Source: Nitrosopumilus sp. (GTDB lineage: Archaea; Thermoproteota; Nitrososphaeria; Nitrososphaerales; Nitrosopumilaceae). Taken from it: a stretch of DNA of 64,000 bases. Of this stretch, positions 1 through 64,000 are shown piece after piece. A model generated the notes under the pieces. The model searched no databases. It was not told the origin of the DNA and saw only the letters and a program-made list of their open reading frames with translations. The DNA is taken from assembly GCA_965197525.1 (NCBI GenBank), contig OZ240211.1, positions 1,696,001 to 1,760,000 on the forward strand, given 5' to 3'. A program made the translations under genes and the position numbers. How positions within the stretch are numbered: position 1 is the first letter of the stretch; the number at the start of each line of letters is the position of its first letter.

Positions 1-5
1 TAGTC

Positions 6-188
6 ATGTTGACTGTTGGACTAGTAGGTCAAGCATTTGAGATGCGAAAGATACGTCGCCTTGCAGACGAACAACATCATGCAGATTTAGAGAACCCTGT
101 CAATATCTTTGTAAATAAAAGAAACTTCAAGTGGTATGTTATAATTGGCTTGGGTATACTTTTTTGGTATATTGCCGAGCGTAGCTAA
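6..188 (+). CDS. small membrane protein, probably 5'-truncated by window edge
   Basis: 60-aa ORF ending in a hydrophobic segment (WYVIIGLGILFWYIAE); frame is open to the window start. Confidence 0.45.
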   Translation: MLTVGLVGQAFEMRKIRRLADEQHHADLENPVNIFVNKRNFKWYVIIGLGILFWYIAERS

Positions 189-216
189 CATGATCTATAT
201 AGATCAGAACTCACAT

Positions 217-510
217 CTAGTCTACATCTGGCTTTTCAAGCATTACTTTGCTGTTTGGCAGTGTGTCTATAAACCTGTAACCGTCTGCGATAAGTGTCTC
301 TGCGCGGTCATTGTCTGCCACGACCTGACTTGGCCCGTATTGCTGGTGTTTGTAACGCCTCCAGCACTCAGCTAAGCTGTTCTGGCGGTGGCATTTTCTA
401 TTACCTCTCTGGCCTCCTGTCTTTGTTCCAAGTTCAGATCGATTTCGGTTTGATCTAGGCGTTCTTCAGAACTCTTAAACGATTCACGCGTCTCTTCTCA
501 TCCAAGTCTT
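217..510 (-). pseudogene. 3' remnant of an archaeal tyrosine integrase-like gene
   Basis: Manual translation across two frameshifts and a stop gives EETRESFKSSEERL...AREVIENAT/PEQLS*VLEAL.../QVVADNDRAEALIADGYRFIDTLPNSKVMLEKP, resembling the C-terminal tail of archaeal integrases (recalled motif, not searched). Confidence 0.4.
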
Positions 511-646
511 TGGAATTATTTTGACAATGCATCCGATGTTAGCCACATAAAAGAAAATATATGAGTAATGCCTTAGTAACAATAAGGTAAAGGAGAGCCT
601 ATCAATAATCTGTGTAAACGGTCTCGCTGAAATGACTCCGGTCGTT

Positions 647-1443
647 TCACCTTTCCTCCATTTTCCACTTTTCAATACTGGGAATTATTGAATCACCATA
701 AATTGAATCAGACGTATGTTCCCACAATGGTTCAATTTGTTCATATCTATTGTTTTTTTCATGTTCATGATGTTGCCATACGGAGCGTGCAATAAAATCA
801 GCACATTGTATGCCAGGACTCAGTTCGGAAGGACACAATTGGATGGTATTGAGTATATTTTCCAATTTATCATTTTTGGAAGGATGATATAGAAAACCCT
901 GAATGTTAGTATCGTTTTTTCTAAACGCATGAATCTTCTCTCGTAATTTAGTGTCATTCTTATATTCTTCTTCATCAAAAATGACCATACCGACCATATT
1001 ATGTCTGGTAAGATACATTGAAAATTTACTTATGATTGAACGCATTGCAAGTTGTTTGGGATTATCCGCATCTGTCGAATAATTTTTTTTCATCTGTAAT
1101 TTATTAATTGAAGTGGATATGATAACAGGTTTTAAATCCAATAAAAGTTCAAAGACATCGTCTGCCATGTCTTTTCTTTGAATTTTTGCTAATTTTTGAT
1201 ATATGTTGTTTCCACACATTAGATCCAAATAATGTAATTCATAATAACCATCAGGATAGCTTGATTTCATCTCATCGGAGATATATTTTTCGAGTATCTT
1301 GCATGTTTTTTGCTTGATCTGTAAATCTTGTTCGGGTGTAAAAATTATTCCAGCCATTGTGTACCATTTAACAGTACTTTACCAAACGGTGCAGGCCATC
1401 CTGGATCGCCTGAAGCATCAATGTAAAAATTACATGAATCCAT
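647..1443 (-). pseudogene. DUF3800-family protein, frameshifted near 5' end
   Basis: Track ORF 647-1357 has the C-terminal IQCADFIA motif; upstream, in another frame from ATG 1443, lies MDSCNFYIDASGDPG (family DxSG motif); one missing A in the run at 1378-1380 joins them. Confidence 0.7.
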
Positions 1444-1930
1444 GCAATGGAATCAAATGTGTTATAATAAAATCTTGGTATGTATGGGTAAATTCAACAG
1501 GACTACATATGTGAGTGTTTGAACCACAAGATTGCATTTCTAGAGACAAGAATGATTAGATTCCGATTTTAATAAAAGATAGATAGGAATATTGTAAGCA
1601 TTCCAATTACTTTCTACCGTGATTTATGATGTCTGTGATTATATCAACGATCCAGAGTTTTTGATGCCTTTTATGGAATCTGTAGGCGTACCTACATATC
1701 ATGTCAAGGCATCAAATATCCTTTATTTGACTCCGAAGTTTATGAGCATTTCTATAGGCTGTGAACCCACAACAGAACCTGATCTATATAGATCATCTCT
1801 AAATACTTGATATTACTAATGTATAGTAACGCGTGTTTTGGGTAACGCCCGGACTAACTCTAGATAATGGTTCAAGAATAAACCCATGATGGTGTTTACA
1901 GGTGAAAACCGGTAACACCACCCCTCTCCT

Positions 1931-3349
1931 TTAGATAAAATCAAACTTTGTAATCTCTTGATGAATTGCTTTGATTGCCGTGTTGATATTGTCCTGTGCA
2001 TCTTCTATAACAATAATTATTCTGGATGTCTCTTCTTGCGCATCCATATTCAGAATGTTTAGCTGCACCTCGCCAATCTTTGCACTGGTTCTAGATACTA
2101 CCTGTTTTACTCTCCACATCTCATCCCCAATCAATGTAATGACTCCGCGATTGTATGTAATTACAGCAAGTGGATCAAAGCTTAGAAGATACGACTCGTG
2201 TCTTTTGACGTAATCGCCATCCAGGAACAATATTCTGGAAAACTCGATATCGTCTTTGGTAAACGGTGATAAAATTATAAACTCACTGTAATGTTTCTCT
2301 GTCTTCAATGACGCCAATAATTTTTGAACAACGCTTGTCTCAATTCCAAATATCGCACAATTTGATTTTCCAGTAACTAGTTTTATTGGATGTCCGACGT
2401 TATCATCTAGTACCCTCTTTATCGTGGTTCTCTTCTCTGGCATCTTCATGTTTGTAATTGTTATCGGTACATCCACCCCGTTTTCTACCATCTCTTTTAT
2501 TGCAATGGGGTCTAGTATCTTCATTCCAAACATACCTGCAAGTCTTGCCTCGTTGTATGATAGCTCTTTGATCTCAGTCAGTCCTGATTTTACAACCTTT
2601 GGATCAGCTGATACCACCGTACTGTCCTTTTCAAAATCCACACTTGTTTTGTATCTTTTATGGAACAGTATTCCAAGATCCACTGCCGTCCTATCAGAAC
2701 CGCCGCGCTCGTATGTAGTTATCTGATTGTGTGCCGTCTTTCCAATAAACCCTCCAATGACAACTACATCGTATTCTTGTACCAGCTGCGCAGTCTTCTC
2801 TACTGCATTTTTTGACTCTAGTGGAAGGAAATTTGTAAATTCAATATTTTCATTGGTAATTATTGGCCAGTCATCAAAATCTACTGCATGTGATGCAATG
2901 TTGTTGCTCTTTAAGATATAGTTCATTACATGTGACATCAGCACCTCGCCTGAAAATGCCAATGCCTTTGAGCGTGTCTCGTCTGCAAACCTTCTTGATT
3001 CAAATGCCTCGTCTAGTGCCTGTTGTGCCTTTGCTAGATGACTCTTAATCGTATCTATGCAGTCTTGCTTGTTTTTGTCATTTACCATCTTGAGGATTAT
3101 CTGATAAGTTGACTTTACTGTGTCCAGTGATGGTTTAACGCCTTTTTCTGCTTTTCTGCCCTCCTCTAGTACCACATCAGTCAGTGAGCGTGTCTTTTGA
3201 TCATCACGGACTGTCAACGGTGCTGAGACGACTGCAACTACCTTTGAGTTGGTGCTCATACTGGTGATTCGTTCTATGATGTCAGGAATCGTTGCACCGT
3301 TGGAGCCTATTGCACTGCCGCCAAATTTGGTGATTATCAGGTTGTCCAT
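1931..3349 (-). CDS. lysC: aspartate kinase
   Basis: N-terminal ITKFGGS, VVAVVSA, TTYERGGSD and SADPK motifs; C-terminal ACT-like region. Confidence 0.9.
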   Translation of the reverse strand: MDNLIITKFGGSAIGSNGATIPDIIERITSMSTNSKVVAVVSAPLTVRDDQKTRSLTDVVLEEGRKAEKGVKPSLDTVKSTYQIILKMVNDKNKQDCIDTIKSHLAKAQQALDEAFESRRFADETRSKALAFSGEVLMSHVMNYILKSNNIASHAVDFDDWPIITNENIEFTNFLPLESKNAVEKTAQLVQEYDVVVIGGFIGKTAHNQITTYERGGSDRTAVDLGILFHKRYKTSVDFEKDSTVVSADPKVVKSGLTEIKELSYNEARLAGMFGMKILDPIAIKEMVENGVDVPITITNMKMPEKRTTIKRVLDDNVGHPIKLVTGKSNCAIFGIETSVVQKLLASLKTEKHYSEFIILSPFTKDDIEFSRILFLDGDYVKRHESYLLSFDPLAVITYNRGVITLIGDEMWRVKQVVSRTSAKIGEVQLNILNMDAQEETSRIIIVIEDAQDNINTAIKAIHQEITKFDFI

Positions 3350-3392
3350 GATACCTTAAAAATTATCTGGCTATCTATTATTAACCATTTGA

Positions 3393-4427
3393 TTATGTCT
3401 CTGCGAATTTCTTGATAATATTTGCTGCAGTTGTTGTACCATCTGTATTTACAGGTGTTCGTCTCTCTTTTAGTTTCTCTGCAATCAACGTGTCTAACCT
3501 TTTGATATCCTCAAAGACAAATCCTCGGTCTTGTGCGTTATCTTCTTGCTCAAAATGACCTTTGATTGGGATAAAGATTGATGGCGTTCCATAAGCTGAT
3601 GCCTCATCCATCGTTGACTTTCCTGCAAGGGAGATTAGCAAGTCTGATGCCAAAATTAACTCGTGTAGATTCTCAACAAACCCCAAGTTTCTTACGTTTT
3701 TGAATTTTTGGTTTACCGCAGGTCCTGAAACTAGTACCGTGTCTATATCTTCTTCTTGGCTGATCTTTGCGATTGCTTTTAGCGCGGCATCAATTAAAAA
3801 GATGCCTGCATCTGTTCCTCCTACGGATATCAGTATGGTCTTTCTTTTAAATGAGAATCTCTCTCTGAGCTCGTCTCTTGTATGTCTTGTCTGTCTGACT
3901 ATAGGTCCTGTTCTTGTAATGTTGTCTTGGTTCTTACCATCCTCTGGAAGTATTACGATATCGCATTTTTTGATTATCCGCCGCATCGACTTGTTCATTT
4001 TTTTCTCAACCCAGGATGCAAGTCCCTTGGTAAAATGCGTCTCCAAGACATCAGTAATCAGTACGGTTGGAATCTTCATGTTTTGTGCAACACTCAGTGA
4101 TGCAAAGTCCTCGTCACTTATCACCACATCTGGTCTGTCATCCTCTAGTATCTTTTGTGCTATGTTTTTGCAGTCCCTGTAGTACTGATAGTATCTCCAC
4201 AGCCATTTTGCCGGGTTTTTGAGTGTGCCACCCTCGACTACAAACGAGGGCGGACTGTATACGTCATTTACCGTATAGTTTAGTTTTTTTAAAATCCTTG
4301 CAGCACTGCTCCCTGTTGTAAAATTAATTCTTGCATTTCTCAGATTTTCGACAATTGCAATATCTCGTGTAACGTGACCTAATCCTATGGGGCTGGAGAA
4401 AATGTCAATTGTCTTCTTCTTCTTCAT
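3393..4427 (-). CDS. GT-B glycosyltransferase (family 28 / MurG-like)
   Basis: PIGLGHVTR N-terminal motif, SVGGT, and ISLAGKST...EQEDNA C-terminal motifs. Confidence 0.8.
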   Translation of the reverse strand: MKKKKTIDIFSSPIGLGHVTRDIAIVENLRNARINFTTGSSAARILKKLNYTVNDVYSPPSFVVEGGTLKNPAKWLWRYYQYYRDCKNIAQKILEDDRPDVVISDEDFASLSVAQNMKIPTVLITDVLETHFTKGLASWVEKKMNKSMRRIIKKCDIVILPEDGKNQDNITRTGPIVRQTRHTRDELRERFSFKRKTILISVGGTDAGIFLIDAALKAIAKISQEEDIDTVLVSGPAVNQKFKNVRNLGFVENLHELILASDLLISLAGKSTMDEASAYGTPSIFIPIKGHFEQEDNAQDRGFVFEDIKRLDTLIAEKLKERRTPVNTDGTTTAANIIKKFAET

Positions 4428-4506
4428 AATCTTCTTTTTATTTTATACCAGATTTGTAGATTCTCCTTTCTCAAAGTTTAAATTGATTTTGCGATTGGAT
4501 ATTTCC

Positions 4507-4581
4507 GGGCTCATAGTCCAGGTCGGTTATGACGTCGCCCTTACACGGCGAAGATCCGGGGTTCAAATCCCCGTGGGCCCA
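4507..4581 (+). tRNA. tRNA-Val(TAC)
   Basis: Acceptor GGGCTCA/TGGGCCC, anticodon arm TCGCC-CT TAC AC-GGCGA, T arm CGGGG TTCAAAT CCCCG. Confidence 0.95.
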
Positions 4582-4600
4582 CTCCCACTCTGGGTTCAAG

Positions 4601-4761
4601 TCATTTTTTGACGGTCTCTAGGTTCTTTTTGGTCAGTTTTATAGTAAAAACTGACGCATCCGAATGCTTTGCCACTTTGCTATCTAGCGAACAACTATCT
4701 TGCCTTCGCTGCCCTCCTTTGTTATGGTCGCAGATCTATTTCCAATCGTTTCTTTTGCCAT
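4601..4761 (-). pseudogene. small (~53 aa) ORF remnant, paralog of 27011-27178
   Basis: MAKETIGNRSATITKEGSEGKIVVR*IA/KVAKHSDASVFTIKLTKKNLETVKK; one stop and one frameshift. Confidence 0.5.
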
Positions 4762-4812
4762 GATTGCTCATAAAACAGTCGTTTATGGAATTTGTAATCC
4801 GGATGGATAGCC

Positions 4813-5901
4813 TCACATACACTGAAAATTCCTTATAACCATATACCCATGTGACTTGGCATTTTCATAATGCCTGTTTATGATTTTCTCAAATTCCTGA
4901 TCGAGTATGGTTAGTGATTTTTCTAACTTTGGTATCTCTGTTCGATAACTTTTATTTCGATCAATCAGCTTGTCAATGTATTTTCTTGGTGGCAACGCTC
5001 CAAGTTTTCTGCAATTACATTCCTTGCATGCCAGAGTCAGATTCCAAATATCATCCTCTTCAATATAGTCAAATGGTATCACGTGTTCTACCTCTGGCGT
5101 TGGCTTGTCGTATAACTGCTCTCCACAGTAAAAACACTCTTTGAACAACGGAAACAGCATTTTACGATACCTTGTAAGGGAACCCCTCTTTGTGTTCCTG
5201 CCTTCGGTCTTGGCGATTATCTTTGGAAGGCCCACATTGAGCTTTTCCAGAAACCTTGCCCACTCTAAAATCACTGATTTGAGAAGCCATTGATTGTATC
5301 GTTTGAAAAATTCCCTGGCTCTGGGATTCAGATTTATCCCATGCTCCAAGTCAACAGATTTCTTGTTGCTGTGAAACGTTCTATCAATTTTATACTCAAA
5401 GAACAATCTGGCCTCAGTAGCCCTAGTCACTTTAATCCTCTGAAATCTCCATGTCACATTATGAAAACAGTGTTTTTTGATCCGCATTACGCATTTTCGG
5501 ATTTTTTCAGGCTCTTTTCGGCGTATCTGCTTGAATGTCTGTGGATAGTACGCCTTGTCGAATTCTTTTTCTATAATTTTGACAATCATGGGCTTTTTTG
5601 TGGCCTGTAGGGCGTGCTTTATCTTTTTCTTGCATATCTGGGTCCAATAATATTCTAAAAAATACCCGGCAATGGTATCAAAGCTGACATGCGTCTCTGT
5701 GTGCTCTCTGGAATAGTCCAAAAGAAACCTTGCAAATGCAAACTTGTAGGTATTGTCTTTAGAACTACGACTGATTATGTTGAAAAACACCTTTTCAAAC
5801 TCATCATCAGAGATGTCATCAAACCTAATATCCTTGACCATGCTATCTTGTGATAGGATTGGTCGTATATGAAAATATGGCAATGCGAGGGTTCCATCCA
5901 T
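4813..5901 (-). CDS. HNH endonuclease (McrA-like C-terminus), copy 1
   Basis: CFYCG...VEHVIP...WNLTLACKECNCRK zinc/HNH motif; N-terminal NTYKFAFAR. Confidence 0.85.
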   Translation of the reverse strand: MDGTLALPYFHIRPILSQDSMVKDIRFDDISDDEFEKVFFNIISRSSKDNTYKFAFARFLLDYSREHTETHVSFDTIAGYFLEYYWTQICKKKIKHALQATKKPMIVKIIEKEFDKAYYPQTFKQIRRKEPEKIRKCVMRIKKHCFHNVTWRFQRIKVTRATEARLFFEYKIDRTFHSNKKSVDLEHGINLNPRAREFFKRYNQWLLKSVILEWARFLEKLNVGLPKIIAKTEGRNTKRGSLTRYRKMLFPLFKECFYCGEQLYDKPTPEVEHVIPFDYIEEDDIWNLTLACKECNCRKLGALPPRKYIDKLIDRNKSYRTEIPKLEKSLTILDQEFEKIINRHYENAKSHGYMVIRNFQCM

Positions 5902-6061
5902 GTTTTTCTGAATTATTTTGCAGGTAGCTCAATCTCGAGTATTTTTGATTGGATATCTAATCTAAACACTAAATCGTCAAATGTTCTAGAATGTACATGT
6001 CTGCCCAAATCGTAACCGGATCAAAATAGGTTCGTACAAGGATTAGAACTCTGGCTTGATA

Positions 6062-6130
6062 CTATAATATCGTAGAATCGCCGCAGTTGACTGTTTGTAC
6101 ATTGTTGTGCCATTTTTTATGATATGATTC
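6062..6130 (-). pseudogene. 3'-terminal fragment of the MBL hydrolase, truncated by IS3
   Basis: Matches the last ~23 codons of 19088-20584 and ends at the IS3 terminal repeat. Confidence 0.75.
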
Positions 6131-7370
6131 TGATCTGGACCCTCTTTTTGGTACCACTTTCTGCATACTTTTCCGTATGATTCTATCCCTCATTTATTCC
6201 CACCCTCCAATTTGAGAACGAATTCATTGGGAGTGAGATATCCCAATGCGGAGTGAATCCTGTCCTTGTTGTAATCTACAAATGCTTTTGCTAAAACGAC
6301 CTCTGCGTCTTGGAAGCGTGCAAACTCGTGCGGCCAGACATATTCCCTCTTGAGTGTTTCATGGAATGACTCCACATGTCCGTTTTGCTCTGGAGTATTC
6401 TTCCAGATAAACTCGTGTCTTATTCCTAGTGTCTGCATGGATTTCTTGAATTCATGACTGCTGTACTGCGTACCGTTGTCAGTTCTAAGCCTTAGATGTG
6501 AGATATCTTTTACAGACGATACTGCCTTTAGCACAGATTGAACGGCTGTGTGTGCCGTAGCTGCAGCATCAAAGATGTATGATATCCATTCCCTGGTAAA
6601 CACATCTATGACGTTAAAGCAGTAACACCATCCGTCCATGCCGCAATGGATGTATGTCATGTCGGTCTCCCAAAGCTGGTTGGGTGCGTCAGGCTTGAAC
6701 TTTCTGCGTCTTGATGTACGAATTATGTCGTTTTTACTATTTTGAGGCTTATTCCAGCCTATTTTTCTATATATGCGCTGTATTTTTTTACGATTTGTAG
6801 GATGCTCGTCTCTCTTGCAACCTGTGCTGCCATGCGTCTGGTTCCGTACGTGGGCCACTTGGAGGATATCTTTCTTACCTTGTCTGTGACCTCTGCATTT
6901 ATCAGAACATCTCTTGGTTTTTTAGTATAATACCAAGCGTGTTTGGACATTCCGCAATACTGCAAGGCTTTGTTTAGACTCATCTCTTTGCTTGTTTCAC
7001 GTACTGCCTGCATCCTCATCGCTTTGTCCCCTCCAAAGTTTTTTTTTAAAACGTCGTTGGCTACGGTGATCTCACTGATTATACGCTTGAGATTCTCTAC
7101 CTCTTTTGCGTGATTTTTGGTCTTGCTTCCTTTGTTTAGGATGGCCTCCTTGCCTCCCTGCAGAAACTTGTCTTTCCAGTCTTGGAATGTGGTTGGAGAT
7201 ATGTTGTGTTTGCGACACAGCTCGGCAGCAGATATACTGGTATTGATAAATTCCATTACGATTATTGCCTTGTCTTGAGGGTTACGCTTCTTGTTCATAC
7301 CATTCCTCTAATCTCCTGCTCCAAAAAGTATACGGATTTGATCGGTTTCATTATAGAGGGGTCCGCACCA
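6131..7370 (-). mobile_element. IS3-family insertion sequence (~1.24 kb)
   Basis: Imperfect terminal inverted repeats TGATCTGGACCCTC (6131) and TGGTGCGGACCCCTC (7370, minus strand); orfA HTH plus orfB rve; no matching target-site duplication. Confidence 0.85.
6190..7298 (-). pseudogene. IS3 transposase orfA/orfB, frameshifted
   Basis: orfA SAAELCRKHNISPTTFQDWK; orfB WETDMTYI, RTDNGTQY, ESFHETLKRE (DDE); frame break near 6800. Confidence 0.85.
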
Positions 7371-7450
7371 ATCTGAATTTGGATCAGTACAAATGGACGA
7401 CATAATGACTGTACTTAAATTCGTGCAGACATGTACATCAGCGTACGGTC

Positions 7451-8059
7451 ATGAACGTGCGTAGCCAACACCAACTGCACACATATAACACATCATGCAA
7501 GTTAGATTGTATACCTACACTTACAAGAATTGGAATACCGCGCGATCTATTAGTGCATGTTAGTGAATATGCGGCAAAACTAGATGTGTCACCTGCTGAA
7601 GCGATAAAACGGTTTGCCTTGGTAGGAGATATGGCCAAAACGAGGTATGAAGAATTACGGCGGTCAATCATCATGTATGATTCAGAAAACCATGAAGGTG
7701 TAAATAACGATGAGCACACCCTGCACGTGACTACGTACAATATACTGGGTTTGATCTTCAAGGAATTTGAGAATTTTGACTGGACAGAATCGTTATCGTT
7801 TGACGTTGAGTTTGAACACGTCGTGAATATTAGGTTTGAACAGATCGCCAAGGAAGAGAAAGATGACCTGAAGAACGTGGTTGCCTTAAGAATGTATGTT
7901 GGGTGGTCACTTATAACGAAATGCTCCGAAATACAAAGCGAACACGCACTTGCCAAACCAAGAGACATGATTGAAGAACGCCTAGCTAAATTTGTAGAGT
8001 ACTGTATTAAGCACATCGTTGAACCCTGTATGGGTGAACCAGGCACACGATCCAGCTAG
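7451..8059 (+). CDS. hypothetical protein with N-terminal ribbon-helix-helix-like segment
   Basis: 202-aa ORF; TRIGIPRDLLVHVSEYAAKLDVSPAEAIKRF has an RHH-like beta-alpha-alpha pattern. Confidence 0.5.
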   Translation: MNVRSQHQLHTYNTSCKLDCIPTLTRIGIPRDLLVHVSEYAAKLDVSPAEAIKRFALVGDMAKTRYEELRRSIIMYDSENHEGVNNDEHTLHVTTYNILGLIFKEFENFDWTESLSFDVEFEHVVNIRFEQIAKEEKDDLKNVVALRMYVGWSLITKCSEIQSEHALAKPRDMIEERLAKFVEYCIKHIVEPCMGEPGTRSS

Positions 8060-8363
8060 ATTTACCAACAGAACTACGTTCCTGATGTGCATAAATTCGG
8101 AATCTAAAACTGACGTCGGCAGCCGTTCCATTCTAAGAAAGGTGCTGAACGATTATGCCGAATTCAAATCTTTAGCAATATTTTACAATTCATGGCGGGA
8201 GTACAAACAAGAAAAACTAATGTGTGGACAACACCCAGAGGTCCATCCTGATAACCATGCTAAACCGCACAACGCATCAGATGAGCAGACACCTAGTGAA
8301 AAACACGGAATGGAGGTAAACGGATGGCAAATTGACTACGTTGGTTCAAAATGCCAGCAACGG

Positions 8364-8693
8364 TCAGGTAGATGTAACATCATAATAATAACAAAGTATT
8401 GCAAGCTGATCAAAATCTTTTTTGAATTTTTCTATATGTTTTGGAATCTGTTTTTTTACTTTTGTTTCAAACTTTCGTTTTGGTATAAAGATCGAATATT
8501 CTAAATTCACATCTCTGAACACAAACCCTTCATCTTCCCAGTAACCCTCTGATGGACTATCAACAGATAGTCCGCCATAGTTAAATATGAAGAAGTTTTT
8601 TACTTCTATTATTTTTTTGTCGGAAATACTCGTACCGTCATTATAAAATTTTGGTAACTTGTAATGAAGTTTAACCTTCTTGATTAATCTCAT
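8364..8693 (-). CDS. hypothetical protein, second gene of a coupled pair
   Basis: 109 aa with LPKFYNDG...FNYGGLS...GYWEDEG...D pattern; 4-bp overlap with upstream gene. Confidence 0.65.
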   Translation of the reverse strand: MRLIKKVKLHYKLPKFYNDGTSISDKKIIEVKNFFIFNYGGLSVDSPSEGYWEDEGFVFRDVNLEYSIFIPKRKFETKVKKQIPKHIEKFKKDFDQLAILCYYYDVTST

Positions 8694-8896
8694 TGTATCT
8701 TTTGATATGGAATGTTTTTTTTAGTGAGTAAAGTGCACTGTTTCTCAGTAATAAAATATTCATCCATTGAAATGGCTTTGAAGTGTTGACTGGTAGATAG
8801 CAAAACATTCAGCATCTTTGCTTCATCTTTGGAAGATACTTTGATCTTTCTATACTTTAATACGGTATTCATGTTTAACGATTCATCGAACATCAT
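8690..8896 (-). CDS. small hypothetical protein, first gene of a coupled pair
   Basis: 68-aa ORF whose stop overlaps the next start. Confidence 0.55.
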   Translation of the reverse strand: MMFDESLNMNTVLKYRKIKVSSKDEAKMLNVLLSTSQHFKAISMDEYFITEKQCTLLTKKNIPYQKIQ

Positions 8897-9078
8897 TATA
8901 ACAATTACGATCCATGAGTTAAACGTGGTTTTTCATGATTTTTTTGTTTGGCGATCAATGCAGAACCGGACGTTGTACGGGATTTCATGCCTGGATGCGA
9001 CTGGAATTACGAGATGATTGACACTGTTGACATTATAATTTATTTCAAGCAAGATTTCGAAAAGTAGGAAATAAAAAC

Positions 9079-9993
9079 TTAGTTGTTCTTTTTTAATCTA
9101 GCAAGCAAATCTATAGTTGCTAAATAACAATAAAACATCCAATAGTAATACACCCCACTATTATAATCTGTTTGCTGTTCATTATTGTGATGCCGTATAC
9201 CAAAATTATTAGCGATTTCAAAAAGTCTTCGTTCTTCATTATTTGGAATATATGATTTTAGATCTTTTCTTAATAGCTCTAACACATCTGCCAGATTCTT
9301 TAATGCGTCACGTTTTTCATTTAATGTTGAATTACCTTTCAAGAATAGTGAGCATGCATGATCTATTCTGCTATCAATTGTTTTAGGAGAGTTATACGGA
9401 GTTGGATTTCGTACTAAATTTTCTAATCCCTTTGATGATGGTAATTCTTCAATATTACCTTCAGCAGTTAGAGTGTATGGTATTTCAAGATGTGGTAGAT
9501 GTTTGTTAAACTCTTCTCTCCATTCACATTTTCCAAAATCGTAATCTGCTTCGTTACCAACATGGATGCCACAATTATTATATTCATGATATGACGATTG
9601 TACAGGTTTGGCTATATGATCATATAAGAACTCGATTAAATCAAATAATGAAAACAAATCTGTATATTTGAAATTGTTGGTTGTAGGAATTAGTGATTCT
9701 CCTCTGTTGCCAAAAGTTATCACTAATTGATCTTTCATACTTAGAGATATGATTCCTGGAACAAATCCAGCATCTACGCAATCATAACCAAACTAGTGTT
9801 GAAAATAACCATCTTGTTGAAATTTGTCATATTGAATTCTGATAATTTTTCTGAAATGTTCTAATGAAATTGAATTCGGGAGTTGGTTTTGTCTATCTGA
9901 AAAATATCTGCGTTTCACGAATATATCCTTTTTATGTAATATTTGTTTTTTAGGAATAAACCAGATCCCGTTAAAATGGAACCGACCGGACAC
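9079..9993 (-). pseudogene. AbiJ/HEPN-like protein interrupted by an in-frame TAG
   Basis: ORFs 9793-9993 and 9079-9738 are in frame (GYFQH*FGYDCVDAG); C-terminal IANNFGIRHHN resembles an AbiJ-type HEPN RH motif; likely start GTG 9918. Confidence 0.55.
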
Positions 9994-10370
9994 GCATCAA
10001 TATAGTTCTTTTTTCGGTTCCATTACGCCAACGATGGCGGTGTCAAAAGGCAGAGTGGTGTTGACTGCTTGGAGGGCCTGACAGGCCATATACTAACCGT
10101 AGATAAACATCTGATCCTATTCACAAGCGCAGACAGGTACAATTACAACTTTGTAATTAATAGCAAGCCCAAGGGTGGAACGTACCAAATCCGGCCCGGC
10201 TGTGCGGCATTTTCAGGTTCCATGACATCAATGATGGCAGTGTAGGTAGGGCAAAATGATGTCAACTGTCTGGGGCTCTGACAGGTCACCTGCGCAGCTT
10301 TGTAGACAGTGCTGGATGTTGTATACGCAAACTATTCTTTAAAAAGGTATTTTCATTCGTTTACTGTGCT

Positions 10371-10565
10371 TCATTTCAGTGTGTAGTCATACCGATCAAA
10401 ATGAACACCATATTCATTAAAAATCTCTTTCGCTCTTTCTTCAATATCTTCCCAAACCTTGGCATCGTCTTCGCATTGATGAGTCAGAACGCCATTATAC
10501 TTTTTCAGATTCTGGATTTTCCCTATAAATCCAATACTATCATGCGCGCATTCATAACACATCAT
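10371..10565 (-). CDS. hypothetical protein or fragment
   Basis: 64-aa ORF with protein-like composition, same strand as neighbours. Confidence 0.35.
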   Translation of the reverse strand: MMCYECAHDSIGFIGKIQNLKKYNGVLTHQCEDDAKVWEDIEERAKEIFNEYGVHFDRYDYTLK

Positions 10566-10665
10566 ATCAGACTATCAAAAGCAGGTTGTTATGGAAAAAT
10601 ATTACACTAATTTTTCATCCTTGGCATAGATCTCTAATTTTAGAACCAAATGAGAGCAAACTTCA

Positions 10666-11319
10666 TTATTCCACGCAATCATTGAATGAATCCCCATTAA
10701 TAAGATGGATTGTACCTATACATGGATCATAAATTTTTCTAAAGTCTTCTGGTCTGCTTATTGTCTTTATTCCTGCAAATGCACGAATGTTAGCATTTGG
10801 AAATGCATCTATCAGTCGATTTGCAGCTCCGATGAATGTAGATCCTCTTGTTATAAAATCGTCTATAAGCAAGATTTCATCCGGTTCAGAAAGTTCTTTT
10901 TGAACTACCATTGTATCATAATGCTCTTGAGCTTTTGGCCTATTTGCACTCGAACTGGTATGAGATTTTCGTAAAGGTTTTATCCGTTCAAGACATGAAC
11001 TAACTTTTTTTCCCAGACCGTTATTTACTAGAGCAGTTGCCAAGCGTTGTGGAACCCAAAGTGTATTTGCTTTAGTGAGAGAACTGTTCGGAGTCGGAAT
11101 AAGAATCGGATCGGTGTTAAAGAAATGAGCAAAAGGAAGTCTTTCCAAATTATTCTTAATTCCTTGTGCTATGTACTCAGTCATCAGAATGTTGTCTTTT
11201 TCCAAATATTCGTCAGTCTTCAATTTTGCTTTGAATGTCCTTGAACGAGCCTCTTCGTCTGTAGTTCCGCGAGGGGAATATGTTAGAAGAGACCCAAATT
11301 CAATATTAGAAATTTTCAT
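10666..11319 (-). CDS. type I phosphoribosyltransferase (ComF-like / ShosT-like)
   Basis: PRPP-binding motif ILLIDDFITRGSTF; LIPTPNS; directly downstream of dprA-like gene. Confidence 0.8.
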   Translation of the reverse strand: MKISNIEFGSLLTYSPRGTTDEEARSRTFKAKLKTDEYLEKDNILMTEYIAQGIKNNLERLPFAHFFNTDPILIPTPNSSLTKANTLWVPQRLATALVNNGLGKKVSSCLERIKPLRKSHTSSSANRPKAQEHYDTMVVQKELSEPDEILLIDDFITRGSTFIGAANRLIDAFPNANIRAFAGIKTISRPEDFRKIYDPCIGTIHLINGDSFNDCVE

Positions 11320-11330
11320 AGCTATTATTA

Positions 11331-12029
11331 TTAAAATACATCAATTACCTCGAACTGTGTTGGCAATACTTCAAGAATGTCAAACGGATTGGATAGTTCT
11401 ATTGCTCCGTGTTCAATCATTTCTGTTGGCCACTCCAATTCTTCATTATTCACAACAGATTTCCAAATGAATAACGGTCTTCCCATTCTAAGAGTTTCCC
11501 ATCCTTGATGTTTTGAACCACTTGTTTTTCCAGCTTCTACAATTACAGAAGCGTCAGAAATAAGTGCCATTGTTCTGTTTCGTATCACAAAATTTTTTCT
11601 AGTAATTGGGTAGCCGGTTGGAAATTGTGAAACTACAAGATGATTTTTCATTAATTCTTGTTGAAGCTCATAATTTATTTTTGGATATGTTTTGTCTAAT
11701 GGTGTACCTATTACAGCAATAGTTTTTCCATTCATGTTTAATGCTGTTACGTGTGCAGCAGTATCGATCCCTTCAGCCAGTCCACTAACAATAGTTACTT
11801 TATTTTCAACCAGCGTCTTTGTAATTTTTTGAGTATTCTCAATGCCTTGTGGGGACGCTTTTCTGGAACCAATGACTGACACTTTCGGGCACGGGAGCGG
11901 AATTTTCAAAGAACCCTGTACAAATAGTGACTCTGGATCAGCTTTTGATTCAATATCATTAAGTGCACGGCCTAGAAGTTTTGCAGCAGTTATTGACAAA
12001 TATTCTCTTCTCTCAAGCATTACTATCAC
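11331..12029 (-). CDS. dprA: DprA/Smf-family protein (Rossmann core only; ShosA-like)
   Basis: VIGSRKAS, IVSGLAEGIDTAAH, IAVIGT, FVIRNRTMALIS, VVEAGKTSGS-type motifs. Confidence 0.85.
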   Translation of the reverse strand: MIVMLERREYLSITAAKLLGRALNDIESKADPESLFVQGSLKIPLPCPKVSVIGSRKASPQGIENTQKITKTLVENKVTIVSGLAEGIDTAAHVTALNMNGKTIAVIGTPLDKTYPKINYELQQELMKNHLVVSQFPTGYPITRKNFVIRNRTMALISDASVIVEAGKTSGSKHQGWETLRMGRPLFIWKSVVNNEELEWPTEMIEHGAIELSNPFDILEVLPTQFEVIDVF

Positions 12030-12214
12030 ATCTTACAATATCTAATCTTTTTAGTACTTTCATGATCTTGTATTGAACTGTACATAATATATAATAAATT
12101 TGTCTAATTAGATAAGATATGCCAATTTTTGGAAATATTGAATCGTAGGAAAAGGAATAATTCAATGAAAAATAAATAGTGTTATGGGTATTTTGTATAG
12201 TTTTAGATTGAATG

Positions 12215-12997
12215 CTAAATTATTTTTCTCCAACGCAGAAATTTTGCTAATTCTAAAGGAGGCATGAACACAATTAAATGCGGGTTTCCTCTAGCCATTC
12301 CTTCGAGTTGCATTTCAGAAATAACACTATCTACAGGTTCCAATGCAGATACAAGAATTACATAGTCGGGGTTGGTTCTATTATGGGCCTTTGATACTTG
12401 GTAAGAAATAGATTCCCAATTCAGTTTTTTCAATTTTTGACTTCCGCCTAAACTCTTATAGCCTTTTACAACTACAGCAAAAGAAGATTTTTTACTGTTC
12501 ATGTCCAAGTAAAAATGTTCTATATCTGCAACTTCATGTGCAGAATCTTTCCCTCTCCTAGGAATTGGAGATGCCTCTTTTTCTCTTAATGCATTTCTTA
12601 ATGCCTCTTGAATAACACTTTCATAGATTTTTGAAAGCGTTTCATCAATATTCTTTATATCCAAATGTTTTATCTCTTTAATTTCTGGAAATACATCATA
12701 GATTGTAAGTGGTATGTGTGTCTTATCTTGAGGTATAGTGATTTGTTTTTTCTCAAGATGTTTGAATAATTTCTGTAAATATTCCAGTTTTTTAACTCGG
12801 TTGAATCTAAAGAAATTTGTTTTTATCCTTCGCATTTTACTAACACACCATTCTAAATCTCTCTTTTCACTGAGACATTGATAATAAATTCCCGATATTT
12901 GTGAGACATAATCATCATCATCTTTATATCCTTCTTGTTTGTTAATTCGGAGAATCTCAGATAGAATTGTTATTTCCGTTTCTTTTTTACTTGTCAT
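12215..12997 (-). CDS. putative PD-(D/E)xK restriction-like nuclease, last gene of the HTH operon
   Basis: ESVIQEAL / EVADIEH / AVVVKG / QVSKA arrangement fits motifs I-IV of the fold; start overlaps upstream HTH gene by 11 bp. Confidence 0.55.
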   Translation of the reverse strand: MTSKKETEITILSEILRINKQEGYKDDDDYVSQISGIYYQCLSEKRDLEWCVSKMRRIKTNFFRFNRVKKLEYLQKLFKHLEKKQITIPQDKTHIPLTIYDVFPEIKEIKHLDIKNIDETLSKIYESVIQEALRNALREKEASPIPRRGKDSAHEVADIEHFYLDMNSKKSSFAVVVKGYKSLGGSQKLKKLNWESISYQVSKAHNRTNPDYVILVSALEPVDSVISEMQLEGMARGNPHLIVFMPPLELAKFLRWRKII

Positions 12998-13370
12998 TGT
13001 TTATCTTTCTTAATAATTTCGACAAAGCCTCGCTTAACCTTATAATTTTGTCAATCTTCGTTTTTTGATAAATTGTAGTGGTACTAACGCTTTTTAGTTC
13101 AATTATGCCCATTGCAGTAAGTTTAGCAATTTCTCTAGATACGTTTGATTGCTTCATTACTAATTGTTTTGCAATATCCGATACAGTTTTGTTTCCATCT
13201 ATTTCCAAAAACACGTTTGCGGCAACTGTTTGTCTTTTAAAGAACACCATCATGTCCTCACGAATTTCTTTTGACTGGGGTCTGATTAACCATGGCATGA
13301 AACTATCCATAGATTCTACCCTTTGTAAAATCTTATCTATTTTTTCATGAAGTTCTTTTGATTCTGTCAC
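12987..13370 (-). CDS. winged-HTH protein (array member 9)
   Basis: VFLEIDGNKTVSDIAKQLVMKQSNVSREIAKLTAMGIIE. Confidence 0.8.
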   Translation of the reverse strand: MTESKELHEKIDKILQRVESMDSFMPWLIRPQSKEIREDMMVFFKRQTVAANVFLEIDGNKTVSDIAKQLVMKQSNVSREIAKLTAMGIIELKSVSTTTIYQKTKIDKIIRLSEALSKLLRKINNDK

Positions 13371-13378
13371 ATTATCAC

Positions 13379-13672
13379 CTAAAATCTCTGCTCGTGTATT
13401 TTGTTATCATTTTTTTCGATAGTTTTGATCAGACCTTTGCGTCGTAGGCTTCCCAGCACTGTGTTTACATACTTTGAATCTTTGTGTATATTTTTCATAA
13501 TGTCGGCAGTTGTATTCGTTCCATTACATAATTTGTAACCAGATTCTTCCACAGAACCAGATTTTAGTAATTTTAGTTTTATTTCTTCAATTTTGTCTTG
13601 GTTAGACAAAAGCAATAGTCCTCTGATATCCTCTAATAAATCACATATGTTTGATAGCTTGTCTTCAGACAT
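13379..13672 (-). CDS. winged-HTH protein (array member 8)
   Basis: YKLCNGTNTTADIMKNIHKDSKYVNTVLGSLRRKGLIK. Confidence 0.75.
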   Translation of the reverse strand: MSEDKLSNICDLLEDIRGLLLLSNQDKIEEIKLKLLKSGSVEESGYKLCNGTNTTADIMKNIHKDSKYVNTVLGSLRRKGLIKTIEKNDNKIHEQRF

Positions 13673-14051
13673 TTCGATTCTCCTTGTGTCTAGGTTGATC
13701 TTTTAGAGATTCTTCCTTCTTTTCCTCAGACGTACGGATGTTTTCCAATAAACCTATCCACGATGATGGAGCGTAATCAAGATTTCGTGTAGGATGTTTG
13801 TTATATTGCCTTTCAACTAAATCAGCATCTTTGAAAATGTTTAAGAAAATACACACTACATGATTTATCTTTCCGATGATTTTTGCAATGTCATCAGATG
13901 GTCTTGCCCCATCAAGCAAAACCTGCATTTTTTTTCGATCATCACTTGTGGCATATTTTGCGAGTTCCTTTGTAATAGCTGATCCATTGCCAATTGTAAT
14001 GCTACTTGAAATTTTCTTGGATTCTGTCAGAATCACTTCGTCGTTAGGCAT
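13665..14051 (-). CDS. winged-HTH protein (array member 7)
   Basis: VLLDGARPSDDIAKIIGKINHVVCIFLNIFKDADLVE. Confidence 0.7.
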   Translation of the reverse strand: MPNDEVILTESKKISSSITIGNGSAITKELAKYATSDDRKKMQVLLDGARPSDDIAKIIGKINHVVCIFLNIFKDADLVERQYNKHPTRNLDYAPSSWIGLLENIRTSEEKKEESLKDQPRHKENRNV

Positions 14052-14442
14052 TTTGTTTTACCTCAGTTGTAGGTTGTTCTTCTGGTTGAGTTTGTTTGGT
14101 TTCAGTTTTTACTTCTAGAGACTTTATTCCAAAATCTTCCAAGTCAAATGAGCGTTGAAACCTCTTCCCTCCTTTATTTGAAATGGATTCACCTAAACCA
14201 AGTTTTTCCCACGATTTCCAGCGTTGGTGCACTGTTGCGGATGCTATGCCCTTTACAATCTTTGCAATTTCCTGTGTTCCTTTAGTTCCATCGCTTAATT
14301 GGTAGACTTGTTTTCTAACATCATCACCATTGAATTCATCTTCTAGAACGGGTTTGATATCTTTGATTCCAGATACTTTAATCCATTTTAAAATCTCTTT
14401 CAACACTTTAGTTTGGTCACTGTCATTACTCATGTCTTTCAA
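14044..14442 (-). CDS. winged-HTH protein (array member 6)
   Basis: VYQLSDGTKGTQEIAKIVKGIASATVHQRWKSWEKLGLGE. Confidence 0.75.
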   Translation of the reverse strand: MKDMSNDSDQTKVLKEILKWIKVSGIKDIKPVLEDEFNGDDVRKQVYQLSDGTKGTQEIAKIVKGIASATVHQRWKSWEKLGLGESISNKGGKRFQRSFDLEDFGIKSLEVKTETKQTQPEEQPTTEVKQNA

Positions 14443-14791
14443 CCTCTCCTTGCTCTGTTTGTGTATCGTATTGTCTCCTTGGTTCTTGATTTGTAATTAT
14501 TTCCATCGATTCGAAATCAAATGCTTTTGTGAATCGATGTCCACTGCTAGCAATAGTATGTTTTCCAAAATCCAACAAGATCCATTTTTTCCACCAATCA
14601 TCTATTGCCGAATGGTCTACACCTGTGAGTTTTCCAACATCGTGGATAGTTCTTTGTCCGTCATTGTATGCTTGTTTTCTCTTGTCATCGTTGATATCGG
14701 ATTCAATCACAGTTATTAGTTGGTTTATACCAAACAAATGTAACCAATTAGCCATTTCTCTTCCGCGTGCAATCTGTTCCAAATTACTCAT
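14426..14791 (-). CDS. winged-HTH protein (array member 5), paralog of member 6
   Basis: KQAYNDGQRTIHDVGKLTGVDHSAIDDWWKKW...RFTKAFDFE parallels member 6 (RWKSW...RFQRSFDLE). Confidence 0.7.
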   Translation of the reverse strand: MSNLEQIARGREMANWLHLFGINQLITVIESDINDDKRKQAYNDGQRTIHDVGKLTGVDHSAIDDWWKKWILLDFGKHTIASSGHRFTKAFDFESMEIITNQEPRRQYDTQTEQGEVERHE

Positions 14792-14797
14792 CTTCTA

Positions 14798-14965
14798 TTA
14801 CCTTTTTTTTGTTTTATTTTTTGAAATAAATATGTATAATGTTTTTGTACTCATTCCTGCTGCTTTTGCAACGTCTGCATGTGAAATCCCGTTTTGGATT
14901 AACAAGAGTATCAGTAGTTTTTTTATCGACTCAAGTTCATTTTGGATTTCATTATTTTCTGCCAT
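14798..14965 (-). CDS. 55-aa HTH protein (array member 4; below ORF-track cutoff)
   Basis: Manual translation MAENNEIQNELESIKKLLILLLIQNGISHADVAKAAGMSTKTLYIFISKNKTKKR; fills the gap between members 3 and 5. Confidence 0.75.
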   Translation of the reverse strand: MAENNEIQNELESIKKLLILLLIQNGISHADVAKAAGMSTKTLYIFISKNKTKKR

Positions 14966-15197
14966 CTTTCTTCTCCTTTTCGTTTGTCTTCTTTATTCCA
15001 AATTTTACTTGCTTCAGATGGTTTGCAACATCCTTTGAGAATTTTCCCAGAATCCTTACCATGTTGCCTGTTGACAATCCAACTGAATCCATGAACAGAA
15101 GTTGATCTTTTCGTTCGATTTTTCCATATCCAGGTTGCTGATCTAACATCATCCTAATCAAAATATCCAAGCGTTTTGTAATTCTATCTCTATTCAT
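14952..15197 (-). CDS. short HTH protein (array member 3)
   Basis: Start re-placed at ATG 15197 (8-bp overlap with member 2): ITKRLDILIRMML...DQLLFMDSVGLSTGNMVRILGK. Confidence 0.7.
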   Translation of the reverse strand: MNRDRITKRLDILIRMMLDQQPGYGKIERKDQLLFMDSVGLSTGNMVRILGKFSKDVANHLKQVKFGIKKTNEKEKKDGRK

Positions 15198-15420
15198 CTT
15201 CGTCAGCCTTTTCCTTTGATTTTTTCTTCCGATGTAATTGAACTCGTACGTTGTTTGGTGTTCTACCCAGCATTGATGCAATTTCTGCTACACCCATTCC
15301 TGCGTTACTGAGTAGTTCTATCTGTTCGTTAAGAGGCTTGTGCTTAACAGCATTTAATGCAAGCAGTCTAGACATTACTGTGAGCTTCTTATCGATTGAT
15401 TTTAAAAGATCCTCACTCAT
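15190..15420 (-). CDS. short HTH protein (array member 2)
   Basis: LKSIDKKLTVMSRLL...EQIELLSNAGMGVAEIASMLGRTPNNVRVQL. Confidence 0.8.
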   Translation of the reverse strand: MSEDLLKSIDKKLTVMSRLLALNAVKHKPLNEQIELLSNAGMGVAEIASMLGRTPNNVRVQLHRKKKSKEKADEDE

Positions 15421-15646
15421 TTTTCTTCTCCTTTTTTAAAACAGATTTTTCTTTAGCGACTAATCCTGGAGAAATATTCAAAAGCTTTGCAACTTCATTA
15501 TAGTTAAAATCTAATGAAGATAATTGATAAATCTTCTCACGGTTACTAGACTCTTGAAATTTTGTAGGATTTAACAAAATGCTGATTATGGCATCAAGAC
15601 GTTTGTTAATGCTGGTTACATCATTATCATCAGGTAAATTTCTCAT
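15413..15646 (-). CDS. short HTH protein (array member 1)
   Basis: SINKRLDAIISILL...EKIYQLSSLDFNYNEVAKLLNISPGLV; ATG 15646 preferred from TATA spacing. Confidence 0.75.
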   Translation of the reverse strand: MRNLPDDNDVTSINKRLDAIISILLNPTKFQESSNREKIYQLSSLDFNYNEVAKLLNISPGLVAKEKSVLKKEKKNE

Positions 15647-15665
15647 ACAATTAATTAGGTTCAAG

Positions 15666-15675
15666 TATATTTAAA
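15666..15675 (-). promoter_or_regulatory. archaeal TATA box of the HTH operon (leaderless transcript)
   Basis: TTTAAATATA on minus strand ending 20 nt before ATG 15646. Confidence 0.5.
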
Positions 15676-16070
15676 CATTATTATTAAATTTACCTTTTAA
15701 TAATTTTAGTTTAAAATACATTAAAAAATGTATTAGGTTTTGAATTTATCGCATTTGTAATAAAAACTTCCAAGAATAGATTAATGAATTTTCTTTCTTT
15801 CTATTAACTCTTGATATGCTGAGACAAGTATCGTCATAAAAAGATGTTCCATCAATAGATCATATGTTGTTCTAGCCACTTCAAAATACCTGTAAACTCA
15901 ACCAATAAGAAACACAATTTCTAAAATTTGATGTTCGTTATTATATCCTATAGAATGAATATTGCTAGAATCTCCCAGTTGTCATGTTACAAGTATAGTA
16001 TTTTCAGGTACTTTGAAGAATCACGGGTAACACCTGCATTCTTTCTTTATGCGTCAATTATATCAAAACT

Positions 16071-16370
16071 CTAAAGATTTCCATCTTGAACAACTCTGCC
16101 TGCTTTGATGCTCTTCCCAATATCCACAACATCTTTGCAGTACTTACTTTTCATTTTCCAAAACTGATCAACCAAGTATACACTTTATCTAAATCATAAT
16201 TTTCTCCATAATCACGTAATACTTTGAACATGCTAACAGTTGCTGCTTTATCAGATAGAAGAGTAATTCCTGTAGAATAATTAACTGATGTGATAAGATT
16301 AGTGATGCTTCTTTAACTATGAATGTATGTAAAAATATCTTTGTCGTAATTCAGGTGATGGATTGACCTC
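16071..16370 (-). pseudogene. degraded gene, DUF1889-like
   Basis: RSITNLITSVNYSTGI...MFKVLRDYG...VYTWLISFGK*/KYCKDVVDIGKSIKAGRVV with stops and a frameshift; family call from recalled motif. Confidence 0.3.
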
Positions 16371-16504
16371 TTTGTAAATATGTGCTTAGCACACTTTAAT
16401 TTGAATGATGCAATCCGAGCTGCTGCATTCCTGTGTCTAGCGCACTGGCAGACGACTGCAGATTCCGATCCATTAAAAGCAGTCTATATTGAGGTGGTAA
16501 AAGG

Positions 16505-16621
16505 ATGAGAGATATTGGAATAGACATCAGCAGGAAGAAGTGTACAGTATGCGTAATGGACAACGTGATGCCACAGAACAAATTCCATGATTCGATACGA
16601 TCTTTTCTGTCGGCTGATTGA
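16505..16621 (+). pseudogene. IS110-family transposase 5' remnant
   Basis: MRDIGIDISRKKCTVCVMD matches the IS110 DEDD N-terminal GID motif; stop after 38 codons. Confidence 0.55.
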
Positions 16622-17581
16622 TCGCACTGTAAAATTGACTGTTGCTTAACAGTACGGAACGTTTTATGAGACGGTTTGCCAGACACTTGCTATCCCAGAA
16701 GGGATTAAAGCTGATTTGTAGAACAATGTACAACCTCATTTTTTATTTCTGCAATAATGAAATTCGTAAAAAATAACAAGTTGTTTTGTGCGCCAAAACC
16801 TACGCAAGAGTAATAAGGCACGTGATTTTATATACATCCAGTATGAAACCCAGTACGAGATTTCCCCTCAAATGTATAAAACAACATGAAAAAGTAGCAT
16901 TTAATTTGTGTATATTAGGAAAATATTTTCTTAGATATTGTAATTGCAATACCTAGCAATGTTATTACTCCTATTATTAAGAATAGTTCACCTGTCCCAT
17001 ATGTGTTTTACAAAATTTGGATTTACACCTAGACGACTTACTGATTTTGTATGAATATGACCGGGACAGAAGGGTAAGGCAATCAAATGATTTGCTGACC
17101 GCTCCCGGCAAATTTCGTGCGTGTGGAACCTGAAAATGCCGCGTTATCAAGGTAAATCCGGTCGGCTCTGCTGTTGCTACTACTGTTGCCTGATGTATCA
17201 CATGATTGCCCAATCACACCTGCGGTGGGTGTGGGATCCAATATTGCCGCCGTTTTTCCTCTAGGCATCCTCTCTGGTCTTTTTACTAATTACAATAGGC
17301 CTGCGCACATATCTCTGTCAGTCCAGCAGTATCATAGTGGTGAAATGGCTATGTTTTTGATATAACAGCATCGATCCTGACACAGTTTTTGTCCTGGTGC
17401 GCCTTGTATGCTGACAGCTACCGAAAATGCTGACAGTGTACAAGCTAGATCTGATACATTAGGCTAAAATTATTGCAAGGTGATATCTAGCATGCACGTG
17501 GGTAATTAAAAATAGGAAGGTAGGGATACTGTAAGCGTCCCAATCGCCTTCTGCCATCTATGATGGACTTGAACCCGACCT

Positions 17582-17607
17582 GGGTTCAAATCCCCGTGGG
17601 CCCACTC
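17582..17607 (+). repeat. att-like duplication of tRNA-Val 3' end
   Basis: GGGTTCAAATCCCCGTGGGCCCACTC identical to 4559-4584 (26 bp). Confidence 0.9.
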
Positions 17608-17637
17608 TCATTTGGGTTCAAATCCTTTTTTGATGGT

Positions 17638-17783
17638 CTATAGGTTATTTTTGGTCAGTTTTATAGTAAAAACTGACGCATTCGGATGCTTTGCCACTTT
17701 GTTATGGGGTGAACGACTACCTTGTCTTCACTGCCCTCCTTTGTTATGGTCACAGGTCTATTTCCAATTGTTTCTTTTACCAT
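17638..17783 (-). pseudogene. small ORF remnant, second copy
   Basis: MVKETIGNRPVTITKEGSEDKVVVHPIT/KVAKHPNASVFTIKLTKNNL*; same frameshift as the copy at 4601-4761. Confidence 0.5.
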
Positions 17784-17834
17784 GATTGCTCATAAAACAG
17801 TCGTTTATAGAATTTGTAATTCGCATGGATGGCC

Positions 17835-18923
17835 TCACCTACACTGAAAATTCTTTATAACCATATACCCATGTGACTTGGCATTTTCATAATGCCTGTT
17901 GATGATCTTCTCAAATTTCTGATCGAGTCTAGTTAGTGATTTTTCTAATTTTGGTATCTCTGTTCGATAACTTTTGTTTCGATCAATCAGCTTGTTAATG
18001 TATTTTCTTGGCGGCAACGCTCCAAGTTTTCTGCAATTGCATTCCTTACATGCCAGAGTCAGATTCCAAATATCATCCTCTTCAATATAGTCAAATGGTA
18101 TCACGTGTTCTACCTCCGGCGTTGGCTTGTCGTATAACTGCTCTCCGCAGTAAAAACACTCTTTGAACAATGGGAACAGCATTTTACGATACGTTGTAAG
18201 GGAACCTCTCTTTGTGTTCCTGCCTTCAGTCTTGGCGATTATCTTTGGAAGGCCTACATTGAGCTTTTCCAGAAACCTTGCCCACTCTAAAATGACTGAT
18301 TTAAGAAGACATTGATTGTATCGCTTGAAAAATTCCCTGGCTCTGGGATTCAGATTTATCCCATGTTCCAAGTCAACAGATTTCTTGTTGCTGTGAAATG
18401 TTCTATCAATTTTATACTCAAAGAACAATCTGGCCTCGGTAGCCATGTTCACTTTAATCCTCTGAAATCTCCAGGTCACATTATGAAAACAGTGTTTTTT
18501 GATCCGCATTATGCATTTTCGGATTTTTTCAGGTTCTTTTTGGCGTATTTGCTTGAATGTCTGTGGATAGTATGCCTTTGTGAATTCTTTTTCTATAATT
18601 TTGACAATCATGGGCTTTTTTGTGGCTTGTGGAGCGTGCTTGATCTTTTTCTTGCATATCTGGGTCCAATAGTATTCTAAAAAGTATCCGGCAATAGTAT
18701 CAAAGCTGACATGCGTCTCTGTGCGCTCCCTGGAATAATCCAAAAGAAATCTTGCAAATGCAAACTTGTAGGTATTGTCTTTAGAACTACGACTGATTAT
18801 GTTGAAAAACACCTTTTCAAACTCATCATCAGAGATGTCATCAAACCTAATATCCTTGACCATGCTATCTTGTGATAAGATCGGTCGTATATGAAAATAT
18901 GGCAACGCAATGGCTACATCCAT
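17835..18923 (-). CDS. HNH endonuclease, copy 2
   Basis: 362 aa; 17 substitutions versus copy 1 by manual count; HNH/zinc motif intact. Confidence 0.85.
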   Translation of the reverse strand: MDVAIALPYFHIRPILSQDSMVKDIRFDDISDDEFEKVFFNIISRSSKDNTYKFAFARFLLDYSRERTETHVSFDTIAGYFLEYYWTQICKKKIKHAPQATKKPMIVKIIEKEFTKAYYPQTFKQIRQKEPEKIRKCIMRIKKHCFHNVTWRFQRIKVNMATEARLFFEYKIDRTFHSNKKSVDLEHGINLNPRAREFFKRYNQCLLKSVILEWARFLEKLNVGLPKIIAKTEGRNTKRGSLTTYRKMLFPLFKECFYCGEQLYDKPTPEVEHVIPFDYIEEDDIWNLTLACKECNCRKLGALPPRKYINKLIDRNKSYRTEIPKLEKSLTRLDQKFEKIINRHYENAKSHGYMVIKNFQCR

Positions 18924-19087
18924 GTCTTTCTAAATTATTTTGCAGACAACTCAATCTCGAGTATCTTTGATTGGTCATACTTGATCTGACAACTAAGATC
19001 ATCGCATGTTATAGAATATACATGTCTGCTACAAGCCGTAACCGGATCAAAATAGGTTCACATAAGGACTGGAATTCTGGCCTGATA

Positions 19088-20584
19088 CTATAATATCGTA
19101 GATTCGCCGTGGTTGACTGATTGTACATTGTTGTGCCATTTTTTATGGTATGATTCGTTTTCAAGGGAGGTATGAATTGGGATCAGTTTTTTTGCCTTTG
19201 TACCGTCAATTACACGCTTTATCTGTTGGCCGTCACCATGACCTGAGACATGCACCTGATTCCAGTCCCTCTCACTTGTAATCAATCCAAAGTGTTCAAG
19301 CCAGTTTTTGATCGTCTCTTGCCTGAATTCCATTTCTGCGTCAAACGGCTCCGTCAGTGACCTGATATAGCTAGAACCGTTGCTTGGTTTGATGTCTATT
19401 AACTCTTGTAGTTTGAAATCACTCAATGACAGCATTATCTCATCTTGTTTTTCAGATACGTCACGGTAGTCGATACTGTTGTCATATTCAAGAAAATCCC
19501 TTGCCCAACTACCATAATCCTCGCGTAAAAGTTTCTTGGTAAATCGATTTCTGTTCTTATCAACTAGTCCCCATTCGCCCTTTGGAATGTATATCCTGAT
19601 GTGTCTGTCATTAGGACTAGGGTATATCCCGTGCAAGTCAGCAGATTCGTCAAATAGTTTTAGCAGATATGCTTGCTTTAGATCTATTGCCAGATATCTG
19701 TCTGCAGCCTTTGCTGCAAGATAAAATGATTCAAGCCTGTCCAAATCTCGTATTGGATAGCCACACACAACGAGTTTTTTGGCATTACTTGCAATCTGGC
19801 TCACTTTCTCTTCTATGTCATACTCTGTCATGGAGGGATTCTGATCTATTCTGGTTCCCTCACACAATAACAGATCAAGTGATGCATCTGCACATTTGTC
19901 AACAAATCTTTCAGTATCTTCCTTACGCCTGCCATGAAATCGGAGATCTGCAGTATTTGCAATCATACCCTTTGATGTCTCCAAGAGAAAGCCATGAACT
20001 CCGGAGATCGAATGATCCACCGGCAACGGAGTCACCCTGATATCGCCAACGGAAAACTCTTTGTTACTTTCAAATACTTGTATGTTCCGAGGTATTTTAT
20101 TGCCTTTTTCTTTTGCCATCTTGCCTTTTGTAGGACCTCTCTTGATTTTATGAATCTGAAACTTTTCTGTCATCTCGATGTACTGTTCACCGACACCTGT
20201 ATCATCAAAGTTCTGCATGATTAGTCTTGATTCCTCTGAACAGTAAATTGGAATATCTTCTCTTAGATATTTTATGTATGCACAATGATCTACATGCGCA
20301 TGTGTTAGAAGAATCCCGTCGATCTCAGTATCTTCCCGTCCTCCTATTCCCATATGTCTTGCATAATCTCTCCTGTAGAGGCCTTTGATATTTGGCAAGA
20401 TTCCAAGCTCAATCATGTCGACTAGGCTGTTTGAGCCCCTGGCCTTCATGTATTCTGAAAAATATCTATTTTCTGCACTAAAACTCATGCCAAAATCCAT
20501 GAAAATTTTTGTATTTCTATCCTCTACTAGGAACTTGTTTCCACCAATATCTTTAACTCCCCCATGAAAGGTAATAGAGGTCAT
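19088..20584 (-). CDS. metallo-beta-lactamase fold hydrolase (RNase J / beta-CASP-like)
   Basis: FHGGVKDIGGN, DFG, LTHAHVDH, VDHS, TADLRFHG, EGT, HVSGH, LIPIHT motifs. Confidence 0.85.
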   Translation of the reverse strand: MTSITFHGGVKDIGGNKFLVEDRNTKIFMDFGMSFSAENRYFSEYMKARGSNSLVDMIELGILPNIKGLYRRDYARHMGIGGREDTEIDGILLTHAHVDHCAYIKYLREDIPIYCSEESRLIMQNFDDTGVGEQYIEMTEKFQIHKIKRGPTKGKMAKEKGNKIPRNIQVFESNKEFSVGDIRVTPLPVDHSISGVHGFLLETSKGMIANTADLRFHGRRKEDTERFVDKCADASLDLLLCEGTRIDQNPSMTEYDIEEKVSQIASNAKKLVVCGYPIRDLDRLESFYLAAKAADRYLAIDLKQAYLLKLFDESADLHGIYPSPNDRHIRIYIPKGEWGLVDKNRNRFTKKLLREDYGSWARDFLEYDNSIDYRDVSEKQDEIMLSLSDFKLQELIDIKPSNGSSYIRSLTEPFDAEMEFRQETIKNWLEHFGLITSERDWNQVHVSGHGDGQQIKRVIDGTKAKKLIPIHTSLENESYHKKWHNNVQSVNHGESTIL

Positions 20585-20934
20585 TCTAAATTATTCAAAA
20601 TAACATTGAATATAACTATAAAGTCAAAATTTGGGGTTTACTCCGATATGATACGTTGTTTCTTACTCTTGCTGTTCAAAAAAATTAGAAAAAATGTGAG
20701 ATATGACTATTGTAAGTTCCAACCGCTTTCTGCTGTTGTTGTGGGTTTGAATCCTGCCCAGACTCCAATTCCTGTGACACTCTTGATCCCAATCCTTTTT
20801 TACTGTCTCTTGTATCGGACGAAATGGGGGTCAGAAGACCTCCAACCATGTTATGTTCAGTCTCCAATATCTGAAAATTAGAAATTAAATCAGATCCCTT
20901 GATCTGAAAAACTAAAATCATCAAATGTTCTAGA

Positions 20935-21696
20935 ATGTACATGTCTGCCCCAAACCGTAACCAGATCAAAATAGGGGCTAGAGTCTCAATTGAAACAAAA
21001 AAGAATCAGGGTACCGGTAAATTGACTGAAGGCACAGTAAAGACAATTCTAACTTCCTCTCAGATTCATCCTCATGGAATAAAGGTCAGCTTAGAAGGTG
21101 GTCAAATAGGTCGAGTAAAGCAGCTAGAGGATCAAAATCAGACTAGGGAAACTAACAAACCAATAGATTTGGACAAAATAGAGATACCAAAAACAGAAGA
21201 TGCAAGTAATGAGTTCAAAGAGTTCTACCAATATGACAAAAAAATACCGAATACAGATGACAAACAGGCAATAGGGGGAATAAAGCGTTCAGTACAGGAA
21301 CGATTTGCCACAGCAGTATGTTCCTTTGGTAATTCGTATGAGGGAGGATTTGTGTATCTGGGCATAAACTCTGATGGAGTTATAGTCGGATTGGAACAAG
21401 ATATGAAACTTGGAAAATTCTCAGATTATAGTGATTCATTTGCAAATCACATAGTAGACAAATTAGAGGATTTGTTAAAAGACAAGGTGTTTGTAACTAG
21501 TAAAATAAGGATAAAGTTTCGTCAGATTGAGAATAAAACAATATGTATAGTACATGTCTTGCCTGCAGATCGACCAATATATCTGCACACAAAATCAAAG
21601 ACGTTTTTTGTCAGAGGACCAGCACCCAAGGCAGTCAAATTTGACATGGATCAACAGTTCAAATATATCAAAGAACGATTTCCAAGATATGGTTGA
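20935..21696 (+). CDS. YwbE (DUF2196) - Schlafen/AlbA_2 fusion
   Basis: N-terminal NQGTGKLTEG...ILT...HPHGIKV...GRV (YwbE); C-terminal EFKE...AVCSFGNSYEGGFVYLGINSDG (AlbA_2). Confidence 0.75.
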   Translation: MYMSAPNRNQIKIGARVSIETKKNQGTGKLTEGTVKTILTSSQIHPHGIKVSLEGGQIGRVKQLEDQNQTRETNKPIDLDKIEIPKTEDASNEFKEFYQYDKKIPNTDDKQAIGGIKRSVQERFATAVCSFGNSYEGGFVYLGINSDGVIVGLEQDMKLGKFSDYSDSFANHIVDKLEDLLKDKVFVTSKIRIKFRQIENKTICIVHVLPADRPIYLHTKSKTFFVRGPAPKAVKFDMDQQFKYIKERFPRYG

Positions 21697-21705
21697 GGTA
21701 TACTA

Positions 21706-22662
21706 TTGACCAAGCTTTATCACAGTCCCATGTTTGATGAAATACGAGATTATTTTGAAAAAAGCAATCCAGATAATACAATTTACATTTTTGTACCATA
21801 CATCAAAACAACAGTATTAGAGAAGCTACTAGATGGTCTTCCCAATCCCAAAGTCATTGTCACAACTTGGAAGCCTAGAGATATTTTATTTGGTTCTTCT
21901 GAACTTGAACTGTATCCATATTGTCGTGATCAAAAAATCACATTGTATCTAAGCCCAAACATACACCTCAAGGTATACTCTGTGGAGTTGGAAGATGCCA
22001 TAATTGCAACCGGAAATGTGTCTAATCGAGGCCTTTTACCTAATGGAAACTATGAGGTTGGTGCAAACATTGAATCCCTCGATAATGATGATAGGTTGGT
22101 CTTTGGGAAGATACTCCATGAGGCAAGACTGGTAGATGATGTAATGTATGACAAGCTCACAGAATGGTATGAGAACAACAAGGTAGAGGCAGACAAGTAT
22201 CCTAGTCTGGAAGATATTGTGCCTCTGCCAGAAAAAGATGATTTTTCAGTGGCTGCATTGCCTATGACTCGTTCTGTAGATGAACTGGTATCGGGATACT
22301 TGAGGATTGTTGCAGGCAAGCGCCCATCTGAGGATTCTGAGATTGTCGCATGCGTGTTTCATGATATCGCAAATTATGATATATCTAAGGGACTATCAGA
22401 ATCTGAATTTATTGCAGAACTGACTCGAAGCTTTTTTGCACATCCGTTTATTCAAAGAATTGATGAATTTATTGCGCCAGAGGCATACTTTGGGAGAATA
22501 AAGGAATGGATTCAAGACAATTGCACTGATGTGCCTGTTCCAAGCAGACGAGAATTGACTGGAAACGTCCAAGTTTTATTGGAATGGTTTGAAAGGCTAG
22601 GAGATGGCAAATACAAGATAGATGTTCCAGGCAGACATTCACAAAGAATTAAAAAACTATAA
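21706..22662 (+). CDS. phospholipase D-family nuclease (single HKD-like motif)
   Basis: IHLKVY...AIIATGNVSNRGL...NYE; TTG start. Confidence 0.7.
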   Translation: MTKLYHSPMFDEIRDYFEKSNPDNTIYIFVPYIKTTVLEKLLDGLPNPKVIVTTWKPRDILFGSSELELYPYCRDQKITLYLSPNIHLKVYSVELEDAIIATGNVSNRGLLPNGNYEVGANIESLDNDDRLVFGKILHEARLVDDVMYDKLTEWYENNKVEADKYPSLEDIVPLPEKDDFSVAALPMTRSVDELVSGYLRIVAGKRPSEDSEIVACVFHDIANYDISKGLSESEFIAELTRSFFAHPFIQRIDEFIAPEAYFGRIKEWIQDNCTDVPVPSRRELTGNVQVLLEWFERLGDGKYKIDVPGRHSQRIKKL

Positions 22663-22679
22663 TCAAAACTCACTCAATA

Positions 22680-24299
22680 TCAAGTGTTCAGGTTTTTGTA
22701 TCTCCAAAGATCAGCGAAATATTCATCTGCAAGTTCTATTGACGGAAGTATGTCTAATATTCTGATCAACCTGAACTGTTCAGTACCGCCCATGCGCGGA
22801 CCGCGCATTCCGCGACCAATCATCTGCTGATGAAGCACTATGGATCTAGTGGGTCTAGCTATGAATACCACATCTATGTTGGGGGCATCAAAGCCAACTG
22901 AAAAAACATTAACATTGCATATGCATTTAATCACACCCTCTTTGAATTTTGATATGACATCACGTCTATACGCCATGGGTGTGTTCCCATCCACATGTGC
23001 CGCATTACCGCCCAACGCCAAAATTATGGCGCACATCAGCTTTGATTGTTTTAGATTGGGCGCAAAATATAATATTTGTTTGTTTTCAACTATCAACTCT
23101 TTCAATCGTTTGGCAATTGCGATATTTCTTATATTGTCCGCAGCTATCTCATCTAACAATGCCGGTGGAAGATCGTGATCATCGGCAAATCTTCTTCGTT
23201 GTTCCTGTGTAAGGATGAACTCTCTATTGGATTCAATCGTTTCAGGATCACAGTATGCAAGATACCCTTTTGATTGCAGATAGGATATGTTATCCATATC
23301 TCCAGAGTCTATCTCTATTATCTTATCGTTGAAATATTCACGTAATTTTGTGTTCTCTGGACTGTTCATTCCTCTTAGAGGTGTGGCAGTAAGGCCAACT
23401 ATTCTAGTGCCGTTTTCTTCAAGGCGCCGTATTACATTTTTGTGTGTACGTGCGATCACATTATGTGCCTCATCAGCCACCACAAGCTCAGGTTTGGGAA
23501 AATTACTGGAATCCAGCAAGTTATTCAATTTTTGATATGTGGCAACGATGAACGCATTAGGCTCGAAATTATTTGGATCATTCTTACCCCATACACGATA
23601 TACATGTAAATCGTCTTTGCCCAAATGTGACCAGATCTCTTGCATGGAAGTTATTGCCTGTTCGCATAACTCCTCACGGTCAGCAAGCCATACTACCTGT
23701 CTTTTTTCTCCTGCCTCTATGCCGTTGTTTAGAAAATTACTTACCATCTCCAAGGCAGTGCGTGTTTTGCCGGCACCGGTTGGCATTTTTATGATAAAAT
23801 GTACCCATGGATTCTCCACCAACCGCATTCCCTCGTAGAATACTTTACTTTGATACTCTTTTAACATTCGAAGTGGCTTGTTGGTAGGTATTGTGAATTC
23901 AGAAGTGCGATCCTGTTCTGGACTTGGAATTAGATTTTTGTCATACTCAAATTCTTCTATGAATGCTTGTGTTTCATTATTGCAACCCCATGCTAGTTTA
24001 GAAGCTTTCTCAATTGATTTTTCATATGCTTGATCATCTTGAGATGAAATAGGTATTCCGGTTCTCTGGAAAAATCTAAGACATTTCTTTTTATCCGCAT
24101 ATTTGAGAAGTTTTGCCCGAAATTCCGGTTTTTTGTAAGATGATATGTTTAGTGCATGATGAAGTTTGCCCAGCATATTTTTTGTCCCAATATCAAAATC
24201 TTCATTAGGGTTTATTTCCTTGAGAATAAAATTAAGCGTGTCCCAGTATTCTTTTAAAGAAAACTCTAATTCACTACGTGGTAATCTGTCATTTAACAC
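22680..24299 (-). CDS. SF2 DEAD/DEAH-box helicase (RadD/UvsW-like)
   Basis: MPTGAGKT, DEAH, GLTATP, VGFDAPNID, QMIGRGMRG. Confidence 0.9.
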   Translation of the reverse strand: MLNDRLPRSELEFSLKEYWDTLNFILKEINPNEDFDIGTKNMLGKLHHALNISSYKKPEFRAKLLKYADKKKCLRFFQRTGIPISSQDDQAYEKSIEKASKLAWGCNNETQAFIEEFEYDKNLIPSPEQDRTSEFTIPTNKPLRMLKEYQSKVFYEGMRLVENPWVHFIIKMPTGAGKTRTALEMVSNFLNNGIEAGEKRQVVWLADREELCEQAITSMQEIWSHLGKDDLHVYRVWGKNDPNNFEPNAFIVATYQKLNNLLDSSNFPKPELVVADEAHNVIARTHKNVIRRLEENGTRIVGLTATPLRGMNSPENTKLREYFNDKIIEIDSGDMDNISYLQSKGYLAYCDPETIESNREFILTQEQRRRFADDHDLPPALLDEIAADNIRNIAIAKRLKELIVENKQILYFAPNLKQSKLMCAIILALGGNAAHVDGNTPMAYRRDVISKFKEGVIKCICNVNVFSVGFDAPNIDVVFIARPTRSIVLHQQMIGRGMRGPRMGGTEQFRLIRILDILPSIELADEYFADLWRYKNLNT

Positions 24300-24309
24300 C
24301 CAAGTCCAC

Positions 24310-26088
24310 CTAATTCTTGTATGCTTTTCTTAGATGGTAACTCCATTTTACAAGATGTTCTTCCACAGTATTTCCTACGGATTGTGTACGGGTTAGATCA
24401 TCAAGATCATATTGGCCCTCAGCGTAGGCGTAGATGAGTCTGTCTATATCGGCCTTTAATTCTTTAGCGAGTTTTAACAGATCAGAATTTTGAGGATCAG
24501 CAGACAGGGCTTCTATTTCCTGGATTCTGCGATAAATCTCCACAAAAAATGGATGGCTCATATTATAATGGACTACTTTTTTGCCTACGTTGTCTAGCAC
24601 ATCTATGAATGGGCCGTCCGAGCGAGCCTTGTGATCGTGTATGATCTTATACGGCTTATCCGGATCCATTATCTCTGATACATATTTTTCTTGTTCTTCA
24701 GGATTATCAAAGAGTGTTTCTGCGTGTTGTTCTATATTGTCCTTGGCCTCTTCCGGAGATATCGTTGGCTGTAGCGGTGGACAAATTTCTGCAAGTTCTT
24801 TCTCGGTGCTGGTATGGCTTTGCAATGGTCCTGTTTCTGCTTCAGATTTCTTTTGATCCTCATCGGCCCAAACTTCTTCAAGCGCCTTTCTAAAATTGTT
24901 GATTATAGACGGTTGAAGTTTCTGTTGTAATATGTCTCTGAGTTCTTTAAGAGGTCTGGCGCCGATTTTTATATTCTTTACAGAGAACCAGTGATCTAAG
25001 ACCGGATCAAAATCTATCTCACATCCCCAAAACCTATCCGCTGGTTTTGTCGTCGGTGAAAATCTAGACATTGGACCATAATAGACCTCGCGGCCGTTTC
25101 TCAATATCGAAAACCCTTCATTTTCAAACACTCTTCTATCGTTATTAAATTTGCTACTTCCTCCATACCCCTTCAAATGTGCATTTTTTTCTCCTTTTCT
25201 CCAAGATTTAGGGAGCATGGATGTTCTGATTATGATCTTGCCTTTTTTCTCACCACTGCTAGGTGAATCTACAACATGTACCGGATGATCAAACACATGT
25301 TCAGGTTGGAGCGCTGCGCGGTCATCATCTGGAAATTTGGGATTTTTTGTAGCATAAAGTGGATCATGTGCGGTAACTGATACATTATTTGAACCATTAT
25401 CTATGAATATTTTCCGTAAATTGTTGTTTTTTATGGGCTTACCGTCTTTGATTATTTCTTCGCCTATGAATTTACGATAGATTCTGCCTAGACGATGTTT
25501 AAGCACATCTAGTTCAAATTCAGAATCAATTCGTTCAATCTTACTCCAAATTACTAGAGTACCATAGTCTCCCACCAGATCTTTGTATTCTGATGGAAGA
25601 TCTTTTTGCTCTACGGGATGCAGAAATGGATCTGCATCATTATCGATTCCACTGTTATCCAAAAATGTATATCTCCAATTCCCTTGTTTTTCTCTAGAAT
25701 ACACTTCAATTTTATCACATACATTGATTGCACCCATAGTCATTCGTGGATAGATTGATTGCACCCATAGTCATTAAACCACTCCAAACCTGCCTATTCC
25801 TTTACGATCATCGTATCTATTCGAATAGCCGATAGCTAGGCAATGTTGCAATGTATCAGAATCCATCCCGTGTCCGTCATCACCGACTGCTATACAAACC
25901 GGACGGGGCTTATGTTTGCCCTGCGGTGTACTCATCTTGAATTTGAGTCTAATCTCTTTTGCGTAAGCTTGAATCGAGTTATCAACTACTTCGTAGATTG
26001 CCGAATATGCATTAAAGTCGTTATTGCGAAGAGATTTTAGGGCGGCCCCAATACGTATGGGAGATATTTTTTCAGTACTCATTATCAT
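24310..26088 (-). pseudogene. GHKL (Hsp90/MORC-like) ATPase interrupted by a 33-bp insertion with two stops
   Basis: EVVDNS, DDGHGMD, GIGRFGV in 25774-26088; continues in frame into 24310-25764. Confidence 0.8.
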
Positions 26089-26112
26089 ACCCTCTGCATA
26101 CCCTTTTTTATA

Positions 26113-26952
26113 TTATAGGTGGCAGACAGTACAAGGTGTGGACTCGTCCTCCTCATCCAAGGCGTCTGCAAGCACATCAACTAGCGGCAGGTTCTTTCGT
26201 TTTGATTTGACTCTTTTGAGGTTCTCTGCCTGTCTGGCCATTATATCATCACGTCTTTCCAACAACTCGGTTAATGTCTCGCCTTCAGACCATGTATATT
26301 GCCGTCCCTTCATTCCACTTGATTTAAAATTCGCATCCCCTGCAACTCCTGCATCCTTGAGTATCTTTTGCTCGATTGCGACTGCACGCTTGAACAAATC
26401 AGGATGGTTGTCTGCAAGACCAACCCATTCAGATTTACGCTGAAAGAAGCAGAAATAACATCCGGAACGTGTCCGCCACTTGTAATAATCTGGCAGGTTG
26501 ATTCCTGCATCTTCTAGAATTTTTACTACACCCGCATGATCAATATCTGCATCAATGAATGGAAATACTGTCTTGATGTTGGGCTTGGTCGATATATATC
26601 CTGTCCTGTTTTTCTCATCTGCACGTATTGCCACATATGATATCACGTCATCATCACCTATCCAATCTTCTAGTGGTTTTATCTTCAACATGCTAGTACA
26701 CCACCTCATCTGTGGGGATGGCAAGGTGCCACGATATACTTCAAAATAGTGATCAAAACTTCGTGTAGAATTTAGTTTTTCAATTTTTTTGCCCAATACC
26801 ACCTCAAGCTTTGCAAGATATGCATATGTCTCTGGAAGTTCTGCACCAGTGTCACAAAAGAAATATTCCATGTCGGTAACTTTGTCTCTCATGTATACGG
26901 CAAGAGCACTAGAGTCTTTGCCACCAGAAATACCACAAACATGCCTTGGCAT
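26113..26952 (-). CDS. sspD: PAPS reductase-family protein (SspD-like)
   Basis: GISGGKDSS, CDTGAELPET, RWCT..LK, RSGCYFCFFQ; context with desulfurase, DUF4007 and ATPase. Confidence 0.75.
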   Translation of the reverse strand: MPRHVCGISGGKDSSALAVYMRDKVTDMEYFFCDTGAELPETYAYLAKLEVVLGKKIEKLNSTRSFDHYFEVYRGTLPSPQMRWCTSMLKIKPLEDWIGDDDVISYVAIRADEKNRTGYISTKPNIKTVFPFIDADIDHAGVVKILEDAGINLPDYYKWRTRSGCYFCFFQRKSEWVGLADNHPDLFKRAVAIEQKILKDAGVAGDANFKSSGMKGRQYTWSEGETLTELLERRDDIMARQAENLKRVKSKRKNLPLVDVLADALDEEDESTPCTVCHL

Positions 26953-27010
26953 GATACTAGAAATTTATTACATCATATAACTATTTAATATCAGACAATA
27001 ACTTGGAAGT

Positions 27011-27178
27011 TTATTTTATCTTGGCAGCTAGCGTGTCAAATTCCTTTTTTGAAACAGTGAGGCAGAACAATACCTTATCTGGCTTTTTGGCATTCTTTAC
27101 CATTGGATAGAATTTGATTACATATTTGCCGTCTTTTTTCGTGATATCGTATGGTCTATCGCCAATCTTGTCTCTCAT
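27011..27178 (-). CDS. 55-aa basic protein (below ORF-track cutoff)
   Basis: MRDKIGDRPYDITKKDGKYVIKFYPMVKNAKKPDKVLFCLTVSKKEFDTLAAKIK; homologous to two remnants next to the att sites. Confidence 0.6.
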   Translation of the reverse strand: MRDKIGDRPYDITKKDGKYVIKFYPMVKNAKKPDKVLFCLTVSKKEFDTLAAKIK

Positions 27179-27315
27179 GCGGTTTTTCAATATCCTGTGA
27201 TTTTATAGGTTTATCGGTAGTTTTTTCCCAAAATTCATTTGAAACTTAGATATTGTGCTTGGTAAATTGGGAATTCTACCAAAACATATTATACTTCTTT
27301 AGTGTAGTATATGTG

Positions 27316-27376
27316 CCTATATTCGAATCCTCTAGCCTAACATAGTTAGGGACCTAGGGGCTCATGTGAATATAGG
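27316..27376. ncRNA. candidate structured RNA / long hairpin 3' of DUF3800-like gene
   Basis: Nested stems CCTATATTC/GAATATAGG (9 bp), CCTCTAG/CTAGGGG (6 of 7), CCTAAC/GTTAGG (6 bp). Confidence 0.4.
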
Positions 27377-27381
27377 AGCTT

Positions 27382-27954
27382 TTATTTAAAAAAAGTCCGT
27401 AGTTCTTTTTCAAGATATTGTGTGATATCCATCGCAACCACGCCATCTGGTTCGAAACCTTTGTTATTTGACCAAGCAACCAAGTCAGATAACATGTGTG
27501 CATTTCCTTCTTTGGTATAACGCAAACCATTGTCTTTTGCAAAATTTTTACAGTCATAATCACATTGAAAATTGATCTCAGATAATGAAGTATTGTGTTT
27601 GTGTGTAAATTCTGTTATTTGATCTCTTATTCGATGCAATATTAAATAATTATATGCATGAAAAAGTTTTCCTATTGAAATCGAGTAATGCTTCTTCCTT
27701 AAATTATTTTTGAGCTTATCAATTATTGTCTTCTTGTCAATTCTAATACAAAATGCAATAGACTCATTATTATTAAATTTTAATTTTGAAACAAGCGTCT
27801 TACGATTATATTTGTATGTATTTTGAAGAACTTGTTCATATTCCAAATGTTTAATTATAGAATTAATATTCTCGCTTGTGCCAATAACGATTCCTAGATA
27901 TTTGTAATTTCCAATTTGAGTATTTCCAGAAACATCCATTCCTCCAATAATCAT
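27382..27954 (-). CDS. DUF3800-like protein
   Basis: N-terminal GMDVSGN...YLGIV and C-terminal MLSDLVAW, matching the DxSG...ADxxA pattern. Confidence 0.5.
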   Translation of the reverse strand: MIIGGMDVSGNTQIGNYKYLGIVIGTSENINSIIKHLEYEQVLQNTYKYNRKTLVSKLKFNNNESIAFCIRIDKKTIIDKLKNNLRKKHYSISIGKLFHAYNYLILHRIRDQITEFTHKHNTSLSEINFQCDYDCKNFAKDNGLRYTKEGNAHMLSDLVAWSNNKGFEPDGVVAMDITQYLEKELRTFFK

Positions 27955-27966
27955 AGTTTACTCCGT

Positions 27967-30900
27967 TTATTTTTCACTTAATATTGCCACAAGTGCATCG
28001 ACATCTTTATCTGTGAATCCGTTTTTCTTCATGTCTACAAGTATTTTGTTTACTATTTTTTCCATCTTCTTTTTTTGTTCTGGCTTCAAAGATACTATGT
28101 TATTATGTTCTCTACCATCAGCATGAGTGACGGTAATCTGATACGATGGTTTTACAAAATTGTCAGACACATCTGAAAAATTCATCGATGCAAGTCTTTT
28201 GAATCTTCTAGATACCTCAGCTAGATTATTCTCAAACAGTTCACACTGATCATCTTTCCAAGATTCTGGAGGAACATCTGTAAGGCTCAAAGCAATGTAG
28301 CTTATCCAATCTTCTTCCCTATCTATGGTATCTGAAGACACTACAGTCAAAAACACCTTCATTTTATGATCAGTTACATTTTTCAGCATGACTGAAGCGG
28401 CCTGTGAAACCTTTTTTCTGTCGTCTATTCCCGTGTAATCAAACAGCATTTTTTTAATATCCTGAAGCATTTTAGAATAGGCGTTTTGAAGATTAGTTTT
28501 TGATTTTGTTAGTGTTTTTGAAAACTTTGTGATCTCTGATTTTGATTTATCTGAGTTAAAAGAATCAAATCCCAAGGCCTTTGGAAGTGATTCAAACAGT
28601 AACGTGTCTGGCTCTCTTGCCTCAAGTATGGTATTTCTTACGGCAATAGTGTTTTTGTCTAGATTTTTGGTCTGTCTTGCATATGGTACAAGAACAGAGG
28701 TAATTCGCACCAGATGAGATACAACATCTAGTACACTGCCTTCTGAATTTATATCAAAATCTTTGATTACTGTACTTAGTAGTTGTTTTTTTGATGCAGT
28801 GCTTGTAAAATATTTCAACTCAAAATGGCTTGGATTTTTTATCATTCGCTCTACGATCTCTATTCCAAGTTTTGGTGAATACGTTCCATGCTCGTACAAT
28901 GCGATGTTGTTTTTGTAAATCAGTAAGATCGTAGTGATGATGATATCAATTGTACCTGTTTTCATGCCATATGGCGGCATCTTGCACAGTTGGTGTATCG
29001 AATGCAATGATACACGTTTTTTGGATTTTTTCAACATCTTCAATATTTTATCCCATACAGGATACAGAGTATTATCTGATGAGGGTGACTTTAGTTTCCA
29101 ATCAAGATTAGAATCAGCAACATGAATATTGTTTTTTACAAAAATTGCTTCATATACTGCACGATCAGGCCCGTAACCATCTATTCCAAAGCGTGCTTTA
29201 TTGGTATCAATTATCATGTTCTCTAGTAATTGTCGTTTTGCAGCAGTGCCCTGTGATGAAAGAATTGTACGGTTTATCATCTCATTGTGTATCTTGGGCG
29301 TATCTGGATATGCATCATCACTTACGGTGGATGCTATTGCACTTGGCGTTCCATTTAACATTTTGTTGTCATATGACCACCTTGCAGTACTGCCGTGCGT
29401 ATTGCCAAATTCTCTGTCCAGAATTATTTCTGCATCAGATAATCTCTCCTCTAGTTCTTTGTGTGATACCCAGTCTGATATTACATCCTGGTCATTTTCC
29501 AAAATGTCTCGAATTGCCATAACGTTAATTGCTTCACGGAGTAGTATTGACGTATCTTCTGGTTTTACTGTAATCAGAGGCTTGTTGCATATTACATTTG
29601 TCGAACTGCCTGTATCATACAGAATCGCACCATCATAGCTGTCATCTAGTATGATCTCAGAAGATGTTGCAAATCGTCTCTCAAAAAGTCTCATGGTACC
29701 ATACTTTATGTTGTGTTTTGCAGCCACCACAGGTTCTAGTTCAATGACATTTTGGAGCATTTGGGTCAACGAGGATTTCGAATATCGTTTCTTGTACATG
29801 TCAAGCTTTGCAGCTATGTCGATATCGGTACCATGCCATATGCGGTACTCGTCTGCATATTTTCTGTATGTAATGATGGATTTGTTTTGTAGTTTCTTTA
29901 GAATTTGTTTTGATTTTGCACCGATTACATAATCTATGATTTGTTGAGATGCTCTAAGGTATCCCGATCTTGCAATCAAATTAAGAATTCCAATTGTCTT
30001 CAATGTCTTAATTTCGATTTTGTCTAATCCATACGAGTCACGAATTATGGTCTCAATCTCCATGAGACGAGTTATGTTTGCAGAGCTAGAATTAATCATG
30101 CTTGTACCTGATATGAAGTAATCATACAGAGTATCCAATCCAATTGTGGGAGGTTTGTCATCTTGCCAGTAATTTTCATCGATAAATGTTGCAACCGTGT
30201 TCTTGCCACCGTCTGAGATAAAGGACAACAAAGTTCGCTCATGTTGTCCGTATCTTGAACACAGCTCAGGTAGGACTTCAAGCGCTAATGGCTCTAGAGG
30301 ATAACACGATGCAATCAGATCTGGATCGAATCCTCCTTCTATGCCAAGGTTCTGCAATAATTTTGCCTTGCTTTTGGCCCAATTTCTCACTATTCGGCGA
30401 CGGCTATTATTAGGGGTTAGCTTGATGGTGTTCGAGATTAATTGTCTTGTCTGATTTGGTGAATTTGCAAATGGGATGTCTTCGAATCTGCCCTGAATCT
30501 TTGCCCATTCTTGCTTTCTTGCATGGGATGCGCCTACGGCATATTCCTCAAACGCCATGTGCTGCAGCGTTATAATTGATAGAGGAATTTTTCTTCCCGG
30601 CCCGGACATTTCTGCTAGCTCTTGCAGCAAGAACAGATCGCTTTCCTGTGTTTCATCTGTGGTAAAATATTCTATATTTTTGCCAAATTCATCAAGGATT
30701 ATAACTACAGGAGCAATCTTGCACATATCTACAATAATTTCAGTTATTTCCGAAACAGAAGGCACTGTTTTCTTTAGATTTCTAATGTGTTTTTTTAGAT
30801 GTCGTGCCGTCGAAAAGTGCTTTGTTGTGTATTTGTCAAAATACTTTGTTGCACCATCATCTAATGCCTTTAATATGGTTGCCGTAATTGGTTCGCGTCT

Positions 30901-31293
30901 TGCAGTTATTGCACATACAAGCATTCCCTTCTGGTGAATGTTTGCTTTTTCTCGTGCATCTAAAAGTATGGTAGTAACATTAAATGACTCGCGTTTAAGA
31001 ACATTATGCGCCGTCTTCCATTCCGATTTATGTCGTGCTACAAGAAGGCCTTTGAGAAATGTTGCCATGGTTGACTTGCCTGAACCATACGGTCCTGTAA
31101 TTGAGAGCATTCGTCCATCCTTTGCACCTGAAAGTCCAGCTGAAAAACGCTCAACTATCTCCAGAGTACTTGCACTAGGAAGATAGTTCTTTAATGCGGT
31201 GATATCATCATGTTCAATATTTGTAGAATTGTATTCCTTTGGAGGGATTGTAACTAGTTTTGAGAGTGGCTTGCGTTTTTGAACTGTTTTCAT
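27967..31293 (-). CDS. sspC: large P-loop ATPase (SspC/BrxC-like)
   Basis: 1108 aa; Walker A GPYGSGKS, Walker B IILDEFGK; 1-bp overlap with DUF4007 gene. Confidence 0.75.
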   Translation of the reverse strand: MKTVQKRKPLSKLVTIPPKEYNSTNIEHDDITALKNYLPSASTLEIVERFSAGLSGAKDGRMLSITGPYGSGKSTMATFLKGLLVARHKSEWKTAHNVLKRESFNVTTILLDAREKANIHQKGMLVCAITARREPITATILKALDDGATKYFDKYTTKHFSTARHLKKHIRNLKKTVPSVSEITEIIVDMCKIAPVVIILDEFGKNIEYFTTDETQESDLFLLQELAEMSGPGRKIPLSIITLQHMAFEEYAVGASHARKQEWAKIQGRFEDIPFANSPNQTRQLISNTIKLTPNNSRRRIVRNWAKSKAKLLQNLGIEGGFDPDLIASCYPLEPLALEVLPELCSRYGQHERTLLSFISDGGKNTVATFIDENYWQDDKPPTIGLDTLYDYFISGTSMINSSSANITRLMEIETIIRDSYGLDKIEIKTLKTIGILNLIARSGYLRASQQIIDYVIGAKSKQILKKLQNKSIITYRKYADEYRIWHGTDIDIAAKLDMYKKRYSKSSLTQMLQNVIELEPVVAAKHNIKYGTMRLFERRFATSSEIILDDSYDGAILYDTGSSTNVICNKPLITVKPEDTSILLREAINVMAIRDILENDQDVISDWVSHKELEERLSDAEIILDREFGNTHGSTARWSYDNKMLNGTPSAIASTVSDDAYPDTPKIHNEMINRTILSSQGTAAKRQLLENMIIDTNKARFGIDGYGPDRAVYEAIFVKNNIHVADSNLDWKLKSPSSDNTLYPVWDKILKMLKKSKKRVSLHSIHQLCKMPPYGMKTGTIDIIITTILLIYKNNIALYEHGTYSPKLGIEIVERMIKNPSHFELKYFTSTASKKQLLSTVIKDFDINSEGSVLDVVSHLVRITSVLVPYARQTKNLDKNTIAVRNTILEAREPDTLLFESLPKALGFDSFNSDKSKSEITKFSKTLTKSKTNLQNAYSKMLQDIKKMLFDYTGIDDRKKVSQAASVMLKNVTDHKMKVFLTVVSSDTIDREEDWISYIALSLTDVPPESWKDDQCELFENNLAEVSRRFKRLASMNFSDVSDNFVKPSYQITVTHADGREHNNIVSLKPEQKKKMEKIVNKILVDMKKNGFTDKDVDALVAILSEK

Positions 31294-32312
31294 TATGTTA
31301 TCTGCTCCTGTATCATTGCAACGGGCATGATCTTTTTGTCATATGCCAAAGAAAGTATTTCTTTTGATGCTTCTTCAATAGAATCAAACACCAAGTGTTG
31401 CGCACCGTTGATATTTTGTAGTTTGATTGAATCTGAGATATCACATGCGTTTGATAGCAAATCCAAAAGGTCATTTTCATTTATCTTAAAGATGTTGCCT
31501 ATACTGCCTGCCTCCGTTGCCAATCTGCTAAGAGACACATTCTTGGACTTTATGTCAGAACGAGCTATAAAATCAAGGCATGCAAAGGCTGTAATCAGTG
31601 GAGATACTCCATATTTTTTGCCAAATACAAACCTCATAGTATCTCGTGAACTCTGTTTTATCATGTGGAGCTGTCTTAACGGGCAGTCAAGATAATCTTC
31701 CATGGTAAGTTTGTTCTGCCTAGTAGTGTATGTATGTACAAATACATCAATATCTTTTTTTATGGATTTTGCATGTGCAATAACGCAAGTGCCATCTGCA
31801 TGCCGGGCTTGGCTAGCTCAAAACTGCACGCTGTCGTGGATTGTTTGTGTTTTCCATTCGGCAATGTTTGTAATGCGAGTAGTAATTGACTCGGTCACAT
31901 CCTCAATCTTTACGTTTGTTGCATGAAAATCATTCATTATCATCCACCATACCGGAACTTTACATGGTGGTGCAAAAAGTAGCCAGTGTAATAACCATAA
32001 AGTATCTGGCTTTTCAAGATATGGATCAAGTCCATATTTGTCATCAAATATTATATCGCCTATTTCTGTGCTGACCATAGTCGTGTTTGCACCAGAACCA
32101 CATGCTTCCATTATCTTGTTTGCACGTCCCCAGAATTTTATTGCTCGAACCATGTTTTTTCCAACACCTAGTTTTACTGTGGTATCCTCACGTTTGAATA
32201 TTGAAGGATCGTCTTGTATCTGATCATATGCTTTTTTGAGCCATCCGTATCTGAGATGAAACGATTCGTGGTTTGCAAATGTAGGTTTTGGTATGGCCTC
32301 TGTAACTAACAT
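31293..32312 (-). pseudogene. sspB: DUF4007 protein (SspB-like) interrupted by an in-frame TGA within an apparent 69-bp insertion
   Basis: FANHESFHLRYGWLKK, LGVGKNMVRAIKFW, DPYLE..TLWLLHWLL; both ORF halves in the same frame. Confidence 0.8.
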
Positions 32313-33473
32313 CTATCTCAGATTCTCCGTAATCTCTGCCTCTTTTTTTCGTACAAACTCTGCTGCTTGTGCAATGTCTATTGCAGCAGTTTCAATGTCT
32401 TTCATCTCCGTATGTCTTCCAACAGATACGCGGATTGATTCGTCTGCTGCAGTACGATCTAGTCCCATTGCGGTAAGTACATGTGATGGTTCCATCGTAT
32501 TAGAAGAGCATGCACTTCCTGATGAGATTTCAATATGTTTAGTATTAACAATCACTGCGTCTGATTGTGCACCGTGTATTCTTATACTTGATGTATTTGG
32601 AAGGCGTTCTGTATTCTCGCCGTTTATCGTTACATTTGAAATGAGAGATTTTATTCTTGATTCTAAATTATCGCGCAGTACCAACAGTTTTGCTGACTCT
32701 TTTGGAATTATCTCGTATGCAATCTGGCATGCCTTGCCGAATCCCACGATTCCAGAAACATTTTGTGTGCCACTGCGCAGGCCTTTTTCCTGTCCTCCCC
32801 CATAAATCAACGGAGTCATGCTTTTCCGTATATGACGTGATGCCACAAATGCGCCTACTCCCTTGGGACCATACATCTTGTGGCTACTGCAGGTGGAAAT
32901 ATCTATTCCAAGGTCATGAATGTCGACTGGAATCTTACCTGCAGCTTGTGTAATATCGCTGTGAAGTATGGCGCCTGCATCATGGACAATCTTGGATATC
33001 TCCTTTATGGGGTTTATCACTCCGGTCTCGCTGTTTGCAAGCATTATGGATACCACGTCAGTTTCTGGCTCTATCTTTTCGCTTAATACATCAAGGTCTA
33101 TTACTCCATCAGATTTTACGGGAATTACAAATATTTCTGATCCGAATCGTTTCATAAAGTTGCATGGCTCAATGACAGACTTGTGTTCTGTAGCACCATA
33201 TAATATGCGGTGATTGTTTTCTATGTTCAGTCCAATTCCGGCTATTGCCATGTTGTTGGCCTCTGTAGCTCCGGATGTAAAGATGACGTCCTCCTTGTCC
33301 GCACCAATTAATATCGCTAACTTCTCTCTTGCGTCATCTATCAAATCCATTGCGTCCATTCCTGAGTCATGTGTGCTAGATGGGTTTCCAAATTTTTTTT
33401 TGAACACTGGAATCATTTCATCAATTACTCTTTGGTCTACTGGAGTTGTGGAATTGTAATCTAGATATACCAT
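32313..33473 (-). CDS. sspA: cysteine desulfurase (IscS/SspA-like)
   Basis: YLDYNSTTP, FTSGATEANN, HKMYGPKG, SSGSACSS; start re-placed at ATG 33473; stop abuts sspB start. Confidence 0.85.
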   Translation of the reverse strand: MVYLDYNSTTPVDQRVIDEMIPVFKKKFGNPSSTHDSGMDAMDLIDDAREKLAILIGADKEDVIFTSGATEANNMAIAGIGLNIENNHRILYGATEHKSVIEPCNFMKRFGSEIFVIPVKSDGVIDLDVLSEKIEPETDVVSIMLANSETGVINPIKEISKIVHDAGAILHSDITQAAGKIPVDIHDLGIDISTCSSHKMYGPKGVGAFVASRHIRKSMTPLIYGGGQEKGLRSGTQNVSGIVGFGKACQIAYEIIPKESAKLLVLRDNLESRIKSLISNVTINGENTERLPNTSSIRIHGAQSDAVIVNTKHIEISSGSACSSNTMEPSHVLTAMGLDRTAADESIRVSVGRHTEMKDIETAAIDIAQAAEFVRKKEAEITENLR

Positions 33474-33876
33474 TACATATGTTCTAAACCCGTCACAATT
33501 AAAGTATTTGAGATTTTCAGCTAAGCAAAATATACTTTGATTTAGGCCAAATCTGACAAGAATGAAGCAGATCAGTAAGGGTACGACCCTCCTGGTTTTT
33601 GTTGTCGAGACATAAAACCAAGCCGGGCCGTGACCTATCGAACAATTCCGAAATATATACGGTCTCGTATTTTTATCACGTTTTTTACTCATTAAGCCAG
33701 CGCGAGATCCGTGATCTTTAAGTTTTTCACTGATTTTGAATCAAAAATTTGGACAACGCCATCCAAAGCAACTGAAAAGTAGTTGTCTGGATCAATTTCT
33801 GATCTTTACTCTTCTTGGTTCCAGCTCTAAATGTCAAGATTTGAACACTTGATTCTTGTTTCAAGTCTTATGAACT

Positions 33877-34386
33877 TTATTTGGTTGGCATGGTATGCAA
33901 CACATCCTTGTTGATTCGCCTCATGGTAAACGGCAACGAGTCAAACCAAGGATCTTCGTTTATGAACAGTTCTGCCGTGTTCAGTACGGCATTCAAATCT
34001 GCACGACATCCCCAGACATATCTATCCCAACCTCGTCCGTAGGCTATAGGCACGTCGGCATACCATAGGTCCGGTTCGAATCGAAGGAACTGGAGTAGTT
34101 CGTGTGTTTTCAAATTATTAAACCCTATGAAATGGTTGTCCTCCCCGCATCCGAGAGACTCCATCTCCGCTTTTGCCTTGGGAAAGTCGACGGGCTCGTT
34201 TTTTACACTTGTTTGCCCATCCTGCTTGAAGTAGACGATCCCGTGTTCAGTCGCTGCCTGTTCTTGGTCTTGGACGGTTACTTCCTTGGACTTTTCATAC
34301 CAGACGCGCTGTTGGGGTTTTTCATCTTCAAACTGAAGTCCGGAAGCTTTGAGCGTGGGCATGGAAATTATTCTGGTGGAATTCAT
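33877..34386 (-). CDS. hypothetical protein
   Basis: 169-aa ORF, no recognised motif. Confidence 0.5.
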   Translation of the reverse strand: MNSTRIISMPTLKASGLQFEDEKPQQRVWYEKSKEVTVQDQEQAATEHGIVYFKQDGQTSVKNEPVDFPKAKAEMESLGCGEDNHFIGFNNLKTHELLQFLRFEPDLWYADVPIAYGRGWDRYVWGCRADLNAVLNTAELFINEDPWFDSLPFTMRRINKDVLHTMPTK

Positions 34387-34458
34387 TTAAAGTTTACGAG
34401 GTATGGGGTGTTGATTATCTGGACACGTCAGTGTTCTGATGTTACTTTACCGCCGAGA

Positions 34459-34889
34459 TTAATCCTTATCATGTTCATTTATCTTATCATAAAGCGGTTT
34501 CATTCTCGCGTACTCCTGCTCTCCAACGTACGAGAGGAATTCTTCATCGTCTAGGTGCTGCTCCATCTCTTCTGGGGTATTGATCATGTTGGAGACGGCG
34601 TATATATCCTTCCAAAGATCTCCATTACCAGCGGGCTGTTTACAGACATTGCCACGAACAGCTCCTCGGCACGCATGGATGAAAAGATCTCGGAATTCTC
34701 TACAAGTGTTTTTCTGTGCCGGTCCACACTCTCTTTGATGTCCCACAGATCTATGACTACCTTGTCTTGCATCTTCTGCGGATCCGGGTCTATCAAAGTG
34801 TAATGTTTTCCCAACTTGCCTGAAACCTCGTCAAACTCGTACATGGAGACCATCTCTTTGATTTTGAAACCCATGGAAATCATGCTCAT
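34459..34889 (-). pseudogene. hypothetical gene split by a 2-nt slip in an AT dinucleotide run
   Basis: 34584-34889 and 34459-34746 join into one acidic protein if AT is removed from GGAAGGATATATACGCC (~34600). Confidence 0.4.
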
Positions 34890-35037
34890 AGTTCCAATTC
34901 CTTGGATTTAAGTCATGAGATGTACAAGAGCTCTCAGATCCAACTGATTCAACATCTCATTTAGTTCCATCAACCCAAGTTTTGTGCTACAGACACATTT
35001 CTATTCCTTATATGTAACTACAATACACAATTACGAA

Positions 35038-35295
35038 ATGGCAAAAGCCTTTGGCTACCTTGAAACGTTAGATGATGGTGAAATAAGAATGCGTCAAAAA
35101 CATTTTGCAAAGGCACTCAAGACATCAGATGAAAGCAAGCAAATAACAGTTGAATACTATGGTGGATGCGAGGAGCTTGTGAACCTGTCGGACGATCTGA
35201 ACATTGTTTCTGATGTTACTGTCGCAGCTGATGAATTGGAAATGGATGACGGGAAGATGCACGAGGATGAGATTTATGCGGGGGAAAGAAGATGA
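35038..35295 (+). CDS. small acidic hypothetical protein
   Basis: MAKAFGYLETLDDGEIRM...; ATG 35038 preferred over track GTG. Confidence 0.45.
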   Translation: MAKAFGYLETLDDGEIRMRQKHFAKALKTSDESKQITVEYYGGCEELVNLSDDLNIVSDVTVAADELEMDDGKMHEDEIYAGERR

Positions 35296-35389
35296 TGATA
35301 CCAAGTTACAGTTGTAGTATGCAATACTCAAACAGTCACTTGCATTTAGCTTCTAAAAGTTTGTAATCAATCACATAACATTTGTGGGA

Positions 35390-36805
35390 TCCCGAAAGTA
35401 GTTCGCCCCTCTTCAAAACTTGGAGATGTTTGCATGTATGATGTTCTAGAGTGTTGTATAACTCTCTTGCGCTAAATTCCACTATACAATTCATGAATTT
35501 TATTCATTTCCACTCCACGCATGGCAACTATTCAAAAAATTATGTATAGTATCCACTAAGGATAACATCTGTTTTGATATCATAATGTTACTCTACACTG
35601 TACTCTTGACCTGTTTGACTATCTGTCACCGTCTTGCCAGCAGGTGGCATCTTTCTCTTAAATGCCTGTACCGGAGTCTCTAGATTGTCCCAGTCAAGTG
35701 ACATATGCGGTCTGTTGTAGTTGTACCATTCCATGAACCGTTCCACGGGATCCTTTGCAGATGCGGTGTAAAACGGTCCTCCTACACTAGAGTTCTCTGT
35801 TGTACCACGTCGAGTCTTGCCAGCTGAGGCACCTTCAAAGTGGCCTAGTTTGCGCTGTATCTCTCCGTGCAGACGTTCTAGTTTACCATTTGTCTGTGGA
35901 TGTCGTACACGTGCCAATATGTGTTTGATGTCAAGTTCCACCAGTCTTTGTTCAAATTTGGAGGCACCCTTCTTCTTGGCCTCAGACTCTGTGGCATAGA
36001 ACTGGGTACCGCGATCTGTCAGGATTGATGCAGGCTTGCCGTGATTTTTTATGGCCTCATCAAGTACCTTTAGGGCGTTTTCTGTAGTTGCCTCTGCAAA
36101 TACCCCAAAACCAGTCACAAAACGTGAAGCGTCATCCTGGTAACATATGAGCCATCTGCCATCGTCAAGCTGTTTGAAATCAGTATGCCACAGGGAATTG
36201 GAGTAAGTTCGTTCCCACCTAACCCACTTGCGCCTCTTGCTCTTGTTTGGACTGGCATCTACATAATCTGCATCTTTCAATACTTTGTGTATAAAGTTGT
36301 GCGCAATATACATTCCTACAGATGATCTTATGACGCGCTCCAAGGTTGCAGCTCCTCGAATCTCGTTTGCTATTGCTGAGAGAATCACAGAGTGTTCTAG
36401 TCGTCCGGGCGCACTCTTTTTGGGTCTTCCCATTGGGGCAGGATACACTATCTTGTCTGCATCTTTGTATCTCTTGTGCAGCTTTTGAACCCATCTGACA
36501 GAGACGTTCATCTTTGCTGCAATCTCTCTGTTACTGGCAGTATTCTTGCGTTTTTCTCTGATAATCCATTCCACTTTGGACAAGTCAAGTTTTTTCATTA
36601 CTCGTACTCTCCGTCTTCCTATATAACGCCACACAGTAGAGCGTCTCCATCTGCGGACCCACACACCGCTGTTTCCAGTAATGGACAAGTTGACTGTGTC
36701 TTTCATAGATTTTACATGGGATGCCATGCCGCTGAAAAAATCGGTCATGGAACACGCCCACCTAGGCTATGAGCCTGATGTGAGGGGTGAACTACTTTCG
36801 GGACA
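35390..36805 (-). mobile_element. IS481-family insertion sequence
   Basis: 20-bp inverted repeats TCCCGAAAGTAGTTCGCCCC (35390-35409) / GGGGTGAACTACTTTCGGGA(CA) (36784-36805), one mismatch. Confidence 0.8.
35588..36748 (-). CDS. IS481-family DDE transposase (likely start ATG 36598)
   Basis: WHTDFKQ, DDASRF, ILTDRGTQF, HPQTNGKLER, YNYNRPHMSL. Confidence 0.85.
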   Translation of the reverse strand: MTDFFSGMASHVKSMKDTVNLSITGNSGVWVRRWRRSTVWRYIGRRRVRVMKKLDLSKVEWIIREKRKNTASNREIAAKMNVSVRWVQKLHKRYKDADKIVYPAPMGRPKKSAPGRLEHSVILSAIANEIRGAATLERVIRSSVGMYIAHNFIHKVLKDADYVDASPNKSKRRKWVRWERTYSNSLWHTDFKQLDDGRWLICYQDDASRFVTGFGVFAEATTENALKVLDEAIKNHGKPASILTDRGTQFYATESEAKKKGASKFEQRLVELDIKHILARVRHPQTNGKLERLHGEIQRKLGHFEGASAGKTRRGTTENSSVGGPFYTASAKDPVERFMEWYNYNRPHMSLDWDNLETPVQAFKRKMPPAGKTVTDSQTGQEYSVE

Positions 36806-36941
36806 ATACACAATCACATAACATTTAATCATCTTATATTGCATCAAATCTCTGATTATCTTGCTTGTTACGTGCTCTGTATTCATTCCAAAACAATAAT
36901 TATTCCTAATACGCCTGTTATCCTGCTATTATTATTATTGG

Positions 36942-37433
36942 TCACCCAATCTTGCAACAACTCTTACTTTGCAACCCTCTTGTAATCCAATAGATTGAAA
37001 AAATCAAGACACCAACTGAAATGAACTTTAACTCTAACCCCTGCATAGGAAATAACGATAAACCTCCTACTGCACCTAAAATTACTGCTAGAGGTGCAGT
37101 GCATGCAGGACATCCTGGAGTAAAGGCTGCAAACGCTCCCCCTAACACCGCTGACGAGTTTGATTTTACAGAGTTCATCATCTTTACTCTTTTTATCTTA
37201 AATGCCATCATTGCAAAATTAATTCCGGCAAGTGCTGAGATTGCAATCGTTAGCCCAATTGACGTAGCAATATACCATGGTGCCATCTCTGACACCACAC
37301 CAAAATGTGTTGGCAGCATTGACATTGTCAAATAATAGTAGATTATTCCCAGTCCTACACTGCTAACTATTGCAATACTTGCATATTTTTTGATGGTTAA
37401 CACGTTTGAGACTAGCTGTAATTTGCTTACCAT
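36942..37433 (-). CDS. membrane protein with CPAC motif
   Basis: Several hydrophobic helices; PGCPACTAP; terminal SCCK. Confidence 0.7.
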   Translation of the reverse strand: MVSKLQLVSNVLTIKKYASIAIVSSVGLGIIYYYLTMSMLPTHFGVVSEMAPWYIATSIGLTIAISALAGINFAMMAFKIKRVKMMNSVKSNSSAVLGGAFAAFTPGCPACTAPLAVILGAVGGLSLFPMQGLELKFISVGVLIFSIYWITRGLQSKSCCKIG

Positions 37434-37508
37434 GTAACAGTTATTGGAATTTATTGTATTTTAACTATCTTACCATCATTATCAAAGATTATTATTCGTA
37501 GACTTGTA

Positions 37509-37769
37509 ATGATACATATGAGTGATTTCACACTAGTTGAAAAAACGATACTTGTCCAATATGCTATAAAAAAATACGAAGACGAGCAACTAGTCATCCA
37601 AAAACTTGCCTCCATACTATCTGAAAAAGACATTCAAAGAAACATCGACACTCTCATTGGCACACAACGCGTTAGACGAATCGGCCCTGAAATTCTTCAA
37701 AACAACGAAAGTCACACTGAACTACCAGAACTACCAGATAATCTCAAATCTATCATTGATGCCATTTAG
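37509..37769 (+). CDS. conserved hypothetical protein
   Basis: 86-aa ORF in core-gene context. Confidence 0.65.
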   Translation: MIHMSDFTLVEKTILVQYAIKKYEDEQLVIQKLASILSEKDIQRNIDTLIGTQRVRRIGPEILQNNESHTELPELPDNLKSIIDAI

Positions 37770-37917
37770 CCTCCTGTTCTTTACGTGGATCATATCGTCT
37801 TCTAACCTGCCTTTACTCTGCGATTAACTGCAAATCCATATTTTTGTATGTACAATAAAATCTAAATCTGCTAGTAATGTACATACTATCACACCAATTA
37901 TTTTATTCGTTCCATGT

Positions 37918-38799
37918 TTAGAATCCGCGTAATCCTTGGGGACGTACAACTTCTGGATGCTGTCTCATCCAATCTACCTTTGCAAGCATTGCCTGTTTGT
38001 CTTGGGGGAATGTTCCCTTTATTGTATATGCGTTTGAGCCATGATTTACCCTAAAAATAATCTCATTACTGGTCTCGATTTGATCAACTAAATCATACAA
38101 CTCTTCTAATGATTCATCATCATTGATTCTCTCAAACTGTCCCTGATATTTTTCAAGAAATTCTTCTTTTATCCCATTCTCAAGGTATAGTGTTAATGCA
38201 CCAACATAGTTAGGCGAACATGCGCTGATTACTTGGGCTGTTCCCTTTATGTGATCTTTTGAATATTTTTTACCACCTAGTCCCAAAATTACCATACATG
38301 ACATAATGTATCCTGCATCCTTTGCCTTGTTGACTGATTTAATGATGGTTTTTGCAACAGCGCCCTTTGTTACTTTTTTTAAGACAGTATCAGAGCCGCT
38401 CTCAATCCCTAAATAAAACATGTCAAGCCCCGCCTGATTCATCTTTTTTAACTCGTCAGGTGTCTTTTTTAGAATGTTCATGGGCATGGCATAACATGAG
38501 ATTCGTTGAATGTTTGCAAACTTTTCTTTGATGTATCTTACAATCTTTATCATATATTCAGAATCTAAATTCAACGCATCTCCGTCTGCAAGAAAAACGC
38601 GTTCTGTTTCTGGCATATATTTTGCCATCATATCAATCTCTGATTTTACCTCGTCCCACGATCTTTCAGAATATTCTTTGGAACGATACATGTCACAAAA
38701 GGAACATTCGTTAAATGAACAACCCAGCGTAACCTGAAATATCAGCGATTTGGCCTCTGATGGCGGTCTATACAGCGGAGCGTCATAATTTAACATCAT
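37918..38799 (-). CDS. radical SAM protein
   Basis: CSFNECSFC (CxxxCxxC); YRPPSE; FLADGDAL; GIESG. Confidence 0.9.
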   Translation of the reverse strand: MMLNYDAPLYRPPSEAKSLIFQVTLGCSFNECSFCDMYRSKEYSERSWDEVKSEIDMMAKYMPETERVFLADGDALNLDSEYMIKIVRYIKEKFANIQRISCYAMPMNILKKTPDELKKMNQAGLDMFYLGIESGSDTVLKKVTKGAVAKTIIKSVNKAKDAGYIMSCMVILGLGGKKYSKDHIKGTAQVISACSPNYVGALTLYLENGIKEEFLEKYQGQFERINDDESLEELYDLVDQIETSNEIIFRVNHGSNAYTIKGTFPQDKQAMLAKVDWMRQHPEVVRPQGLRGF

Positions 38800-39274
38800 C
38801 TAACTTGAATAGTTTTTACCATCTTTTTTATACTTTGCATTGCCATACACGTTTCCTATCCTCTAAATTGAATCACGTTTTAAGTGCAGTTATATCACTA
38901 CTATTATTCAGGTAGAACTCCTGATACAGGTCTTATTGGAAGGTGGATTTGTCAGTGATACTATTCTGTTAGAAACAACAAGTCATATCAAAAAACAAAA
39001 ACAAAAACAAAAAAAAAAACAACTTTGAACACAAATACCAAATGATACCATAGGGTTGTAACGGATTGGAACTTGATTGAGACATGATGTCTACTGAACG
39101 TGTATGTTTATAGAGTTGTTGAATCTGTATGTGTTTACATATTTTTAATCATGCGTTCATTTCAGGGATTTTCAACTACGGTTTGTGACATTTATCCAAC
39201 TCTGATCATAATTCCAATACATGTATCTTTGTAATACGTAAAAATACCACATCATTTTTAACAAACTGGTTCTA

Positions 39275-40024
39275 ATGATTCACATGCATGCCATAGACAT
39301 CGAAAACTTATCTGGGAGATATGAGGGCGGTTCTCCACTACCTGTATTTGAAGATCTAAATCTACAGATAAACAGTGGCGAGTTCGTTTGTTTGACTGGT
39401 CCAAGCGGTTGTGGTAAATCAACTCTGATACGCATGATATGTGGTTTTTTAAAACCAGATAGTGGTACAATATACTCATACGGCAAACAGATTAGCGAAC
39501 CTACACCCACATGTGTGATGGTGTTCCAAGAAGACTCTACATTCCCGTGGATGACTGTGCGTGAAAATGTGGAATTTGGCCTCAAGATGGCAAAAATTCC
39601 TGCTGAAAAAAGACACGAGATTGCCAGCATGTATTTGAATATGGTAAATATGCACATGTATGCTGATCAATACGTCAAAAAACTATCAGTTGGCCAACGA
39701 CAACGCGTATCCATAGCAAGGGCTCTTGCACTAGACCCTAACATGTTACTTATGGATGAACCCTTCTCTGCCTTGGATGCAAAAACAAAGGGTGAGCTCA
39801 TGTTTGAACTTCAGATGATTTGGCAAAAAACGAAAAAGACAATCTTGTTTGTTACACATGATCCTCTAGAAGCTGCTACTTTGGGTACTAGGATTCTTCG
39901 CTTCACTGCACGTCCAGGCAAGATAGTCGAAGACATCCCAAATGACTTGCCTATGCCGCGTACACCTGATGCCAAAGAAGTTATTGCCATGGCCACCCAT
40001 ATAAAAAAAGGAATTACAAGATGA
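39275..40024 (+). CDS. ABC transporter ATP-binding subunit (NitT/TauT type)
   Basis: GPSGCGKST, VFQE...PWMTVRENV, LSVGQRQR, LLMDEPF, VTHD. Confidence 0.9.
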   Translation: MIHMHAIDIENLSGRYEGGSPLPVFEDLNLQINSGEFVCLTGPSGCGKSTLIRMICGFLKPDSGTIYSYGKQISEPTPTCVMVFQEDSTFPWMTVRENVEFGLKMAKIPAEKRHEIASMYLNMVNMHMYADQYVKKLSVGQRQRVSIARALALDPNMLLMDEPFSALDAKTKGELMFELQMIWQKTKKTILFVTHDPLEAATLGTRILRFTARPGKIVEDIPNDLPMPRTPDAKEVIAMATHIKKGITR

Positions 40025-40336
40025 TGATGATGATGATGAGTAAACACAATACACAATATACCAAATATGTACTAGTGTTACAAATCTCCAAAAATTCGTG
40101 AAAAGAAAAATACATTCTAGTTGTGACTTGATAATAGATGTAGAATCTAGGGCGTTTACCTTTCTGAATGAGAGAGGGAAGGAGGGATGGGATGTATCTA
40201 GTTTACTATATTCTTATCATACTCGTCGTATCTTATTACTCATCTCAGCACCGAACATTATACTGGAACACCGTACAGCTTTTTTGTATGAAACGCCGTA
40301 CTATTTTATACTAAAAACGTGTATAGCTTGTATCTT

Positions 40337-40639
40337 ATGCCAAATGATCCATATGCTAAAAAACTTCTATGGTTTGTGTTTGCAGGTTCACGAGGTGGAC
40401 TAAATCGATTAAAGATTGTCTCTCACTTGCAAACAAATCCTTCAAACATCAACCAACTAGCAAACAAGATGAATCTTGATTATAAGGGAATCCAGCATCA
40501 TGTTAGAGTGCTTGAAAAAAATAATCTGATAACCAAAGTTGGAGCAAAGTACGCAGTCACATATTTTATCTCTGCTTTTCTTGACATCAACATGGAATCA
40601 TTTGAAGAGATTAAAACCAAGTTGGATAAAAGTACATAA
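40337..40639 (+). CDS. ArsR-like winged-HTH regulator
   Basis: FAGSRGGLNRLKI...NINQLANKMNLDYKGIQHHVRVLEKNNLI. Confidence 0.85.
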   Translation: MPNDPYAKKLLWFVFAGSRGGLNRLKIVSHLQTNPSNINQLANKMNLDYKGIQHHVRVLEKNNLITKVGAKYAVTYFISAFLDINMESFEEIKTKLDKST

Positions 40640-40664
40640 AAGATTAGACGCATTTTATACTAAT

Positions 40665-40949
40665 ATGGAAGCTACTTCTCTTGTGCTGTCTCTTGTATCA
40701 ATTGCAAATATGAGCATATTGGGAATTTTGATTGCCATATTTGGAAAGATGTATGGTAAAACCAAAGCACAGCTTCCACTAGGCATGATTGTTGTTGCAG
40801 GAATGCTGCTACTTCATAATGTTATTGGCGCATTAGCATATTTCTCAATGGAGGAGATCTTCTCTCATGACATATTCCCATACATGTTAGGGGTTGGAAT
40901 TGCTGAGTTGGCAGGCCTGATAATATTCCTTAAAATCACATTAGACTAG
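40665..40949 (+). CDS. small membrane protein
   Basis: Three hydrophobic helices from ATG 40665. Confidence 0.7.
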   Translation: MEATSLVLSLVSIANMSILGILIAIFGKMYGKTKAQLPLGMIVVAGMLLLHNVIGALAYFSMEEIFSHDIFPYMLGVGIAELAGLIIFLKITLD

Positions 40950-41122
40950 TTACTGCATTCATTACGAGTGGGGGGCATGCAACTGTAATCCGACTGAATC
41001 CATTTTCCCAAGGTCTGCTCAAAACATCTAACAAAAATTCAAAATAATAATAGTAATAATGGCAAATCCATCTGTGATGCCCTGCATACCTTAAATTAAC
41101 CGTACACCCAAAATCATCTAAC

Positions 41123-41482
41123 ATGACACTTACCATTTACGTTGATGGTTCTGGCGGTCCTAGCAGCGGATATGGCTATTTCATAAAAGAGACCAATGAT
41201 TCATTTTATGAAAAGAAACCGGATCTTACAAACAATCAGGCAGAATACCACGCTATAATATCTGCACTAAAAGAATATTCAGGTTCAAAAGACAATGTCA
41301 TAATTTACAGCGACTCTAAAATCGTAGTCAATCAGCTAAATCACGAGTTTGCAATAAATAACGACACACTTCGCAGATTGGCGCAGGAAGCTTGGGCTAT
41401 CATGAATACATACTCTTCTTCTATTACCATAAAATGGATTCGGCGAAACGAGAACTTGGCAGGAAAGATGCTTGGAAGTTGA
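41123..41482 (+). CDS. rnhA: ribonuclease HI
   Basis: YVDGSGG, TNNQAEY, YSDSK, WIRRNENLAG. Confidence 0.85.
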   Translation: MTLTIYVDGSGGPSSGYGYFIKETNDSFYEKKPDLTNNQAEYHAIISALKEYSGSKDNVIIYSDSKIVVNQLNHEFAINNDTLRRLAQEAWAIMNTYSSSITIKWIRRNENLAGKMLGS

Positions 41483-41531
41483 CCCAACTATAGATAATAA
41501 CTTTATTATGTAAAATTTATCAAATACCTGT

Positions 41532-43628
41532 ATGACAGAGTCAGTCTTTCTATCTCCAAAATCAATTGCAATCATTGGGGCATCTGATAAAAGAGGAAGC
41601 GTTGGTGCTACCATCACCTCAAACATTATGAACGGTTTTCAGGGTATCGTCTATCCGATTAGTCCCTCACGGGACACTGTATTTTACAAAAAAGCATACA
41701 AAACGGTCCTTGACGTTCCAAAACCCATAGATCTTGCAGTAATTGTTATTAAAAATACCCTAGTCGCACACGTTCTAGAAGAATGTGGCAAGAAAAAGAT
41801 CAAAGGTGTCATCATAATCACTGCTGGTTTCAAGGAGGTCGATGACGAGGGCGCAAAGCGTGAAGAAGAGTTAAAAGCCATATCCAAAAAATATGGCATT
41901 CAAATTATCGGGCCAAACTGTCTTGGCGTCATGAATCTTGCCCCAAAGACCATGATGAACTCTACTTTTCTTAAAATTACTCCAAAGTCAGGCGCCATTG
42001 CCTTGGTGTCCCAAAGCGGCGCAATATGTGCAGCGCTAGTTGAGGATGCTAGCGCACAAGGAATTGGTTTTTCAGCAGTTGTCAGTCTTGGAAACAAGGC
42101 TGCAATGAGCGAGGTTGATATTTTGAAGATACTTGCAAAACACAACCAGACCAAAGTTATCGTAATGTATCTTGAAGACATGGGTGATGGCCAGGAATTC
42201 CTCAAGGTCTGCAAACATATTACCAAAAAACTAAAGAAACCTGTTCTGGTTCTCAAATCAGGACGCAGCCCTGAAGGTGCCAAGGCTGCAATGTCTCATA
42301 CGGGAGCGTTGATGGGATCTGATGAGATTTATGACGCATTACTCAAACAATCAGGTGCAATCAGAGTAGATACCATGGAGGAGCTATTCGATTATGCAAC
42401 TGCCTTCTCAAAACAGCCCCTGCCTGTAACAGGCGATCTTGTGATTGTTTCAAACGCCGGCGGCCCTGCTATTATCTCAACTGATGCCTGTTCTAAAATG
42501 AACATCAAGATGGCAAACATCTCTAGTATTAGCAAAAAAATTGATTCTGTGATTCCGCCTTGGGGAAGTTCTAGAAACCCCGTTGACATTGTAGGCGATG
42601 CTGATTTTAACAGATTCCATAATGTTTTAGACAGAGTGCTGGCGCATCCCAAAGTGGGTTCTGTAGTGTCAATGTGTACACCTTCTGGAACCCTAGACTA
42701 CGACAAACTAGCAGAAGTCATCGTTGCCATGTCTAAAAAATACAAAAAGACAATGCTTGCAAGCTTGATGGGACTAGACGAGGGCATAACCAATCGTGAA
42801 ATTCTGGCCAAGGGCAACATCCCGTATTATAATTATGCAGAAGGTGCAATCAGAACACTTGCAGCCATGATAAGATTTGCCAATTGGACTACGGCACCTG
42901 CAGGTAACATTACAAAGTTCACAGTCAAAAAAGCAAAGGTACGCAGGATACTCAATAAAGCCAAATCTGAAAATAGGCCAAATCTTTTAGAAGAGGAAGG
43001 TCTGCAAATCCTCCAAGCATACGGGTTCCCATTACCATCTAGTGCATTGGCCTCTAATGCTAATCAAGCAGTCACCATTGCCAAGAATATCGGCTATCCT
43101 GTTGTAATGAAGATAGCCTCTCCTCAAATTATTCACAAATCCGATGCAGGCGGGGTTATGGTAAATCTGCAAAACGATTCTCAAGTCAAATCCGCGTTTG
43201 AGACAATTATTGCCAATGCGAAAAAATATGATTCCAAGGCTGAGATCAAGGGTGTCTTGATAGTTGAGATGGTAAAGGGAGGCAAGGAACTGATTATCGG
43301 CTCAAAGCATGAACCTGGATTCGGCCCTGTAATCATGCTAGGGATGGGCGGAATATACGTAGAGGTTCTCAAAGATGTCACATTCAAACTAGCACCCGTG
43401 ACTGATAATGAGGCAGATGACATGATAGCCTCAATTAAGACACAAAAACTCCTTCAAGGCGTTAGAGGCGAGAAACCCTCTGATATTGCAATGCTCTCAG
43501 AATGTATCCAGAGATTATCTCAACTAGTTTCAGACTTTGATGAGATAAAAGAGCTTGACATGAATCCTGTTCTAGTCATGGAGAAAGGCAAGGGATGTCG
43601 TATTCTTGATGTCCGAATCGGTCTTTAA
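41532..43628 (+). CDS. ADP-forming acyl-CoA synthetase, 4-hydroxybutyrate-CoA ligase of the HP/HB cycle
   Basis: GPNCLG, SQSGA, SLGNK, SHTG, HKSDAGGV; adjacent to 4-hydroxybutyryl-CoA dehydratase as in Nitrosopumilus. Confidence 0.85.
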   Translation: MTESVFLSPKSIAIIGASDKRGSVGATITSNIMNGFQGIVYPISPSRDTVFYKKAYKTVLDVPKPIDLAVIVIKNTLVAHVLEECGKKKIKGVIIITAGFKEVDDEGAKREEELKAISKKYGIQIIGPNCLGVMNLAPKTMMNSTFLKITPKSGAIALVSQSGAICAALVEDASAQGIGFSAVVSLGNKAAMSEVDILKILAKHNQTKVIVMYLEDMGDGQEFLKVCKHITKKLKKPVLVLKSGRSPEGAKAAMSHTGALMGSDEIYDALLKQSGAIRVDTMEELFDYATAFSKQPLPVTGDLVIVSNAGGPAIISTDACSKMNIKMANISSISKKIDSVIPPWGSSRNPVDIVGDADFNRFHNVLDRVLAHPKVGSVVSMCTPSGTLDYDKLAEVIVAMSKKYKKTMLASLMGLDEGITNREILAKGNIPYYNYAEGAIRTLAAMIRFANWTTAPAGNITKFTVKKAKVRRILNKAKSENRPNLLEEEGLQILQAYGFPLPSSALASNANQAVTIAKNIGYPVVMKIASPQIIHKSDAGGVMVNLQNDSQVKSAFETIIANAKKYDSKAEIKGVLIVEMVKGGKELIIGSKHEPGFGPVIMLGMGGIYVEVLKDVTFKLAPVTDNEADDMIASIKTQKLLQGVRGEKPSDIAMLSECIQRLSQLVSDFDEIKELDMNPVLVMEKGKGCRILDVRIGL

Positions 43629-43717
43629 TTGTTTTGTACCTAGATTTATCTTTAAATTACTCTATAGACTATTTATACAACGTATGGTTAGTAATACTAT
43701 AGGAGTGATGCATACTT

Positions 43718-45247
43718 TTGATGAATGATCTAATAAAACCCATCAGAACAGGTGATGATTACATTCAAAGCCTTCGAGGACGTGATCTTAAGATTTACCT
43801 CTTCGGCGAGTTGGTAAAAGAGCCAGTAGACCATCCTATGATTCGACCGTCAATCAATGCAGTTGCAGAGACGTATGATCTTGCAGTACGTGAAGAGTCT
43901 TTGGCCTCTGCTGATTCATCCATTACCGGACTGCGAGTCAACAGATTTTTGCATATTGCCGAGAGTGCACAGGATTTGGTTTTACAAAACAAGATGCAGA
44001 GAAAGTTAGGACAAAACACTGGTACATGTTTTCAGAGATGTGTTGGCATGGATGCACTAAATTCTCTACATTCTACTACATTTGAGATTGATGAGAAACA
44101 TGGTACCAATTACCATAAGCGATTCTTGGACTTTGTAAAGATGGTCCAAGAGCAAAATCTTGTAATTGGAGGTGCTATGACTGATCCAAAAGGTGATAGA
44201 AGCAAGGGACCTGCTCAACAAGATGATCCTGATTTGTTTACACGTATTGTAGCCACTGACGACAAGGGTGTTTATGTCTCTGGGGCAAAGGCGCATCAAA
44301 CTGGTTGTATTAACTCACACTGGATAATTTTAATGCCTACGGTAAGACTAACAGAAGATGATAGAGATTGGGCCATCGTAGGTGCAGTTCCTGCAGATGT
44401 AAATGGCATCACATACATTTACGGTAGACAGTCATGTGATACCAGAAGCATGGAGGAAGGTGACATTGATGCAGGTAACGCAAAATTTGGTGGACAGGAG
44501 GCTTTGATGATTTTGGATAGAGTGTTTATTCCATGGGATAAAATTTTCATGCACGGTGAATATGAATTTGCATCAATGCTAATTGAACGATTCACGTGTT
44601 ATCATAGACGAAGCTATGTCTGTAAAACCGGATTGGGTGACGTCCTGATTGGTGCAGCAGCTACCATATCTGATTACAATGGCGTTCCAAAAGTGTCACA
44701 CATCAAAGACAAGATTATAGAGATGACTCATCTAAATGAAACAATATTTGCTGCAGGAATTGCATCATCTCATCAGGGACATCAGATGAAATCAGGAGTA
44801 TATCTTAATGATGATATGCTTGCCCAAGTTTGTAAACACAACGTTACGCGATTTCCGTATGAGATTAGTAGACTGGCCCAAGACATTGCAGGCGGATTGG
44901 TAGTAACACTACCCTCTGAAAAGGACTTTAAGCATCCTGAAGCAGGTCCATTACTAAAAAAATATCTTGTTGGAAGGAAAGGTGTTGATGTTGAAAACAG
45001 GATGCGAATTTTAAGGCTAATTGAGAATATGACCCTTGGCAGAAATGCAGTCGGATACCTGACTGAATCAATGCATGGCGCCGGCTCACCTCAGGCACAA
45101 AGAATTCAGATTCAGAGACAGATGCAGTTAGGATACAAAAAGAATTTGGCCAAAAATTTGGCTGGAATCAAAAATGATGTTGAGGAACCCAAGGAGAACT
45201 CTGAGTATTTTAAACGAGTCTTTAAGACAAAAGATTCAGTCTTGTAG
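43718..45247 (+). CDS. abfD: 4-hydroxybutyryl-CoA dehydratase
   Basis: TGTCFQRCVG, GAMTDPKGDRS, GAKAHQTG, SMHGAGSPQAQ. Confidence 0.92.
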   Translation: MMNDLIKPIRTGDDYIQSLRGRDLKIYLFGELVKEPVDHPMIRPSINAVAETYDLAVREESLASADSSITGLRVNRFLHIAESAQDLVLQNKMQRKLGQNTGTCFQRCVGMDALNSLHSTTFEIDEKHGTNYHKRFLDFVKMVQEQNLVIGGAMTDPKGDRSKGPAQQDDPDLFTRIVATDDKGVYVSGAKAHQTGCINSHWIILMPTVRLTEDDRDWAIVGAVPADVNGITYIYGRQSCDTRSMEEGDIDAGNAKFGGQEALMILDRVFIPWDKIFMHGEYEFASMLIERFTCYHRRSYVCKTGLGDVLIGAAATISDYNGVPKVSHIKDKIIEMTHLNETIFAAGIASSHQGHQMKSGVYLNDDMLAQVCKHNVTRFPYEISRLAQDIAGGLVVTLPSEKDFKHPEAGPLLKKYLVGRKGVDVENRMRILRLIENMTLGRNAVGYLTESMHGAGSPQAQRIQIQRQMQLGYKKNLAKNLAGIKNDVEEPKENSEYFKRVFKTKDSVL

Positions 45248-45498
45248 TTAAAAACAAAAGCAAAAACAAAAAAAAATCTAACTATTCGTAGACGATGCCA
45301 ATGTTTTGATTGTGGCATGCAGTACGACTGTTCTCAAAGTTCCTGTGTCATTTACACTCTAAACTCTTAAACACTCTCTAGGCGTTTTGACATGCTTGAA
45401 TCAAATATTTTTTATACATATACTGAAGATTAGAATTTGTACAGCGATGTAATTTTTTTATCTATTATCTGTTAATTGCTATCTTTTTTTGATTCTTC

Positions 45499-46245
45499 TT
45501 ATTTTACTGTTTTATCCAGTGTCGAGTCGTCGTCATCTTCATCGTCGTCATCTACTTCTTCGTCTACTTCTACTTCCTCTTTTACTGTTTTATCCAGTGT
45601 CGAGTCATCATCTTTTTTTACCATCTCTTCATCTGATATCTCTTCATTATCTATGTATGCTGGTTCTGGTTGGATGCTGTCTATGCTACTCATATCTTCA
45701 GTTGCATCTGAATTGTCTGACTCTAAATAATCTATTTTTCTTTCTCTCTTCTTTCTTATCTGCCATTTTAAAATCATAATCCCTATAACAACCGCAATTA
45801 TGATATAGTTGACAGGCGGTTTTATCACCTGGGTCGCATATCCTACTTGTGGGATTACATGTTCCACTTTTCCAATATACTCATCTACTGTAATCGGATA
45901 GTCAGTTCCCGGAATCGATGCTGAATTTGCATCACCTTGTGTTCTTATTGTTCTAGGATCGTCTTCTATAATTGACACAACTCTATGCACAATTACTCTA
46001 TTATGATCTGATGGTCGATTAAATACAATTATGTCTCCTACTTCGATATTTTCAAACGGTTCGTGACCTTGAACCACCAAAACATCATATACCTGTAAAA
46101 CCGGAATCATGCTTCCGCTAGCCACAACATAAAATGGATTTGGCGTTCCAAAGATTATGTTAATCCCTACCATAATTATCAAAAGACCAACGACTACAAT
46201 TAGGATAGTCTTGATCGTTTCTTTTGGAATTGTTTTACCAGCCAA
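45499..46245 (-). CDS. signal peptidase I (S26) with acidic repeat tail
   Basis: VVASGSMIP, GDIIVF, IVHRVV, TQGDAN. Confidence 0.88.
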   Translation of the reverse strand: MAGKTIPKETIKTILIVVVGLLIIMVGINIIFGTPNPFYVVASGSMIPVLQVYDVLVVQGHEPFENIEVGDIIVFNRPSDHNRVIVHRVVSIIEDDPRTIRTQGDANSASIPGTDYPITVDEYIGKVEHVIPQVGYATQVIKPPVNYIIIAVVIGIMILKWQIRKKRERKIDYLESDNSDATEDMSSIDSIQPEPAYIDNEEISDEEMVKKDDDSTLDKTVKEEVEVDEEVDDDDEDDDDSTLDKTVK

Positions 46246-46282
46246 TTATTTTATCGCCAAAATTATTCCTTGTTTACATTTA

Positions 46283-47098
46283 CTAGGTTATCTTATTTCC
46301 ACATTCTTCACAAAACTTTGAACCTGCTTTGTTGGCAAATCCGCAATTCACGCATTTTGATGACGATGCAGTATCTTCTTGTTGCAGCTGCTGTTGTGTT
46401 TTATCTTCCGGTCTTCCTAAAAGAACTACTTCTCCAATTTTTCTGATATTTGTCCATGGTACACTGAACTCTGTATTGTTGTCTGTTCCAACCATTACTA
46501 GTACCATAGTCTGTGTGGAATCAATCCCAACTTGTTTTGCCGTCCCAATTTTGTTTGCGTTTTCATCATATACTGTTTTTCCTTCAATTAATGTAACTGG
46601 ATTTACCTCTGTTGATTCAGGTTGCACAACCGTCTCTTGGGGTGATGCAATTTCAGCAACAACAGCAGCAGTATCTTCCTTCTGCTCTTCAGGTTGCACA
46701 GCCGTTTCTTGCGGTGCAACAACACTCTCTGTATGTGAATCATCAAGTGGTTTTGCACTACCAATATCTTCTAACTCGTTTTGTTTTTTGAACTCTCTAT
46801 ACTCTGCAATTGAGGCACTACATGCACTGCAAATGTATTGACCTTTTTCAGCTAGTATTAGGTTTTCTGCAACTTCTTCATTCGGATTCTCAAATTCTAT
46901 CTTTGGAGGACCTTCAAATTCTTTCTCACAAGTATTGCAAAAATATTTAGTAATTTTTTCAGCGTCTAATCTTCCAATAGGTGCTAAAAATAGATCAGGA
47001 CCTCCTAGATTTCCTTTTGTCTGCTGTTCATCATTTACCGTAGCCATAACATAACCTCCTGACCCTCTTAATTTTTTTAGTCGAAGTTCAGAACTCAT
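46283..47098 (-). CDS. conserved zinc-ribbon / PRC-barrel-like protein
   Basis: CNTC, CSAC and C-terminal CVNCG...FCEECG. Confidence 0.75.
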   Translation of the reverse strand: MSSELRLKKLRGSGGYVMATVNDEQQTKGNLGGPDLFLAPIGRLDAEKITKYFCNTCEKEFEGPPKIEFENPNEEVAENLILAEKGQYICSACSASIAEYREFKKQNELEDIGSAKPLDDSHTESVVAPQETAVQPEEQKEDTAAVVAEIASPQETVVQPESTEVNPVTLIEGKTVYDENANKIGTAKQVGIDSTQTMVLVMVGTDNNTEFSVPWTNIRKIGEVVLLGRPEDKTQQQLQQEDTASSSKCVNCGFANKAGSKFCEECGNKIT

Positions 47099-47208
47099 GT
47101 TAGATTTTAATTAAAACGTCATTTAAGTATATATCAAAACTAACAATCTTGCTGAAAATAAATATAATTTTGGTGAACATTTTTAGGTGTGTTAGTTTGA
47201 AATATCTT

Positions 47209-47535
47209 ATGCCAGTTACAAAAATTTCGGATGCAAAAACATGGGAGATCGACGTTATAAATTCTGACCTTCCGGTATTTGTAGACTTTTGGGCTGAATG
47301 GTGTGGTCCATGTAGGATGGTAGGTCCTGTAGTTGAAGAATTAGCAAACGACTATGATGGTAAAGTAAAATTTGTCAAAGTCAATGTTGATGAGGCCAAC
47401 GAGTTGGCATCAAAATACAACGTCTTTAGCATACCAACACTCGTACTTCTTAACAAGGGTGAAATCGTTAGTCAACAAGTAGGTGCCGCTTCTAAAGACT
47501 CGTACAAAAATATGATCGATAGAGCTTTGGCATAA
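47209..47535 (+). CDS. trxA: thioredoxin
   Basis: DFWAEWCGPC; start re-placed at ATG 47209. Confidence 0.92.
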   Translation: MPVTKISDAKTWEIDVINSDLPVFVDFWAEWCGPCRMVGPVVEELANDYDGKVKFVKVNVDEANELASKYNVFSIPTLVLLNKGEIVSQQVGAASKDSYKNMIDRALA

Positions 47536-47744
47536 TTACCTAACACGTCTTTATTTTTCATTCTCCCTTATAGCACGCTGCTGATCTTTTTAATGTCTTG
47601 TTGGAATTTTTATAATTTTGTGCTTGAATTAATCTGGTACTTCTCACTCTCAACAATTTAGCATCTCGTCATTTAGACAAACAAGCATATACTCTAATTG
47701 TTTGAATTCTAAAGTAATTAATATTACAAAATCTCACACAAATC

Positions 47745-48272
47745 ATGTCATTTGGTGAAGTAGACACGCTAAACATGTTATTTGATAAACTCTCCAGTCT
47801 GTTTGATGACTCTCAGGGTTACTATGAATCATTTCTTGATACCAACAATATGTACAAAAAAGGTTTGATCAGTGACAAGGAATTTTTTCAAAAATTAGGT
47901 GATTATACCGTAGCATACTCTGCATTAGAATTTTTAGCAATCAAAGTAATGTTTGAGATGAGAAAGTCATTGGGCCCTGCTTCTGGAAATACCCAATCAC
48001 CCGGATTGATGCCAGGAATGGGAAATCCTTCAATGATGGCTGCAGGTGGTGCGAGTGTACCACCAAGATCTGGCACTGCTGCAAATCCTGTAGGTGGCAG
48101 TCCGCCAGGAATTGTCTCTGCACAAGAAGCGTTTGGAGATGTTGGAACATTACCCTCACCTAATCCTGCACTAGTCCCAAGACAATCTACACCTCAAAAC
48201 GGATGTTCTTCCTGTGGTGCAGCTTTACGGGCAAACGCAAAATTTTGCACAAAGTGTGGCACTAAAGCCTAG
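47745..48272 (+). CDS. zinc-ribbon domain protein
   Basis: C-terminal CSSCG...FCTKCG after a G/P-rich linker. Confidence 0.75.
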   Translation: MSFGEVDTLNMLFDKLSSLFDDSQGYYESFLDTNNMYKKGLISDKEFFQKLGDYTVAYSALEFLAIKVMFEMRKSLGPASGNTQSPGLMPGMGNPSMMAAGGASVPPRSGTAANPVGGSPPGIVSAQEAFGDVGTLPSPNPALVPRQSTPQNGCSSCGAALRANAKFCTKCGTKA

Positions 48273-48321
48273 TCATAACTAAACGATTCTCTGTTACTAG
48301 GTATATTATAATAAAAATCGC

Positions 48322-48681
48322 TTACTCTTGAGTTGACCCACATTCAGGGCAGAATTTTGCAGTTGCTGAAATATTTGCTCCACATTCAGAACAGAACTTG
48401 CCGTCTGCTTGTTGTTCATTGTACGCATTTCCAATAACTGCTGTGCTTCTAACTGCTCCTGATGGTTCATACTTGTCGTCATCAATTAAGACTGGTTCAA
48501 AGTCCTGCTCTGTCAAGAATGTCATCATTCTTGGAATTCCTTTTTCACTGTTGTTTGGATCTGGGACTGAATCACCTAGCCAAAAAGCGAATCTCATAAG
48601 AGTCAATTCCGGAGTAGAAAATGCCAACGTATGTTTTGACATGTACTCTTGTGCCGCTTTTTTACCATCAAAAACTTCCAT
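48322..48681 (-). CDS. zinc-ribbon domain protein
   Basis: C-terminal FCSECG...FCPECG. Confidence 0.75.
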   Translation of the reverse strand: MEVFDGKKAAQEYMSKHTLAFSTPELTLMRFAFWLGDSVPDPNNSEKGIPRMMTFLTEQDFEPVLIDDDKYEPSGAVRSTAVIGNAYNEQQADGKFCSECGANISATAKFCPECGSTQE

Positions 48682-48725
48682 AATGGTGAATATGTTTTTT
48701 ATTTATTATAATAGTTACTAAAAAA

Positions 48726-48797
48726 TGGACCGGGAGGGAATCGAACCCTCGACAGCCTCGTTGCGAACGAGGTATTATACCCCTAAATCACCGGCCC
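48726..48797 (-). tRNA. tRNA-Ala(CGC)
   Basis: Acceptor GGGCCGG/CCGGTCC with G3-U70; anticodon arm CCTCG-TT CGC AA-CGAGG; T arm GAGGG TTCGATT CCCTC. Confidence 0.95.
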
Positions 48798-49064
48798 ACT
48801 AATCATTGGATTTTGTCTCTTCTTTTATTCATTCTCAACGTAGATTCTGTAACTGGTAGGATTTTTTATTTTATCAAGCTCTTGAGTCTGATGCATCAAG
48901 GCTGTAATCGTCTATAGTTGTGCCAATCTCAATAGCAAAGCATCTTAGATCCTGAGAATCTAGCACACTTCTCTGTCATCTGAGAAGTCATCCTTGTCTG
49001 CTATGAAGATGCATACGTCCATAACCCTCAACGCATAAAAACCCGAACCGCCTAAAATTTTTAG

Positions 49065-50468
49065 ATGACATATGATTCCATAATCACTGATTCCCATATA
49101 GTGCTCCCACAAGGAATACTGGAAAAAAACATCCTAATTGATGAGGGAAAGATTGTAGGGTTTACAAACGATACTCCGTCTTGTGATAATAAAATAAATG
49201 GCAACAACCTGATCTCAATACCCGGTCCTATTGACACACATACTCATTATGGTGTATACTCTCCAATTAATCAAGCAGCAAAGACTGAATCGCATGCTGC
49301 TGCAATCGGTGGAATAACTACCATGATGAGAATGCTTCGATTGGGTACAAGTTTTACCACATCACTGCAGTCTCAACTTGACGCTGCATCTCTTAATCAT
49401 TATATTGACTATGCCATTCATGCTTCTATCTTTACTTTACAACAGATAAGTGAGATGACATTTTGCATCAAAAAAGGGGTAACATCTTTTAAAATCTATA
49501 TGAATCTTGGGGGTAAAGTCGGTCATGTGTATATGGATATGCCTCCCAATTCATCTGCACTTGTTGCCGCCCAAGTTGACGTTACTGATGATATAGTACG
49601 GGAGACCGTAAAAACAGCTGCTGCACTTGGCTGTCCCGTATTGGTACATGCAGAAGACTATGAATCATGTGGATGTGGCATGCAGACTGCAAAAGAAAAA
49701 AATCAGGATGGTTTGTCTGCATGGTCTTCTAGTCGTTCTCCTGAATCTGAAGTCAAGGCGATAAAGACTGTATCTAAGTTCGGACGAGATTATAACTGTG
49801 TCATTTATTTTGTTCATATTGGTTCTAGACGTGCATTAGAGCAAATCACAAAAGAGAAGAAACTAGGGACAAAAATCTTTGTAGAGACATGTCCACATTA
49901 TCTTACATTATCTTATGATACGCAGTCAGGCTATCTTGCCAAGGTTATGCCTCCAATTCGTACATCTGATGACTGTCAGGCAGTATGGAGTGCCTTGTCT
50001 GAAAACCGTATTGACACGATAGGTACTGACCATGTGGCAAATCAGCTCAAACTAAAACTAGACGGCAATGATGTCTGGAGCGCTCTTGCAGGATTCCCTG
50101 GAATTGGAACCGTGTTGCCGTTATTACTGCACTATGGAGTTAATCAGCACAAGATTACACTTGAGCAGTTTGTAAAGTTTACAAGCCAAAATGCTGCCCA
50201 AATTTTTGGAATGTACCCTCAAAAAGGTATGTTGTCTATACATTCTGATGCAGATATTACAATGATCGATTTGAAAAAAGAACAAAAAGTTACATCTGAT
50301 CTGTTTGGTGGATTTTCTGACTATATTGTATATGAGGGAAGGAATCTGAAAGGATGGCCTGTTAAGACAATTGTTCGCGGCGAGCTGGTCGCAGATGATT
50401 TTGAGATTGTTGGAAGATTGGGTCACGGCAGGCTTGTTGAGCGAAAAATCAACTCTTTGTCTAATTAA
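49065..50468 (+). CDS. cyclic amidohydrolase (dihydroorotase/dihydropyrimidinase family)
   Basis: PGPIDTHTH, GGITT, SFKIY, VHAED, ETCPHYL, GTDH, DADI. Confidence 0.85.
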   Translation: MTYDSIITDSHIVLPQGILEKNILIDEGKIVGFTNDTPSCDNKINGNNLISIPGPIDTHTHYGVYSPINQAAKTESHAAAIGGITTMMRMLRLGTSFTTSLQSQLDAASLNHYIDYAIHASIFTLQQISEMTFCIKKGVTSFKIYMNLGGKVGHVYMDMPPNSSALVAAQVDVTDDIVRETVKTAAALGCPVLVHAEDYESCGCGMQTAKEKNQDGLSAWSSSRSPESEVKAIKTVSKFGRDYNCVIYFVHIGSRRALEQITKEKKLGTKIFVETCPHYLTLSYDTQSGYLAKVMPPIRTSDDCQAVWSALSENRIDTIGTDHVANQLKLKLDGNDVWSALAGFPGIGTVLPLLLHYGVNQHKITLEQFVKFTSQNAAQIFGMYPQKGMLSIHSDADITMIDLKKEQKVTSDLFGGFSDYIVYEGRNLKGWPVKTIVRGELVADDFEIVGRLGHGRLVERKINSLSN

Positions 50469-50550
50469 TTGTAAATGATGTTATGCGCAAATAATTTTTT
50501 ATAATCTGGCAATACGTACATACATACCGAATCTTCTATTCTCACGAATT

Positions 50551-51237
50551 TCAAAGAATATCATATTTACCATTGGCTCTTGCCTTGTAAATAACATCAG
50601 GTCTTTTGAGAAATATTCCTGATTCTAATACTCCTCCGGTCTGTTTGATCTTTTTGGTCAGTGCTTTTGGATTCTTTATTGCTCCAAAGTCGCAATCTAA
50701 AATTATATTTCCATTTTCTGTAAAGAATGGATATCCATTTTGAAGTGTACGTATGCGTGCTCTTCCGCCCATCTTGCTAATGGCATCCGTAACGGGATTT
50801 CTCGCAAGTGTGTGCACTTCTACTGGAACGGCCATTGTAAAGTTTTTTACAAATTTTGTTTTATCTGCCATTACTACAATTTTTTTGGCATGGTTGAACA
50901 AAATATTCTCTTGAAGCAATGCGCCACCGCCACCCTTGATCAGATATCTCTCTGAATTGATCTGATCTGCACCGTCAAAGATTACATCAATGTGTTCTAC
51001 TTGGTTTGTCTCTACTAGCGGTATTTTGTATTTTTCTGCAATTAATCTAATCTGTAATGATGTTGGCACTCCTCGAATATTGTATCTCTTTGACTTTATC
51101 ATCGTTGCAAGTGATTCTGTAAATGCTCTGGCCGCTCGTCCACTGCCTAATCCTATTATGTCACCGTCTTTTACAAATTTTAACGCATCATTTGCTACTG
51201 ATTTTATGGCATCGTCATAACTGCTGCGACTTACCAG
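50551..51237 (-). CDS. rpiA: ribose-5-phosphate isomerase A (5' end lacks a canonical start)
   Basis: DGADQ, IKGGGGALLQE, TENGNIILD; frame stays open upstream of track ATG 51102 through IIGLGSG to CTG 51237. Confidence 0.88.
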   Translation of the reverse strand: MVSRSSYDDAIKSVANDALKFVKDGDIIGLGSGRAARAFTESLATMIKSKRYNIRGVPTSLQIRLIAEKYKIPLVETNQVEHIDVIFDGADQINSERYLIKGGGGALLQENILFNHAKKIVVMADKTKFVKNFTMAVPVEVHTLARNPVTDAISKMGGRARIRTLQNGYPFFTENGNIILDCDFGAIKNPKALTKKIKQTGGVLESGIFLKRPDVIYKARANGKYDIL

Positions 51238-52407
51238 TCACTCCACCTCTGCTTGGTCAAGTTTTGTCATTATCTTTACAATATCTTTTTTTATCTCATC
51301 TAAATCTTGTATATCGCCATCACCATCATCAAATTCTACATCTGTTGTAACTGGGTTTTCTTCTAAAGATAATTTAGAGCTCGTGTCTGTTTTATCGGGA
51401 TCTATCACTGCTACAGGTTTAGGCATCGCTATTGAGGTGCGTGTTTTTTCAAGTTGATTTTCTGGTTTTTGTACCATTGCTTGCATTATCTGAATTTTGT
51501 CTTCTGTACTTTGTATTGGTACTTTTCCATCTATCTCTTCTTCTATTGGTAATATCTTGCCTGTTTGCACGGATTCTGATATTGCCAGTGCCGATTTTTT
51601 TGTACTAGCTGTTTCTGGTAACGTTCCGACCTCTGTTTGGCTATCCACTTTTGGTAACACCGGCGCTACTACTGCCGTAACCGATGCTGCAGGTGCTGCT
51701 ACTGCCGTAACCGATGCGGTAGGTGCTGCCGTAACCGATGCTGCAGCTGCTGTTACCGCCTTTCCAACCTCTGTTTGGTTATCCACTTTTGGTAGCACAG
51801 GTGCTGCTGTTACCGCCGTTCCAACTTTAGTTTCAATGTTTTTTGATTGTGGTACTGACTCTTTCGTCAGCGTTGGCTCTTTTTGGCCTATCGATATCTT
51901 TGATTTTTCACTAATTCCATCTTTTAATTCCTGTGTCTTCTCTGAACTGTTCTCTACTGTTTTTGTAATGTCTGGTTGCTTTATTTTTGGCAATTCTTGT
52001 TTTGATGCCTCTTGCATCTTTGCTGATATCTCGTCTAACCTGCCATCCAATTTTGATAATTTCTTATCCATTAGCGCAGCCAAACTGTTGCTTACTAGAT
52101 TAAAGTCTGGATGTTCTCTTGCCTGTTCTAGTCTGTCTAATTTTTCTGTTACAATCTTTAATTGATACTGGTATTTTGCTAGTAGTTTGTCTTTTTGGGC
52201 ATTGGTAATATCCGGGCTGTCTTTGTATAGTCTTGTAATTATTTTATTGAGAATATCTCTTTCAACTTTTAGGGACGTGATCTGATTTTTAACGTGGGTG
52301 TTTACTGTGGTTTTACCTGCTTGATTCTTTTCTTTTGGAATTCGTCGCACAATGGCAGCTGTTGCAACTCCTGCTAGCGAACTAAGAATAATAGCAATTT
52401 CTTGCAT
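51238..52407 (-). CDS. conserved coiled-coil protein with N-terminal membrane anchor and A/V/T/P repeat insert
   Basis: Hydrophobic N-terminus, heptad region, repeated PVLPKVDxQTEVG and SVTA units. Confidence 0.7.
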   Translation of the reverse strand: MQEIAIILSSLAGVATAAIVRRIPKEKNQAGKTTVNTHVKNQITSLKVERDILNKIITRLYKDSPDITNAQKDKLLAKYQYQLKIVTEKLDRLEQAREHPDFNLVSNSLAALMDKKLSKLDGRLDEISAKMQEASKQELPKIKQPDITKTVENSSEKTQELKDGISEKSKISIGQKEPTLTKESVPQSKNIETKVGTAVTAAPVLPKVDNQTEVGKAVTAAAASVTAAPTASVTAVAAPAASVTAVVAPVLPKVDSQTEVGTLPETASTKKSALAISESVQTGKILPIEEEIDGKVPIQSTEDKIQIMQAMVQKPENQLEKTRTSIAMPKPVAVIDPDKTDTSSKLSLEENPVTTDVEFDDGDGDIQDLDEIKKDIVKIMTKLDQAEVE

Positions 52408-52575
52408 CTATGTATACCATTTGATCCAAGAGTACTTTCTGCGTTTAGCATCTGGAAATCCACAACTGGCACACTGATAATGACGTTTATGAAGCGAATT
52501 CTTGCCACATCTTCTACACCTGATGTGAACCTTTTTCTTTGTAAAACCACCCATGGAAGTTGTGCCTTTTGTCAT
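52408..52575 (-). CDS. rpl37e: 50S ribosomal protein L37e (below ORF-track cutoff)
   Basis: [10 protein letters not shown]...[25 protein letters not shown]. Confidence 0.95.
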
Positions 52576-52587
52576 CTATGATCACAC

Positions 52588-52824
52588 CTAATGGGCCACT
52601 GGCGGTGGTGATATCATAACCACGTTGTCTCCTCTGACCACAATGCTTCCAAGACTTTTAGTATCTCCTTGAGCAGAAATTTCCTCTGATGCGTCTAGTA
52701 GCAGATTCATGTGTTGGTCAAAACCTAGTAAATTACCTCTAATGGTCTTACTGCCTTTGAGTTTTATCAATACTATTTGATCAATACTTTCGTCTAATAC
52801 CTTTACTGCCATATCAACGGACAT
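52588..52824 (-). CDS. Sm-like archaeal protein (Lsm)
   Basis: GNLLGFDQHMNLLL, VVRGDNV; upstream of rpl37e as usual. Confidence 0.92.
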   Translation of the reverse strand: MSVDMAVKVLDESIDQIVLIKLKGSKTIRGNLLGFDQHMNLLLDASEEISAQGDTKSLGSIVVRGDNVVMISPPPVAH

Positions 52825-52872
52825 CTATATCACTCACTTTATGTGGTGTAAAAGGATTATATTAAAATTTCA

Positions 52873-53625
52873 TTAGCGCACTTGTGATATATCGTTATTT
52901 AGGCACACTTGCAATATTTTTTTTCTAATATTTTGAACAATCTGCGATAAAATCCTTTCTCCATCTACCTTGGTTGCTTTCCTTGGATCTCCCCAAACCC
53001 CGTTCTCAGTAACTTGGATAAACGACTTGTTTGCAATCTTGTTAATCTTTGCTACCTCCCTCTTTGACATCTTATCTGTTATCAGTCCTTTTTTTGCCAA
53101 TCTCATCTTTACATTCTTTGAGATTGCAAGCATTAGCGATGTTTCTACAAACCCTGCATGATCAAACTCCCTTGTCATAAAATGCCAGTAAGACAGCACA
53201 GATACCCTGAGTCTACCTTTTGATCTCTCTTTGAGTTTTGCATCCAAATTCTTTATTGCCTTGAGATTTCCATGATGGCCGTTAATTATGAAGACTGTTC
53301 TGATATTATTTGATAAAAGCGACAGGCACAAGTCAATTAAAACACTGCGTAGCGTTGATTCCCTGATGCTTAGATTGAAAAATGGCGCATGCTCAAATGA
53401 TACTCCGTAGTTTATTGTTGGCAACAACATATATCTGTCCTTCTCTGAGACTTGTCTTGCAATCTCTGTAACAATATCTGAATCGACTGATACCGGTAAG
53501 TGTGGTCCGTGCTGTTCAATGGCGCCTATTGGAATTATTGCAACTTGGTGATTCTTCTTCTTCTTTGCTATATCTTCTCGTATCTTGGGATCAAACTGCT
53601 CTCTGATCTCTGTCATCTGAATCAC
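52873..53625 (-). CDS. creatininase-family amidohydrolase
   Basis: PIGAIEQHGPHLPVSVD, YGVSFEH, NGHHGN, DHAGFVETS. Confidence 0.88.
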   Translation of the reverse strand: MIQMTEIREQFDPKIREDIAKKKKNHQVAIIPIGAIEQHGPHLPVSVDSDIVTEIARQVSEKDRYMLLPTINYGVSFEHAPFFNLSIRESTLRSVLIDLCLSLLSNNIRTVFIINGHHGNLKAIKNLDAKLKERSKGRLRVSVLSYWHFMTREFDHAGFVETSLMLAISKNVKMRLAKKGLITDKMSKREVAKINKIANKSFIQVTENGVWGDPRKATKVDGERILSQIVQNIRKKILQVCLNNDISQVR

Positions 53626-54464
53626 TTTGATTTAATGTGGACTTTTCTCCAACGAACTTCAAGTTTGTTTTGGAGGTGCATCTTTATTGCCTTGAGCAGT
53701 GTCTCTGCTTCAAGCTTCTGCCCCTTTTCTTTTATCTCTTTTAGTGTATTCTTTGGATCTACCTTGAAGGAATCCTGAAGTATGATGGGTCCTTGATCTA
53801 GATTTTCTGTCACGTAATGTGTTGTAACTCCTACAATCTTTGTTCCTCTTTCATATGCTTGTGCATAAGCTAAAGCACCTGGAAACGCAGGCAGCACTGA
53901 TGGATGTATGTTTATAATTCTATTTGGGTACCTCCAAACAAAATTTGGTGTTAGAATTCTCATATACCTTGCAAGAACGATCAGATCAATGTCATATTTT
54001 TTACATATCTTTATGATCTTCTCTTCTGCATCTGTTTGAATTTTTTCATTTATTGTGACAAACGGAATATTTGCTTTTTTAGCCAACGCTTCTAATGTTT
54101 TTTCAGTACCTATAACTACCGATATATTTCCTTTTAGGGTTTTTGCGTTATTGAGGATCTTTTCAAGACAAAGCGGTTCTTTTGTTACTAGTACTGCAAT
54201 ATTTTTCTGTGAGTTAGTCTCATAATGTACACTTGCATCCATGCTCTCTTTTTTAGCTAGATTCTGGATTTCGGTATCGAATTTTTTGACGTTGATCTTT
54301 TTTGAGAAAGATATTTCCAGATACATTCCAAAAACTCCTTCTATTACATTTTGATTTACTTTCTCAATATTTCCGTTTTGAGCGAATGCGAAATTTGTAA
54401 ATGACGCCACTATTCCTTCTCTGTCTTTTCCCACTATGGTAATTCCAATCGTTGTCTTTTTCAT
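53622..54464 (-). CDS. purU: formyltetrahydrofolate deformylase
   Basis: N-terminal ACT (GKDREGIVA), LARYMRIL, INIHPSVLPAFPGA, LDQGPII. Confidence 0.92.
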   Translation of the reverse strand: MKKTTIGITIVGKDREGIVASFTNFAFAQNGNIEKVNQNVIEGVFGMYLEISFSKKINVKKFDTEIQNLAKKESMDASVHYETNSQKNIAVLVTKEPLCLEKILNNAKTLKGNISVVIGTEKTLEALAKKANIPFVTINEKIQTDAEEKIIKICKKYDIDLIVLARYMRILTPNFVWRYPNRIINIHPSVLPAFPGALAYAQAYERGTKIVGVTTHYVTENLDQGPIILQDSFKVDPKNTLKEIKEKGQKLEAETLLKAIKMHLQNKLEVRWRKVHIKSK

Positions 54465-55607
54465 GATCTTTTACCATGTCTTCTTTTTATTAACCATTCA
54501 CTAAGGATCAGTGTCTCGTGTTATCGTATTGTAAGGCATTTGTATCTGAAAATATTCTATCTCTAATTGTTTTGAGCATTTTATTATCTGTAATCTCAGT
54601 CTCGTTTGTGTGCCTGCTACCGATATAGTGAGAAGGAAATAATGGCGTAGAAACATCAAAAACCTTAGACACACGATTTCATCTCAGCGTACTAAAAAAC
54701 TTCATGGCACATGAGACCATCCTGACCTTGTATTGATCGCTTGCAGGTTTTGCAATCTAGATGCTGGCATTTGACATCATCTATTCATTATAATAATCAT
54801 GGATATATGCCGCATAAAGTACTTGGCATTTAAAACAATGGGTTTTGACCCAGATTTTCAATGCCATTTTAAAGAAACTGAGGACGCTTGTTTGATGAAA
54901 ACCGTGTCTGTTAGCGGAGTTATCTGATTGCATATAACGCAAATTCTTTTGTTGCAAATCTGCAATGAATTTGCCAAATGCGGGTTCGTGGGACACGTAC
55001 ACATTATCTATTTCCTGCAAAGATCCTGTCATGATTCTGCGCCGTTTAACCTTGCCTCTGACTGAATAATGCGTGATCTCTATAATCAAAAACTTGGATT
55101 CCATCAAGGGATCTAACCACATACTGGTATCTGCCTCAAACAAATCATTCTTAGGCAAAATCCTCAAACGAGAAAACAATACTATTGAGCGTGTATTTGG
55201 CTCTATTGCAGTAAAGGCAATCTCTGTTTTGTATATCTAACTGTTTACTCATTTGTGTCTGCTTTGACGAATACTTCAATATGAGAACTTCCAGTGATCC
55301 CTGCTGCAGCAATTATTGCGATCGGGATTGCCAAGGCAGATAATTCAATCAATTCTAATAAACTCAACCCAAAGATGGAGCTTATCTCTGTTATCATTTG
55401 GAATTACCGTTCACCGTATCTCTCCACAGCTCCTGATAATCTGACATAACCATTAAAAATAGTTTAATATCTATGAATGATAGAGTCGTGTAATGTTTTT
55501 TAAACTACAAGGTACTTGCAGGACCGGTGCGTAATTCTGCCCGTCATATCGTACGCACTCTCAGATGTATATGCGATAAACTATGTACCAGTTTTGGTGC
55601 TGTCAAA

Positions 55608-58100
55608 ATGATATCTGTCCAAAGATTGGTAGTTATATCGTCATTATTATTGCTTTTTGTTGTGACTGTATCGTATGTATCATATGAGGCGTACGTCGAT
55701 ACAAATCCCTTCATAACTATCTGGAAAACGACCGAAACTAACGAATCCATAACTATCCCGGTGGGCGGCGCATCCGACACATACACAGTCAACTGGGGTG
55801 ATGGAACTATGTCTGCCGGTGTTACAGGAGATCAAATACACCAGTACACTACTGCAGGAAATTATACAGTCAGTATATCGGGCAACTTTGAACGAATTTA
55901 TCTTGGCGGTAACTCGGTTAATGCAAAAAAACTACAGTCAATTGAGCAGTGGGGCGATATCACGTGGTCTACGATGAACTTGGCGTTCCATACCACTTCA
56001 AACATGGTCTACAACGCTGTCGATTTACCAAACCTCTCAAGTGTGACTGACATGTCAGGCATGTTCAGTAGTTCCTCCTTCAACGGCGACATCTCCGGGT
56101 GGGACGTCTCGTCTGTAACTAACATGTCCTACATGTTCAGTGATTCTTACTTCAACGGCGACATCTCCGGGTGGGACGTCTCGTCTGTAACTAACATGTC
56201 CTACATGTTCATGAACTCAGATTACAAAGACTACACCGTCATTTGGGACGTCTCGTCGGTAAGCGACATGATAGATGTGTTCTGGCGAAATGATTTTAGC
56301 AGTACTTTCAAGTACGATTACGCCTTCAACGGCGACATCTCCGGGTGGGACGTCTCGTCGGTAACTGACATGTCAGGCATGTTCTGGCTTTCCGCCTTCA
56401 ACGGCGACATCTCCGGGTGGGACGTCTCGTCGGTAACTGACATGTCAGGCATGTTCGGAGATGCATCCTTCAACGGCGACATCTCCGGGTGGGACGTCTC
56501 GTCTGTAACTAACATGTCCTACATGTTCAGTGATTCTTACTTCAACGGCGACATCTCCGGGTGGGACGTCTCGTCGGTAACTAACATGTCAGGCATATTC
56601 TTGCGTTCATTCTTCAACGGCGACATCTCCGGGTGGGACGTCTCGTCGGTAACTAACATGTCAGGCATATTCTTGCGTTCATTCTTCAACGGCGACATCT
56701 CCGGGTGGGACGTCTCGTCTGTAACTAACATGTCCTACATGTTAAGTGATTCTTACTCCATAGACGACATCTCCGGGTGGGACGTCTCGTCTGTAACTAA
56801 CATGTCCTACATGTTCGGAAGAGCATTCTTCAACGGCGACATCTCCGGGTGGGACGTCTCGTCGGTAAATGACATCTCCTACATGTTCTTGCGTTCCTCC
56901 TTCAACGGCGACATCTCCGAGTGGGACGTCTCGTCGGTAACTAACATGTCAGGCATGTTCAGAGATACATCCTTCAACGGCGACATCTCCGAGTGGGACG
57001 TCTCGTCGGTAACTAACATGTACGGCATGTTCCTAGACTCATCCTTCAACGGCGACATCTCCGGGTGGGACGTCTCGTCGGTAACTAACATGTCTGAAAT
57101 GTTAAGTAGCCCATCCTTCAACGGCGACATCTCCGAGTGGGACGTCTCGTCGGTAACTAACATGTCTCACGTGTTCAGTAACTCAGCTTTCAACGGCGAC
57201 ATCTCCGAGTGGGACGTCTCGTCGGTAACTAACATGTCCTACATGTTCAATAATTCTCACTTCAACGGCGACATCTCCGGGTGGGACGTCTCGTCTGTAA
57301 CTAACATGTCCGCCATGTTCGCTAATTCTCACTTCAACGGCGACATCTCCGGATGGGATGTCTCGTCGGTAACTAGCATGACTGCCATGTTCTTGTACTC
57401 CTCTTTCAACGGCGACATCTCCGAGTGGGACGTCTCGTCTGTAACTAACATGTCTCACGTGTTCAGTAACTCAGCTTTCAACGGCGACATCTCCGGATGG
57501 GACGTCTCGTCTGTAACTAGCATGTATCGCATGTTCTCGTCCTCCTCCTTCAACGGCGACATCTCCGAGTGGGACGTCTCGTCTGTAACTAGCATGACCT
57601 CCCTGTTCTCATACTCCTCCTTCAACGGCGACATCTCCGAGTGGGACGTCTCGTCTGTAACTAACATGTCCTACATGTTCAATAATTCTCACTTCAACGG
57701 CGACATCTCCGGATGGGATGTCTCGTCGGTAAATGACATGTTTCACGTGTTCAGTAACTCAGCTTTCAACGGCGACCTCGGCAACTGGTACATTACGCTT
57801 GATAACACATCGATTGCCAAAATTCCAGGGACAGTCATAAACATCATAGCGCAGAACAGATTCCTTGTAGACCAAAGACTCGTATACGGTATTGGATCCG
57901 GTGACGGCTCGGAATATTTTGACATAAACGGTACCGAATTGATCCTGATGGCTACTCCAGATGACAGTCCGGTCACCGTTAACATAACCTCTACCATAAG
58001 CAGTCGCATCTACGACGTAAACAACAGCGTCTACAACATAGGCATTAGTGGGACCCATTCTCGCATATTTGAGATAACTTTCACACCAATACCACCTTGA
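55608..58100 (+). CDS. BspA/DUF285 leucine-rich-repeat surface protein
   Basis: N-terminal hydrophobic signal, FITIWKTT...VNWGDG PKD-like domain, 23 WDVSSV repeat units; ATG 55608 preferred over track GTG 55527. Confidence 0.9.
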   Translation: MISVQRLVVISSLLLLFVVTVSYVSYEAYVDTNPFITIWKTTETNESITIPVGGASDTYTVNWGDGTMSAGVTGDQIHQYTTAGNYTVSISGNFERIYLGGNSVNAKKLQSIEQWGDITWSTMNLAFHTTSNMVYNAVDLPNLSSVTDMSGMFSSSSFNGDISGWDVSSVTNMSYMFSDSYFNGDISGWDVSSVTNMSYMFMNSDYKDYTVIWDVSSVSDMIDVFWRNDFSSTFKYDYAFNGDISGWDVSSVTDMSGMFWLSAFNGDISGWDVSSVTDMSGMFGDASFNGDISGWDVSSVTNMSYMFSDSYFNGDISGWDVSSVTNMSGIFLRSFFNGDISGWDVSSVTNMSGIFLRSFFNGDISGWDVSSVTNMSYMLSDSYSIDDISGWDVSSVTNMSYMFGRAFFNGDISGWDVSSVNDISYMFLRSSFNGDISEWDVSSVTNMSGMFRDTSFNGDISEWDVSSVTNMYGMFLDSSFNGDISGWDVSSVTNMSEMLSSPSFNGDISEWDVSSVTNMSHVFSNSAFNGDISEWDVSSVTNMSYMFNNSHFNGDISGWDVSSVTNMSAMFANSHFNGDISGWDVSSVTSMTAMFLYSSFNGDISEWDVSSVTNMSHVFSNSAFNGDISGWDVSSVTSMYRMFSSSSFNGDISEWDVSSVTSMTSLFSYSSFNGDISEWDVSSVTNMSYMFNNSHFNGDISGWDVSSVNDMFHVFSNSAFNGDLGNWYITLDNTSIAKIPGTVINIIAQNRFLVDQRLVYGIGSGDGSEYFDINGTELILMATPDDSPVTVNITSTISSRIYDVNNSVYNIGISGTHSRIFEITFTPIPP
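56079..57788 (+). repeat. 72-bp tandem coding repeat array
   Basis: Near-invariant 48 nt (TTCAACGGCGACATCTCCGRGTGGGACGTCTCGTCKGTAACTAACATG) plus variable 24 nt per unit. Confidence 0.95.
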
Positions 58101-58650
58101 CAACATACCTCTGGGCTACATCGATCGAGAGACGTAGTTTTGTAGCTCAAATCACATACAACCAGATCTAGTCTATCGCGCGATTTTTTGTCCTTTAGAA
58201 AGTTGTTTAGTGTGTTCAATAATACACAATCATAAATTACATTTAAAGATAAAAAAATCCCAAATTCAGTTGTTAAAAAAAATAGATATTTTAAAAAACA
58301 AGTACATCCATATAATCATGATATCTCAAATGATGCATAATGATTTACTATTTTTGTTAAAAGATTCTATGAAAATCAAAGTTAAAAAATCATTTAGGTG
58401 AACTTGAACCGTACAACTAATTAATTACCATATACTGTACTGTCAACTTTGTATTTGTACCAATGTAATGTTAGATGATCTTACATGCAGCAGCAGCAGT
58501 ATCTAATAAACACATGTGCACAAACGCAGAGGTCATCCAAGTCCAAACAAAAGATAAATCTATAATTACACAAATCACATCTTTGAAGTTTTTTTTCTGA
58601 GAATTGTATTATATATCAAGTGTCATGTCTCACACCATCTATAGCTGTTT

Positions 58651-59124
58651 CTACTCTTTTAGCCATCTTACCAAGGCCTTGTTTGGATCTGCAATCTCGT
58701 CTATATTTGTATAATACCAGTCCTTCCAATCTTTTTTTGGCAGACCGGTAAACAACATTAGGTTAAGGGGGTATGTATCACTGTCAGTACACCTGCGAAA
58801 ATCATCACGAAACAAAAAAATCTCTTTGCCCCACGCGATTGCCATACCAAGCTCAACCATCACACCCTCGTCAGGTGGTGTTCCATTGACTACTGCAAAT
58901 ATGCCATCTGCGTCTCTGACATCCTGCATGTCAGATCGGCCTATCTCATAAGGGCTGTTGCTTTTTGGCCCATCATTTTGGTTGTTTCGCTCAAAAGGTT
59001 CCCATACCTCTGCTCCGAGTCCGCTTAACATCTTTACAAGATCCTGAAGCGGTCCTGTTTTTTGCTGTAAAGAAAATCCATACTGGTTTGCAAGATAAAG
59101 TGTTTTTTTTGCCACTATCTGCAT
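58651..59124 (-). CDS. nucleoside 2-deoxyribosyltransferase family protein
   Basis: DMQDVRDADGIFAVVNG..PDEGVMVELGMAIAWGK. Confidence 0.85.
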   Translation of the reverse strand: MQIVAKKTLYLANQYGFSLQQKTGPLQDLVKMLSGLGAEVWEPFERNNQNDGPKSNSPYEIGRSDMQDVRDADGIFAVVNGTPPDEGVMVELGMAIAWGKEIFLFRDDFRRCTDSDTYPLNLMLFTGLPKKDWKDWYYTNIDEIADPNKALVRWLKE

Positions 59125-59160
59125 CTCTTTGCATTTTATTTGTATTTATCTAAACTGTGG

Positions 59161-59245
59161 TGCGGGAGGTGGGATTCGAACCCACGAACTCCTAAGAGAT
59201 AGGGTCCTAAACCCTACGCCTTTGGCCAGGCTGGGCGACTCCCGC
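59161..59245 (-). tRNA. tRNA-Leu(TAG)
   Basis: Acceptor GCGGGAG/CTCCCGC, anticodon arm TAGGG-TT TAG GA-CCCTA, long variable arm; genomic CCA follows at 59160-59158. Confidence 0.95.
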
Positions 59246-59292
59246 AACAAATCTGCCGCTAGACACAAATTTATCTATTATTACCAAGTATT

Positions 59293-60663
59293 GTGGCAAA
59301 ATTCTTTGGAACAAACGGAATCCGTGGTGTATTTCCAGACGATCTAACCTTGGAATTTATTCATGATATGACATTGTCCATTGGCACTTTCTTTAAACGA
59401 GGACCGATACTTGTTGGCTATGATGGACGTGAGTCAAGTCCTGCCATGTGCAAAATTGTCACCTCTGCTTTAAATTCCATAGGTATCGACTGTGGCGTTG
59501 CACCCGGGGTTATACCTACACCATGTCTTGAATTTGCAGCAAAAACTTTGGGATACTCTGGAGGATTGATGATTACGGCATCCCATAATCCTCCACAATA
59601 TAACGGAATCAAACCTGCAGCAAGTGATGGAGTTGAAATCTCACGCGAGGACGAACTAGTAATTGAAGACATCTACCTGCAAAAAAATTGGCTCAAATCC
59701 CAACAACAATGGGGCGTCACAAAAGCAGAATCCAGATCCATATCCACATATTTGGAAGGCGTACTATTCCACGTTGATTCGAAATCAATACAATCAAAAC
59801 AGCTTTGCATAGTTTTAGATTTGGGCAATGGCGCCCAGGCAGTCACTGCACCTGATCTATGTAAGATGTTACATTGCAAAACATTTCTCATAAATGAAAG
59901 TATTGATGGTAAATTTCCAGGACGTGGGCCAGAACCAACTCCTGAGAATCTCTCAGAGCTATCAAAAGCTGTAATTAGTCACAAAGCGGATTTGGGAATT
60001 GCATTTGATGGTGATGGAGATCGTAGTATCTTTTGTGATAATAAAGGCAACATACTGACTGGCGACAAGTCTGCATTGTTGCTATCTGATCACATCCTGC
60101 AAAAAAACCCCAACTCCTTGATAGTCACTTGTCTGAACTCTGGATCAAACATCGAAGTCTTGGCAGATTCGTTTCATTCCAAAGTCATTCGTACACGCGT
60201 TGGAAGTGTAGAGGTTTCAAGAAAGATGGTATCAACTGATGCTTTAATCGGATTTGAAGAAAACGGTGGATTTATGTACGGTAGACATAACCCGGTACGA
60301 GATGGATGTATGGCATTGGCATTGATGCTCGAGCTTTTGGCAACAACTGCAAATAAACCGCTATCTGATCATAGCAATGATGTTATTGCACGTTTGCCAT
60401 CGTCGTTTACAACAAAGACCAAGGTTGCATGCCCGCAGAATGTCGTAGTTGATGATGTTATCGCCCTTCTACAAAAAGAGCATCCTGATTCTGACATGTC
60501 TGATGGTATAAAAATTACAATTGATTCTAAAAACTGGGTCATGGTAAGACCCAGCGGCACGGAACCAATTCTTAGAATTTATGCCGAATCAGACAGTCAA
60601 TCCGGATTAGATAATATAATTTCAGAATACACTCAGAAAATCGTTGGCTTCATTTCCAGATAA
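59293..60663 (+). CDS. phosphohexomutase (PMM/PGM/GlmM family)
   Basis: FGTNGIRG, TASHNP, FDGDGDR, GFEENGG, VRPSGTEP. Confidence 0.92.
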   Translation: MAKFFGTNGIRGVFPDDLTLEFIHDMTLSIGTFFKRGPILVGYDGRESSPAMCKIVTSALNSIGIDCGVAPGVIPTPCLEFAAKTLGYSGGLMITASHNPPQYNGIKPAASDGVEISREDELVIEDIYLQKNWLKSQQQWGVTKAESRSISTYLEGVLFHVDSKSIQSKQLCIVLDLGNGAQAVTAPDLCKMLHCKTFLINESIDGKFPGRGPEPTPENLSELSKAVISHKADLGIAFDGDGDRSIFCDNKGNILTGDKSALLLSDHILQKNPNSLIVTCLNSGSNIEVLADSFHSKVIRTRVGSVEVSRKMVSTDALIGFEENGGFMYGRHNPVRDGCMALALMLELLATTANKPLSDHSNDVIARLPSSFTTKTKVACPQNVVVDDVIALLQKEHPDSDMSDGIKITIDSKNWVMVRPSGTEPILRIYAESDSQSGLDNIISEYTQKIVGFISR

Positions 60664-60725
60664 CACTTTTAAAACCAACTACATGGATAATTATAATGGA
60701 GTCTCAACTATTAAAGTGATTAGAT

Positions 60726-61112
60726 ATGGCAAAAGGATATTATGTTAAATTTGCAACTCCTGAAGATCTTGTAAACCCAATTCTCGAGGCAGTTAGAGTC
60801 GCATCAACTAGCGGCAAAGTAAAAAAAGGAACAAATGAAGCAACCAAAGCAATTGAGCGTGGCACAAGCAAATTAATTGTTATAGCTGAAGATGTTGAGC
60901 CTCCTGAGATAGTAGCACACCTCCCAATTCTATGTGAAGAGCAAGGTACTGCATATGCATTTGTACCTAGTAAACAAGAGTTGGGCAATTCATTGGGTAT
61001 TGATATTACTTCTGCGGCTGCTGCAATTTTGGATGCTGGTGATGCACAACACATTATAGATCAGGTTGTATCGACCATTGCTAAAATTAAGGGCGGTAAG
61101 ACTGAACAATGA
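60726..61112 (+). CDS. rpl7ae: ribosomal protein L7Ae
   Basis: [14 protein letters not shown]...[11 protein letters not shown]. Confidence 0.95.
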
Positions 61113-61324
61113 GCAGTACAACATCTGAAGAAGTAGTCCAATCTGAAATTATTCAAATTGTTGGCAGAACAGGCATTGCAGGCGAGGTTATTCAAGTTAG
61201 AGTCAAAGTTCTTACTGGTAAGGATAAGGGAAGAATTCTCACAAGGAATGTAAAGGGTTCTGTTAGATTGGGTGAAATTCTCATGCTCAGAGAAACCGAA
61301 CGAGAGGCAAAAAAGATCAAATAG
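61109..61324 (+). CDS. rps28e: ribosomal protein S28e
   Basis: [14 protein letters not shown]...RNVKG...LRETERE. Confidence 0.95.
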
Positions 61325-61342
61325 AGGTAGGTTGTTGTTTTT

Positions 61343-61543
61343 ATGAGTCTTTTAGTTAAACCATGCACTTTTTGTGATAGACCAGTTGCCAAAGGTTCAG
61401 GTACCATGCTTGCCAAAAACGATGGAACTGTGCTCTGGTTTTGTTCTTCTAAATGCAAGAAAAATGCCTTGGTTCTCAGACGTGATCCACGAAAATTAAA
61501 GTGGACCAAAAAATACGTCAAGGGTGGAATTAGGAAGAAATAG
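61343..61543 (+). CDS. rpl24e: ribosomal protein L24e
   Basis: CTFC...G.GTM..KNDG...FCSSKCKKN...WT. Confidence 0.95.
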   Translation: MSLLVKPCTFCDRPVAKGSGTMLAKNDGTVLWFCSSKCKKNALVLRRDPRKLKWTKKYVKGGIRKK

Positions 61544-61549
61544 TAAAAA

Positions 61550-61951
61550 TTGACTGAACAATCATTATTCATTGTAAAGCCCGATGCTGTATCCAGAGGA
61601 TTAGTAGGCCAAATTATATCACGGTTTGAGAATAAGGGATTTAAAATCTTAAAACTAAAAATGCTCACGTTTACGCAAGAACAAGCTGAATCATTTTACG
61701 CCATACACAAAACCAAACCGTTCTTTGACGAACTGATATCATTTATGAGATCAGGTCCTATAGTTGTGGCAGTCATCGAAGGCGATCATGCAATTGCTAC
61801 CACACGTATAATGGTTGGTGCAACAAAATCATTTGAGGCAGCCTCTGGTTCAATAAGGGGTGACTTTGGATTGGATGTAGGCGAGAATATCATTCATGCA
61901 TCAGACTCACAAGAAAGTTTTGAATATGAATCGAGGGTAGCATTTGAGTGA
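61550..61951 (+). CDS. ndk: nucleoside diphosphate kinase
   Basis: IVKPDAV, SIRGDFG, NIIHASDS. Confidence 0.95.
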   Translation: MTEQSLFIVKPDAVSRGLVGQIISRFENKGFKILKLKMLTFTQEQAESFYAIHKTKPFFDELISFMRSGPIVVAVIEGDHAIATTRIMVGATKSFEAASGSIRGDFGLDVGENIIHASDSQESFEYESRVAFE

Positions 61952-61957
61952 TCTGAT

Positions 61958-63742
61958 TTGCATATTCGTCAGCCCATAGTGGCAGTTTTAGGTCATGTAG
62001 ACTCTGGAAAGACGTCCCTTCTTGACCGTATTCGCGGCACAGGTGTTCAAGGCAGGGAAGCGGGAGGAATTACACAGCACATTGGCGCAAGTTTTCTTCC
62101 AACATCTGTAATTCAAGAGACCTGCGGCGTACTGTACAAAAAACTTGAACAGAATTCAGTCAACCAAGTTCCAGGACTGCTAGTCATTGATACGCCAGGC
62201 CACGAGGTATTTACAAATCTTCGTACACGTGGCGGATCTGCTGCTGATATTGCCATTCTTGTAGTCGATGTCAATCGTGGGTTTCAACCTCAGACAAATG
62301 AGAGTTTGTCCATACTTCAGAACAGAAAGGTGCCGTTTGTTGTTGCATTAAACAAATGCGATCAGATATCCGGATGGCGCAAATCAGAGACACAGTTTAT
62401 CTCACAGGCAATAAAAGAGCAGGATGCATCAGTACAAGCTGATTTAGACCAAAAAATTTATGATGTTGTAGGCACCTTGTCGATTTTGGGATACAAGTCA
62501 GAGGCATTCTTTCGTATCAAGGATTTCAAGTCCGAGATTGCCATAGTTCCAATCTCTGCAAGATCTGGTGTTGGTATCCCTGAATTATTAAGCGTACTTG
62601 TGGGTCTGACACAGCAATATCTTCAAAAACGACTAAACCAAGAGGAGAAGGAGCCGCGTGGCATAGTGCTTGAGGTAAAAGACGAGACTGGTATGGGGCA
62701 GACTGCAAACGTCATCTTAATTGACGGCACTATAAAAAGAGAGAATAGTGTTGTTGTTGCAAAGCGTGATACGGTTGTATCTGCGAAACTCAAAGCTATA
62801 CTCCTCCCAAAACCTCTTGATGAGATGCGTGACCCTCGTGACAAGTTTAAACCTGTATCTCAAGTAGATGCAGCAGCAGGCCTGAAACTTGTGTCAAATG
62901 AACTTGACGGTGTTCTCCCTGGGAGTACGTTGTATGTAGCGCAAAATGATTCAGAAGTTCAAAGATTCACAAAACTAATTGAATCAGAGATGAAGTCCGT
63001 ATTTCTTGATACACAGACAACTGGAGTCATTATCAAATGCGACACTATTGGGTCACTTGAGGCAGTAACTGAGATGCTCAAACGTTCTCAGGTTCCCATC
63101 GCCAAGGCAGACATTGGTTTTGTTACTAGGAGAGATGTAATCGATGCTAAAGCAATAAAAGAGAAGGACAGACACCGTGGCGTTATACTGGCCTTTAACG
63201 TAAAGGTGCTCCCTGATGCCAAAGATGAAGCAGAGATGAGTCACATCAAACTCTTTGAGGAAAAGGTGATTTACAACTTGATTGACACATATAACCAATG
63301 GGTGATAGATGACTCTACACATGAAGAAGATGCAATATTTGCAGAATTGACTCCGATATCCAAATTTACTTTTCTCAAAGGGATGGTGTTTCGAAATAAT
63401 AATCCTGCAGTATTTGGCATACATGTGGATGTAGGGACTTTGAGACATAAGATTCCGTTTATGAACATGTCCGGACGCAAAGTAGGTTACATCCATCAAC
63501 TTCAGTTAGATAAAAAGACCGTCTCCTCTGCCCAAGCGGGAGACGAGGTTGCATGTTCTGTCAAGGACGTTACAATTGGAAGACAAATCTATGAAGAAGA
63601 AGTCTACTATACGTTTCCTCCATCGCACGAAGCAAAAGCCTTACTCTCCAAATTCATGCACAAGTTAACATCAGAGGAGCAATTAATCCTGACTGAGATA
63701 GTGCGAATTCAACGAGCAATAGAACCCGTGTATGCTTATTGA
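61958..63742 (+). CDS. infB: translation initiation factor IF-2 (aIF5B)
   Basis: GHVDSGKT, GGITQHIGA, DTPGHE, NKCD. Confidence 0.95.
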   Translation: MHIRQPIVAVLGHVDSGKTSLLDRIRGTGVQGREAGGITQHIGASFLPTSVIQETCGVLYKKLEQNSVNQVPGLLVIDTPGHEVFTNLRTRGGSAADIAILVVDVNRGFQPQTNESLSILQNRKVPFVVALNKCDQISGWRKSETQFISQAIKEQDASVQADLDQKIYDVVGTLSILGYKSEAFFRIKDFKSEIAIVPISARSGVGIPELLSVLVGLTQQYLQKRLNQEEKEPRGIVLEVKDETGMGQTANVILIDGTIKRENSVVVAKRDTVVSAKLKAILLPKPLDEMRDPRDKFKPVSQVDAAAGLKLVSNELDGVLPGSTLYVAQNDSEVQRFTKLIESEMKSVFLDTQTTGVIIKCDTIGSLEAVTEMLKRSQVPIAKADIGFVTRRDVIDAKAIKEKDRHRGVILAFNVKVLPDAKDEAEMSHIKLFEEKVIYNLIDTYNQWVIDDSTHEEDAIFAELTPISKFTFLKGMVFRNNNPAVFGIHVDVGTLRHKIPFMNMSGRKVGYIHQLQLDKKTVSSAQAGDEVACSVKDVTIGRQIYEEEVYYTFPPSHEAKALLSKFMHKLTSEEQLILTEIVRIQRAIEPVYAY

Positions 63743-64000
63743 TTTGAATGCTTTTTACATATCATATGTATTCCGGGCGCCCCTACAGCTCCCATCATCT
63801 TGTCTACTATCTGTCCTGATTTGAACATGATAAATGTAGGAATTGACTGTACTGCAAATCTCTGTGCAATATCTTGGTTTTGGTCTACGTTGACCTTGGC
63901 AAATCTTACGTTTGAGTATTTTTTTGAGAGACTTTCAAATATTGGATGCATGGATTTGCATGGACCGCACCATTCTGCCCAAAAATCTACTAGGGTGGGA
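63736..64000 (-). CDS. thioredoxin (5' end beyond window)
   Basis: Frame extends to the window edge as PTLVDFWAEWCGPCKSMHP. Confidence 0.9.
   Translation of the reverse strand, partial: PTLVDFWAEWCGPCKSMHPIFESLSKKYSNVRFAKVNVDQNQDIAQRFAVQSIPTFIMFKSGQIVDKMMGAVGAPGIHMICKKHSNQ

What the first reader, a model, noticed from the sequence alone, without database searches (positions are those of the whole stretch)
12215..15675. Operon of nine consecutive small HTH proteins ending in a nuclease: candidate undescribed system
Seen: nine co-oriented HTH genes (15413-15646, 15190-15420, 14952-15197, 14798-14965, 14426-14791, 14044-14442, 13665-14051, 13379-13672, 12987-13370) plus a 260-aa nuclease-like gene. 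Junctions are overlaps of 8-17 bp or gaps of 6-8 bp behind one TATA box. All ten frames are open in an otherwise decaying island. Most HTH genes pair an N-terminal amphipathic helix (such as SIDKKLTVMSRLL, SINKRLDAIISILL) with a C-terminal HTH, but they are highly divergent. I know of no named defence or regulatory system with this layout. Inference: a heteromeric DNA-binding or sensing complex that recruits or restrains the nuclease.
Basis: partly seen in the sequence, partly recalled or inferred. Interest (0 to 1): 0.9.

Follow-up and report, generated by a model that had tools for sequence, protein, structure and literature searches.

The report
Archaeal HTH-array cassette with swappable effector
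Nine small DNA-binding-type genes and a nuclease gene in this ammonia-oxidising archaeon form one example of a conserved, apparently undescribed archaeal gene cassette, probably an antiviral or addiction module, whose last small protein is always paired with an effector that keeps its front domain and swaps its enzyme domain.

Summary
Ten co-oriented, tightly coupled minus-strand genes occupy 12215-15646. By HMMs built from other genomes they read S S S S K K R Q Z T. That is four short sigma-region-4-like HTH proteins, five helix+winged-helix paralogs, and a 260-aa effector.

The effector (T) has a helical N-domain and a C-domain with an Mrr/MspJI-like PD-(D/E)xK fold. No Pfam, NCBIfam, PHROG or PADLOC family covers T, K or R.

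The layout recurs in about 70 metagenomic and Bathyarchaeia loci:
- Z sits directly upstream of T in 55 of 55 testable loci.
- Complete arrays hold 2-8 HTH genes. The window's nine is the largest seen.
- The T N-domain is fused elsewhere to HNH, NERD-like, CHAT protease, cyclase or AAA domains, still behind Z.
- Some arrays also carry Swt1-like HEPN genes.

The cassettes are rare and patchy (3 of 401 species genomes of the phylum). They often lie beside known defence genes; here that is ShosTA, inside a tRNA-Val island.

Best reading: an undescribed archaeal conflict (defence or addiction) cassette. A heteromeric complex is not shown. The scan had already met this family in other genomes (e1-2588651, e1-5475177).

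The parts
15666..15675 (-). TATA-like box TTTAAATATA about 25 nt upstream of the first ATG (probable promoter, leaderless or short leader)
   Evidence: Read directly from the sequence. L002 has ATAAATATA at the same distance. The region is AT-rich, so this is only plausible.
15413..15646 (-). gene 1, 77 aa, short S-type HTH (diverged subfamily S1): N-terminal amphipathic helix plus a 3-helix HTH
   Evidence: ORF. S-HMM built without the window scores 5e-11. Orthologues are L002_1 and L014_1. dN/dS is 0.23. Pfam HTH_38 hit is weak.
15190..15420 (-). gene 2, 76 aa, S family (sigma-70 region-4-like HTH with a basic tail)
   Evidence: Pfam Sigma70_r4_2 1e-5, 25.5 bits against a cut-off of 25.7. 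S-HMM 7e-25.
14952..15197 (-). gene 3, 81 aa, diverged S-like HTH
   Evidence: No Pfam hit. S-HMM 5e-8. No orthologue in the blastp clustering.
14798..14965 (-). gene 4, 55 aa, short HTH (subfamily I, weakly S-like)
   Evidence: Pfam HTH_23 1e-4. Orthologues are L002_3 and L014_3. Three tandem copies in L037.
14426..14791 (-). gene 5, 121 aa, K family (long N-helix, wHTH, C-terminal FDLEDFGI-type motif, degenerate here, then a charged tail)
   Evidence: K-HMM 1.5e-20. Alignment A3.
14044..14433 (-). gene 6, 129 aa from ATG 14433, K family
   Evidence: K-HMM 6e-40. AlphaFold model, pLDDT 77: helix 3-34, wHTH 38-94, short helix at DLEDFGI, disordered tail. Best folds are ArsR/MarR/Fur.
13665..14051 (-). 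gene 7, 128 aa, R family (wHTH with ..ATxxERKK..LIDGK.. and a C-terminal LDYxPxxW motif)
   Evidence: R-HMM 8e-35. Clustering.
13379..13672 (-). gene 8, 97 aa, Q family (wHTH, ..LSNQDK.. helix, C-terminal HEQRF)
   Evidence: Q-HMM 1.5e-38. Pfam TrmB 7.6e-5. Q is the gene before Z in 36 of 55 loci.
12987..13370 (-). gene 9, 127 aa, Z family: the invariant wHTH directly upstream of, and overlapping, the effector gene
   Evidence: Pfam HTH_5 3e-6, over the cut-off. Z-HMM 2.4e-14. Z lies directly upstream of T in 55 of 55 loci. Strong Z matches occur only in the 3 of 401 genomes that have T. Homologous to K by hhalign, 94%.
12215..12997 (-). effector T, 260 aa: conserved helical N-domain (about 1-100), FPE linker, C-terminal PD-(D/E)xK fold domain (about 110-260). 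Conserved residues are E126, Q130, D158, E160, K178 and Q200.
   Evidence: Model pLDDT 88. VIA Z 9.0 to AspBHI, 8.3 to AF1548, 8.0 to MspJI catalytic domains. Atlas matches are Mrr_cat clusters. Alignment A1. dN/dS 0.16.

Best explanation
The ten genes are one copy of a conserved, horizontally mobile archaeal conflict cassette, most likely antiviral defence of the abortive or restriction kind.

Anatomy, shown by comparison:
1. A variable array of paralogous small HTH proteins from two superfamilies. One is the short sigma-region-4-like S type. The other is the helix+winged-helix K, R, Q and G types.
2. One invariant helix+winged-helix paralog, Z, as the last small gene.
3. An effector, T, translationally coupled to Z. 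Its helical N-domain is conserved and its C-terminal enzyme is exchangeable. In this window the enzyme is an Mrr/MspJI-like PD-(D/E)xK nuclease.

Proposed mechanism, inferred:
- The HTH proteins bind nucleic acid and each other through their N-terminal amphipathic helices and short conserved C-terminal motifs.
- Z couples this sensing or regulatory layer to the effector by binding the effector's N-domain and holds it inactive.
- A trigger from an invader (foreign DNA, or interference with the HTH proteins) releases or activates the effector. Here the effector would cut DNA.
- The size and make-up of the array set what is sensed.
For: Conserved unit:
- Every locus recovered through a T homologue carries a co-oriented array of small genes immediately upstream.
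- Z lies directly upstream of T in 55 of 55 non-redundant loci with enough upstream sequence.
- There are 34 complete arrays of 2-8 HTH genes: K in 29, Q in 24, S in 24, R in 24.
- Strong Z matches occur in exactly the 3 of 401 phylum genomes that have T.

Swappable effector behind a constant N-domain:
- A profile of the N-domain finds 80 cluster representatives among 1.84 billion proteins.
- Their C-domains are the Mrr-like nuclease (33), HNH, NERD-like, CHAT protease, adenylate/guanylate cyclase and AAA.
- Z or full arrays are still upstream in L017 (HNH), L046 (K S R Q Z + AAA), L045 (cyclase) and L047 (NERD-like).
- Swt1-like HEPN genes sit inside or behind some arrays, and one is the only effector in L038.

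Accessory and mobile:
- T was found in 1 of 61 relatives and 3 of 401 phylum genomes.
- Here the cassette lies in a roughly 13-kb insert bounded by a duplicated tRNA-Val 3' end.

Defence neighbourhood:
- ShosA (3e-74) with a PRTase gene lies directly downstream here.
- Elsewhere the neighbours are SIR2/ThsA-like, dGTPase with CapP-like, AbiEii, GmrSD/HEC-05 and Old/AriA-like genes.

Selection and active site:
- dN/dS is 0.13-0.37.
- E126, D158, E160, K178 and Q200 are invariant or nearly so.
Against: - There is no experimental data and no RNA evidence.
- No interaction between any two of the proteins is shown.
- Array composition and order vary, so a fixed complex is unlikely, and the role of the non-Z HTH proteins is open.
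- The canonical acidic or Q residue of the (D/E/Q)xK motif is V176 in this clade. Nuclease activity is therefore inferred from conservation (with E160 as a possible substitute), not demonstrated.
- Some cassettes lie between housekeeping genes with no defence neighbour (L003).
- No conserved operator motif was found upstream of the arrays.
- Defence-island association is suggestive and was not tested statistically.
Confidence: 0.45

Rival explanations
1. Addiction (toxin-antitoxin-like) module of an integrated element. Z is a DNA-binding antitoxin or repressor and T is the toxin. The other HTH genes are extra regulators or accumulated paralogs that stabilise the element rather than sense invaders.
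For: The upstream small HTH gene overlaps a larger enzyme gene, as in type II TA pairs. The Z-T linkage is invariant. The cassette lies in a tRNA-bounded island and next to another TA-type system, ShosTA. An earlier follow-up on the HNH version reached the same alternative (e1-2588651).
Against: Z stays the same family while the catalytic domain of T changes completely. Z therefore cannot be a domain-specific neutraliser and would have to act through the shared N-domain. K, S, R and Q recur in 70-85% of complete arrays across distant lineages, which is unexpected for dispensable passengers. Many cassettes are not inside recognisable mobile elements.
Confidence: 0.2
2. A multi-subunit restriction-like enzyme. 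The HTH proteins are trans-acting DNA-recognition subunits, each with its own sequence or modification preference, that deliver the Mrr-like nuclease to target DNA. This would be analogous to modification-dependent type IV enzymes, whose reader domain is fused in cis.
For: The best structural matches of the T C-domain are the catalytic domains of the type IV enzymes AspBHI and MspJI (Z 9.0 and 8.0) and Mrr_cat clusters. No methyltransferase is present in any cassette, as expected for type IV logic. T itself lacks a recognisable DNA-binding domain.
Against: The same N-domain and Z carry CHAT protease, cyclase and AAA domains in relatives. These cannot act as DNA-targeted cutters, so DNA delivery cannot be the general logic. 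Recognition helices of orthologous K proteins look conserved across the loci compared, not diversified.
Confidence: 0.15
3. A regulatory operon of a mobile element: a battery of transcription factors controlling integration, excision or replication. The nuclease would serve the element's own DNA processing.
For: Small HTH and wHTH genes in overlapping operons are typical of archaeal viruses and integrated elements (PMC6563490; PMC4158269). The window copy lies in a tRNA-Val island. One same-genus array lies directly downstream of a cas1 gene (L038).
Against: No replication, integrase, capsid or conjugation gene travels with the cassette. T was not found on IMG/VR viral contigs. Protease, cyclase and HEPN effectors do not fit element DNA processing.
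Confidence: 0.08

Closest known systems
Mrr / MspJI / AspBHI type IV (modification-dependent) restriction endonucleases, Pfam Mrr_cat
   Same: The C-domain of T (about 110-260) adopts the same PD-(D/E)xK alpha-beta core (VIA Z 9.0 to 4oc8, 8.0 to 4f0p, 8.3 to AF1548/1y88; Atlas Mrr_cat clusters). It keeps a helix-1 Glu, a strand Asp and a strand Lys. No methyltransferase partner is present.
   Different: There is no sequence-level match to Mrr_cat. The (E/Q)xK acidic or Q position is Val in this clade. The N-terminal domain is an all-helical bundle, not a wHTH or SRA reader. The gene is always preceded by an array of separate HTH genes. The nuclease domain is exchangeable for non-nuclease domains.
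Type II toxin-antitoxin pairs and controller (C-protein)-restriction enzyme pairs
   Same: A small HTH gene overlaps and precedes a potentially toxic enzyme gene. The pair is accessory, mobile and patchily distributed.
   Different: The HTH partner (Z) tracks the effector's N-domain, not its catalytic domain. One to eight further paralogous HTH genes are part of the conserved layout. There is no methyltransferase.
NTP-dependent conflict systems with effector-associated domains (EADs; Kaur, Burroughs, Iyer and Aravind, eLife 2020, PMC7159879; I saw only its abstract here, the content is from my own knowledge)
   Same: A small conserved helical N-terminal adaptor is fused to interchangeable effector domains (REase, HNH, caspase-like CHAT and others).
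   Different: No STAND or other NTPase core is present. The adaptor has no second copy on a partner (hhalign of the N-domain against Z: probability 0.1%). The partner layer is an array of HTH proteins. The lineage is archaeal.
wHTH-paralog arrays linked to NurA-HerA in Bathyarchaeia, Nitrososphaeria and Asgard archaea
   Same: Tandem, anciently diverged small winged-helix paralogs sit in one operon with a nuclease-type partner, in the same archaeal lineages.
   Different: The partner there is a HerA-NurA motor-nuclease pair, reported as vertically inherited. Here it is a single effector with a swappable domain, and the distribution is patchy and island-borne. Sequence look-ups with the K and Z families returned only the present cassette type.

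Membership tests
Mrr/MspJI-type PD-(D/E)xK restriction endonucleases (Mrr_cat) | PD-(D/E)xK alpha-beta-beta-beta-alpha-beta core fold | tested here: met
   Model pLDDT 88. VIA Z 9.0, 8.3 and 8.0 over 112-134 residues to AspBHI, AF1548 and MspJI. Atlas TM 0.41-0.43 to Mrr_cat clusters. Foldseek's best hits are MspJI and AspBHI, but at E 1e-3.
Mrr/MspJI-type PD-(D/E)xK restriction endonucleases (Mrr_cat) | Sequence membership (Pfam PF04471 Mrr_cat) | tested here: not met
   No Mrr_cat hit at E <= 1. No PDB sequence relative was found with the family profile.
Mrr/MspJI-type PD-(D/E)xK restriction endonucleases (Mrr_cat) | Catalytic D ... (E/Q)xK triad | tested here: inconclusive
   D158 and K178 are conserved, but the E/Q position is V176 in all 31 sequences. 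E160 and E126 are invariant and may substitute. The L018 variant has a canonical D...QIK. Model coordinates could not be inspected.
Mrr/MspJI-type PD-(D/E)xK restriction endonucleases (Mrr_cat) | Fused N-terminal DNA or modification reader domain (wHTH, SRA) | tested here: inconclusive
   The N-domain (1-90) is a helical bundle. Its best matches, Z 6-7 to rod-virus capsid bundles and HRDC domains, are below the level meaningful for helical proteins.
Type II toxin-antitoxin module | Small antitoxin gene directly upstream of and coupled to the toxin gene | tested here: met
   Z overlaps T by 11 nt. Z is directly upstream of T in 55 of 55 loci.
Type II toxin-antitoxin module | The antitoxin is specific for the toxin's catalytic domain | tested here: not met
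   The same Z family precedes effectors with REase, HNH, AAA, cyclase and NERD-like domains.
Type II toxin-antitoxin module | Toxicity of T and its neutralisation by Z | not testable with these tools
   This needs expression experiments.
Any system in PADLOC-DB v2 | HMM match of the component proteins to a catalogued defence system | tested here: not met
   Only generic wHTH similarity of Z to Csa3, CasR and PDC-M05A, and one weak partial hit of T to PDC-M04B (5e-4, 59 residues).
EAD-coupled NTPase conflict systems | Conserved N-terminal adaptor on interchangeable effector domains | tested here: met
   The N-domain profile finds 80 representatives with at least 6 kinds of C-domain.
EAD-coupled NTPase conflict systems | Same adaptor domain on a core STAND or other NTPase (homotypic pairing) | tested here: not met
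   No NTPase gene is conserved in the cassettes. hhalign of the N-domain against Z gives probability 0.1%.
C-protein-controlled restriction-modification | Cognate methyltransferase in the unit | tested here: not met
   No methyltransferase is present in the window cassette or in any related locus.

The most novel reading that the evidence does not exclude
This is a new class of archaeal immune system. Its sensor is a combinatorial repertoire of small paralogous HTH proteins (two superfamilies, 2-9 per cassette). They read foreign nucleic acid, or act as baits for viral factors that target DNA-binding proteins. They signal through one dedicated adaptor paralog (Z) to an effector whose N-terminal docking domain is constant and whose killing or signalling domain is freely exchanged (REase, HNH, NERD, CHAT protease, cyclase, AAA; HEPN as a second arm).
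Probability: 0.3. Interest if true: 0.85.

Novelty: categorically new. Interest (0 to 1): 0.78.

Why it matters
Archaeal antiviral immunity is far less charted than bacterial immunity. Most catalogued systems were found in bacteria.

This cassette has no protein family in Pfam, NCBIfam, PHROGs or PADLOC for its effector or for several of its HTH families. I found no description in the papers I could search.

It still shows the hallmarks of a conflict system:
- rarity and patchy distribution
- location in islands, beside known defence genes
- a constant adaptor domain with exchangeable nuclease, protease, cyclase or ATPase domains

If the HTH array is the sensing layer, it would be a new way of wiring recognition to an effector. 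It would also be a source of small modular DNA binders and of a portable docking pair (Z and the N-domain).

The window copy is in a complete, single-contig genome of an ammonia oxidiser. It is the largest array seen, which makes it a good starting point for biochemistry.

Tried and rejected
- Complex prediction of Z with T gave no verdict (score 0.00). It counts neither for nor against binding.
- Sequencing-run search: no RNA holder was listed, so nothing can be said about expression.
- Search for a shared operator: k-mers of 7-9 nt in the 250 nt upstream of 35 arrays do not exceed shuffled controls.
- hhalign of the T N-domain against Z found no relation, so the homotypic 'same domain on both partners' idea was rejected.
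- IMG/VR scan with the T profile found no viral contig. The K alignment was too variable for the pattern-based scan.
- The Atlas feature search with the N-domain gave no usable hit.
- A profile search of PDB sequences with A1 gave only chance-level hits.
- A Phage_integrase search of the genome found only one gene, outside the window. The island has no recognisable integrase.
- Casposon idea for L038: no polymerase domain was recognised by Pfam among the eight largest other ORFs of the 14-kb stretch around cas1. The extra stretch L043 holds no array genes. I left this open.
- My first greedy gene-chaining script and a too-strict overlap filter gave wrong arrays. They were replaced.
- Literature: Makarova 2014 and 2019 on archaeal dark matter, and Krupovic 2019 on thaumarchaeal integrated elements, mention virus- or plasmid-associated wHTH and MarR arCOGs and PD-(D/E)xK nucleases, but no such array. 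A term search for adaptor-plus-effector papers returned only bacterial systems.

Full report
**1. What is in the window**

The window lies at 1,696,001-1,760,000 of a complete 2.21-Mb single-contig archaeal genome. The genome carries archaeal amoA, so the organism is an ammonia oxidiser.

On the minus strand, ten ORFs run from 15646 to 12215. Their junctions are 8-, 8- and 14-nt overlaps, a 6-nt gap, 8-, 8- and 8-nt overlaps, an 8-nt gap, and an 11-nt overlap. Homology to relatives favours ATG 15646 for gene 1 and ATG 14433 for gene 6. A TATA-like TTTAAATATA sits about 25 nt before the first ATG, as in the nearest relative L002.

Pfam gives HTH hits for genes 1, 2, 4, 8 and 9. Only gene 9 exceeds its cut-off. 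Genes 3, 5 and 7 and the 260-aa protein get no useful hit, and gene 6 gets only a weak terminase-small-subunit hit. NCBIfam, PHROGs and PADLOC add only generic HTH similarity.

**2. The terminal protein (T)**

A search of 5.8 billion proteins found 40 relatives, all unannotated. Their alignment shows invariant or near-invariant E126, Q130, D158, E160, K178 and Q200.

The AlphaFold model (pLDDT 88) has two parts, a five-helix N-domain (about 1-90) and an alpha/beta C-domain. The C-domain matches the catalytic domains of AspBHI (Z 9.0), AF1548 (8.3), MspJI (8.0), Avs4 and FokI. In the ESM Atlas it matches Mrr_cat clusters. 'Nuclease-like' is therefore supported at fold level.

The canonical (E/Q)xK is V-V-K in this clade, so activity is inferred from conservation only. 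The N-domain matches are too weak to interpret, by the tool's own guidance for helical bundles.

**3. The layout is conserved**

Every T homologue whose contig could be read has a co-oriented, tightly packed array of small genes directly upstream: L002, L003, L005, L008, L010, L011, L013 and L014. L004 is a decayed copy.

blastp clustering splits the small proteins into recurring families:
- K: ..ILKWxKFAG..LSDG..FDLEDFGI
- S: sigma-region-4-like
- R: ..ERKK..LIDGK..LDYxPxxW
- Q: ..LANQDK..HEQxF
- Z: always the last gene
- G and I

Z and K are homologous over their whole length (hhalign 94%, E 1e-7). K, R, Q, G and Z are thus old paralogs of one helix+winged-helix protein. The K model shows a long N-helix, a wHTH, a short helix at the DLEDFGI motif and a disordered charged tail. 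Its nearest folds are ArsR, MarR and Fur.

With HMMs built only from distant loci, the window reads S S S S K K R Q Z T. This agrees with a sibling first-reader note (e1-5476779).

**4. Larger sample**

A metagenome scan added 69 loci. After annotation with the family HMMs:
- Z is the gene directly upstream of T in 55 of 55 non-redundant loci that include the T N-domain and at least 450 nt of upstream sequence.
- The four T-like hits without Z match the C-domain only.
- Q precedes Z in 36 of 55 loci.
- 34 arrays are complete on their contig and hold 2-8 HTH genes: K in 29, Q in 24, S in 24, R in 24, G in 10.
- The window's nine HTH genes are the most seen.

Among 401 species genomes of the phylum, T occurs in 3 and K in 10. 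Strong Z matches occur in exactly the 3 genomes that have T. In 61 close relatives only the window's own genome has T.

**5. The effector is modular**

In genome G287 the array K K HEPN S R K Q Q Z ends in a 201-aa protein with the same N-domain and an HNH domain. In G222 the array K S S K' Z ends in the N-domain plus a different PD-(D/E)xK domain with a canonical D..QIK.

A profile of the N-domain alone, run against 1.84 billion cluster representatives, returns 80 proteins. Their C-terminal parts fall into:
- the Mrr-like group (33)
- two or three HNH groups
- a CHAT protease group
- a NERD-like group
- one AAA ATPase
- one adenylate/guanylate cyclase
- several unknowns

Where context was available, Z or the full array is still present:
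- L046: K S R Q Z + AAA
- L045: Z + cyclase
- L047: Z + NERD-like

Swt1-like HEPN genes are inserted in or follow some arrays.

Arrays without Z and T also exist:
- L038, same genus: R Q K K S followed by a HEPN gene, directly downstream of cas1.
- L040 and L041: arrays with a 273-276-aa wHTH protein.
- L037: no effector.

Z therefore tracks the N-domain, not the catalytic domain, and the HTH families are a broader toolkit.

**6. Context**

In the window the cassette lies in a segment of about 13 kb between tRNA-Val (4507-4582) and a 27-nt copy of its 3' end at 17579-17605. Each end is followed by a paralogous HNH gene. No integrase is recognisable.

Directly downstream are ShosA (PADLOC 3e-74) and a phosphoribosyltransferase. 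Further on is a phosphorothioation-type cluster.

Neighbours of related cassettes include SIR2/ThsA-like, dGTPase with CapP-like peptidase, AbiEii, GmrSD/HEC-05 and Old/AriA-like genes. Others are Mrr_cat, PIN-ATPase, VapC and transposases. Some cassettes, however, sit between housekeeping genes. T was not found on IMG/VR contigs.

**7. Selection and variants**

dN/dS against L002 is 0.13-0.37 where dS could be estimated.

Contigs from two other studies cover the array at about 90% identity, and the listed indels are mostly multiples of three or compensating pairs. These are contigs, so this is weak support.

**8. Interpretation**

Shown:
- A conserved cassette of HTH array + Z + N-domain effector.
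- Exchange of the effector's enzyme domain.
- Accessory and patchy distribution.
- Frequent defence neighbours.
- Purifying selection.

Inferred:
- It is a conflict system (defence or addiction).
- Z docks on the N-domain.
- The other HTH proteins sense or regulate.

The non-nuclease effectors argue against a pure 'targeted restriction' model. The constancy of Z across effector types argues against a classical domain-specific antitoxin.

I put 0.45 on the defence or conflict reading with Z as adaptor, 0.2 on addiction, 0.15 on a trans-specificity restriction complex and 0.08 on a mobile-element regulatory operon.

**9. Novelty**

I found no family model and no description in the papers searched.

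The scan itself met this family earlier:
- e1-2588651 is the HNH version. Its follow-up concluded 'regulator-nuclease pair with swappable warhead'.
- e1-5475177 and e1-5475184 are first-reader notes on a Bathyarchaeia copy. They share words with L005.

My data agree with the swappable-effector conclusion. They add that the upstream HTH families, not only the last two genes, are a recurrent part of the layout.

Noticed in passing
window 10666-12029 (-): A ShosTA-like pair lies directly downstream of the cassette. It consists of a DprA-like ShosA (PADLOC ShosA 3.3e-74) and a 217-aa phosphoribosyltransferase-like gene with no Pfam hit. It is not found next to related cassettes, so it is an independent neighbour.
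   Followed up: partly
window 4556-6130 and 17579-19156: The 3' end of tRNA-Val plus a ~1.5-kb module with a 362-aa HNH gene is repeated 13.02 kb downstream (79-91% identity). This suggests two islands integrated in tandem at tRNA-Val. No integrase (PF00589) is detectable in the window.
   Followed up: partly
window 9981-17158: In run X1, probably the source sample, one contig joins 9981 to 17158 and skips 7.2 kb (ShosTA + HTH cassette). Its depth is 8. The insert-bearing contig has depth 8.5 and the left flank 17. This may be a presence/absence polymorphism. The joint rests on only 35 letters and lies at short high-copy sequences (19-nt inverted match 10204-10222 / 17124-17142), so it may be a repeat artefact.
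   Followed up: partly
L038 (G032, same genus) 7154-11311 (-): An array R Q K K S followed by a 281-aa Swt1-like HEPN protein lies immediately downstream of, and co-oriented with, a 410-aa Cas1 gene (Pfam 6e-59). It could be casposon cargo. Pfam recognised no polymerase domain among the eight largest other ORFs of this 14-kb stretch.
   Followed up: partly
L040 7070-7891 (-) and L041 5481-6311 (-): Two homologous 273-276-aa proteins sit inside or behind HTH arrays that lack Z and T. They have an N-terminal wHTH-like region, a coiled-coil-like middle, and a C-terminal part that begins like restriction-endonuclease helix 1. They may be a further effector type. There is no Pfam family except a weak DnaD_N hit.
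   Followed up: no
L004 6961-7554, L008 5757-6545, L017 5315-6103; several metagenome loci (L048, L051, L052, L060, L065, L068, L086): Swt1-like HEPN genes (RxxxxH motif present) are inserted inside or just after the HTH arrays. Many cassettes therefore carry a putative RNase arm as well as T.
   Followed up: partly
P0056 (501 aa): One T-family protein continues into a cupredoxin/plastocyanin domain (Pfam 1e-8). This may be a gene-call fusion or a real odd architecture.
   Followed up: no
window 6190-7298 (-) and 9079-9738 (-): Inside the same island there is an IS3-type transposase in two overlapping ORFs (HTH_28 + rve), and a 219-aa protein with a weak, below-cut-off AbiJ_NTD4 match.
   Followed up: no
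window 19088-33692: The second island carries an MBL-fold/RMMBL nuclease and a DUF2196-Schlafen/AlbA_2 protein. It also has an SF2 helicase (ResIII), a PAPS-reductase-like gene, a 1108-aa protein without a Pfam hit and a class-V aminotransferase. Together these look like a phosphorothioation-type defence cluster. Other first-reader notes flagged it; here it was only Pfam-labelled.
   Followed up: no

What the first reader, a model, noticed from the sequence alone, without database searches (positions are those of the whole stretch)
21706..33473. Archaeal sspABCD-like phosphorothioation cluster with a GHKL ATPase + SF2 helicase (+ convergent PLD) instead of SspE
Seen: desulfurase - DUF4007 - 1108-aa ATPase - (insert) - PAPS reductase, then co-oriented GHKL ATPase and helicase, converging on a PLD nuclease. 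No DUF262 protein, PglZ or BrxL is visible. Knowledge: SspABCD makes single-strand PT and pairs with SspE or SspFGH in bacteria; archaeal PT defence described so far is DndCDEA-PbeABCD, where PbeA has PLD and helicase domains. Inference: a new modification-effector pairing.
Basis: partly seen in the sequence, partly recalled or inferred. Interest (0 to 1): 0.8.

Follow-up and report, generated by a model that had tools for sequence, protein, structure and literature searches.

The report
Unnamed partner module of DNA phosphorothioation
Beside the genes that tag this archaeon's own DNA with sulfur sit three genes (a clamp-like ATPase, a DNA motor and a nuclease) that recur beside such tagging genes in many archaea and bacteria; they are probably an undescribed virus-defence arm for some of the many sulfur-tagging systems whose 'weapon' has been missing.

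Summary
The locus is real: sspA-sspB-sspC-(190 aa)-(55 aa)-sspD, then a MORC-like GHKL ATPase and a RadD/SauUSI-like SF2 helicase, facing a PLD nuclease. The stop-codon breaks in sspB and the GHKL gene are missing from the contigs of the best-matching sequencing runs, so both genes are most likely intact.

The three genes match no SspE/F/G/H, Pbe or DndFGH model. They form a conserved module beside phosphorothioation (PT) genes. In 401 Nitrososphaeria genomes the GHKL occurs in 27: 22 with sspC, 4 beside dnd clusters, 1 beside sspD. It recurs in single operons with sspBCD in cyanobacteria, a spirochaete and alphaproteobacterial plasmids.

The PLD's C-terminal domain resembles FokI/SspB/BrxA DNA-recognition modules. 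One bacterial subtype adds a PC4 protein carrying a copy of the GHKL C-terminal domain.

Best reading: an undescribed ATP-driven restriction arm that uses PT as the self mark. I found no paper or HMM describing it; function is inferred, not tested.

The parts
21706..22662 (+). PLD-family nuclease, 318 aa. N-domain 1-155 is a single-HxK Nuc/BfiI/SauUSI-type PLD; C-domain 176-318 is an HTH/winged-helix module resembling FokI, N.BspD6I, BrxA and SspB recognition domains
   Evidence: H87, K89, N104, E117 invariant in 45 homologues; model pLDDT 92.5; Z 17.5 SauUSI (rmsd 1.9, 144 aligned), 14.8 BfiI, 14.6 Nuc; C-domain Z 7.7 N.BspD6I (rmsd 3.4, 130 aligned), 6.6 FokI, 6.4 BrxA, 6.3 SspB, which are moderate values
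22680..24299 (-). SF2 helicase/translocase, 539 aa, with an uncharacterised 140-aa N-terminal domain
   Evidence: Motifs I, II (DEAH), III, V, VI intact; best solved relatives RadD E 1e-39 and SauUSI E 1e-29; PbeA only 71 bits over the generic motor
24310..26088 (-). MORC/paraMORC-like GHKL ATPase, 581 aa when read as in the sequencing runs: GHKL + S5 + helical linker + C-terminal domain
   Evidence: E33, N37, D70, G72, G74 and the G-rich lid present; 92% identical to intact L161 copy; fold SMCHD1 Z 21.8, MORC3 Z 20.6; best sequence hits MORC4/3/2, E 2e-10 to 1e-8
25746..25778 (.). 33-bp extra sequence (local duplication) carrying the stop codons that split the GHKL gene; probable assembly artefact
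   Evidence: Skipped by contigs of X1, X2, X3; absent in L009, L161, L162; direct repeat D9
26113..26952 (-). SspD (PAPS-reductase/PP-loop sulfurtransferase), 279 aa
   Evidence: PADLOC SspD 362 bits; SGGKDS and CxxC motifs
27011..27178 (-). Conserved 55-aa ORF of unknown function, found beside ssp and dnd clusters of related archaea
   Evidence: Homologues in at least 12 other loci; not PC4-like
27382..27954 (-). 190-aa accessory protein, possibly DUF3800-like (RNase H fold); present only in some relatives, with two unlinked paralogues in this genome
   Evidence: No Pfam/PADLOC hit; Atlas feature hit 0.92 to a cluster with DUF3800 on 15% of members, a lead only; paralogues
27967..31293 (-). 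SspC P-loop ATPase, 1108 aa
   Evidence: PADLOC SspC 985 bits; Walker A at 67 and Walker B at 198
31293..32312 (-). SspB (DUF4007), 316 aa when read as in the sequencing runs
   Evidence: PADLOC SspB and Pfam DUF4007 on both halves; 69% identical to the intact L161 copy
31772..31846 (.). 75 bp standing where the runs have 6 bp, made of colinear scraps of a DDE transposase found elsewhere in the genome; probable consensus artefact or trace of a minority insertion allele
   Evidence: Skipped by X1, X2, X3 contigs; 23-bp and 41-bp exact matches inside the transposase at G000:1927665-1928183
32313..33473 (-). SspA cysteine desulfurase, 386 aa
   Evidence: PADLOC SspA 449 bits; PLP lysine motif (SSHK) and catalytic cysteine motif (GSAC) present
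20935..21696 (+). DUF2196 (YwbE) + Schlafen AlbA_2 gene, co-oriented with the PLD 9 bp upstream of it; recurrent accessory gene of the module in related archaea and some other loci
   Evidence: Pfam; recurrence next to the module

Best explanation
The locus is a complete PT-based restriction-modification unit with a so far unnamed effector arm.

Modification (inferred from homology to tested systems): SspA draws sulfur from cysteine; SspD, with the ATPase SspC and the DNA-binding/nicking SspB, writes single-strand phosphorothioates into the host's DNA. The motif is unknown here.

Restriction (inferred): the PLD protein dimerises to make one active site, as Nuc, BfiI and SauUSI do, and its C-terminal winged-helix module reads the target site or its PT state. 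The SF2 motor translocates on DNA. The MORC-like GHKL dimer acts as an ATP-gated clamp that holds the motor and licenses cutting or nicking of incoming DNA that lacks PT. The GHKL-helicase pair is an exchangeable motor cassette. In one bacterial subtype a PC4 ssDNA-binding protein docks through a copy of the GHKL C-terminal domain. The same arm serves either Ssp or Dnd modification genes and can be stacked with SspE.

Shown here: gene identities, intact catalytic motifs, folds, linkage. Not shown: PT in this genome, antiviral activity, PT dependence, complex formation.
For: Linkage in the class: GHKL in 27 of 401 genomes; 22 of 27 SspC-positive genomes have it (19 within 12 kb on one contig, 3 fragmented); 4 of the other 5 have it beside dnd genes and 1 beside sspD.

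Linkage elsewhere: metagenome loci of 8 kb or more with GHKL plus adjacent helicase: 24 of 26 have the PLD and 22 of 26 have PT core genes. Single co-oriented operons: L183, L185, L187 (sspA-B-C-D-Hel-GHKL-PLD); Trichormus, where the desulfurase follows the trio; a 21-kb Pleomorphomonas plasmid carrying the whole set. In a phylum draw of 401 the PLD family was found at full length only in 8 genomes, all GHKL-positive.

Anatomy: nearest folds of the PLD are restriction nucleases, with a FokI/SspB/BrxA-like second domain. MORC-like GHKL + SF2 helicase + HKD nuclease is a predicted restriction architecture (PMC2292703).

Behaviour typical of defence genes: many gene orders; Ssp and Dnd neighbours interleave on the GHKL tree; GHKL and helicase co-vary (rho 0.75) and are swapped as a pair.

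Complex prediction GHKL(178-581) + helicase: weak support, 0.35 against best control 0.01. That mark was reached by 58 of 80 solved complexes and 2 of 110 mismatches, but at 0.60 or under by only 7 of the 80 and by both mismatches; contact agreement at least 31%, partner pLDDT at least 77.
Against: No functional test exists. GHKL and helicase divergence is unrelated to SspC/SspD divergence (rho 0.05-0.22), as expected of an autonomous passenger as well. Only 4 of 28 Dnd-only genomes carry the module. L186 has the trio with no PT gene in the 15 kb held, and L184, L014, L132 and L136 have no adjacent PLD. The PLD lies on the opposite strand in 20 of 63 loci, including this one. The canonical Asp of HxKxxxxD is not conserved. 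Rakesh et al. (PMC10853773) argue that DndFGH and PbeABCD act independently of PT, so neighbourhood need not mean PT dependence. The genomes counted are kin, so the Fisher values overstate.
Confidence: 0.6

Rival explanations
1. The trio is a self-sufficient defence system that only travels with PT loci. It may be a modification-dependent (type IV, SauUSI-like) nuclease against modified viral DNA, or an abortive-infection effector, and it does not read PT.
For: The PLD and helicase are closest to SauUSI. There is no co-variation of GHKL/helicase with SspC/D. The module accepts both dnd and ssp neighbours, whose marks differ. There is one PT-free trio. Other nucleases (GmrSD, HNH, AlbA) crowd the same loci.
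Against: All 27 GHKL-positive genomes of the class have ssp or dnd genes: 26 have SspC or DndC and the last has sspD adjacent, while only 54 of the 224 family genomes have SspC or DndC. The genes are interleaved with sspA/dndA in operons. No recurrent DNA methyltransferase or other system is linked, apart from the PT-associated TIGR04096 gene.
Confidence: 0.22
2. The trio is a housekeeping aid for PT-bearing genomes: a MutL-like clamp, a RadD-like motor, a PLD nuclease and a PC4 ssDNA-binding protein that repair strand breaks from PT oxidation or SspB nicks, or turn PT over.
For: Parallel to MutL-helicase-nuclease repair. The best helicase match is the repair protein RadD. The PC4 partner binds ssDNA. 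It serves both PT chemistries and coexists with SspE. That oxidised PT causes strand breaks is from my own knowledge, not checked here.
Against: It is absent from 24 of 28 Dnd-only genomes. The GHKL-helicase pair is replaced by 21-31% identical versions in loci whose SspC and PLD are 55-72% identical, a turnover unusual for repair genes. The PLD carries a restriction-enzyme-like recognition module.
Confidence: 0.12
3. The trio is a diverged form of a known PT effector (split PbeA, SspFGH, DndFGH) or of MZA/DISARM.
For: PbeA also joins PLD and SF2 domains; there are weak hits to PbeA (71 bits), DrmC (18 bits) and MzaB (27-73 bits).
Against: The hits cover only generic domains and lie far below cut-offs (MzaB 850, TIGR04095 600). 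There are no SspF/G/H, DndF/G/H or PbeB/C/D hits in the locus. None of those PT systems is described with a GHKL ATPase (PMC6459918, PMC8092258, PMC10853773).
Confidence: 0.04

Closest known systems
SspABCD-SspE and SspABCD-SspFGH (Xiong 2020; Wang 2021, PMC8092258)
   Same: Same four-gene single-strand PT modification module, with high-scoring SspA, B, C and D.
   Different: The effector is GHKL + SF2 + PLD rather than the DUF262 nickase SspE or SspF (Walker A)/SspG/SspH (FtsK-like). It also occurs with dnd clusters and alongside SspE. Wang et al. found 83.9% of 2,678 sspBCD loci without either known effector.
DndCDEA-PbeABCD / CxC ABC-ATPase systems (PMC6459918, PMC10853773)
   Same: PT-associated, found in archaea and bacteria, uses a PLD (HKD) nuclease and an SF2 motor, and is loosely coupled in evolution to its modification genes.
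   Different: PbeA is one PLD-helicase fusion working with an ABC ATPase (PbeC) and a DndE cognate (PbeD). Here PLD and helicase are separate, the PLD has its own winged-helix domain, and the third ATPase is a GHKL.
Prokaryotic MORC/paraMORC restriction-modification operons (Iyer, Abhiman, Aravind 2008, PMC2292703)
   Same: GHKL+S5 ATPase beside a Rad25/type III-like SF2 helicase, sometimes with an HKD nuclease; predicted restriction role.
   Different: Those operons pair with DNA methylases and Vsr, and the HKD is fused to the helicase. Here the modification is PT and the PLD is separate. The MORC signature is altered to G-h-S-h-h-R-x-x-R-E-h, and the C-terminal domain is shared with a PC4 protein.
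SauUSI, and CglI/NgoAVII PLD + helicase restriction enzymes
   Same: PLD fold (SauUSI Z 17.5; NgoAVII R protein Z 11.6) and an SF2 motor.
   Different: No GHKL and no PT link; SauUSI is a single polypeptide that targets methylated DNA.
MZA (MzaB GHKL ATPase), DISARM (DrmC PLD), BREX type 4
   Same: Single shared domains; BREX-4 shares SspB/C/D homologues.
   Different: No Z1 helicase, AIPR, DrmA/B, PglZ or BrxL; scores far below cut-offs.

Membership tests
SspABCD modification module | Adjacent sspB, sspC, sspD with a cysteine desulfurase | tested here: met
   PADLOC 180+82, 985, 362 and 449 bits
SspABCD modification module | Intact reading frames and catalytic motifs | tested here: met
   Runs show sspB unbroken; motifs present. 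A minority broken allele is not excluded.
SspABCD modification module | Single-strand PT actually present in genomic DNA | not testable with these tools
   Needs LC-MS/MS or PT-seq
SspABCD-SspE | A ~770-aa DUF262-DUF1524 SspE gene linked to sspBCD | tested here: not met
   None in the locus; the only DUF262 in the genome is an unlinked 365-aa DUF262+HNH ORF
SspABCD-SspFGH | sspF, sspG, sspH (FtsK-like) homologues | tested here: not met
   No SspF/G/H hit for any locus protein at E 0.1 or for homologues; the domain content differs
PbeABCD | PbeA PLD-helicase fusion | tested here: not met
   PLD and helicase are separate, convergent genes; PbeA hit is 71 bits on the motor only
PbeABCD | PbeC CxC ABC ATPase and PbeD DndE cognate | tested here: not met
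   Not in the locus; locally built DndD/PbeC and DndE profiles find nothing convincing in the genome
BREX type 4 | PglZ and BrxL beside BrxP/BrxC | tested here: not met
   No PglZ in the genome; SspC 985 versus BrxC 330 bits and SspD 362 versus BrxP 39. BrxL was checked only among the locus proteins.
Prokaryotic MORC/paraMORC RM operons | GHKL ATPase with ATP-binding motifs plus S5 domain | tested here: met
   Motifs; SMCHD1/MORC3/MutL folds over residues 10-404
Prokaryotic MORC/paraMORC RM operons | Adjacent SF2 helicase and nuclease | tested here: met
MORC family proper | GhXXhhpXXRhl motif in the S5 domain | tested here: not met
   0 of 71 rows match it strictly; the family has a related motif ending R-E-h. 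It is paraMORC-like; I could not assign it to paraMORC1-5.
Prokaryotic MORC/paraMORC RM operons | Linked DNA methyltransferase / Vsr | tested here: not met
   No recurrent methylase cluster among neighbours except the PT-associated TIGR04096 gene
MZA system | MzaB at cut-off, with Z1 and AIPR genes | tested here: not met
   45-73 bits against a cut-off of 850; no other Mza hit in the locus
PLD-family endonuclease | HxK...N...E catalytic set on a Nuc-like fold | tested here: met
   H87, K89, N104, E117 invariant; Z 14.6-17.5 to Nuc, BfiI, SauUSI; the +7 Asp is not conserved
PT-based defence system | PT-dependent protection against viruses or plasmids | not testable with these tools
   Needs plaque or transformation assays

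The most novel reading that the evidence does not exclude
A further, widespread class of PT effector, shared by Ssp and Dnd systems in both prokaryotic domains, in which a MORC-like clamp and SF2 motor form a swappable cassette that activates a PLD nuclease able to read the sulfur backbone mark itself, whether single- or double-stranded. It would be a prokaryotic MORC-type ATPase gated by an epigenetic mark.
Probability: 0.3. Interest if true: 0.88.

Novelty: new variant of a known kind. Interest (0 to 1): 0.75.

Why it matters
Most sspBCD loci (83.9% of 2,678 in PMC8092258) have no known restriction partner, and the authors raised the possibility of undiscovered ones. This module is a concrete, widespread candidate: 22 of 27 SspC-positive genomes in the class sample carry it, and more than 1,000 GHKL clusters score below 1e-30 (not all are in the module).

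It would be an Ssp-type defence in ammonia-oxidising archaea and an effector shared by Ssp and Dnd. It would also give a tractable prokaryotic MORC-like ATPase tied to an epigenetic mark. It can be tested at once from cultured strains (Trichormus variabilis plasmid; Pleomorphomonas pSM30-2, 21 kb).

Tried and rejected
Pseudogene reading of sspB and the GHKL gene: rejected by the run contigs. Contigs drop rare variants, X1/X2 are probably the source sample, and X3 is from the same study.

Literature: ten searches and the papers read found no description of the module. PMC10853773 has no mention of MORC, GHKL, MutL or PC4 in its text or its one held supplement. PMC7544218 (Krishnan 2020), the original SspE paper and most subscription papers were not available, so prior mention in a figure or table is not excluded.

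The 55-aa ORF as a PC4 stand-in: rejected (probability 2%).

Helicase N-terminal 140 aa: no Atlas hit above 0.78; not folded. GHKL C-terminal domain: barely tested by the fold searches. 190-aa protein: no Pfam hit even across 8 homologues.

Promoter and terminator scans were at chance level and use a bacterial model. No RNA holder was listed. Small-share runs were not used for habitat.

The mixture-model tree did not finish; the FastTree result was used only to show interleaving of labels, with short PT-less loci left out. My 'Dnd' label includes some CxC/PbeC ATPases; DndC/DndD identity was verified only for L133, L135 and L069. My local DUF262 profile missed the unlinked DUF262-HNH gene; corrected. 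One search failed on bad coordinates.

Full report
Setting. The window lies in a 2.21-Mb single-contig genome, 39.6% GC. The nearest loci, 79-85% identical in the GHKL protein, are titled Nitrosopumilus sp. MAGs, so the host is very likely a Nitrosopumilus-like ammonia-oxidising archaeon. The locus is flanked by an IS copy (35382-36811) and by HNH, metallo-beta-lactamase-fold and AlbA genes.

Observation. The minus strand carries SspA, SspB, SspC, a 190-aa ORF, a 55-aa ORF, SspD, a GHKL ATPase and an SF2 helicase, with gaps of 0-24 bp except the 429-bp gap holding the 55-aa ORF. The PLD converges 17 bp from the helicase stop. PADLOC places the four modification genes firmly in Ssp rather than BREX-4 or Dnd. 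The three other proteins have only weak single-domain hits: PbeA 71 bits, DrmC 18 bits, MzaB 27 bits, and none reaches an NCBIfam cut-off.

The breaks. sspB and the GHKL gene are each split by extra DNA with an in-frame stop. The sspB insert is a patchwork of a DDE transposase gene elsewhere in the genome; the GHKL insert is a local duplication. Contigs of three runs from two samples skip both at depths like those of the neighbouring contigs, and one 7.9-kb contig crosses both sites with no other difference. Read that way the genes give 316-aa and 581-aa proteins, the latter 92% identical to an intact relative. The dominant DNA therefore has an intact locus; a rare insertion allele cannot be excluded from contigs.

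Anatomy of the trio. The GHKL keeps all ATP-binding motifs. Its model (pLDDT 85.8) matches SMCHD1, MORC3, GRP94, MORC2 and MutL over residues 10-404, and its best sequence matches among solved proteins are MORCs. It lacks the strict MORC motif, so I call it paraMORC-like. The helicase has intact motifs and is nearest to RadD and SauUSI. The PLD has one HxK motif with H87, K89, N104 and E117 invariant on a SauUSI/BfiI/Nuc fold. Its second domain aligns over 130-136 residues with N.BspD6I, FokI, BrxA and SspB at Z 6.3-7.7. These are moderate scores, but from one class of DNA-recognition module.

Linkage in related archaea. In one draw of 401 genomes of the class, the GHKL family occurs in 27 and SspC in 27, all in the window's family, with 22 shared. 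Nineteen of the 22 have the two genes within 12 kb; three are fragmented. Of the five GHKL genomes without SspC, four have the module directly beside dnd genes and one beside sspD. DndC, DndD and DndE were verified for L135, and DndD for L133. The five SspC genomes without the GHKL have split or rearranged ssp loci in the regions fetched. DndC is present over cut-off in 49 genomes; only 4 of 28 Dnd-only genomes have the module, so in this family it prefers Ssp. These genomes are kin, so the p-values overstate.

Linkage beyond archaea. Among 40 metagenome loci of 8 kb or more, 26 have the helicase beside the GHKL; 24 of those have the PLD and 22 have PT core genes. Seven distant representatives chosen only for contig length gave six ssp loci, three of them as one sspA-B-C-D-helicase-GHKL-PLD operon. 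Named bacterial examples are Trichormus variabilis, Treponema saccharophilum, Rhodobacteraceae SC52 and the 21-kb plasmid pSM30-2 of Pleomorphomonas. A PLD search of 72,556 plasmids hit four records; the three I opened all carry ssp genes, helicase and GHKL. A sister GHKL clade without helicase (L074, L083, L088-090, L094, L095, L097, L098) is a different arrangement.

Internal structure. The GHKL tree shows a helicase-first subtype, a GHKL-first subtype (this window) and a GHKL-PC4-helicase subtype. Ssp and Dnd neighbours interleave among the window's close relatives. The ~200-aa PC4 protein ends in a domain homologous to the GHKL C-terminal domain (96.9%, E 1.6e-10), which suggests docking through a shared dimerisation domain. 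It is absent from this genome. Pairwise identities split into two blocks: GHKL with helicase (rho 0.75), and PLD with SspC/SspD (0.49 overall, 0.91-0.94 among ten archaeal loci), with little correlation between blocks. The second block may only reflect host ancestry, since PLDs beside dnd clusters are equally close to the window's. The first shows that the motor pair is exchanged as a cassette. A complex prediction for GHKL(178-581) with the helicase gave weak support: 0.35 against best control 0.01, with the calibration counts quoted under the best explanation.

Relation to SspE. None is linked here. However, L045 holds a true SspE inside a PLD-GHKL-PC4-helicase-SspE run, and about ten relatives carry a ~590-630-aa GmrSD-like gene (HEC-06/Orf5-like in the two tested) in the locus. 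The module is an alternative or an addition to SspE, as SspFGH is (PMC8092258).

Mechanism. I favour (0.6) an ATP-driven restriction arm using PT as the self mark: a PLD dimer with its own recognition module, driven by the SF2 motor and gated by the GHKL clamp. Rivals are an autonomous defence passenger (0.22), a PT repair or turnover aid (0.12) and a known system in disguise (0.04). Gene identity, motifs, folds and linkage are shown; PT, defence and complex formation are inferred.

Novelty. The PT effectors named in the papers I read or listed are DndFGH, PbeABCD, SspE, SspFGH, DndI and BREX-4. GHKL-helicase-nuclease operons were predicted with methylases, not PT (PMC2292703). I found no paper or profile for this combination, within the limits of the library. 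It is a new variant of a known kind, broad and directly testable: interest 0.75.

Noticed in passing
window 27011-27178 (-); remnant near window 17661-17783: Conserved 55-aa protein beside ssp clusters and upstream of dndB in related archaea; no family assigned, not PC4.
   Followed up: partly
L046:2867-3472 and about 40 other loci: PC4-domain protein fused to a copy of the GHKL C-terminal domain, between GHKL and helicase in a bacterial subtype of the module.
   Followed up: partly
L010:6847-8628, L014:3770-5551, L131, L138, L143, L146, L147, L149, L181: ~590-660-aa GmrSD-like gene (HEC-06/Orf5-like in the two tested, not SspE) inserted in or beside the ssp cluster of relatives, usually on the opposite strand.
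   Followed up: partly
class-level draw: DndC is common in the window's family (48 of 223 over cut-off, up to three copies), and 21 of 27 SspC genomes also have DndC: a high PT-system load in these archaea.
   Followed up: no
window 17579-19156 and 4556-6130: A 1.58-kb segment with the HNH gene is duplicated (92% identical); the second copy begins inside or next to tRNA-Val at 4507-4582, suggesting an integration site.
   Followed up: no
window 35382-36811: IS element with a 386-aa transposase and 22-bp inverted repeats (35390-35411 and 36782-36803); at least three other near-full copies in the genome.
   Followed up: no
window 19088-20584 (-) and 20935-21696 (+): Metallo-beta-lactamase-fold gene and DUF2196-AlbA_2 gene, both recurring next to the module in other loci; possible backup effectors.
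   Followed up: no
L017 (G099, another family of the same order): sspB-C-D followed by a GIY-YIG gene, a DndB-like gene and the desulfurase, without the trio: another archaeal Ssp arrangement.
   Followed up: no
G000:170397-173324, 353370-357266, 375771-379450, 1808878-1811800: A 12-mer recurs at about 730-800-bp spacing in four arrays, probably long repeat-protein genes.
   Followed up: no
G135, G347, G395 sspC: sspC is split at nearly the same model position (about 635-657) in three genomes, the two halves on opposite strands in G347 and G395 (inversion or shared rearrangement).
   Followed up: no
L075:6219-7889, L087:6637-8253: Longer PLD variants (538-556 aa) with an extra C-terminal region beside DndC-type genes.
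   Followed up: no

What the first reader, a model, noticed from the sequence alone, without database searches (positions are those of the whole stretch)
21706..33473. Archaeal sspABCD-like phosphorothioation cluster with a GHKL ATPase + SF2 helicase (+ convergent PLD) instead of SspE
Seen: desulfurase - DUF4007 - 1108-aa ATPase - (insert) - PAPS reductase, then co-oriented GHKL ATPase and helicase, converging on a PLD nuclease. No DUF262 protein, PglZ or BrxL is visible. Knowledge: SspABCD makes single-strand PT and pairs with SspE or SspFGH in bacteria; archaeal PT defence described so far is DndCDEA-PbeABCD, where PbeA has PLD and helicase domains. Inference: a new modification-effector pairing.
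Basis: partly seen in the sequence, partly recalled or inferred. Interest (0 to 1): 0.8.

Follow-up and report, generated by a model that had tools for sequence, protein, structure and literature searches.

The report
New nuclease partner for DNA phosphorothioation
Next to its DNA sulfur-marking (sspABCD) genes, this ammonia-oxidising archaeon carries three genes (a MORC-like ATPase, a helicase and a PLD nuclease) that sit beside sulfur-marking genes in many archaea and bacteria and are probably an undescribed restriction partner of that mark.

Summary
On the minus strand lie sspA, sspB, sspC, two small ORFs (190 and 55 aa), sspD, a 580-aa GHKL ATPase and a 539-aa SF2 helicase. They converge on a 318-aa PLD nuclease that follows a DUF2196/Schlafen-AlbA_2 gene.

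Three corrections:
- The stops in sspB and the GHKL gene lie in 69- and 33-nt insertions. Read-derived contigs of two samples lack both, so the genes are probably intact.
- The "insert" is conserved in related archaeal clusters.
- Close relatives carry a DUF262/DUF1524 gene inside the cluster, so the trio is not simply a replacement for SspE.

GHKL, helicase and PLD-wHTH form one conserved cassette:
- Of 36 GHKL-seeded loci with an adjacent helicase, 31 lie within 10 kb of sspBCD or dndBCDE.
- Of 28 PLD-seeded metagenome loci of at least 8 kb, 21 do.
- In 151 Nitrosopumilaceae genomes, 21 of 22 with the nuclease have sspB or dndE, against 12 of 129 without it.
- The cassette switched between Ssp and Dnd at least five times.
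- Some nucleases carry SRA or EVE reader domains, and one locus has a stand-alone sulfur-binding domain.

None of the three matches SspE, SspFGH, DndFGH or Mza, and the helicase resembles PbeA only weakly. No paper found links such a trio to phosphorothioation. It is most likely a new ATP-dependent restriction module; its function is untested.

The parts
32313..33473 (-). sspA, PLP-dependent cysteine desulfurase. The ORF is open up to 33692, but the family match begins at residue 75.
   Evidence: Pfam Aminotran_5 2.8e-80. PADLOC SspA 6.2e-135. Relatives are 386-391 aa.
31293..32312 (-). sspB (DUF4007, DNA-binding subunit). In the window a TGA falls inside a stretch (31772-31846) that read-derived contigs replace with 6 nt.
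   Evidence: PADLOC SspB 1.6e-53 and 1.6e-23 for the two pieces. About 69 nt are inserted relative to L002 and L009. Contigs of runs X1 and X3 join 31771 to 31847 with 6 letters between, which restores the relatives' consensus.
27967..31293 (-). sspC, 1108-aa ATPase related to BrxC
   Evidence: PADLOC SspC 1.6e-296; BrxC 4.8e-99.
27382..27954 (-). 190-aa ORF directly after sspC, conserved in related thaumarchaeal Ssp clusters; function unknown
   Evidence: No Pfam, PADLOC or NCBIfam match. Homologues sit after sspC in L001/L002/L008, L003/L010, L009 and L012. There is only a weak DUF3800 lead.
27011..27178 (-). 55-aa ORF. In close relatives the DUF262/DUF1524 gene lies between this ORF and sspD; here it is absent.
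   Evidence: Read from the sequence. 73% DNA identity to L002 6941-7142 and 83% to the matching stretch of L009; L003 has a called 55-aa gene at that place. An X1 contig runs 25779-31771 without a break, so the absence of the gene is real.
26113..26952 (-). sspD, PAPS-reductase-like sulfur-transfer enzyme
   Evidence: PADLOC SspD 5.6e-109. Pfam PAPS_reduct 3.7e-10.
24310..26088 (-). GHKL (MORC/Hsp90-like) ATPase, about 580 aa, starting 24 nt after sspD. The window copy has a 33-nt stretch (25746-25778) with TAA TGA that read-derived contigs lack.
   Evidence: HATPase_c_3 8.9e-13. 315 homologues of about 580 aa. The profile matches MORC4, MORC3 and MORC2. The model matches Hsp90, MORC4, MORC2 and SMCHD1. 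ATP-binding motifs are invariant. Insertion.
22680..24299 (-). SF2 DEAH helicase/translocase, 539 aa, starting 10 nt after the GHKL gene
   Evidence: ResIII, DEAD and Helicase_C. RadD 1.3e-15 and SauUSI 8e-11 among solved structures. Motifs I, II, III and VI are invariant in 30 sequences.
21706..22662 (+). P318: an N-terminal Nuc/BfiI-type PLD nuclease domain (residues 1-150) plus a C-terminal tandem winged-helix DNA-binding module (residues 178-318). Convergent with the helicase gene across a 17-nt gap.
   Evidence: AF2 pLDDT 93.6. Z 17.1 to SauUSI, 14.6 BfiI, 14.1 Nuc. C-terminal part: Z 6.3-8.0 to 3bhw, N.BspD6I, BrxA, FokI and SspB. H87, K89, N104 and E117 are invariant.
20935..21696 (+). 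DUF2196 + Schlafen/AlbA_2 protein, 9 nt upstream of P318; a frequent accessory of the cassette
   Evidence: Pfam DUF2196 4.8e-24, SLFN_AlbA_2 1.6e-11. Present in 14 GHKL-seeded loci and in 13 of 28 PLD-seeded loci.
19088..20584 (-). Metallo-beta-lactamase/RMMBL-fold nuclease-like protein; a possible further accessory
   Evidence: Pfam Lactamase_B_2 and RMMBL. Close homologues (E about 1e-216) sit directly upstream of the GHKL gene in L081-L085 and near it in L013.
17582..17605 (+). Exact 24-nt copy of the 3' end of tRNA-Val (4559-4582). It marks the boundary of tandem integrated islands, and the Ssp cluster lies in the one downstream.
   Evidence: 0 of 100 shuffles gave a match.

Best explanation
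The window holds an SspABCD phosphorothioate (PT) modification module joined to a conserved three-gene cassette. Together they most likely form one restriction-modification-like defence system.

Shown:
- The cassette encodes (a) a MORC/Hsp90-like GHKL ATPase, (b) an SF2 DEAH helicase and (c) a small protein with a Nuc/BfiI-type PLD nuclease domain and a FokI/BrxA/SspB-like tandem winged-helix module.
- The catalytic motifs of all three are conserved across relatives.
- The three genes travel together, in varying order, almost always next to sspBCD or dndBCDE. In some genomes they lie inside the ssp operon.

Inferred:
- SspABCD marks host DNA with PT.
- The helicase translocates on DNA using ATP.
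- The GHKL ATPase works as an ATP-gated dimerising clamp or switch, as MORC and MutL do.
- The PLD protein has a single HKD motif, so it probably has to dimerise to cut. It would cleave DNA whose PT state marks it as foreign, read through its winged-helix module and, in some relatives, through added SRA, EVE or sulfur-binding domains.
- My preferred mode is that PT-free DNA is attacked and PT protects the host, as with SspFGH and DndFGH. A PT-stimulated mode, as with SspE, is not excluded.
- The DUF2196/AlbA_2 gene and the MBL-fold gene are lineage-specific accessories.
For: Identity of the parts.

Operon structure:
- In the window the gaps are 24 nt (sspD to GHKL) and 10 nt (GHKL to helicase).
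- In Roseivirga seohaensis (L021), sspB-C-D-A-GHKL-helicase-PLD lie on one strand; the helicase and PLD frames overlap by 4 nt.
- On Trichormus variabilis ATCC 29413 plasmid A the trio lies between sspD and sspA on one strand.

Association with PT genes:
- The GHKL clade that has an adjacent helicase (SH-aLRT 99) has 36 members. 31 have Ssp (23) or Dnd (8) genes within 10 kb. Four of the other five are cut by contig ends.
- Among PLD-seeded metagenome loci of at least 8 kb, 24 of 28 have the GHKL gene, 26 of 28 the helicase, and 21 of 28 have PT genes: 20 by the script's rule, plus L106, which has dndC and dndB.
- Two representatives picked from the 1.84-billion-protein search were both PT-linked.
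- In 151 Nitrosopumilaceae genomes, 21 of 22 genomes with P318 have sspB or dndE, against 12 of 129 without it. 16 of 17 genomes with sspB have P318.
- The cassette changed partner between Ssp and Dnd at least 5 times.

Reader domains:
- 31 P318 homologues are 598-820 aa long; 21 of them carry a precomputed SRA_ScoMcrA domain (PF26348) and one (P0150) an EVE domain.
- One locus encodes a stand-alone ScoMcrA-type sulfur-binding domain between sspB and the GHKL gene (PDB 5zmo 2e-9).

Precedent:
- 83.9% of 2,678 sspBCD loci have neither sspE nor sspFGH, and the authors expected further partners (PMC8092258).
- MORC-like ATPase plus SF2 helicase plus nuclease operons were already predicted to be restriction systems (PMC2292703).
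Against: - No activity, PT chemistry or phage phenotype was tested.
- Co-occurrence cannot tell an effector from an accessory of modification, nor a PT-blocked mode from a PT-stimulated one.
- Kin genomes are not independent, so the family counts overstate the association.
- In the window the PLD gene is convergent with the helicase gene rather than co-transcribed with it.
- One locus (L006/L007/L017) has the GHKL gene and helicase without PT genes or P318.
- In 6 or 7 of 28 PLD-seeded loci no PT gene was seen, though most of those contigs are truncated.
- SRA and EVE fusions would also fit a plain modification-dependent (type IV) enzyme that needs no PT.
- The winged-helix assignment rests on middling Z scores (6.3-8.0).
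- The SRA assignment rests on precomputed Pfam hits that my PDB profile search did not reproduce.
Confidence: 0.65

Rival explanations
1. The trio is a PT-sensing effector like SspE. PT in host DNA, or on a bound PT site, stimulates its ATPases and nuclease, which then damage invading DNA. It would not be a classical enzyme that PT blocks.
For: - The PLD protein has a DNA-reading module of the FokI/BrxA/SspB kind.
- Relatives add modification readers (SRA, EVE), and one neighbourhood has a sulfur-binding domain, all typical of modification-dependent enzymes.
- The best structural match of the nuclease domain, and a sequence match of the helicase, is SauUSI, a modification-dependent type IV enzyme.
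Against: - In several archaeal loci the trio coexists with a DUF262/DUF1524 protein. For SspE plus SspFGH, such coexistence was explained by complementary modes (PMC8092258).
- A PT-sensing enzyme would have to cope with both single-strand CpsCA marks (Ssp) and double-strand Dnd marks.
- Nothing here separates the two modes.
Confidence: 0.3
2. The trio is an independent ATP-dependent (type I/III/IV-like) restriction cassette. It merely lands in the same defence islands as PT genes and has no functional link to them.
For: - Defence genes cluster. The window's cluster lies in an island at a tRNA-Val site together with HNH, MBL, AbiJ-like and transposase genes.
- MORC-like ATPase plus helicase plus nuclease operons exist with methylases and without PT genes (PMC2292703).
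- SRA and EVE fusions need no PT.
- L006/L007/L017 lack PT genes.
Against: - The cassette is adjacent to PT genes specifically, and to no other defence type, in 31 of 36 and 21 of 28 loci from two independent seeds across many phyla.
- It lies in line with sspD across 10-24-nt gaps, and between sspD and sspA in Trichormus.
- At genome level, 21 of 22 against 12 of 129.
- No methylase gene was seen inside the cassette.
Confidence: 0.12
3. The trio belongs to the modification or regulation side. It would remodel or scan DNA for SspBCD/DndCDE or limit PT density (as DndB does), and the PLD domain would nick DNA for sulfur insertion rather than for defence.
For: - It is embedded in ssp operons.
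- SspB-like winged-helix folds appear among the matches of P318.
- GHKL ATPases and helicases are general DNA manipulators.
Against: - SspABCD and DndACDE are sufficient for PT in characterised systems that have no such genes (PMC8092258, PMC10853773).
- 11 of 28 genomes with dndE and 1 of 17 with sspB in the family sample lack P318.
- A Nuc/BfiI-type nuclease with SRA or EVE tails and a SauUSI-like helicase is the architecture of restriction enzymes.
Confidence: 0.08

Closest known systems
SspABCD-SspFGH (Vibrio anguillarum; PMC8092258)
   Same: An sspBCD(A) modification module is followed by a three-gene module that includes ATPases, and the three genes are needed together. This would be the closest analogue if the trio attacks PT-free DNA. 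SspFGH can also coexist with SspE, as the trio coexists with a DUF262/DUF1524 protein in relatives.
   Different: No sequence match to the PADLOC SspF/G/H models. SspF is described as having a Walker A motif and SspH as showing some similarity to DNA translocases such as FtsK. Here the proteins are a Bergerat-fold GHKL ATPase, an SF2 helicase and a PLD nuclease. The trio also pairs with Dnd.
DndCDEA-PbeABCD (archaeal PT defence; PbeA = HKD nuclease fused to an SF2 helicase, PMC10853773)
   Same: A PT module is coupled to an HKD/PLD nuclease and an SF2 helicase, and the system occurs in archaea. The window's helicase matches the PbeA helicase region weakly (1.5e-20).
   Different: Here the nuclease and helicase are separate proteins. 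The nuclease carries a winged-helix module. A GHKL ATPase replaces the CxC ABC ATPase (PbeC) and the DndE-like PbeD; no dndE was found in the genome. A true PbeA scores 749 bits against 71 bits for this helicase.
SauUSI (type IV ATP-dependent restriction enzyme, PDB 7clg)
   Same: It is the best structural match of the PLD domain (Z 17.1, rmsd 2.0 over 144 residues) and a sequence match of the helicase C-terminal half (8e-11). The logic is the same: PLD nuclease plus SF2 motor plus a DNA-modification reader.
   Different: SauUSI is one polypeptide that targets 5mC/5hmC, has no GHKL partner and has no link to PT. Here the functions are split over three proteins and tied to PT genes.
Prokaryotic MORC/paraMORC restriction-like operons (Iyer, Abhiman and Aravind 2008; PMC2292703)
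   Same: A GHKL ATPase with an S5-type middle domain lies next to an SF2 helicase and a nuclease, sometimes of the HKD type. These operons were predicted to be restriction systems.
   Different: That work describes links with methylases and has no mention of Dnd, Ssp or PT. The stand-alone PLD-wHTH subunit and the near-obligate PT neighbourhood are not described there.
ScoMcrA-type SBD-SRA-HNH enzymes next to dnd genes (PMC10853773, PMC7461809)
   Same: These are nucleases beside PT modification genes that carry PT or base-modification readers. Some P318 relatives carry the same SRA_ScoMcrA domain, and one locus has the same sulfur-binding domain as a separate protein.
   Different: They are single-chain HNH enzymes with no ATPases. 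The window's own P318 has neither an SRA nor a recognisable sulfur-binding domain.

Membership tests
SspABCD phosphorothioate modification module | All four genes together: cysteine desulfurase (SspA), DUF4007 (SspB), BrxC-like ATPase of about 1100 aa (SspC), PAPS-reductase-like SspD | tested here: met
   PADLOC SspA 6e-135, SspB 1.6e-53 and 1.6e-23, SspC 1.6e-296, SspD 5.6e-109. sspB is intact in read-derived contigs.
SspABCD phosphorothioate modification module | Single-strand PT (CpsCA) actually present in the genomic DNA | not testable with these tools
   Needs LC-MS/MS of PT dinucleotides or iodine cleavage of DNA from the organism or from a heterologous host.
SspE | N-terminal DUF262 plus C-terminal DUF1524 protein encoded with sspBCD | tested here: not met
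   No tblastn match of the relatives' DUF262/DUF1524 protein in the window or the genome. The only PF03235 hit is a 365-aa frame about 1.1 Mb away. An uninterrupted read contig spans the site. The relatives' gene scores better as HEC-06 or Orf5 than as SspE.
SspFGH | Sequence membership of the three proteins in the SspF, SspG and SspH families | tested here: not met
   None of the trio matched any SspF/G/H model at E <= 0.01. I confirmed that the library holds SspF models but did not check by name for SspG or SspH models.
PbeABCD | PbeA: HKD nuclease fused to an SF2 helicase in one protein | tested here: not met
   The helicase matches only the helicase part of PbeA (71 bits), while a true PbeA from L057 scores 749 bits. 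TIGR04095 scores 45.9 bits against a cut-off of 600. The PLD protein is separate and matches no PbeA model.
PbeABCD | PbeC (CxC ABC ATPase) and PbeD (DndE-like) partners | tested here: not met
   No DndD- or DndE-type gene in the window locus. No PF08870 match in the whole genome.
DndFGH | Sequence membership in DndF, DndG and DndH | tested here: not met
   No PADLOC model named DndF, DndG or DndH matched any of the ten ORFs or the full-length relatives. I did not check by name that the library holds these models.
MORC/paraMORC-SF2 helicase-nuclease restriction-like operons | GHKL ATPase with MORC-like N-terminal and middle domains, and conserved ATP-binding motifs | tested here: met
   The profile matches MORC4 3e-8, MORC3 and MORC2. 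The model matches MORC4, MORC2, SMCHD1 and Hsp90. D68xGxG, G97RFGVG, G163T and N35 are conserved.
MORC/paraMORC-SF2 helicase-nuclease restriction-like operons | Adjacent SF2 helicase and a nuclease (restriction-endonuclease fold or HKD) | tested here: met
   All 36 members of the GHKL clade were defined by an adjacent helicase, and 27 of them also had a P318 gene in the locus. 24 of 28 PLD-seeded loci have the GHKL gene and 26 of 28 the helicase.
Mza (MzaABCDE) | GHKL protein a member of MzaB | tested here: not met
   NCBIfam MzaB 35.9 bits against a cut-off of 850. PADLOC MzaB 29 bits, N-terminal 160 residues only.
PLD (HKD) nuclease superfamily, Nuc/BfiI type | PLD fold with HxK...N...E catalytic residues in a single-motif domain | tested here: met
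   Z 17.1, 14.6 and 14.1 to SauUSI, BfiI and Nuc. H87, K89, N104 and E117 are invariant in 28 sequences. Homodimerisation was not tested.

The most novel reading that the evidence does not exclude
The GHKL-helicase-PLD/wHTH trio is a new, widespread class of PT-coupled restriction effector. It would be the main partner of Ssp in Nitrosopumilaceae, interchangeable between Ssp and Dnd, and would carry swappable readers (winged helix, SRA, EVE, sulfur-binding domain). It would also be the first prokaryotic MORC-like ATPase tied to a defined epigenetic mark, which would account for part of the roughly 84% of sspBCD loci that have no known restriction partner.
Probability: 0.5. Interest if true: 0.8.

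Novelty: new variant of a known kind. Interest (0 to 1): 0.72.

Why it matters
PT modification is widespread, yet most sspBCD loci (83.9% of 2,678; PMC8092258) and many dnd loci have no recognised restriction partner. This is a standing puzzle in the field.

- A conserved cassette that accompanies both Ssp and Dnd modules in archaea and many bacterial phyla is a concrete candidate for part of that gap. The nuclease family has 1,091 clusters at E <= 1e-30.
- It would add a sixth effector type next to DndFGH, PbeABCD, SspE, SspFGH and DndI.
- It would give prokaryotic MORC-like ATPases, relatives of eukaryotic chromatin silencers, a defined DNA mark to work with.
- It supplies cultured test organisms: Trichormus variabilis ATCC 29413 plasmid A, Roseivirga seohaensis SW-152 and Nitrincola alkalisediminis JCM 19317.
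- For marine and sponge-associated ammonia oxidisers, it identifies what is probably their main PT-linked antiviral system.

Tried and rejected
- Complex prediction of helicase plus P318: no verdict, score 0.00. This is no evidence either way.
- Expression: no RNA holder was listed among the public runs, so expression could not be addressed.
- Repairing the genes: unnecessary, because read-derived contigs already carry intact forms.
- The shared 8-mer ATCCACGA in both insertions: 5 matches in the window against 1.7 expected, and 3 of 100 shuffles did as well. Not significant.
- 190-aa ORF: no Pfam, PADLOC or NCBIfam family. The only leads to DUF3800 are an atlas hit (15% of one cluster's members) and E 8.1 in one of five homologues.
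- A PDB profile search with the SRA-tailed nucleases did not recover ScoMcrA. A single sequence gave only E 0.93. The SRA call therefore rests on the precomputed PF26348 hits and a motif read by eye.
- Sequence search of the P318 C-terminal part against PDB found nothing meaningful.
- The 169-aa ORF upstream of sspA is not a sulfur-binding domain.
- The full 28-sequence P318 alignment was too diverse for the metagenome scan; a 14-sequence subset worked.
- Pyrrolysine or selenocysteine read-through of the stops was considered and dropped. The stops are TGA and TAA TGA, inside insertions.
- Ten literature searches found no paper that links a GHKL/MORC ATPase to PT systems. The term pairs tried included GHKL or MORC or HATPase with phosphorothioation, SspBCD, DndE, TdpC and DUF4007. 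Subscription-only papers are not covered.

Full report
**What is there.** The window is part of a 2.21-Mb single-contig genome, 99% complete. Its family mates include Nitrosopumilus and Cenarchaeum MAGs. Between 20.9 and 33.5 kb the ORF list and three HMM libraries give the following genes.

On the minus strand:
- sspA, a cysteine desulfurase
- sspB (DUF4007)
- sspC, 1108 aa
- a 190-aa ORF and a 55-aa ORF
- sspD, PAPS-reductase-like
- a GHKL ATPase, starting 24 nt after sspD
- an SF2 DEAH helicase, starting 10 nt after the GHKL gene

On the plus strand, converging on the helicase:
- a DUF2196/Schlafen-AlbA_2 gene
- 9 nt later, a 318-aa protein that I call P318

The PADLOC scores for SspA to SspD (6e-135, 1.6e-53 and 1.6e-23, 1.6e-296, 5.6e-109) leave no doubt about the modification module.

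**The "broken" genes.** In the window, sspB carries a TGA and the GHKL gene a TAA TGA, each in frame.
- Alignment with relatives shows that both stops lie inside short insertions, 33 nt in the GHKL gene and about 69 nt in sspB. The 33-nt one is an imperfect tandem copy of the next 20 bases.
- I laid Logan contigs of the two best-holding public runs on the region. These runs come from two samples.
- One 7.9-kb contig has no mismatch to the window. It skips exactly 25746-25778 and replaces 31772-31846 with six letters. A second sample shows the same two joints.
- The joined forms read GRFGVGMTMGAI and EWKTPSPKSIKKD, which is the consensus of the relatives.
- So both genes are intact in at least the dominant DNA of two samples. 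The insertions are either an assembly artefact or a minority allele.
- The same contig runs unbroken from the GHKL gene to sspB. The absence of a gene between the 55-aa ORF and sspD is therefore real.

**The trio.**
- *GHKL protein.* It has more than 300 relatives of about 580 aa. Its Bergerat ATP-binding motifs are invariant. The family profile matches MORC4, MORC3 and MORC2. The AF2 model (pLDDT 84) matches Hsp90, MORC4, MORC2 and SMCHD1 over the ATPase and middle domains.
- *Helicase.* It keeps motifs I, II (DEAH), III and VI. Among solved proteins it is nearest to RadD and SauUSI.
- *P318.* It is barely seen by Pfam (PLDc_2 E 0.0098) but folds with pLDDT 93.6. Residues 1-150 form a PLD nuclease domain: Z 17.1 to SauUSI, 14.6 to BfiI, 14.1 to Nuc. 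H87, K89, N104 and E117 are invariant, with Nuc-like spacing. Residues 178-318 resemble the tandem winged-helix DNA-recognition modules of FokI, N.BspD6I, BrxA and SspB at Z 6.3-8.0. This group was already noted to share one fold (PMC10853773, PMC12839542).

**Relatives and neighbourhoods.**
- The nearest intact loci (Nitrosopumilus and Cenarchaeum MAGs) have the same genes, plus a 588-627-aa DUF262/DUF1524 protein between the small ORFs and sspD. That protein scores best as PADLOC HEC-06 or Orf5 and only weakly as SspE.
- A Poribacteria locus has sspABCD-GHKL-helicase with a convergent P318 and AlbA_2 gene, and no DUF262 gene, exactly as in the window.
- More distant copies sit next to dndB-C-D-E-A instead.
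- I annotated 64 species-representative genome loci with iteratively built HMMs and placed the GHKL proteins on a tree. One well-supported clade (SH-aLRT 99) holds all 36 proteins that have an adjacent helicase. 23 are next to Ssp genes and 8 next to Dnd genes. Of the 5 with neither, 3 are on contigs of 4.4 kb or less, one is at a contig end, and one is a remnant flanked by IS elements.
- The partner type changes at least five times on the tree.
- The clade spans Nitrososphaerota, Methanoregula, Woesearchaeota, Thermoplasmatota and at least ten bacterial phyla.

**Independent seeding from the nuclease.**
- A profile of P318 finds 1,091 clusters at E <= 1e-30 among 1.84 billion representatives.
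- Two arbitrary representatives were both PT-linked.
- Of 28 metagenome loci of at least 8 kb, 24 have the GHKL gene, 26 the helicase, and 21 have Ssp or Dnd genes. Most of the others are truncated.
- Gene order varies (GHKL-helicase-PLD, helicase-GHKL-PLD, PLD-helicase-GHKL), but the three genes stay together.

**Genome-level test.** In a sample of 151 Nitrosopumilaceae genomes:
- P318 is in 22, sspB above the Pfam cut-off in 17, and dndE in 28.
- 21 of the 22 genomes with P318 have sspB or dndE. The one exception is a 42-bit partial hit.
- Only 12 of the 129 genomes without P318 have either gene.
- 16 of the 17 genomes with sspB have P318.
- None of nine congeners of the window genome has any of the three, so the island arrived as a unit.
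- These genomes are related to one another, so the contrast is descriptive and not a formal test.

**Operon evidence in cultured bacteria.**
- In Roseivirga seohaensis SW-152, sspB-C-D-A-GHKL-helicase-PLD are on one strand; the GHKL and helicase genes are one base apart, and the helicase and PLD genes overlap by 4 nt.
- On the conjugative plasmid A of Trichormus variabilis ATCC 29413 the order is sspB, sspC, sspD, two small genes, a "DndB" (DUF262-type) gene, helicase, GHKL, PLD, cysteine desulfurase. The trio thus lies inside the ssp operon.
- RefSeq names the three only "DEAD/DEAH box helicase", "ATP-binding protein" and "phospholipase D family protein".

**Hints to mechanism.**
- Thirty-one P318 homologues are 598-820 aa long. 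21 carry a precomputed SRA_ScoMcrA domain; one (P0150) has an EVE domain.
- Two of them, in planktonic marine ammonia oxidisers, lie in MBL-GHKL-helicase-P318 operons. One of these converges on dndA-E-D-C-B; the other contig ends just beyond the nuclease gene.
- One Ssp-linked locus encodes a stand-alone ScoMcrA-type sulfur-binding domain (PDB 5zmo 2e-9). It also has a PC4-like protein between the GHKL gene and the helicase.
- Readers of DNA modification fused to, or placed beside, the nuclease subunit are what one expects of the discriminating part of a restriction enzyme.
- I therefore read the trio as an ATP-dependent nuclease complex whose self/non-self decision uses PT. Whether PT blocks it (as with SspFGH and DndFGH) or stimulates it (as with SspE) is open.
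- I lean to the former. The trio can coexist with a DUF262/DUF1524 protein, as SspFGH does with SspE, and it is almost never found without a modification module. Both modes, however, predict that co-occurrence.

**Comparison with what is known.**
- None of the three proteins matches a PADLOC model named for an SspE, SspFGH or DndFGH component, and the library does hold SspF models.
- MzaB is matched only through the generic ATP-binding region.
- The helicase resembles the PbeA helicase domain at 71 bits, against 749 bits for a true PbeA found elsewhere in my loci.
- The general theme of MORC-like ATPase plus SF2 helicase plus nuclease was predicted to be restriction-like in 2008 (PMC2292703), but with no link to PT.
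- The recent comparative papers on Dnd (PMC10853773) and BREX/Ssp-related systems (PMC12839542) do not mention GHKL or MORC proteins.
- Ten full-text searches found no paper connecting them. Subscription-only literature could not be searched.
- I rate this a new variant of a known kind: a new effector module for PT-based restriction-modification.

**Verdict.**
The trio is not a strict replacement for SspE. It is neither archaeal nor Ssp-specific. The genes are probably not broken.
- Function is inferred from architecture and neighbourhood only.

Noticed in passing
window 4507-4582, 17582-17605, 4591-6130 and 17613-19156: The last 24 nt of tRNA-Val are repeated exactly 13 kb downstream. About 1.5 kb that includes a 362-aa HNH gene is repeated with them at 89-91% identity. 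This looks like tandem integrated islands at tRNA-Val. The first holds an IS3-type transposase, an AbiJ-like gene and a DprA/SLOG-like gene; the second holds the Ssp cluster.
   Followed up: partly
window 25746-25778 and 31772-31846: Two short stretches carrying stop codons are present in the window but absent from read-derived contigs of two samples. Both net length differences are multiples of three (33 and 69 nt), and both stretches contain ATCCACGA. Whether they are an assembler artefact or a minority allele is unresolved.
   Followed up: partly
window 27382-27954 and 27011-27178; L002 6249-7144; L010, L009, L012: A 190-aa and a 55-aa ORF follow sspC. The 190-aa ORF is conserved in the related thaumarchaeal Ssp clusters, the 55-aa ORF in at least three of them; neither matches a family. 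The 190-aa protein starts with a D-x-S-G motif and has a weak DUF3800 lead. A bona fide DUF3800 protein lies at window 647-1357.
   Followed up: partly
window 19088-20584; L081-L085 about 4800-6300; L013 7810-9240: A 498-aa MBL/RMMBL-fold protein near the cassette has very close homologues (E about 1e-216) directly upstream of the GHKL gene in planktonic marine ammonia oxidisers. It may be a further member of the system in that lineage.
   Followed up: partly
L023 11644-12309; L086 7735-8346; also L025, L026, L028, L029, L032, L038, L042, L056: In nine of the genome loci (eight bacterial and a Woesearchaeota one) and in the metagenome locus L086 there is an extra ORF of about 200 aa between the GHKL gene and the helicase. 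In L086 it carries a precomputed PC4 (ssDNA-binding) domain. It is absent from the window.
   Followed up: partly
L057, L058, L070 (Alphaproteobacteria): A distant GHKL clade (about 24% identity) sits between dndA and a DndD-like gene plus a true PbeA (PADLOC 1.5e-225). GHKL ATPases may therefore also accompany Dnd-Pbe systems.
   Followed up: partly
L043, L055 and other gut Bacillota loci (L044-L054, L068): A third GHKL clade (about 30% identity) lacks the helicase and P318. In L043 and L055 it lies next to a cysteine desulfurase gene, with an sspC/brxC-like gene a few kb away.
   Followed up: no
L006, L007, L017 (Cenarchaeum MAG): The GHKL gene and helicase occur alone, surrounded by five transposase genes, with no P318 and no PT genes within 10 kb. 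In L006 only a 293-aa helicase C-terminal fragment was called. This is probably a decaying copy.
   Followed up: no
window 55527-58100: An 857-aa protein is made of nine DUF285 repeats (E 2.9e-229). It lies in a stretch of 50% G+C against about 39% elsewhere.
   Followed up: no
window 21166-26951 vs 27924-33039, compared with L002: The sspD-to-AlbA_2 half of the cluster is 75% identical to the Nitrosopumilus relative. The sspA-to-sspC half is only 67% identical.
   Followed up: no
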